From Pseudobdellovibrionaceae bacterium (GTDB lineage Bacteria; Bdellovibrionota; Bdellovibrionia; Bdellovibrionales; Bdellovibrionaceae): DNA of 20,115 nt. Below are positions 1-20,115 of the stretch, in pieces. Under the pieces are notes generated by a model that did no database searches, was not told the DNA's origin, and worked only from the letters and a program-made list of their open reading frames with translations. Where the stretch lies: contig JBDHWW010000051.1 of the NCBI GenBank assembly GCA_039810425.1, forward strand, positions 1-20,115, read 5' to 3'. The translations under genes were made by a program, and so were the position numbers. Every line of letters starts with the position of its first letter. Position 1 is the stretch's first letter.

Positions 1-92
1 GGGTTTTGGGGAACTCCATGTCGCGCCTATTAAGCTTGGCACGCTAACGCCAGTCAAGTGGATATGGATGTTCTTTTTTTGTTGAACTTCAA

Positions 93-2030
93 ATGGAGTT
101 TTTGAACGAATCCGCGTTCTTGCTTGAGTCTTATGAAGAGTCGATGATGAGTCTCGAAAATGGCGCCAGACCTGCGGATGATTTGTCGCAGATTTTCCGT
201 GTCGCCCATTCAGTAAAAGGTGGGGCTGCGGCGGTGGGGCTTCCGGATTTATGCAAATTTGCGCATGTGATGGAAGATCTTCTTTCGGTTCTGCGATCAA
301 ACCCTGCGCTTGTGAATTCCAATATAATTTCTTTGTTGCTGCAATCAGGCGATGAGTTGAAAAAAAGAATTTCATCTTTGCAAAAAGGCGCGGACGCTCC
401 GTGGGATACTTCAGCCTTAGTGCAGCAGTTAATTCAAGTGTATGAAGAACTCACTGGAACTAAAAATGTTCATCACGCGGGTACGGAGGCTACGTCACCA
501 GACAATAATGAAGAAACAAAAATCGCCGCACCGGATGATTTTTTTGCCTCCGCGGCGCCGGTGGCTGAACCTGTAGGTGAGGTTGCAAACCTTGATTTAA
601 TGGCAGAGCTTTTAGGCCAAATGAGTCCCGAGGATCGTGCCGCCTATGAAGCGCAAGAAGCTTCGGCAGCAGCACCGGCTCCGGCGCCAACACCTGCACC
701 AACACCAATACCGGCCGCAGCGTCAGCCGCGACACCTGTGGCGCCGGCTAAGGGCAACGCCCCGGCGAAACCACAGAATGCGGTCATCAAAGTGGATACA
801 GGTCGCGTGGACTCGGTATTAGACGCCGTGGGTGAGCTTGTAGTCTTAAAAAATCAGCTGGTACATGATGAGTATATTAAAGCCGGCGGCAATGTCCGTC
901 TTGAGGCCATCGTGGATCAATTGGATAAAGCCGTGCGCGAACTGTATGAGAAAACACTCAGCATTCGCATGACTCCGCTAAAATCACTTTTTGTAAAAAT
1001 CCAGCGCATCGTGCGTGACGTCTCGTTAACTTTGTCCAAACCAGTGGATTTGCAACTGATCGGGGAAGAGACCGAGGTGGAAAGAACGGTTTTTGAACTT
1101 TTAAATGATCCGTTAGTGCACCTAGTAAGAAATGCCATGGACCACGGAGTGGAAAATAGTGAACTTCGTAAGGAGCGAAATAAACCTGCTGCTGCCAAAG
1201 TCACAGTATCAGCGAAGCAGTCCGGCGGAAATGTTCTGATTGAAATCGTTGATGACGGCGGCGGTATTAATCGTGAAAAGGTTCTTAAGAAAGCCATCGA
1301 AAAGAAATTAATACCGATGGGTGTTGATCCAGCTTCTCTGTCTGACGAGACCGTGTTCCAGTTTATTTTTTCCGCGGGATTTTCAACAGCCGACAAGGTC
1401 AGCGATCTTTCAGGTCGTGGGGTGGGCCTTGATGTGGTAAGATCAAATCTTGAAAAAATTAATGGCAAGATCAATATTTCGTCCAAGCTTGGGCAGGGGA
1501 CGACATTCCGCTTAACCATACCGCTGAGTACGGCAATCACAGACGGGATCGTTGTGGCATTGGCGGGCGAACGTTATATTCTGCCAATCCATTCAATTCG
1601 TGAAATCGTGCGCGTGATACCAAAAGACTACACCGAGATTTCAAATGCCGGTAAAGTTGCCAAAGTTCGCGATACTCTTGTTCCGGTGATCAATATCGAC
1701 AGTACACTGGGCGCTATTTCAAGAGATTTAAATGATAAAAATCCCGCTTGGGACCAACGCAAAACAGAATCCCTTAGCTCGCGTCGTGAAGAATCGATGC
1801 TGGTTATTATTGAAACAAACACCGGTCAAATGGCGATGCCGGTGGATGATGTCTTTGGTCAGGCACAGGTGGTTGTAAAACCATTAACAACCGGGGCAAG
1901 TATTCCTGAGGTCGCAGGCGCGGCTATTTTAGGGGATGGTCGTACAGTTCTGATTTTGGACCCGGCGGTTATTGTGGCGACGGCGGTTCAGAACAGCAAG
2001 AGGGATCATGCTCAGGAGCACGCCGCATGA
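93..2030 (+). CDS. cheA: Chemotaxis histidine kinase CheA (HPt, low-complexity linker, dimerisation, HATPase, CheW-like domain); true start probably ATG at 64 via a 1-nt frameshift
   Basis: HPt motif FRVAHSVKG; dimerisation VGELVV; N box HLVRNAMDHG, G1 DDGGG, F/G2 FSAGFST...SGRGVGLDVV; C-terminal GAAILGDGRTVLILD. In-frame residues upstream of 93 (SFFVELQ) look like the start of the HPt helix. Confidence 0.97.
   Translation: MEFLNESAFLLESYEESMMSLENGARPADDLSQIFRVAHSVKGGAAAVGLPDLCKFAHVMEDLLSVLRSNPALVNSNIISLLLQSGDELKKRISSLQKGADAPWDTSALVQQLIQVYEELTGTKNVHHAGTEATSPDNNEETKIAAPDDFFASAAPVAEPVGEVANLDLMAELLGQMSPEDRAAYEAQEASAAAPAPAPTPAPTPIPAAASAATPVAPAKGNAPAKPQNAVIKVDTGRVDSVLDAVGELVVLKNQLVHDEYIKAGGNVRLEAIVDQLDKAVRELYEKTLSIRMTPLKSLFVKIQRIVRDVSLTLSKPVDLQLIGEETEVERTVFELLNDPLVHLVRNAMDHGVENSELRKERNKPAAAKVTVSAKQSGGNVLIEIVDDGGGINREKVLKKAIEKKLIPMGVDPASLSDETVFQFIFSAGFSTADKVSDLSGRGVGLDVVRSNLEKINGKINISSKLGQGTTFRLTIPLSTAITDGIVVALAGERYILPIHSIREIVRVIPKDYTEISNAGKVAKVRDTLVPVINIDSTLGAISRDLNDKNPAWDQRKTESLSSRREESMLVIIETNTGQMAMPVDDVFGQAQVVVKPLTTGASIPEVAGAAILGDGRTVLILDPAVIVATAVQNSKRDHAQEHAA
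672..716 (+). repeat. Pro/Ala/Thr low-complexity repeat in CheA linker (APAPAPTPAPTPIP)
   Basis: Degenerate 6-nt units gcaccg gctccg gcgcca acacct gcacca acacca ataccg, read directly. Confidence 0.7.
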
Positions 2031-2911
2031 GTACCGCAAAAAAAATAGAGAACTCTACGTCATCGCAAAATGCATTTGACTACCAAGAGCTAGAGCTCGC
2101 ACCAAAGACCTATGAGCTCTTTGCGAAAAAAATGTATGAGATTGCCGGCGTGGACTTGCCATTTTCACCAAAGAACCATGCGCTTTTGCGGAACCGGCTG
2201 ATTAGAATTTTGCGCCGCCGGAGTTTAGATAGCTACGAGCAGTACTGGGATATTGTGAAAAATGGTTCTCCAGAAGTTATTTCTGAATTCGTTTCCGCTT
2301 TGACGACGAATATGACCTCTTTCTTTCGAGAGTCCGCGCATTTTGACTTTCTGGGAAAAATCCTGCCAGAAAAATTTGTGCAGTCTGAACTTCGAATTTG
2401 GTGTTGTGCGGCCAGCACCGGGCAAGAGCCCTATACCATTGCTATGACGGTTAAAGAAAGCTTGCCGGACGCCCAGGTAGCCCGTACCCGTATTCTTGCG
2501 ACGGACATCGATATGCAGGTTCTTAAGAAGGCTTCTATCGGGACCTATGAAGAAAAAGAAATGCAGGGTTTGTCTCCAGCCTTAAAACAAAAATATTTTA
2601 ATCGGGTCAAATTAAGGGACAAAAAAGGCAATGATGAGTTCTTTCAAGCCAGTGACGATATTCACAAGCTCATCCAGTTTGCGAATTTTAATCTTATGAA
2701 TGAGTCTTATGTATTTCAGAGCAAGTTTCACATCATCTTCTGTCGAAACGTTTTAATTTATTTCGATGAAGAAACGACAAAGCGTGTGATTGATAGTCTG
2801 ACACAGACATTGGCTCCGGGGGGATACCTTATTCTCGGCCATTCAGAATCTGGCAATGTCAAGCATCCCCATTTAAAGCCGCTTTCACGGGCGATTTATC
2901 AAAAGTTATAG
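2027..2911 (+). CDS. cheR: Chemotaxis protein-glutamate O-methyltransferase CheR
   Basis: Motifs LTTNMTSFFRE, RIWCCAASTGQEPYTIAM, ILATDID, IIFCRNVLIYF, GGYLILGHSES; ATGA overlap with the cheA stop. Confidence 0.97.
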   Translation: MSTAKKIENSTSSQNAFDYQELELAPKTYELFAKKMYEIAGVDLPFSPKNHALLRNRLIRILRRRSLDSYEQYWDIVKNGSPEVISEFVSALTTNMTSFFRESAHFDFLGKILPEKFVQSELRIWCCAASTGQEPYTIAMTVKESLPDAQVARTRILATDIDMQVLKKASIGTYEEKEMQGLSPALKQKYFNRVKLRDKKGNDEFFQASDDIHKLIQFANFNLMNESYVFQSKFHIIFCRNVLIYFDEETTKRVIDSLTQTLAPGGYLILGHSESGNVKHPHLKPLSRAIYQKL

Positions 2912-2918
2912 GTGCAAG

Positions 2919-3974
2919 ATGAGTAAAATTAAAGTTTTAATTGTTGATGATTCGGCCGTGATCCGCAGACTTTTAGAAAAGTTTCTCGCTTCCTCACCCG
3001 ACATCGAGGTGGTGGGCTCTGCGGCGGACCCCTACATCGCCCGCGATAAGCTTGTGCAACTAAAGCCGGATGTTATGACCTTAGACGTGGAAATGCCCCG
3101 CATGGACGGCATCAGCTTTCTTGAAAAAGTCATGCAGCATATGCCCACTCGAACAATTATTTTTTCGAGCCTTGCTAAGACGGGCTCGGAAACCTATTTC
3201 CGCGCTCTGGAGGCCGGTGCTATCGAGATTCTGGAAAAGCCGTCCATTGACGTCAGTCAATCGATGGAAACTCTTGCGGCCGAGATCGTTGAAAAAGTAA
3301 AAGTGGTCGCCAAAGCTCGTTTAAGTCCCATTAAAAAGATTGCGACTCCGAGCAGCGCCGTTCCTAAAATAGCAACGTCTTTAGCGCGCACGACGCATCA
3401 GTTGATCGCGGTGGCGTCTTCCACGGGTGGGACCGAGGCCTTGAAGGTTTTCCTTTCGGGGATGCCGGCGAATATTCCAGGAACTCTTATTGTGCAACAC
3501 ATGCCTCCGGGGTTTACGAAATCATTTGCGGAGAGTCTTAATAGAATGTTTCCCTTTGAAGTGAAGGAAGCCCAAGAGGGGGACCAAGTGGTTCCTGGCC
3601 GGGTGATCATTGCTCCGGGCAATTATCACATGGAGCTCTACCGCAGTGGTGCCTACTATCACGTCAAGCTTCATCAAGATGTTCCACTGCACAGTGTTCG
3701 CCCCGCTGCGGACTATTTGATGAAATCCGTTGCCAAGTACGTGGGTAAAAACGCCTGCGGTGTGGTGCTGACGGGTATGGGTAAAGACGGTGCAGACGGC
3801 TTACTTGAAATGAAAAAAGCCGGTGCATACTGTGTGGCTCAAAACGAAGAGACCTGTGTTGTCTACGGCATGCCTCAGGCAGCCTTCAATGTCGGCGCCA
3901 CCGACAAAATGTTACCCCTCGACAAAATCGCCGGCGACCTGCTTGCGAAAATCAATGCAAAGGAAGCGGCTTAG
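2919..3974 (+). CDS. cheB: Chemotaxis response-regulator methylesterase CheB
   Basis: Receiver domain (VLIVDDS, TLDVEMPRMDG, EKP) plus methylesterase triad motifs SSTGG, QHMP, LTGMGKDG and VVYGMP. Confidence 0.97.
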   Translation: MSKIKVLIVDDSAVIRRLLEKFLASSPDIEVVGSAADPYIARDKLVQLKPDVMTLDVEMPRMDGISFLEKVMQHMPTRTIIFSSLAKTGSETYFRALEAGAIEILEKPSIDVSQSMETLAAEIVEKVKVVAKARLSPIKKIATPSSAVPKIATSLARTTHQLIAVASSTGGTEALKVFLSGMPANIPGTLIVQHMPPGFTKSFAESLNRMFPFEVKEAQEGDQVVPGRVIIAPGNYHMELYRSGAYYHVKLHQDVPLHSVRPAADYLMKSVAKYVGKNACGVVLTGMGKDGADGLLEMKKAGAYCVAQNEETCVVYGMPQAAFNVGATDKMLPLDKIAGDLLAKINAKEAA

Positions 3975-5158
3975 CCCGCGCCTTTGTGCGGTTTGGTTTC
4001 AAAGCGTTTGAATTGGCCGTGCCAGAAGGCCAACTGGCTGCCGCAGATGGTGTAGTCCAATTGTGCCAGTTTCAAAGCCAAAGGCAAAGCTTCGTTTCGG
4101 AGGAAGCCCATTTGGCGGCGTTCGCCTTTACGCATATAAAGATCTATTTTCTGTAAATTGTGAATCAATTGCAGGGCTTTAAAGAACGTGGCTTGCTCTT
4201 GTTTGAACATGCCCAGCTCTTCGCGCAGGAAAAACTGGAAGCGCTCTTCGTTTTGAATGCTTTCAAGATCCCAAGACTCTTCGCCATAGTGGGCCTTTAA
4301 GAATGCAAACATAAAGCCAGAAAGCAATTCGGTTGGATCCTCAAAACGAATTCCGCAACTTTTCATCCGACGCAGATGGTTTTCAAAGGACGATAACTTT
4401 TCGCTGTCTTTGAAGACCGCATCCAGACCCGAAAGAATATTTTCAAGCACATTCAGATCATGAAGCTCTGTGAACGCTCGGGTCGGATCCGGCAGGCGCA
4501 GAATCTTTAGGTACTCTTCGCGACGGCGTGGTAAAACCGCGCGCTTAAGTTCCGGAGCGCATTGAACAATGGCGGCGCGCATTTCAGGGTCAATGATGAA
4601 GCTCAGTTTGTGGGATAAGCGCACGGCGCGAAGGATGCGGATCGGATCTTCGATAAAACGCACGGCTGAACTTCCGATCATGCGCAAAGTGCGGCTGGCA
4701 ATGTCTTTTTGGCCTTCGCAATAGTCGATGATTTTTTGTTGAATCGGATCATAAAACAAAGCGTTGATCGTGAAGTCGCGGCGCTTGGCGTCCTCTTCAC
4801 AAGTGCCAAAGTAGTTGTCGCCCACAACTTCGGATTCACCGTCCTCAAGCTCTTCGGCGCTGACGGTGCGGCGGAAAGTTGCGACCTCAAATTGCTGATC
4901 ACCGCGGCGGACAAGGACTAGCCGGAAGCGTTTACCAATAACATAAGCATGAGGAATTTTACGGCGCACTTGATTTGGATGGGCATTCGTGGCGATATCG
5001 AAGTCTTTGGGATGTATGCCGGCTAGCAAGTCTCGAACGCATCCACCCACAAGGTAAGTTTCAAAGCCTTCATCCTGAAGGATGCGCACGATTTCGCGAG
5101 CGTAAGGATCAATCCAGTCTTCGTGCAATTGGGGTCTTGTTGTCAAAGTTCTCACCAT
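3971..5158 (-). CDS. pcnB: Poly(A) polymerase I (class II nucleotidyltransferase)
   Basis: LVGGCVRDLL...KDFDI, RRDFTINAL, EDPIRILRAVR, plus the PAP-specific signature VIGKRFRLVLV that distinguishes PcnB from CCA-adding enzymes. Confidence 0.9.
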   Translation of the reverse strand: MVRTLTTRPQLHEDWIDPYAREIVRILQDEGFETYLVGGCVRDLLAGIHPKDFDIATNAHPNQVRRKIPHAYVIGKRFRLVLVRRGDQQFEVATFRRTVSAEELEDGESEVVGDNYFGTCEEDAKRRDFTINALFYDPIQQKIIDYCEGQKDIASRTLRMIGSSAVRFIEDPIRILRAVRLSHKLSFIIDPEMRAAIVQCAPELKRAVLPRRREEYLKILRLPDPTRAFTELHDLNVLENILSGLDAVFKDSEKLSSFENHLRRMKSCGIRFEDPTELLSGFMFAFLKAHYGEESWDLESIQNEERFQFFLREELGMFKQEQATFFKALQLIHNLQKIDLYMRKGERRQMGFLRNEALPLALKLAQLDYTICGSQLAFWHGQFKRFETKPHKGAG

Positions 5159-5181
5159 CTCTAAAATTTGCTAGAACTTTG

Positions 5182-5210
5182 GTTTTAACGGAAGGGCTGG
5201 ACCGTGTCAA
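5182..5210 (-). promoter_or_regulatory. Putative sigma70-type promoter for pcnB
   Basis: Minus strand TTGACA (5210-5205), 17 nt, TAAAAC (5187-5182); perfect -35, imperfect -10. Confidence 0.5.
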
Positions 5211-5226
5211 ATTTAGAGGCTAGATT
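5198..5226 (+). promoter_or_regulatory. Putative sigma70-type promoter for the hydrolase gene (probably leaderless transcript)
   Basis: TGGACC (5198-5203), 17 nt, TAGATT (5221-5226), then 6 nt to the ATG at 5233; no Shine-Dalgarno. Confidence 0.45.
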
Positions 5227-5232
5227 ACGGGC

Positions 5233-6048
5233 ATGAGCTACCTTGATTTATTCAATTATCAGCTGACGGGGCCTGAAAACGGCCGAAGATGGGTTTTTAT
5301 TCACGGTCTTATGGGGTACGGAGCCAATTGGCGCAGAATTGTTTCGGGCCTAGAATCCACGGAACGGGTGCTGGTCTACGATCAGCGTGGCCACGGTCGT
5401 TCGCAGAAGCCCGAGTCAGGATACGCTCCCGAGGACTACTCAGAAGATATTTATAAAATCACCGCAGAGCTGGGGTGGGATCAATTCATCCTCGTTGGGC
5501 ATTCGATGGGGGGGCGGAATGTTTTGAATTTTGCCGCTCGCCATCCCGAAAAGCTGATCAAGTTGGTGGTGGAAGACATCGGCCCAGAGGCCGAACCCGG
5601 CGCTGTTGAGTACTATGAAAACCTCTTGGGAATTGTGCCAACGCCTTTTCCAAACCGCGAAGCCGCACGAGACTTTTTCCAGAACGACTTTCCACAGGTC
5701 GCTAAAACACAGGACAAGGTTCAGGTCCTTGCGCAGTTCTTGTACGCGAATATCGAGGACAAGCCGGATGGCACTGCCGATTGGCGCTTTTCCAGGCAAG
5801 GAATATTAAAAACAGTGGTCGAAGGCCGAGCCCAAGATCGCTGGCACGAAATAGAGACACTGAAGATCCCAACCCTGTGGGTGCGAGGCGCTCAATCCCG
5901 TGAATTGACTCGTGAAAGCTATGATAGAATCCTTGGTTTAAATTCGATGATTATGGGCGTCGAAATACCTAATGCGGGGCATTGGGTACATTCAGAGCAG
6001 CCAGTATTGTTTTTACAAACACTCAAGGATTTTGCGGGAGGTTTTTAG
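5233..6048 (+). CDS. Alpha/beta-fold hydrolase, YbfF/ABHD11-like esterase
   Basis: FIHGLMG oxyanion motif, YDQRGHGRS, nucleophile elbow GHSMGG, VVEDIGP, catalytic His in NAGHWVHSEQP. Confidence 0.9.
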   Translation: MSYLDLFNYQLTGPENGRRWVFIHGLMGYGANWRRIVSGLESTERVLVYDQRGHGRSQKPESGYAPEDYSEDIYKITAELGWDQFILVGHSMGGRNVLNFAARHPEKLIKLVVEDIGPEAEPGAVEYYENLLGIVPTPFPNREAARDFFQNDFPQVAKTQDKVQVLAQFLYANIEDKPDGTADWRFSRQGILKTVVEGRAQDRWHEIETLKIPTLWVRGAQSRELTRESYDRILGLNSMIMGVEIPNAGHWVHSEQPVLFLQTLKDFAGGF

Positions 6049-6072
6049 GCTGTCTGGAAAGTGCCTGTTTCT

Positions 6073-6101
6073 TTGACTTTCCTAGAAGTTCTCATTACTT
6101 T
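6073..6101 (+). promoter_or_regulatory. Putative sigma70-type promoter for the DEAD-box helicase gene
   Basis: TTGACT (6073-6078), 17 nt, TACTTT (6096-6101); SD GGAG at 6132-6135 before the TTG start at 6143. Confidence 0.55.
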
Positions 6102-6142
6102 GGGCCTTTTAAGACCTAATCCTGTCTCTTTGGAGTAAGAAA

Positions 6143-7831
6143 TTGAATTTTTCTGAGTTTAATCTAGATCCCGCCCTGAATTCCGCTATTGAAAAACTCG
6201 GTTACACGACCTGCACTCCGATTCAAGAAATGTCGATCCCTGTTACGCTAGAAGGCCGTGATGTCGCGGGCTTAGCCCAAACGGGAACTGGTAAGACCGC
6301 GGCATTTTTGATCCCTCTGATGGATAGAATTTTACGTTCTCGTCCATTACCTCCCGAGGCAACTGAAGAAACCAAGACATTGGTGGCTAAGCGTGCTTTC
6401 CCGGATTGGAAACCTCAAAACTTTATTCTGATCCTCGTTCCAACGCGTGAGTTGGCTGAGCAAGTTCAGGAAAACATCGATAAGCTTTCTGAAGCTTCCG
6501 GTTTGCGCGGTTTTGCGATTTACGGTGGAACTGGCTACGACAAGCAAAAAGAAGCTTTGAGAAATGGCGTTGAATTCATCGCTGCGACTCCGGGCCGCTT
6601 GATTGATTTGTACAAAGAACACCTTGTTGATTTGAAGCAAGTGCGCGCGATCGTTTTCGATGAAGCGGACCGCATGTTTGATATGGGCTTCAAAGACGAC
6701 ATGAAGTATATCCTTCAGCGCATTCCGAAAGAGCGTCAGTTCCTCGTGTTTAGCGCGACTTTGAATTTCGATGTTTTGAATACCGCTTATCAATTCGGCG
6801 CGGACCCTGTGGAAGTGAACATCAGCCGTGACCAAGCCAAAGCTGAAAATGTGAAAGATGAAATCTTCCACGTAGGTCAGGATGAAAAGCCTCAGCATTT
6901 ATTGTCTTTGCTTAAGGTGCATAAGCCTCGCCAGGCCGTGATCTTCACGAACTTCAAGCTCAACGTGGATAAAATCACTCGTTTCTTAAACGACAATGGC
7001 GTTCCGGCGATGGCGATTTCCAGCTTGTTGACTCAAGCGCAACGCACGAAAGTGATGCAGCAGTTTAAAGCGGAGAATGATCTCAATATCCTTGTGGCAA
7101 CGGATGTTGCGGCTCGCGGTTTGGACGTTCAAGGTGTCGACATGGTTGTGAACTTCGAACTGCCGATGGATGCGGAGTCTTACGTTCACCGTATCGGCCG
7201 CACAGGTCGTGCCGGCACAACAGGAATTGCATTCAGCTTGGTGAGTGACCGTGATGTGGATTCATTGTCTCGGGTGGAGGATTACCTCAAACACAAAGTG
7301 ACGGTGGGTTTCCTCGAGGACAAAGATCTCATTAAAGACTACAAACCGTTTGTTTGGTCCGATTCTTCTTATCGTTCTTTCGACCGCGAAGGCGGGGGAG
7401 ATCGTCCGAGCCGTCCACGCCGAGAAGGGGGTGGCGGTGATCGACGCGGACCTCGCGGTGGTCAGCGTTCTAATGACCGTGGTCCACGCAGAGAAGGCCG
7501 TGGTGGAGATCGCGATCAGCAACAGCGTCGCGATCACGGACCTCGTCGTGAAGGCGGAGGTGATCGCGAGCATCGCAATGAAGGACGTGAGCCACGTAAA
7601 GAGGGCTCACATCAGCAGAGCCGCGGCCACCAAAAACGGGGAGCTGAACAACGCAACGATCAACGCCGTCACCAACCGCACGGTGGTAAGCAAGGTCAAC
7701 CGCACAGCGGACCGAGAAATCAGTCCCACGCAAACCGCGGACCTAAAAAGCCACACACATCACCCCAAGCGGCGAAGCAAAAAACCATTAGCCAGAAGGT
7801 CAGCGGTTTTTTCAAAAAGCTGTTCAGTTAA
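6143..7831 (+). CDS. rhlB: DEAD-box ATP-dependent RNA helicase, RhlB-like, with long R/G/Q-rich C-terminal tail
   Basis: Q motif CTPIQ, GRDVAGLAQTGTGKT, PTRELA, YGGTGYDKQ, TPGRL, DEAD, SAT, ATDVAARGLD, HRIGRTGRAG. CTPIQ/GRDVAG/YGGxGYDKQ are RhlB-type variants. TTG start with SD. Confidence 0.88.
   Translation: MNFSEFNLDPALNSAIEKLGYTTCTPIQEMSIPVTLEGRDVAGLAQTGTGKTAAFLIPLMDRILRSRPLPPEATEETKTLVAKRAFPDWKPQNFILILVPTRELAEQVQENIDKLSEASGLRGFAIYGGTGYDKQKEALRNGVEFIAATPGRLIDLYKEHLVDLKQVRAIVFDEADRMFDMGFKDDMKYILQRIPKERQFLVFSATLNFDVLNTAYQFGADPVEVNISRDQAKAENVKDEIFHVGQDEKPQHLLSLLKVHKPRQAVIFTNFKLNVDKITRFLNDNGVPAMAISSLLTQAQRTKVMQQFKAENDLNILVATDVAARGLDVQGVDMVVNFELPMDAESYVHRIGRTGRAGTTGIAFSLVSDRDVDSLSRVEDYLKHKVTVGFLEDKDLIKDYKPFVWSDSSYRSFDREGGGDRPSRPRREGGGGDRRGPRGGQRSNDRGPRREGRGGDRDQQQRRDHGPRREGGGDREHRNEGREPRKEGSHQQSRGHQKRGAEQRNDQRRHQPHGGKQGQPHSGPRNQSHANRGPKKPHTSPQAAKQKTISQKVSGFFKKLFS
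7415..7606 (+). repeat. Four PR(R/K)EG peptide repeats in the helicase tail
   Basis: In-frame PRREG at 7415, 7484, 7541 and PRKEG at 7592. Confidence 0.75.
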
Positions 7832-7837
7832 TCTATC

Positions 7838-7856
7838 GAGGGGAGTTTCTCCCCTC
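7838..7856. terminator. Hairpin between convergent genes; possible bidirectional terminator
   Basis: GAGGGGAG-TTT-CTCCCCTC, perfect 8-bp stem in the 26-nt gap between the helicase stop (7831) and vWA gene stop (7858); no clear U-tract on either side. Confidence 0.6.
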
Positions 7857-7857
7857 A

Positions 7858-9135
7858 CTAGTTGAGGATAGCCGCCTTTAGGTCCACGGCGAAGCGAGCG
7901 CCTTCTTTATACTGGTAATTAACATCACCAGAGAGGCGAACAGAGTTTTGATCCGGATTGTACAGCCAGCCGCCTTTGCCTTGTGGGATGATTTGGCCTT
8001 TGCCTAAAGCTAGGTCTTCGGGAGTTCCATAGCGAACGCGGATTTGAATCACGCCGTTTTCAACAACCGGTACACCACGAGTGAGGACGATCTCTTTAGC
8101 CAGCGTTCGGACTTTGATGTCTGCGCCGATATTTGCCAGGTCTGTACCGAAGTTACGGCTGATGATACTCATGATGTACTTGCCTTTGATCTGATCGTCG
8201 TTTGTGAGATCGGCACTTTTGTTAGCGTTTGCGATCAATTGCTCCAAACGCTTTGGGCCGAAACCAATCTGGCAACCAGGTTCGCTCTTATTTGTGATGC
8301 GTGCTGGAGTTTTCTTATTCATGTCATAGCACTCTGAGTGATATTTAGGTAAAATGCGAAGACCATAGTCTTTATATGAATCTGAGTCTTTCGCATTCAC
8401 AAGAACACCGTAAACCGAGTACTTGTCTTTACGGCCACCTTTAAAATCTAAAAGGCGACGATCCACTTCCTCAGGGGTGATACTGGCGCTGCCGTCATCT
8501 GCATCCGTTAAGAAGATCACAACAAGCTGAGCATCCGAACGGAAGAAACCGTCGTTCACCTGACCGTTGCCGGACTTATCAAGAGCGGCAAGAAGCGGAG
8601 AGAGAAACTCTTCATTTTCAGGGCCGCCCTCAGCAAGAGGGGCCACCCCGATATCAAGAGTCGAAGCCATCAAGTCTTTTTCCGTGCGGGTGACAAAACG
8701 TTTGTTGAAAGACTGATTCTTGCTGTCTTTGATAAAACGCAACTCACCGATGCCGTACTGGTCTTTCTTAGCTGTAGCAAAGCGCTCAGAGCTATCCCAA
8801 GTAGAAACAACACCGATGTGATAGTCGATCATTTTGTTACGAAGGATCCCATCCGAGAATTTATCCATATTGCGCACGAGGTTTGCTTGGGCCCCTTTCA
8901 TGCTGTCTGAGTTATCGGTGATGAACAAGATATCAACCTGCGGGTTGAAGTCGAGCTGGCTATTGCCACCGTCTTCCGTGATCCAAACCGCTTTTTGTTC
9001 CGCGATGCGGTCATAGGTCGGTGGAGCCGGTTGAGGCGTCGGTTGCTGAGCGGACATTGAAGCCGTTTCGGGACTGCAAGCCGCAAACAAAGAAGTTGCT
9101 AAGATGAGGCCACAGATTTTAAATGAAGTTTTCAC
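7858..9135 (-). CDS. vWA-domain lipoprotein (CglB-like candidate adhesin), last gene of the Agl/Glt-type operon
   Basis: Start re-assigned to GTG at 9135 (SD GGAGG at 9145-9141, GTGA overlap with upstream stop), giving signal peptide with lipobox LFAAC; MIDAS DxSxS in VDILFITDNSDS and later VIFLTDADD. Confidence 0.8.
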   Translation of the reverse strand: MKTSFKICGLILATSLFAACSPETASMSAQQPTPQPAPPTYDRIAEQKAVWITEDGGNSQLDFNPQVDILFITDNSDSMKGAQANLVRNMDKFSDGILRNKMIDYHIGVVSTWDSSERFATAKKDQYGIGELRFIKDSKNQSFNKRFVTRTEKDLMASTLDIGVAPLAEGGPENEEFLSPLLAALDKSGNGQVNDGFFRSDAQLVVIFLTDADDGSASITPEEVDRRLLDFKGGRKDKYSVYGVLVNAKDSDSYKDYGLRILPKYHSECYDMNKKTPARITNKSEPGCQIGFGPKRLEQLIANANKSADLTNDDQIKGKYIMSIISRNFGTDLANIGADIKVRTLAKEIVLTRGVPVVENGVIQIRVRYGTPEDLALGKGQIIPQGKGGWLYNPDQNSVRLSGDVNYQYKEGARFAVDLKAAILN

Positions 9136-10184
9136 ATCTTCCTCCGAATGTTCTGAGGGCATGCTTTCGTGCGTACTTGGTATTTATCGAGCTCGTCGAT
9201 CCAAGGGCGGCCATCATCAACAAACACGAGTTGGTCAGAGTTTGTTTCGCTAAAGTCACCTTTTTTGAAGAGCGCTTTATCCATTTCAACGTCCGCATGA
9301 AGTCTTTGGATGGCTTCCACTTCTACAAGATTTAATTTCTGAACGATTTTAAAATTGTCATTTGTTTCAAGAGTCGCTAATTGCTTCATGCGATTTTGCA
9401 ACTGAACTTGCGCCGTGGCGTTGGATTTCTTAAAAGACGCTTGAAGGCTTTCAGATTTACCCTCCGCTTTCAAAATCGCCAAAGCCTTTTCAGTGAGTTT
9501 CACTTTCATTAACTGGCGTTGGAATTCGATGTCTTTGTAGAAAAGCTGAGGCAAGTGGTTTGCGGCATCACCGACTTCAGAAAAAGTCAGAGGAAAAGTT
9601 TCAGTCGCCGCCATGACTTTTGCCATAGCGTCGTTCATGCCCGTCTGAGACAAGTTTTGGATCTCAACCAGCCGAGGCTTTTGTTTACCTTTGAAAAGCC
9701 TGTTTGTTTCGAAAACTTCTTTGTAGTTGCAAGTCTTCAGATGCGCCAAAGATTGTAAGAAATATGCTTCGGAACCTACGTAAGCTGCGAATTGTGGAGC
9801 CAAAAGGGTTTTGGTTTGACCCAAAGAAGCATCCAATTGATTTTGCCGGAAGTAAGTCCAAGCTTTCTCCTCAACGGCTTGCAGCCAGTAAGCACTGCCT
9901 TTAGCGACTTGGTCGTAAAGTGCGCGGGCTTCGCCGTATTGGCCTTTGGCGTAAACCTTACGGGCTTTTTCCATCAATGCTTTGTCCGCGCAATCGTTGC
10001 AAGCATAGAGGTATTTCTTGTCGAGTTTGCCGAAGTCCACCATCTGCAAGATCGCCGCAGTGTTTTTAGACTTCAAAGCTGCGGCGAAATCTTCGGACCA
10101 TTTCTGCACTGAAAGACGATCTTCAGCACGGGCGCCGATAGCAGCAAGGACTACTAAAGAGGCTAAGATCGACTTGATCATCAT
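9132..10184 (-). CDS. Secreted TPR protein, GltC-like
   Basis: Signal peptide ending ARA; TPR helices; EEKAWTYF...SLGQTKTLLAPQF...EAYFLQSLAHLKTCNY resembles the GltC pattern; start placed at ATG 10184 (ATGA overlap) rather than 10193. Confidence 0.7.
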   Translation of the reverse strand: MMIKSILASLVVLAAIGARAEDRLSVQKWSEDFAAALKSKNTAAILQMVDFGKLDKKYLYACNDCADKALMEKARKVYAKGQYGEARALYDQVAKGSAYWLQAVEEKAWTYFRQNQLDASLGQTKTLLAPQFAAYVGSEAYFLQSLAHLKTCNYKEVFETNRLFKGKQKPRLVEIQNLSQTGMNDAMAKVMAATETFPLTFSEVGDAANHLPQLFYKDIEFQRQLMKVKLTEKALAILKAEGKSESLQASFKKSNATAQVQLQNRMKQLATLETNDNFKIVQKLNLVEVEAIQRLHADVEMDKALFKKGDFSETNSDQLVFVDDGRPWIDELDKYQVRTKACPQNIRRKM

Positions 10185-10954
10185 AAGATCCATCCAAGGC
10201 CTACAGTGGCGGCGGCAGAGTTAATATCACGTGAGCCAGTCACGATTTGGTCTTTGTATGCTTGGTAACGGATTTCCGCACGGGCCGAAACGTGTTTTGT
10301 CATCCACAGGCCAAAACCAAGGCCGGCGGTTGCAAGACCGGTTGAACCGCTTTCGAGTTCGATTTGACCGCCACCCGCAAGCAAGTAGAAGTCGAATTGC
10401 GCGATGGCTTTATCGAAGAAATTGATTTTGCCGTAAACAGGATACCAGTTGATCACCGCCATTTTTGCATTCTGTGGTCTGTCGATATCTACGATTGTTG
10501 CGCGGTTACCGACGGCATAGTTTGCCAGCGCTTCATCCGTTGCTCGTTCGCCCTCAGGTGTCAGATTATTCTGATAGCTGTAGTAACGAGCCCCAATAGA
10601 CCAGCGTGGAGTGAAATGAAAGTCCAAGGTCGCACCGATATTTTGTGTTTGCAAGTACGTAGTCCCACCCATGACGCCGCCATAGTTCAGTCCCACTTCA
10701 AGGCGGTTGTGCCGGTCTACGATGCGATCTTGGACGATACGAGATTTAGTTTCTGGATTCAGCCTTTCAGACATCTCCAACAAAGCATCATTACCGCCAA
10801 GCCCGTCGACGTCTTTATTGAAGTCGATTTGCTTTGCTTGTTGCCGTTGAGGAGCAGGTGCCGTAGCTACTTTCTTAGCTGTTTTAGATGCAGCCACTGA
10901 CGACAAAGAAGCTAATAAGAGAGCACTGAGGGTTAAAGCCTTTAAGGTTTTCAT
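10181..10954 (-). CDS. Outer-membrane beta-barrel protein, GltA/GltB/GltH-type
   Basis: Signal peptide, IVQDRIVDRHNRLEVG lead-in, alternating amphipathic strands (DFHFTPRWSIGARY, WYPVYGKINFF, FDFYLLAGGG), terminal strand VGLGWIL; SD GGAGGT and TAATG overlap. Confidence 0.8.
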   Translation of the reverse strand: MKTLKALTLSALLLASLSSVAASKTAKKVATAPAPQRQQAKQIDFNKDVDGLGGNDALLEMSERLNPETKSRIVQDRIVDRHNRLEVGLNYGGVMGGTTYLQTQNIGATLDFHFTPRWSIGARYYSYQNNLTPEGERATDEALANYAVGNRATIVDIDRPQNAKMAVINWYPVYGKINFFDKAIAQFDFYLLAGGGQIELESGSTGLATAGLGFGLWMTKHVSARAEIRYQAYKDQIVTGSRDINSAAATVGLGWIL

Positions 10955-12027
10955 TATTTCTTACCTCCAGCTTTCTTGACACCTTGTGGTTTCTCGTCAG
11001 GCGGCGGTGGAGGTACTGGCGCTGCCGGAGCTTCCGGTGTTGGACGATTGATTTTTACGCGGATCATGGTGCTAGGGCTTGCGTTGAATGCGGAAGTCGC
11101 TCTCAAAGACAAACGAGTCTGAGTGAAGTAAACGTTTGCGATGGCGCCGTTTTTCATTTTTTGATTCTCTACGGGAGTGTTTTTGGTGTCGAAAACACGA
11201 TTAAATTTCCACTTGTAGTCACCGAGATATTCCAGAGAAGGACGGCTCGGGTCTTTAGAGACATAGCGCGCCCCATCCATTTCCATATAGTCGGAACCCG
11301 CGACCTGAGTCGTTTCATCTTCAGAAGGTGACAAGCTTGGTTTGACAACAGAATTCGCGTCCACGCCTGGAAATTTTACCGTGATCGAGAATGGAACCAC
11401 ATCGCCCTCTTTAACTTCTTTTTCCAAACCGGTGATGGTCAATTGAGAAGGTTTTTCCTGGTTCCTAAAGAGAGAAAAGAAAACGGTTTTTTCCAGAGAT
11501 AAACCTTTAACTGTGTTTACCTTTGCGGGTGTCTTAGCAGAGACAAGAACTGGAACCAAAGTCGTATTGTAGACTTTAGGAGGTTGTTCATCGTAAGAGA
11601 TTGTGTTTGTGGCCGGGGTCCAGCGAAGCTCATAGGTGTTAGGAGATTGAGCCGTTGAAATTTCACGGAATTCAGCGCCCGCCGGAAGGCCTTTTGCAGT
11701 TAGCTTCATCTGGATGTCAGGGTCTTGAACGCGGAGAGTGATTTTGTAGGAAGTCTGTTGGCCTTCATAGAAAGCCATCATCTTATCGCCCAAGTCGATT
11801 TTGAAATAGTTGTCATTCAAAGTCGCTTGTTCTTGGATGACGGGGTTGTCTTTAGTGACATAGACGATCTTTTCAGGAACTGGTACGGGACCAGTTTGAG
11901 TTTGTTGTTTTGCTGAGTCACGAATTTCTTTGATTTTAGACTCTTGAGAATCGCTGAACTTGTTGCCGCCGCAAGCTGCAAGCATCAAACTCGCTGTCAT
12001 TAGAGTATAAGATAATACGTTCTTCAT
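10954..12027 (-). CDS. Lipoprotein of unknown function with Ig-like/cadherin-like beta-sandwich segments
   Basis: Lipobox LAAC; LTAKGLPAGAEF...YELRWTP is typical of putative-Ig repeats; Pro-rich ends; SD AAGGAG. Confidence 0.65.
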   Translation of the reverse strand: MKNVLSYTLMTASLMLAACGGNKFSDSQESKIKEIRDSAKQQTQTGPVPVPEKIVYVTKDNPVIQEQATLNDNYFKIDLGDKMMAFYEGQQTSYKITLRVQDPDIQMKLTAKGLPAGAEFREISTAQSPNTYELRWTPATNTISYDEQPPKVYNTTLVPVLVSAKTPAKVNTVKGLSLEKTVFFSLFRNQEKPSQLTITGLEKEVKEGDVVPFSITVKFPGVDANSVVKPSLSPSEDETTQVAGSDYMEMDGARYVSKDPSRPSLEYLGDYKWKFNRVFDTKNTPVENQKMKNGAIANVYFTQTRLSLRATSAFNASPSTMIRVKINRPTPEAPAAPVPPPPPDEKPQGVKKAGGKK

Positions 12028-12037
12028 AAAACTCTCC

Positions 12038-13279
12038 TTATCGACTGCTCACGCGTGTCAAGTTGAACGGGTAGAGGACGTCGACATTGACCTTTCCTAC
12101 AGGTTTAGGAAACTGCCATGTTCTCATTTTATCTAGCATGCAATTTTCAACGAGTTTTGAACCGAGGGAAGACTGAGCAACTTTGGCAACGGTGATTCTT
12201 CCAGCGGGGCCGATCGTGAAATCAACGGCGACACGCCCGCCAATCGAAGGTTGCGCCTGCAATCCTTTTTCATAGCAGTAAGTGATTTGACCTAAGTGTT
12301 TGTTAATCACGGCGAGAATTTGGTCTTGATCCAATCCACCTTCGACTGTGGCTTCGTCGTCCAGCGGTAAGCTGATGGGGGCCATGCCGCCAACCATTGA
12401 GATCTTACCGTAACCAGCACGGCCGCCACCCGTACCACGGGTGCCATAACCTCCAGCGCTTTCCGCGCGGCCCCCTTCGCCAGCACTTCCGGCGATGAGG
12501 CCGTTACCCGGCATAAGACCTTTAACACCACCGCGGCCAGTTGCACCGACACCGCCGCCACCTTGGCCTTGGCCAGCTGAGCGGATATTTTTCATCGAGT
12601 TCAGATCCAAGCCTTCCGCTGACTTATTGCCTTTTGGAATGCCACCTAACGCGGCCAATGCGCCGACGCGGTGAATGTCAGTGGCTTTTGCAGTTTTCAC
12701 TTTATAAGGCTTAGAAAGTAGTTTTTTGGTTGCTACCGGACGGTAAACTTTGTGCGTCGGCTTAATTTTCTTTTCAGAAACTTTCACGTGCGGAGCAGGC
12801 GCCAGCTTTTCTACAACCGGTGTCTCCTGTTTAGGAACGACGATTGTTACCAGCGTTGGCTCTGCGGGCTTTTGCGAGAAGTACTTTGCAGAAATCCATG
12901 CGCCCAAAATCAAAACTAAAACGATGGCGATGTGGCCGATCATTGTTTTTTCGAGGATCGTTTTAAGTTCCTTGTCGTCTTGTTCTTTAGTGAGTTGATA
13001 ATCCGGGCTATTGACGGCCGCGTCGTCCATCAAACGAAGTTGTCCCAGGCCAGAGAGCTTTACTGGTTTCTCAAGATCAGAGATCGCCAGTGTTTTTAAA
13101 AGCGTGTATTCAAGGTCATTTTCCTCGAGAATTTTAAGGTTTGCCACAGCATCAATGCGGCGCTGATCTTTCAAGAAGACGATATTCATTGAGCGTGAGT
13201 CCACCGCAAAGGTTCTCACCTTTTGGCCCAGCATGTTCTCCAGGATCAGCAGTTGTGTAGTTTTCTTCGCAGTGCGCAT
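12038..13279 (-). CDS. GltG-like inner-membrane protein with AgmX/PglI (TonB-like) C-terminal domain
   Basis: One TM helix (HIAIVLVLILGAWI), Lys/Pro-rich then Gly-rich linker, C-terminal GGLDQDQILAVINKH...YCYEKGL...GRVAVDFTI...CML...WQFPKP...YPFNL. Confidence 0.85.
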   Translation of the reverse strand: MRTAKKTTQLLILENMLGQKVRTFAVDSRSMNIVFLKDQRRIDAVANLKILEENDLEYTLLKTLAISDLEKPVKLSGLGQLRLMDDAAVNSPDYQLTKEQDDKELKTILEKTMIGHIAIVLVLILGAWISAKYFSQKPAEPTLVTIVVPKQETPVVEKLAPAPHVKVSEKKIKPTHKVYRPVATKKLLSKPYKVKTAKATDIHRVGALAALGGIPKGNKSAEGLDLNSMKNIRSAGQGQGGGGVGATGRGGVKGLMPGNGLIAGSAGEGGRAESAGGYGTRGTGGGRAGYGKISMVGGMAPISLPLDDEATVEGGLDQDQILAVINKHLGQITYCYEKGLQAQPSIGGRVAVDFTIGPAGRITVAKVAQSSLGSKLVENCMLDKMRTWQFPKPVGKVNVDVLYPFNLTRVSSR

Positions 13280-13291
13280 GACTTTACGTCC

Positions 13292-13594
13292 TTAGTTTCT
13301 TTCGGTTTCTCTTTGGCGGCGATCCTCAAACTGAGTTCGGCCACCTAAGAGATCTTCCATAAATTTATCGTTTTCGACCGTCGCTGTAGAGCTCAAGGAA
13401 CTCTGGTACTTACCGCGAAGGTTGGAACCACTGAACTTAAACGAGGTTCCGAGCTTGGCTTGCGGGGTCGAGGTCCTCTTTGTTGCCGCCTTCTTGGCAG
13501 CCGCTCTTTTATGTGCCGCGCCTGTTTCAGCGTGGGCTCCATTTGCAGTCAACATACAGAGCAAGATCAGGGCCAGAGTTTTTGAATTTTTCAT
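13292..13594 (-). CDS. Small secreted protein, GltF/CglF-like
   Basis: Signal peptide ending AHA; about 100 aa; FKFSGSNLRGKY...LLGGRTQFEDR; located directly upstream of the GltG-like gene; ATGA overlap. Confidence 0.6.
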   Translation of the reverse strand: MKNSKTLALILLCMLTANGAHAETGAAHKRAAAKKAATKRTSTPQAKLGTSFKFSGSNLRGKYQSSLSSTATVENDKFMEDLLGGRTQFEDRRQRETERN

Positions 13595-16557
13595 AGGCTT
13601 TTTCCTCTCTGAATGCGGCTTAAACGGGCTTCCAAGTATGAAGGCATCAGGGGGTGACCGATTTTCGTCTCTAGGTTTTTCAATTTTTCAATATCACTTA
13701 TATTATCAGGGTTTTGCGCGACGGTTTTACGTGCAGATACCAAGTCCTCCCAGCTTAAGGAGCCGTCGTTCAAAGCTTTCTCGACCGCGCTGTGGTTGCG
13801 GCTACTGTTAGGCAAAGCGGCCAGCAAGTTCATCTCGCGGCGGAGAAGTTTCTTAAGTTCAGGGCGAACTGTGGAAAAATCGGCGAGCAGTTGTGGAATC
13901 GCTGGAGATCGTTCCCAGATCTCGGACTCACGTTGTTGTGAGAACTTCGCCTTCACAAAGTAAGGTTTTGATCGTTGCTTCAAGATATCGAGGTATTGCT
14001 TTTGTTCCGCAGGAGTGAGCTTTTTAGGAATCGGCAATGCGACAAGGTCACGGACCATGCGCTCGTTCTCCATAGAAACCACGTTCAATGCCAATAATTG
14101 AGCTGTCACGTCTTTGAACTTCAAACTTTCAGCCAGCTTTTTGTCGGCTTCTTTCAAGAGCTTGATACGTTCTTTGATTGTTCTCTGCATTGCAGAGTCT
14201 GTTTTAACGTTCAATTGATGACGGGCCATACGCGCTTTAAAAGAGACAACCTCAGAGTAGAAATCCTGTTTCGCAATGAAGTTCGGGGCGGATTGGCGAC
14301 GGAGTTCCTTTATAGAGAGAACCGACTTCAAACTTTTTTTATCACCCGTGCGGGCGTAAACTAACAACGTGATTTCGTTTAAAACACCTGCGTCTTTAGC
14401 CAATTCAGGAGCTTGTGTTTTCAACTCACGAACTGGGTTCGAAGAGAGCAAGACCAAGCGTGATCTCACAGAACGAGCACCTTGACCTTGAAGGCCAGAA
14501 GCCAAGGCCTTCTTATAGTGGCCAGTGGGGTCCAAGTTTGCGAGATCTGCAAGTGTACCCAGGCGCAACTCCTTGTCGGCAGACTTCAGGCCTTTGAACT
14601 TCATTTTCAAAGCCGTGAGGTAGGCGTTTTTGAAATCTAATTTTTTTTCATGGTAAGCGACGATTTTACGGAGGCTTTCCTCGCGACGCTCTTCAGACAA
14701 GCCCGGTTGAGCCAGCAGAGACTGCAATGAGCGAACATAGACGCCATCGTCAGTCAAGCGTTGCGCCACAATACTCATGTTTGTATAGAGCAAAGTCTTT
14801 TCGGCAGTCGTCGCGCCAGTCATATTTACTTTTTGCATTTGATCTAAAGACTTGCTGAGTTCCGAGTTGCTGGCATTTTTGTCGTTTGCAATACGCGCAA
14901 CACGGTTCATCAAGGCTTTACGAGCCATTGTTGAATACTCCGTGCGGTCCGCCGGGAACGCCTCAGCATATTGCCAAGCCCAGTCTTCGACGCTGTCTTC
15001 GTATTTCATTTGTACTAAGCAGTCTAATGAAAGGTCTGCGGACTTCTTACGGAGATTCGCAGGACCGGATTTATCCATCGCCAGGGCATAGAAGGCTTGG
15101 GACGCATCACGGTGATTTTTCTGTTGATATGTCAGGTACGCCATTTGGTAACGAACTTCAAAGCTCTTATCGCCTTTTGGCGATACCTCGAGGTAATGTT
15201 CGTAAGCAGCTTTCTGCAATACGGGATTCTGAGATTTTTCAGCTGTTGAAATCTCGCTGAGCAACGCAGTCTTCTGCAATTCAGGCTTCGTTTCTTTGTT
15301 GTTACTCACGGAACGGAAGAATTGCATTGCGACGGCATGTTTTCCCATATTATCCGCAACTTGGGCTCCACGCTGGGCCATCTCGGTATCATTCGGGAAT
15401 GTCTTGCTATAGATGAGGTAAGCATTCAGCAAATCCGCATCAGGTTTGATTTTTTTTGAACGATGCAGCTCCGTCACATAACGCTTCATTGTTTTTTCGA
15501 GTTCTTGGCACTTCGAAATGTCTTTGCAGTTCTTTTGGTATTCCTGAGCGGCTTTGGCGAAGTCTTGGGTCGATTTGCTCGTTTCGCCGCCATCGTAGTT
15601 CACTTGCGCCAGCTTCACAAAAGCGGCAAGACGTTCTTCTTGAGTCAGAGTCGTATCTTCCAAGTAGCGGTTATAGATTGTTGCCGCAGCCTTCTTCTGG
15701 CCGAGACGATCCGCCTCAGAAGCAAAATGCAGCAGCAAGTCTTTACGGCTCGCTTTTGGTGAGAAGTCTTCGTAGTTTGCAATCTCTTTATCAGTGACGG
15801 GACGGCGGGCATAGAATGTCGCCAAGTCTTTGACGATATCGTTATGGAAAACTGGGTCGTACTTGATGCCTTCGTTGTTTTCGCGAACGATGAGCTCTGG
15901 CATTTTTAAAAGGCTTTCCATGGTCGCGATACCAGCATTGAGTTGATCCAGATTTAGTTGGCACCAGGCTTTGTTATAGATCACCAAGCCACGGCCTTCG
16001 AGGTTTTTATCTTTAAGAGCGACTTCATAGTGCGCCAGAGCGTCTTTGTATTTCGCTTTTTGGAAAAGCAGATCGCCAAGGCTGGAATGAGAGCGAGCGA
16101 CGATCTCTCCGGATATTTTTTTGGATTTAGCTTCTTTCAAGATGCGCTCATAAAGAGAGATCGCTTTGTCCGACTGGCCCGCCATTTCTTGCAAGTGCGC
16201 TAGCTGGAACAAGATCGGGCCGTGGTCGTTTAGTTTTACCTCTTTAAGAAGAACTTCATAGATTGCAACAGCTTTCAGGCGATCGGCTTTTGAGCCCTTG
16301 CAGCCTTCACAATTAGCTTCAACTTCTTGCATAAAACGCAAGCGGGCGCGCTCAGAGAGCAAGTCTGCGAGGCGTTGCTCCGTTGGCAACCAAGAAGCAT
16401 CCGTTTTGTCCATCGCAGAGAGGACGCGTTCAATTCTTTCGATAACCATGTCCTGGGTTTGCGCATTCATTTTTTCAGCGTTGGCCACAGAAAAGGCCCC
16501 CAGGAAGATACCGCCAAAGACTGCACTAAAAATAAGAAGATGGTTTAAAGTTTTCAT
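13591..16557 (-). CDS. Large periplasmic TPR protein, GltD/AgmU-like
   Basis: Signal peptide ending ANA; many TPR units (ILFQLAHLQE, SLGDLLFQKAKYKDALAHYE, YNKAWCQLNL, YQMAYLTYQ); 988 aa; ATGA overlaps at both ends. Confidence 0.8.
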   Translation of the reverse strand: MKTLNHLLIFSAVFGGIFLGAFSVANAEKMNAQTQDMVIERIERVLSAMDKTDASWLPTEQRLADLLSERARLRFMQEVEANCEGCKGSKADRLKAVAIYEVLLKEVKLNDHGPILFQLAHLQEMAGQSDKAISLYERILKEAKSKKISGEIVARSHSSLGDLLFQKAKYKDALAHYEVALKDKNLEGRGLVIYNKAWCQLNLDQLNAGIATMESLLKMPELIVRENNEGIKYDPVFHNDIVKDLATFYARRPVTDKEIANYEDFSPKASRKDLLLHFASEADRLGQKKAAATIYNRYLEDTTLTQEERLAAFVKLAQVNYDGGETSKSTQDFAKAAQEYQKNCKDISKCQELEKTMKRYVTELHRSKKIKPDADLLNAYLIYSKTFPNDTEMAQRGAQVADNMGKHAVAMQFFRSVSNNKETKPELQKTALLSEISTAEKSQNPVLQKAAYEHYLEVSPKGDKSFEVRYQMAYLTYQQKNHRDASQAFYALAMDKSGPANLRKKSADLSLDCLVQMKYEDSVEDWAWQYAEAFPADRTEYSTMARKALMNRVARIANDKNASNSELSKSLDQMQKVNMTGATTAEKTLLYTNMSIVAQRLTDDGVYVRSLQSLLAQPGLSEERREESLRKIVAYHEKKLDFKNAYLTALKMKFKGLKSADKELRLGTLADLANLDPTGHYKKALASGLQGQGARSVRSRLVLLSSNPVRELKTQAPELAKDAGVLNEITLLVYARTGDKKSLKSVLSIKELRRQSAPNFIAKQDFYSEVVSFKARMARHQLNVKTDSAMQRTIKERIKLLKEADKKLAESLKFKDVTAQLLALNVVSMENERMVRDLVALPIPKKLTPAEQKQYLDILKQRSKPYFVKAKFSQQRESEIWERSPAIPQLLADFSTVRPELKKLLRREMNLLAALPNSSRNHSAVEKALNDGSLSWEDLVSARKTVAQNPDNISDIEKLKNLETKIGHPLMPSYLEARLSRIQRGKSL

Positions 16558-17036
16558 TTTATGGGAATTACCGCAAAGCGGAGTTTTTCAATGCCGGCCT
16601 CGGAACCAGCTCTCAAGAGAGGATCGAGATCTGCGTATTCCATGTTCGTGTCGGCTTGAACTAAAAGCTCCAAAGCCTCTGCCGTCGATTTTTTAAGTTC
16701 TGCAAGTTTTGCCGATAGTGAAGTAAGAGCCACGGGTCTTTCGTTCAAGAAGTATTGGCCCTTCTCGATTTTGAGAGTCGCAATTTCTTTTTCGAGTGCC
16801 TGGCTGTGTTCCGCCGTCGGCAGGCTCATTTGCCCGGGAATTTTACTTTCAACACCAGTGGTTTGTGTCCCGATGAGGAGATAAATCACGATAATACAGA
16901 ATGCATCGATCAACGAAGTCAAAGGCAGCGCAAGGCCCAGTTCTTTGCCGTGTGTGGCGTTCTTCTTGTTTTTTTTCAACGACATCGCTTGCATGAGTGG
17001 CGACCGACGTTGTGTGATGAATGTACCTGTATTCAT
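16554..17036 (-). CDS. aglS: ExbD/TolR-family motor subunit, AglS-like
   Basis: TM helix with conserved Asp (LPLTSLIDAFCIIVIYLL); periplasmic LLVQADTNMEY...AGIEKLRFAV. Symbol assigned by order and similarity; may be a paralogue. Confidence 0.8.
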   Translation of the reverse strand: MNTGTFITQRRSPLMQAMSLKKNKKNATHGKELGLALPLTSLIDAFCIIVIYLLIGTQTTGVESKIPGQMSLPTAEHSQALEKEIATLKIEKGQYFLNERPVALTSLSAKLAELKKSTAEALELLVQADTNMEYADLDPLLRAGSEAGIEKLRFAVIPIK

Positions 17037-17042
17037 AAAATC

Positions 17043-17501
17043 CTACCCAAGTGGGGACAAGCCCACTCCGTCGAATTGATTTTTCTTAAGTTGATCCATA
17101 ATACGGATCACATCGCCATAGGAGGCGCGCGCCTCTGGGCGCACGATGCTGGTTTTAAGCTCAGGCACTTGGGCGCGGAATGCTTGGATCTTAGCCTCCA
17201 GCGCTGCCCAGTTCACACCGGTTGCCGTTTTCGTGATCGTGTCTTCCAAGTTTTTGGTTTGCAAATTATTGGTTTGAGGTATGTCACGCAGAGAAAGTTG
17301 AACATTACCTTCTTTCGTTAAAACAACCCAGAGCGCCGGAGGATTTCTTTGTCCGGCCGTGGAATTGTCACCGATGGCTTGTTTCGTATCGATCGACCCG
17401 AGTTGCAGCCAAACTGCGGTGAGCAGCAAGAAGCAAATCAGAACCGAAAGAATATCGAGAACGGGTAAAATGTTTAGTTCAAAGTTAAGTTCTTTTTTCA
17501 T
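17043..17501 (-). CDS. aglQ: ExbD/TolR-family motor subunit, AglQ-like
   Basis: TM helix with conserved Asp (LNILPVLDILSVLICFLLLTAVW); YGDVIRIMD. Start placed at ATG 17501 because GGAG lies 6 nt upstream (ORF track start 17513). Confidence 0.8.
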   Translation of the reverse strand: MKKELNFELNILPVLDILSVLICFLLLTAVWLQLGSIDTKQAIGDNSTAGQRNPPALWVVLTKEGNVQLSLRDIPQTNNLQTKNLEDTITKTATGVNWAALEAKIQAFRAQVPELKTSIVRPEARASYGDVIRIMDQLKKNQFDGVGLSPLG

Positions 17502-17546
17502 ACCGGACTCCATGCCATTAACGTGAAAGAGAGAGTCGTTGCTTAT

Positions 17547-18221
17547 TTAGTTCTTTGATTTCTTGTCTGAGACTGGGGAGTAGTGAAAGCCCAACTGAAT
17601 GAAAAGATTCAAAGCGGCTTTGTTTAGATCCTCAGTCAAACGAGTCGCGCGGTTTTGCAAAACGGCGTACATGATCAAAGCAGGGACTGCGACGAGCAAA
17701 CCATAAGCGGTTGTGTTCATTGCCAGGGAGATACCTGATGATAGGATCGTTGCTTTTTCAGCGGCATTGGCGTTTGAAATACCGGCGAATGAGTGAATCA
17801 AGCCCGTGATAGTTCCTAGGAGGCCCATCAGGGTTGCAACGTTGGCGAACATGGCCAAGAAGCCGATGCGTTTTTCTACGCGAGAGGTTTCTTCGAGAAG
17901 AATTTCGTCCATCTTGAGTTGGATCTCTTCTTTGCCGCCCATATCGATGGCAGCTTGGATGCCGGCAGCAGCAACCACGCCGAGGGGCTCTGTTTGGCCG
18001 AGTTGTTGAGATCTACGAAGGGCTTTTTCGAGATTACCGGCTTTGATATCATCGGCAATGACCTTAGAAAGGGCTTTTTGGTTGTCTTTGCGATTCATGA
18101 AAAGAGCGACAGCTCTTTCGATGATAATTGCGATGGACACAACCTGAGCGGCTAAGATAGCCCACATCCAGATAGCGTCAGATGATGTAAACGCGCGACC
18201 GAGTGATAAAAAGAATTCCAT
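17547..18221 (-). CDS. aglR: MotA/TolQ/ExbB-family proton-channel subunit, AglR-like
   Basis: Three TM helices; IIIERA, ANVATLMGLLGTITGLI, GISLAMNTTAYGLLVAVPA; SD GGAGG at 18232-18228. Confidence 0.9.
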   Translation of the reverse strand: MEFFLSLGRAFTSSDAIWMWAILAAQVVSIAIIIERAVALFMNRKDNQKALSKVIADDIKAGNLEKALRRSQQLGQTEPLGVVAAAGIQAAIDMGGKEEIQLKMDEILLEETSRVEKRIGFLAMFANVATLMGLLGTITGLIHSFAGISNANAAEKATILSSGISLAMNTTAYGLLVAVPALIMYAVLQNRATRLTEDLNKAALNLFIQLGFHYSPVSDKKSKN

Positions 18222-18258
18222 TGTAATCCTCCATTACGTTCCTCAACAGCAGGGGTAA

Positions 18259-18275
18259 AGCAACGGAGGTGCCAG
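18259..18275 (-). promoter_or_regulatory. Sigma54 (-24/-12) promoter of the Agl/Glt-type operon
   Basis: Minus strand CTGGCAC-CTCCG-TTGCT matches TGGCAC-N5-TTGC(A/T) with correct spacing, 37 nt upstream of the aglR start. Confidence 0.85.
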
Positions 18276-18332
18276 CCCTAGAATCGTGTATAGAGAGCCT
18301 GACTGCACAATTTAGCCTTGAGAGCACCCAAG

Positions 18333-18347
18333 TGCCGCAAAAAGGCA
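18333..18347. promoter_or_regulatory. Palindrome TGCC-N7-GGCA; candidate enhancer-binding-protein site
   Basis: TGCC GCAAAAA GGCA, about 85-100 nt upstream of the inferred sigma54 start site. Confidence 0.35.
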
Positions 18348-18378
18348 GCCACCGTACTGGATTTGGTCACCGGGGGGA

Positions 18379-19275
18379 TTAAAAGAGGAAGAAGTCTAAG
18401 TCTTTTAGGTTTGTATCTGTATTTTCCAAAAGGCATCGCCAGATTGTTGCGTACTTACTCCAAGGGCCTACAATCTCTGTGTCAACAATTAACTGGGGTC
18501 TGTAGAGTTTCAGACGAGGTTTTCTTGATATTTTACCTTCAAATGAGGATCGACCTCTGCCAGATGAAAAATACATTAATCTTTTGTCAGAGATATCTTT
18601 GATATTGTTAATATCTAACCCATTTTTAAAAGTGTTTACCAAAGCTCTAGAATTTCGGTCCATTTCAATCATGGCTTTGTCAATACTTTTCTCAACAGAA
18701 GAACTCGAGGCAAAGCCATAGGTATAAAAAGACTTATCAGCAAGTTCTTCAATCTTTTTTGATAGAAGGGTTACTTTTACATTATCAAAAGGTGTTTGAA
18801 TCTCCCATGTTTGAAAGTGTAAGCAACTAGCAATTTCTTTCGCTTGAAGATTTCCATTCCACCAATTTGATATAGCCCATCTTTCTACGGCCTCTCTAAA
18901 GGCCTGAGTTCTAACTGCATTCTTGGGCCAGCAAGGAAGCGCTGCAAAACCGGTTGAAGTATCGTCAACGTCGAGGCCATATTGGCTTGAGCCCTGTGAA
19001 ACCAGAGTATAGAAAGCCCATCGCTCTAATGATTCGGAAATACTTTTTCTTACAGCGTCGATTTTAGCAGAGGCTGTCCCAGTGCCGTCGCAAGATCCAT
19101 AAATTTTGGAACTAGCGATTTGATTGTTACGTAAAGCAGGTTTTAGATAGGCATGAGCTTCAAATTGTTTGTGGCCAATCGTATCGATAATTTCGAAAAG
19201 CTCTATTTTATCGATTGGCCCATGGCTATTTGTTATATCTCTAAAAAGGAAGGGAGCTAAGTTTAAAAAAAACAC
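18379..19275 (-). CDS. Compact YcaO-family protein (ATP-dependent peptide-backbone activating enzyme)
   Basis: YcaO ATP/Mg motifs in order: DGTG...AVRKSISESLERW; STGFAA...AFREAVERW; YGFA...SIDKAMIEM. GTG start immediately after the upstream TAA. Confidence 0.75.
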   Translation of the reverse strand: MFFLNLAPFLFRDITNSHGPIDKIELFEIIDTIGHKQFEAHAYLKPALRNNQIASSKIYGSCDGTGTASAKIDAVRKSISESLERWAFYTLVSQGSSQYGLDVDDTSTGFAALPCWPKNAVRTQAFREAVERWAISNWWNGNLQAKEIASCLHFQTWEIQTPFDNVKVTLLSKKIEELADKSFYTYGFASSSSVEKSIDKAMIEMDRNSRALVNTFKNGLDINNIKDISDKRLMYFSSGRGRSSFEGKISRKPRLKLYRPQLIVDTEIVGPWSKYATIWRCLLENTDTNLKDLDFFLF

Positions 19276-20038
19276 TTACTTTGTTTCCACCCACTGTAGG
19301 TCTAGTGGTGGCAAAATTGAGTTATAGCTTTTAAGGCTAACGCGTGATGATTTTTTAATCCAAAGTCCCAGCGCCATATGGTTTATCGGCCATATAATAG
19401 CTTGGTCCCAAAGCATTTCATTTACTTTTTGGACATCGAAATCATCTGTTTGAACGAATTTTTTTATCTCTCCTGTCTCGTCAGGAAGTTTAATTCCATG
19501 CTCAGAAAGAAGCATAAATTGAATATCATGTCTCGGACTATCAACCAAAATTGCGGACATACGGAATCTGATGTCCAAATTACCAGCAAAAAGATTGTTT
19601 GGTGGCGGGTTAAAAATATCCAATTTTAGATTAACTCGTCGGGAAATTTTTTGAAAGCTGTCTACGAATGCCTGTTGGCTTGTTAGTTTATTTTGGTTTT
19701 CACTACTTTTTGGAGAAAGTGGCGCTTGATTAATAACCAAAGACTTATCATTTAGGAATTTTTCATCCGCGGTAGAAGGTGCAGTAGCCTCTTTTACTCC
19801 TTTAATCGCTAGTGGCAAAAAGGAGTAAGTTAGAGAGTGAGTTTTTTTAAACTCAGTATAAAAAGCGTTCCTAAGTTCTATACGCGTATTTTTATTTGCA
19901 CACAGGCTCCCGGCCTTGTTCCAGCCATCGCATTCAACGTATCTAATCGCTGACTTAACGGGGCCGTGAAATTCATAGTTTTCCGTTACTGCTAGCGAGT
20001 CGTCAAAATCTATAATGATATCTGATCCAGAAATATCA
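19276..20038 (-). pseudogene. 5'-truncated gene, probably a family-5 (OppA/DppA-like) solute-binding protein, interrupted by an IS
   Basis: The frame of ORF 19276..19818 stays open upstream (..DISGSDIIIDFDDSLAVTENYEFHGPVKSAIRYVECDGW..) to a TAG at 20097-20095 with no ATG/GTG/TTG and no signal peptide; C-terminus VNEMLWDQAIIWPINH...GLW resembles the end of family-5 SBPs. Confidence 0.5.
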
Positions 20039-20115
20039 GGAGATGTCTCATTTTTAGTTGAAAGTCGGGAGCCGCTTTCGTGAAGTGAGCCCGACTATGC
20101 CGCCTTTTTGATTTT
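20039..20115 (-). mobile_element. Right end of an insertion sequence, IS256-like (transposase C-terminus plus terminal inverted repeat)
   Basis: Minus strand reads AAA ATC AAA AAG GCG GCA TAG (KIKKAA*), then a hairpin with arms AGTCGGG/CCCGACT (20063-20096), then TTTCAACTAAAAATGAGACATCTCC, resembling IS256-family ends; GC rises abruptly; only 77 nt visible. Confidence 0.55.

What the first reader, a model, noticed from the sequence alone, without database searches (positions are those of the whole stretch)
18379..19275. Unusually small YcaO enzyme without the PxP tail or visible partners: candidate new RiPP/peptide-modification system
Seen: 298-aa ORF with the three Glu-containing YcaO ATP-binding motifs, only about 20 residues between the first SExxER motif and the STG motif, and a C-terminus ..DLDFFLF rather than a Pro-rich PxP end. 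Known: azoline-forming YcaOs usually end in PxP and pair with an E1/ThiF-like protein; thioamide-forming ones often pair with TfuA; amidine-forming ones lack PxP; characterised YcaOs are generally larger. Inference: a minimal, divergent clade with unknown chemistry or substrate in a predator-like genome. No precursor peptide, TfuA, E1-like or dehydrogenase gene is in the window; they may lie beyond the IS.
Basis: partly seen in the sequence, partly recalled or inferred. Interest (0 to 1): 0.72.

Follow-up and report, generated by a model that had tools for sequence, protein, structure and literature searches.

The report
Mini-YcaO peptide signal with sensor kinase
This unusually small YcaO enzyme gene belongs to a conserved cassette with a predicted secreted peptide, a peptide-binding-type protein and a sensor kinase, which likely makes and senses a chemically modified peptide signal in Gram-negative bacteria; in this strain an insertion sequence has split the binding-protein gene.

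Summary
The ORF is real (minus strand, 298 aa) and is a YcaO: predicted fold matches McbD at Z 17.9, and the ATP/Mg motifs are nearly invariant in 146 relatives. It ends F-x-F, never PxP, but its last residue aligns with McbD's catalytic last residue. Its partners lie beyond the IS on contig C10, joined by a unique 8-bp target duplication and by synteny: a divergent histidine kinase, an 83-aa signal-peptide precursor with three G-N-W repeats, and an oligopeptide-binding-type protein split by the IS. In related Bdellovibrionota and Verrucomicrobiota loci a precursor-like ORF occurs in 81 of 95 (control 15 of 206) and an adjacent kinase in 67 of 70 (control 1 of 107). One strain pair has an identical YcaO but a swapped precursor and kinase sensor domain, an agr-like pattern. 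Best reading: an undescribed modified-peptide signalling circuit, with the chemistry untested (Asn likeliest here, Cys in Verrucomicrobiota). Ten literature searches found no description. This scan noted the same cassette before on other genomes.

The parts
18379..19275 (-). Minimal YcaO, 298 aa; ATP/Mg motifs at residues 63-66, 80-85, 106-112, 128-132, 200-208; C-terminal F-x-F in place of PxP; no predicted transmembrane segment
19276..20038 (-). 3' half of an oligopeptide-binding-type (SBP_bac_5) gene, directly abutting the YcaO start. The 5' half is at C10:79747-80500. The two halves sum to 1509 nt in frame (502 aa), like intact relatives
20031..20038 (.). 8-bp target-site duplication of the IS; pairs only with the right end of contig C10
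20039..20115 (.). End of a multi-copy IS of about 1.44 kb. Beyond it, outside the window on C10: precursor gene C10:79479-79730(+), 83 aa with signal peptide and three G-N-W repeats; histidine kinase C10:78237-79394(-), 385 aa, two predicted TM helices
17547..18221 (-). motA/exbB-family gene flanking the island; the site just upstream of it is empty in two congeners and holds different mini-YcaO cassettes in three others

Best explanation
The YcaO is likely the signal-making enzyme of a peptide-pheromone circuit: it would use ATP to cyclodehydrate a short motif near the end of the neighbouring precursor, which is predicted to be exported by its signal peptide and likely sensed through the binding protein and the adjacent histidine kinase. 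Shown: gene layout, its conservation, fold, motif conservation, and co-swapping of precursor and kinase sensor domain in one strain pair. Inferred, in order: (1) YcaO binds the precursor in the cytoplasm and O-phosphorylates a backbone amide after attack by a neighbouring side chain, with the C-terminal Phe carboxylate placed where McbD's Pro396 acts as base. (2) In this clade the target is the repeated (S/T)-G-N-W motif. Attack by the Asn side-chain nitrogen (six-membered cyclic amidine, -18 Da) is my first choice, about 0.4; a Ser/Thr oxazoline about 0.3; other chemistry about 0.3. In Verrucomicrobiota a thiazoline at Pro-Cys is likely. (3) Sec export and signal-peptide removal; further trimming is unknown. 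(4) In Bdellovibrionota the membrane-anchored binding protein presents the peptide to a kinase with a small periplasmic domain; in Verrucomicrobiota a hybrid kinase with a large propeller-type sensor region binds it without a binding protein. (5) The output regulator is unlinked in this clade. In this strain the IS has split the binding protein and may also silence the coupled YcaO, so the circuit is probably broken here.
For: Fold: Z 17.9 to McbD (rmsd 3.8, 259 aligned, model 18-298 to chain 10-396), 16.9 to a cyanobactin heterocyclase (4v1t), next non-YcaO 6.2. G66, E81, G109, E131, E204, R207 in 146 of 146; F-x-[FW] end in 141 of 146, PxP in 0. Precursor-like ORF in 81 of 95 loci with enough upstream DNA against 15 of 206 control genes; adjacent kinase in 67 of 70 against 1 of 107. 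New loci with predictions fixed beforehand: precursor-like ORF 10 of 14, kinase 8 of 11. Repeated cores: 13 repeats in 6 precursors of the nearest clade, W 13, N 12, G 12, S/T before the G position 10. Asn in the last 18 residues in 22 of 22 (13.9 expected) and 10 of 10 new ones. Pro-Cys in 42 of 61 Verrucomicrobiota-group precursors, shuffle mean 9.9. L045 vs L047: identical YcaO, flanks 98.5% and 94.9% DNA identity, kinase catalytic part 98%, sensor part 43%, precursor C-part 30%. In all 135 pairs with YcaO identity of 70% or more but one, the sensor part is less conserved than the catalytic part, apart from one tie (pairs are not independent). The binding protein's best solved relatives are oligopeptide-binding proteins. 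Complex prediction of YcaO with precursor 19-83: weak support, score 0.58, best control 0.00; the mark was reached by 116 of 157 solved complexes and 2 of 215 mismatches, but at 0.60 or under by only 18 of the 157 and by both mismatches; contacts agree at least 47%, partner pLDDT at least 38.
Against: No experiment; the product, reaction and ligand are all inferred. Motifs were picked on the same data that were then shuffled, and kin are not independent. Out of sample they were only borderline: small-small-Asn 5 of 10 vs 2.5, p about 0.05; [ST]GN 2 of 10 vs 0.4, p about 0.06; and 2 of those 10 ORFs look like false detector hits. Six loci (L041, L063, L065, L125, L131, L134) with enough upstream DNA gave no precursor even on a looser look. 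L032's precursor has neither Cys nor Asn in its repeats. Cores differ between branches (G-N-W, Pro-Cys, [AST][ST]QD), so one chemistry may not cover all. Sensor domains generally evolve faster than catalytic ones (recalled), so only the L045/L047 pair is a clean swap. This genome's kinase has no receiver domain and no regulator beside it. A feedback promoter was not found: sigma-54-like motif 0 of 93 upstream of precursors. A cytoplasmic enzyme must act before Sec export, which is untested. Nickel/metallophore-binding proteins also match the binding-protein profile.
Confidence: 0.63

Rival explanations
1. Same circuit, but the YcaO does not cyclise a side chain: it acts as an ATP-dependent site-specific peptidase that releases the signal, or adds an outside nucleophile (ammonia or sulfide) at the conserved amide.
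For: MusD cleaves a peptide bond ATP-dependently (PMC10885120, passage) and is the best, weak, profile hit among solved structures (E=0.031). Stand-alone E. coli YcaO thioamidates uL16 (PMC13063428, abstract and introduction). A YcaO-TfuA pair thioamidates an Asn backbone (PMC13174530, passages). No dedicated protease is a constant part of the cassette.
Against: The near-constant Cys after Pro in Verrucomicrobiota (56 of 61 with Cys) and [AST][ST]QD in 8 of 8 of a second branch fit azoline formation. The C-terminus is fixed at the McbD Pro396 position. TfuA was not found in the genome.
Confidence: 0.14
2. The modified peptide is a private periplasmic reporter or small metal chelator. The binding protein and kinase read envelope state or metal load, not cell density.
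For: SBP_bac_5 also contains nickel/metallophore binders. Cys-x-x-Cys occurs in some precursors (14 of the 56 with Cys have a second Cys three residues on). No outer-membrane exporter is a constant neighbour.
Against: Swapping of precursor with kinase sensor between near-identical strains and four different cassettes at one site in one genus are expected of identity signals, not of a fixed chelator. G-N-W cores have no obvious metal ligands.
Confidence: 0.13
3. The peptide is an antibacterial or kin-discriminating RiPP, and the kinase and binding protein provide autoinduction or immunity.
For: Azoline RiPPs made by related folds include antibiotics (PMC7136475, passages). The cassette is patchy (42 of 401 genomes of the phylum) and sits on a low-GC island (0.36-0.39 against 0.48).
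Against: No exporter, permease, dehydrogenase or immunity family recurs among 65 of 99 neighbours scanned. Cores are short and carry few modifiable residues.
Confidence: 0.06
4. The YcaO modifies a folded protein (the binding protein, the kinase or a housekeeping protein), and the small ORF is an accessory subunit rather than a substrate.
For: Stand-alone YcaOs that modify folded proteins exist (PMC13063428).
Against: Tandem repetition of a short motif within precursors (three copies here, five in L114, two in L115, L079 and L032) is typical of multi-core substrates. The C-terminal part varies fastest.
Confidence: 0.04

Closest known systems
Azoline-forming YcaO cyclodehydratases (McbD of microcin B17, 6gos; cyanobactin heterocyclase 4v1t; TruD)
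   Same: Fold (Z 17.9 and 16.9); ExxER, S/T-x-G and K/R-x3-E motifs align with MusD/TruD; last residue aligns with McbD residue 396, whose free carboxyl-bearing Pro is the proposed base (PMC6395948, passages).
   Different: About 100 residues shorter than McbD, 10-13% identity, F-x-F instead of PxP, no E1/RRE partner or dehydrogenase, precursor with a signal peptide, sensor genes instead of an exporter.
Stand-alone YcaOs (bottromycin enzymes; E. coli YcaO on uL16; methanogen YcaOs 6ci7/6pe3; MusD)
   Same: No fused or adjacent E1 partner; fold Z 12.4-15.6 to the solved E. coli and methanogen enzymes.
   Different: Smaller; fixed aromatic C-terminus; coupled to a secreted-type precursor, a binding protein and a kinase; TIGR00702 matched by only 6 and TIGR03266 by 1 of 146 members at E<=0.01.
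agr (AgrBDCA) and ComQXPA peptide quorum sensing of Firmicutes
   Same: Modifying enzyme + short precursor + histidine kinase in one locus; precursor C-part and receptor sensor domain vary together (PMC12312760, PMC4008528, passages; here).
   Different: No AgrB or ComQ; the modifier is a YcaO and stays unchanged when the peptide swaps; signal-peptide export; diderm hosts (comQXPA-like loci were found only in Firmicutes, PMC4008528); kinase divergent; regulator unlinked in this clade.
Binding-protein-dependent kinases such as LuxP-LuxQ (recalled; also named in earlier scan notes)
   Same: A transporter-less periplasmic binding protein beside a kinase with a small periplasmic domain.
   Different: The binding protein is of the oligopeptide-binding family with an N-terminal membrane anchor, and its likely ligand is encoded in the same operon.

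Membership tests
YcaO superfamily (PF02624) | YcaO fold | tested here: met
   Model pLDDT 91; five YcaO chains are the only hits with Z of 8 or more among 48,161; Foldseek E 2.7e-6
YcaO superfamily (PF02624) | ATP/Mg-binding Glu/Arg/Ser motifs | tested here: met
   Conserved in 141-146 of 146; aligned to MusD, TruD and M. kandleri YcaO motifs
YcaO superfamily (PF02624) | Score above the Pfam gathering cut-off | tested here: inconclusive
   24.1 vs 25.7 bits for this protein; 130 of 146 relatives at E<=0.01, best 2.6e-20
YcaO superfamily (PF02624) | ATP-dependent backbone amide activation | not testable with these tools
   Needs an assay
TOMM/LAP azoline-forming D proteins | C-terminal PxP motif | tested here: not met
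   0 of 146; F-x-[FW] in 141
TOMM/LAP azoline-forming D proteins | E1-like/RRE partner and flavin dehydrogenase in the cluster | tested here: not met
   None among 65 of 99 neighbours; TIGR03605 not found in this genome; one ThiF gene on an unlinked contig; no longer fused forms found, weak evidence
TOMM/LAP azoline-forming D proteins | TIGR03604 above cut-off | tested here: not met
   15 bits vs 219; 110 of 146 match only weakly, best E 3.4e-16
YcaO-TfuA thioamide systems | TfuA partner | tested here: not met
   PF07812 not found in a 99.88% complete genome or among neighbours scanned
agr / ComQXPA autoinducing-peptide systems | AgrB protease or ComQ prenyltransferase beside the precursor | tested here: not met
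   The cassette genes are YcaO, SBP_bac_5 and kinase; neither family among neighbours scanned
agr / ComQXPA autoinducing-peptide systems | Precursor linked to a histidine kinase, with co-variable peptide and sensor domain | tested here: met
   67 of 70 vs 1 of 107; L045/L047 swap
agr / ComQXPA autoinducing-peptide systems | Cognate response regulator in the locus | tested here: inconclusive
   Absent here; receiver fused to the kinase in the two Verrucomicrobiota kinases scanned; NtrC-like regulator upstream in the distant branch
agr / ComQXPA autoinducing-peptide systems | Peptide activates its kinase in trans, density-dependently | not testable with these tools
   Needs an experiment
Oligopeptide ABC importers (Opp/Dpp) | Permease and ATPase genes with the binding protein | tested here: not met
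   No permease family among the 65 of 99 neighbours scanned or flanking the binding protein; one unscanned ABC ATPase pair lies about 3 kb away in L022

The most novel reading that the evidence does not exclude
A widespread, allele-specific (pherotype) peptide quorum-sensing system of Gram-negative bacteria, including predatory Bdellovibrionota, in which one minimal partner-free YcaO family with an F-x-F catalytic tail writes different heterocycles on Sec-exported peptides: an Asn-derived cyclic amidine in the G-N-W clade and thiazolines in Verrucomicrobiota.
Probability: 0.3. Interest if true: 0.92.

Novelty: new variant of a known kind. Interest (0 to 1): 0.76.

Why it matters
Kinase-sensed modified-peptide pheromones are described as a Gram-positive trait (PMC12312760, PMC4008528, passages). 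If right, this cassette is an unrelated third design beside agr and ComQXP, in two or more diderm phyla, and offers a first handle on how predatory bacteria recognise kin or count themselves. Chemically it is a 298-aa partner-free YcaO that standard mining misses, with a new catalytic tail and natural substrate variants. The enzyme-precursor pair and a natural allele pair (L045/L047) make both the chemistry and the specificity directly testable in E. coli or in vitro.

Tried and rejected
Single-sequence PDB search found no YcaO; the profile search gave only weak hits. Contigs C8, C80 and C87 share the IS end but are not the continuation: no binding-protein half and no matching duplication. The first neighbourhood clustering was swamped by spurious ORFs in GC-rich loci and was replaced by profile-based calls. 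Sigma-54-like promoter upstream of precursors: 0 of 93. The promoter/terminator scan of 18150-20115 was at chance level. A link to conjugative elements, claimed in earlier scan notes for the sigma-54 branch: no conjugation, relaxase or integrase family among 65 of 99 neighbours, but flanks were only 2-10 kb. Search for longer fused forms: none, weak evidence. No RNA holder listed; the laid contigs say nothing on expression, and other runs covered only short pieces. The Atlas gave no answer. Three papers were not held (Dunbar 2014, Pei 2025, Burkhart 2017), so the Asn-to-pyrimidone precedent is recalled; I saw only its title in a reference list, the word 'spyrimidone' and 'nucleobase-like modifications'. 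No supplements were read; large YcaO network tables in supplements could list this clade. Literature searches that found no description of the cassette: (listings and abstract starts only, unless cited as read).

Full report
1. Observation. The ORF is at 18379-19275 on the minus strand, 298 aa, GTG start right after the upstream stop. Nineteen relatives at 34-71% identity were found, 18 of them full length. Pfam YcaO scores just below its cut-off and a genome scan with that model misses the gene. An AlphaFold2 model (pLDDT 91) matches McbD at Z 17.9 (rmsd 3.8, 259 aligned), a cyanobactin heterocyclase at 16.9, and the methanogen and E. coli YcaOs at 12.4-15.6; the next hit is 6.2 (Foldseek agrees).

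2. The family. A profile search found 799 clusters at E<=0.001 and 299 at 1e-30. In 146 aligned members (282-330 aa) the ATP/Mg residues are 97-100% conserved, 141 end in F-x-[FW] and none in PxP. The structural alignment runs to residue 298 against McbD residue 396 and 4v1t residue 775 (only range ends are shown, and I could not inspect coordinates). McbD Pro396, with its free carboxyl, is the proposed general base (PMC6395948, passages), and a catalytic role for the YcaO C-terminal carboxylate is suggested in a daptide preprint. I infer that F-x-F replaces PxP and keeps the terminal carboxylate in place. The family was found in 42 of 401 sampled genomes of this phylum, 44 of 182 of this family at a looser threshold, and in many Verrucomicrobiota (146 loci, best 80 kept).

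3. The rest of the locus. The window is all of contig C51 and ends in a 77-bp repeat shared with three other contig ends. Relatives' upstream genes hit both the window's right end and the end of C10. Each IS end pairs with exactly one partner by an 8-bp duplication (C51-C10 end, C8-C10 start, C87-C13), and the two binding-protein halves sum to 502 codons in frame. A 1,439-bp multi-copy contig in run X1, which may be the source of this DNA, matches both ends. The IS family was not tested; size and duplication recall IS256. Synteny agrees independently: in G079 and G082 the gene found at C10:71815-72360 lies directly upstream of the motA-like gene that follows the YcaO here. The cassette is therefore: kinase (385 aa, HisKA and HATPase, two TM helices, no receiver), divergent from an 83-aa precursor, then binding protein, then YcaO, at GC 0.36-0.39 against 0.48. 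The precursor has a signal-type N-terminus and three G-N-W repeats.

4. Conservation. I scored 111 loci (80, 20, 13, two duplicates dropped). A fixed detector found a signal-peptide small ORF upstream in 81 of 95 loci with 600 nt available, against 15 of 206 control genes; an adjacent kinase was present in 67 of 70 loci with both flanks, against 1 of 107. Eight of the 14 misses had a clear precursor on a looser look, six did not. On 20 further loci, 5 dropped as duplicates, with predictions noted first, the counts were 10 of 14 and 8 of 11; two of the ten look spurious. Bdellovibrionota loci mostly carry the binding protein; the Verrucomicrobiota loci lack it and have large hybrid kinases. Two distant branches add an NtrC-like or other upstream regulator and place the kinase downstream. 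On a FastTree of 109 rows the 64 Verrucomicrobiota rows lie on one side of a branch; long branches make deeper order unreliable. Among 65 of 99 neighbour proteins scanned there was no E1/ThiF, TfuA, RiPP dehydrogenase, permease or conjugation family. The binding-protein profile best matches OppA/MppA/DppE structures, with nickel binders lower.

5. Substrate motifs. These sets include 11 precursors added by hand and one. Verrucomicrobiota group: Cys in 56 of 61, Pro-Cys 42 of 61 (shuffle 9.9). Distant branch: [AST][ST]QD 8 of 8 (0.1). This branch: [ST]GN 12 of 22 (1.5), small-small-Asn 19 of 22 (8.7), Asn in the last 18 residues 22 of 22 (13.9 expected). In the nearest six precursors, 13 repeats have W 13, N 12, G 12 and S/T before the G position in 10. 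Out of sample Asn was in the tail of 10 of 10 and S/T/C of 8 of 10, but motif enrichment was only borderline. So Asn is the more constant residue, while an oxazoline at the preceding Ser/Thr is not excluded. These motifs were chosen after seeing the data and kin inflate the counts. I had raised the Asn idea in my notes before reading an earlier scan note with the same idea; the extra tests followed that note. A complex prediction gave weak support only: 0.58 against 0.00 for the best control; 116 of 157 solved complexes and 2 of 215 mismatches reach the mark, but at 0.60 or under only 18 of the 157 and both mismatches; contact agreement at least 47%, partner pLDDT at least 38.

6. Evidence for a peptide-receptor pair. 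L045 and L047 encode identical YcaOs and are 98.5% and 94.9% identical on the two flanks, but a block of about 2.1 kb holding the precursor and the kinase sensor region is replaced: 30-56% identity over the first 600 kinase residues, 96-100% after residue 700. This is the pattern of the agr and comQXP variable regions (PMC12312760, PMC4008528, passages), except that the modifying enzyme does not change. Within this genus the site upstream of motA is empty in G079 and G082, has other cargo in G083, and holds different mini-YcaO cassettes in G080, G081 (37% identity to this YcaO, inverted layout) and G084.

7. Mechanism and rivals. Best reading (0.63): the YcaO cyclodehydrates the motif, the peptide leaves by Sec, and binding protein plus kinase sense it. 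Rivals: peptidase or outside-nucleophile chemistry (0.14), private periplasmic or metal reporter (0.13), antibacterial RiPP (0.06), protein-modifying YcaO (0.04). Against the best reading: no assay, no linked regulator here, no feedback promoter found, differing cores, and the timing problem of a cytoplasmic enzyme with a Sec substrate. In this strain the circuit is probably disabled by the IS; the clean frame and intact duplication suggest a recent insertion.

8. Known and new. It is a YcaO by fold and motifs but fails the defining tests for TOMM/LAP, YcaO-TfuA, agr, ComQXPA and Opp importers. It works most like agr/ComQXPA, with a LuxP/Q-like receptor (recalled). Ten searches found no description; most subscription papers and all supplements were outside my view. 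This scan's own unchecked notes describe the same kind of cassette in at least ten other windows; that is not independent support. What this locus adds: the reconstruction across the IS, the multi-repeat G-N-W core, controlled and out-of-sample counts, the Verrucomicrobiota Pro-Cys branch, and the allele swap. Verdict: new variant of a known kind of system, interest 0.76.

Noticed in passing
G000:C10:72403-77724 (L081:1829-7150); L173:5409-10305; L174:7091-11931: Three genes travel with the cassettes at this site in three congeners: a membrane protein of about 660 aa with a weak nucleotide-cyclase-like stretch and HEAT repeats (24% identity between genomes), a secreted-type protein of about 600 aa with no Pfam match, and a trypsin-like protease. 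They are candidate outputs or a processing protease.
   Followed up: partly
L003-L012, L017-L019 (just upstream of the YcaO): One Opitutaceae branch has two tandem signal-peptide ORFs: the first with a Pro/Ser/Ala-Cys core, the second with the same N-terminus but usually no Cys. It could be an unmodified decoy or antagonist.
   Followed up: no
L173:2260-3273: A distant mini-YcaO at the same site ends in a His-Pro-containing tail, a possible remnant of the PxP end; it scores well above the Pfam cut-off.
   Followed up: partly
L021:821-10516; L116: Several binding-protein copies without their own YcaO lie near one cassette, suggesting extra receptors for other alleles.
   Followed up: no
L032:9809-9979: Precursor with a twice-repeated acidic motif lacking Cys and Asn; a useful exception for testing the chemistry.
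   Followed up: no
window 7858-18221: Long minus-strand operon headed by MotA/ExbB and two ExbD genes, then a TPR-like 988-aa protein and a TonB-like protein; it resembles the gliding/Tol-type operons of Bdellovibrio (recalled; Pfam for the first three).
   Followed up: no
window 93-3974: Chemotaxis-type cheA, cheR, cheB-like genes by sequence inspection; not scanned.
   Followed up: no
G000 contigs C78, C86, C88, C94-C95 and many under 5 kb: Many small contigs have GC of 0.57-0.74 against 0.49 for the genome and are probably contamination of the bin. C80 ends in an FtsH-like gene cut by another copy of the IS.
   Followed up: no
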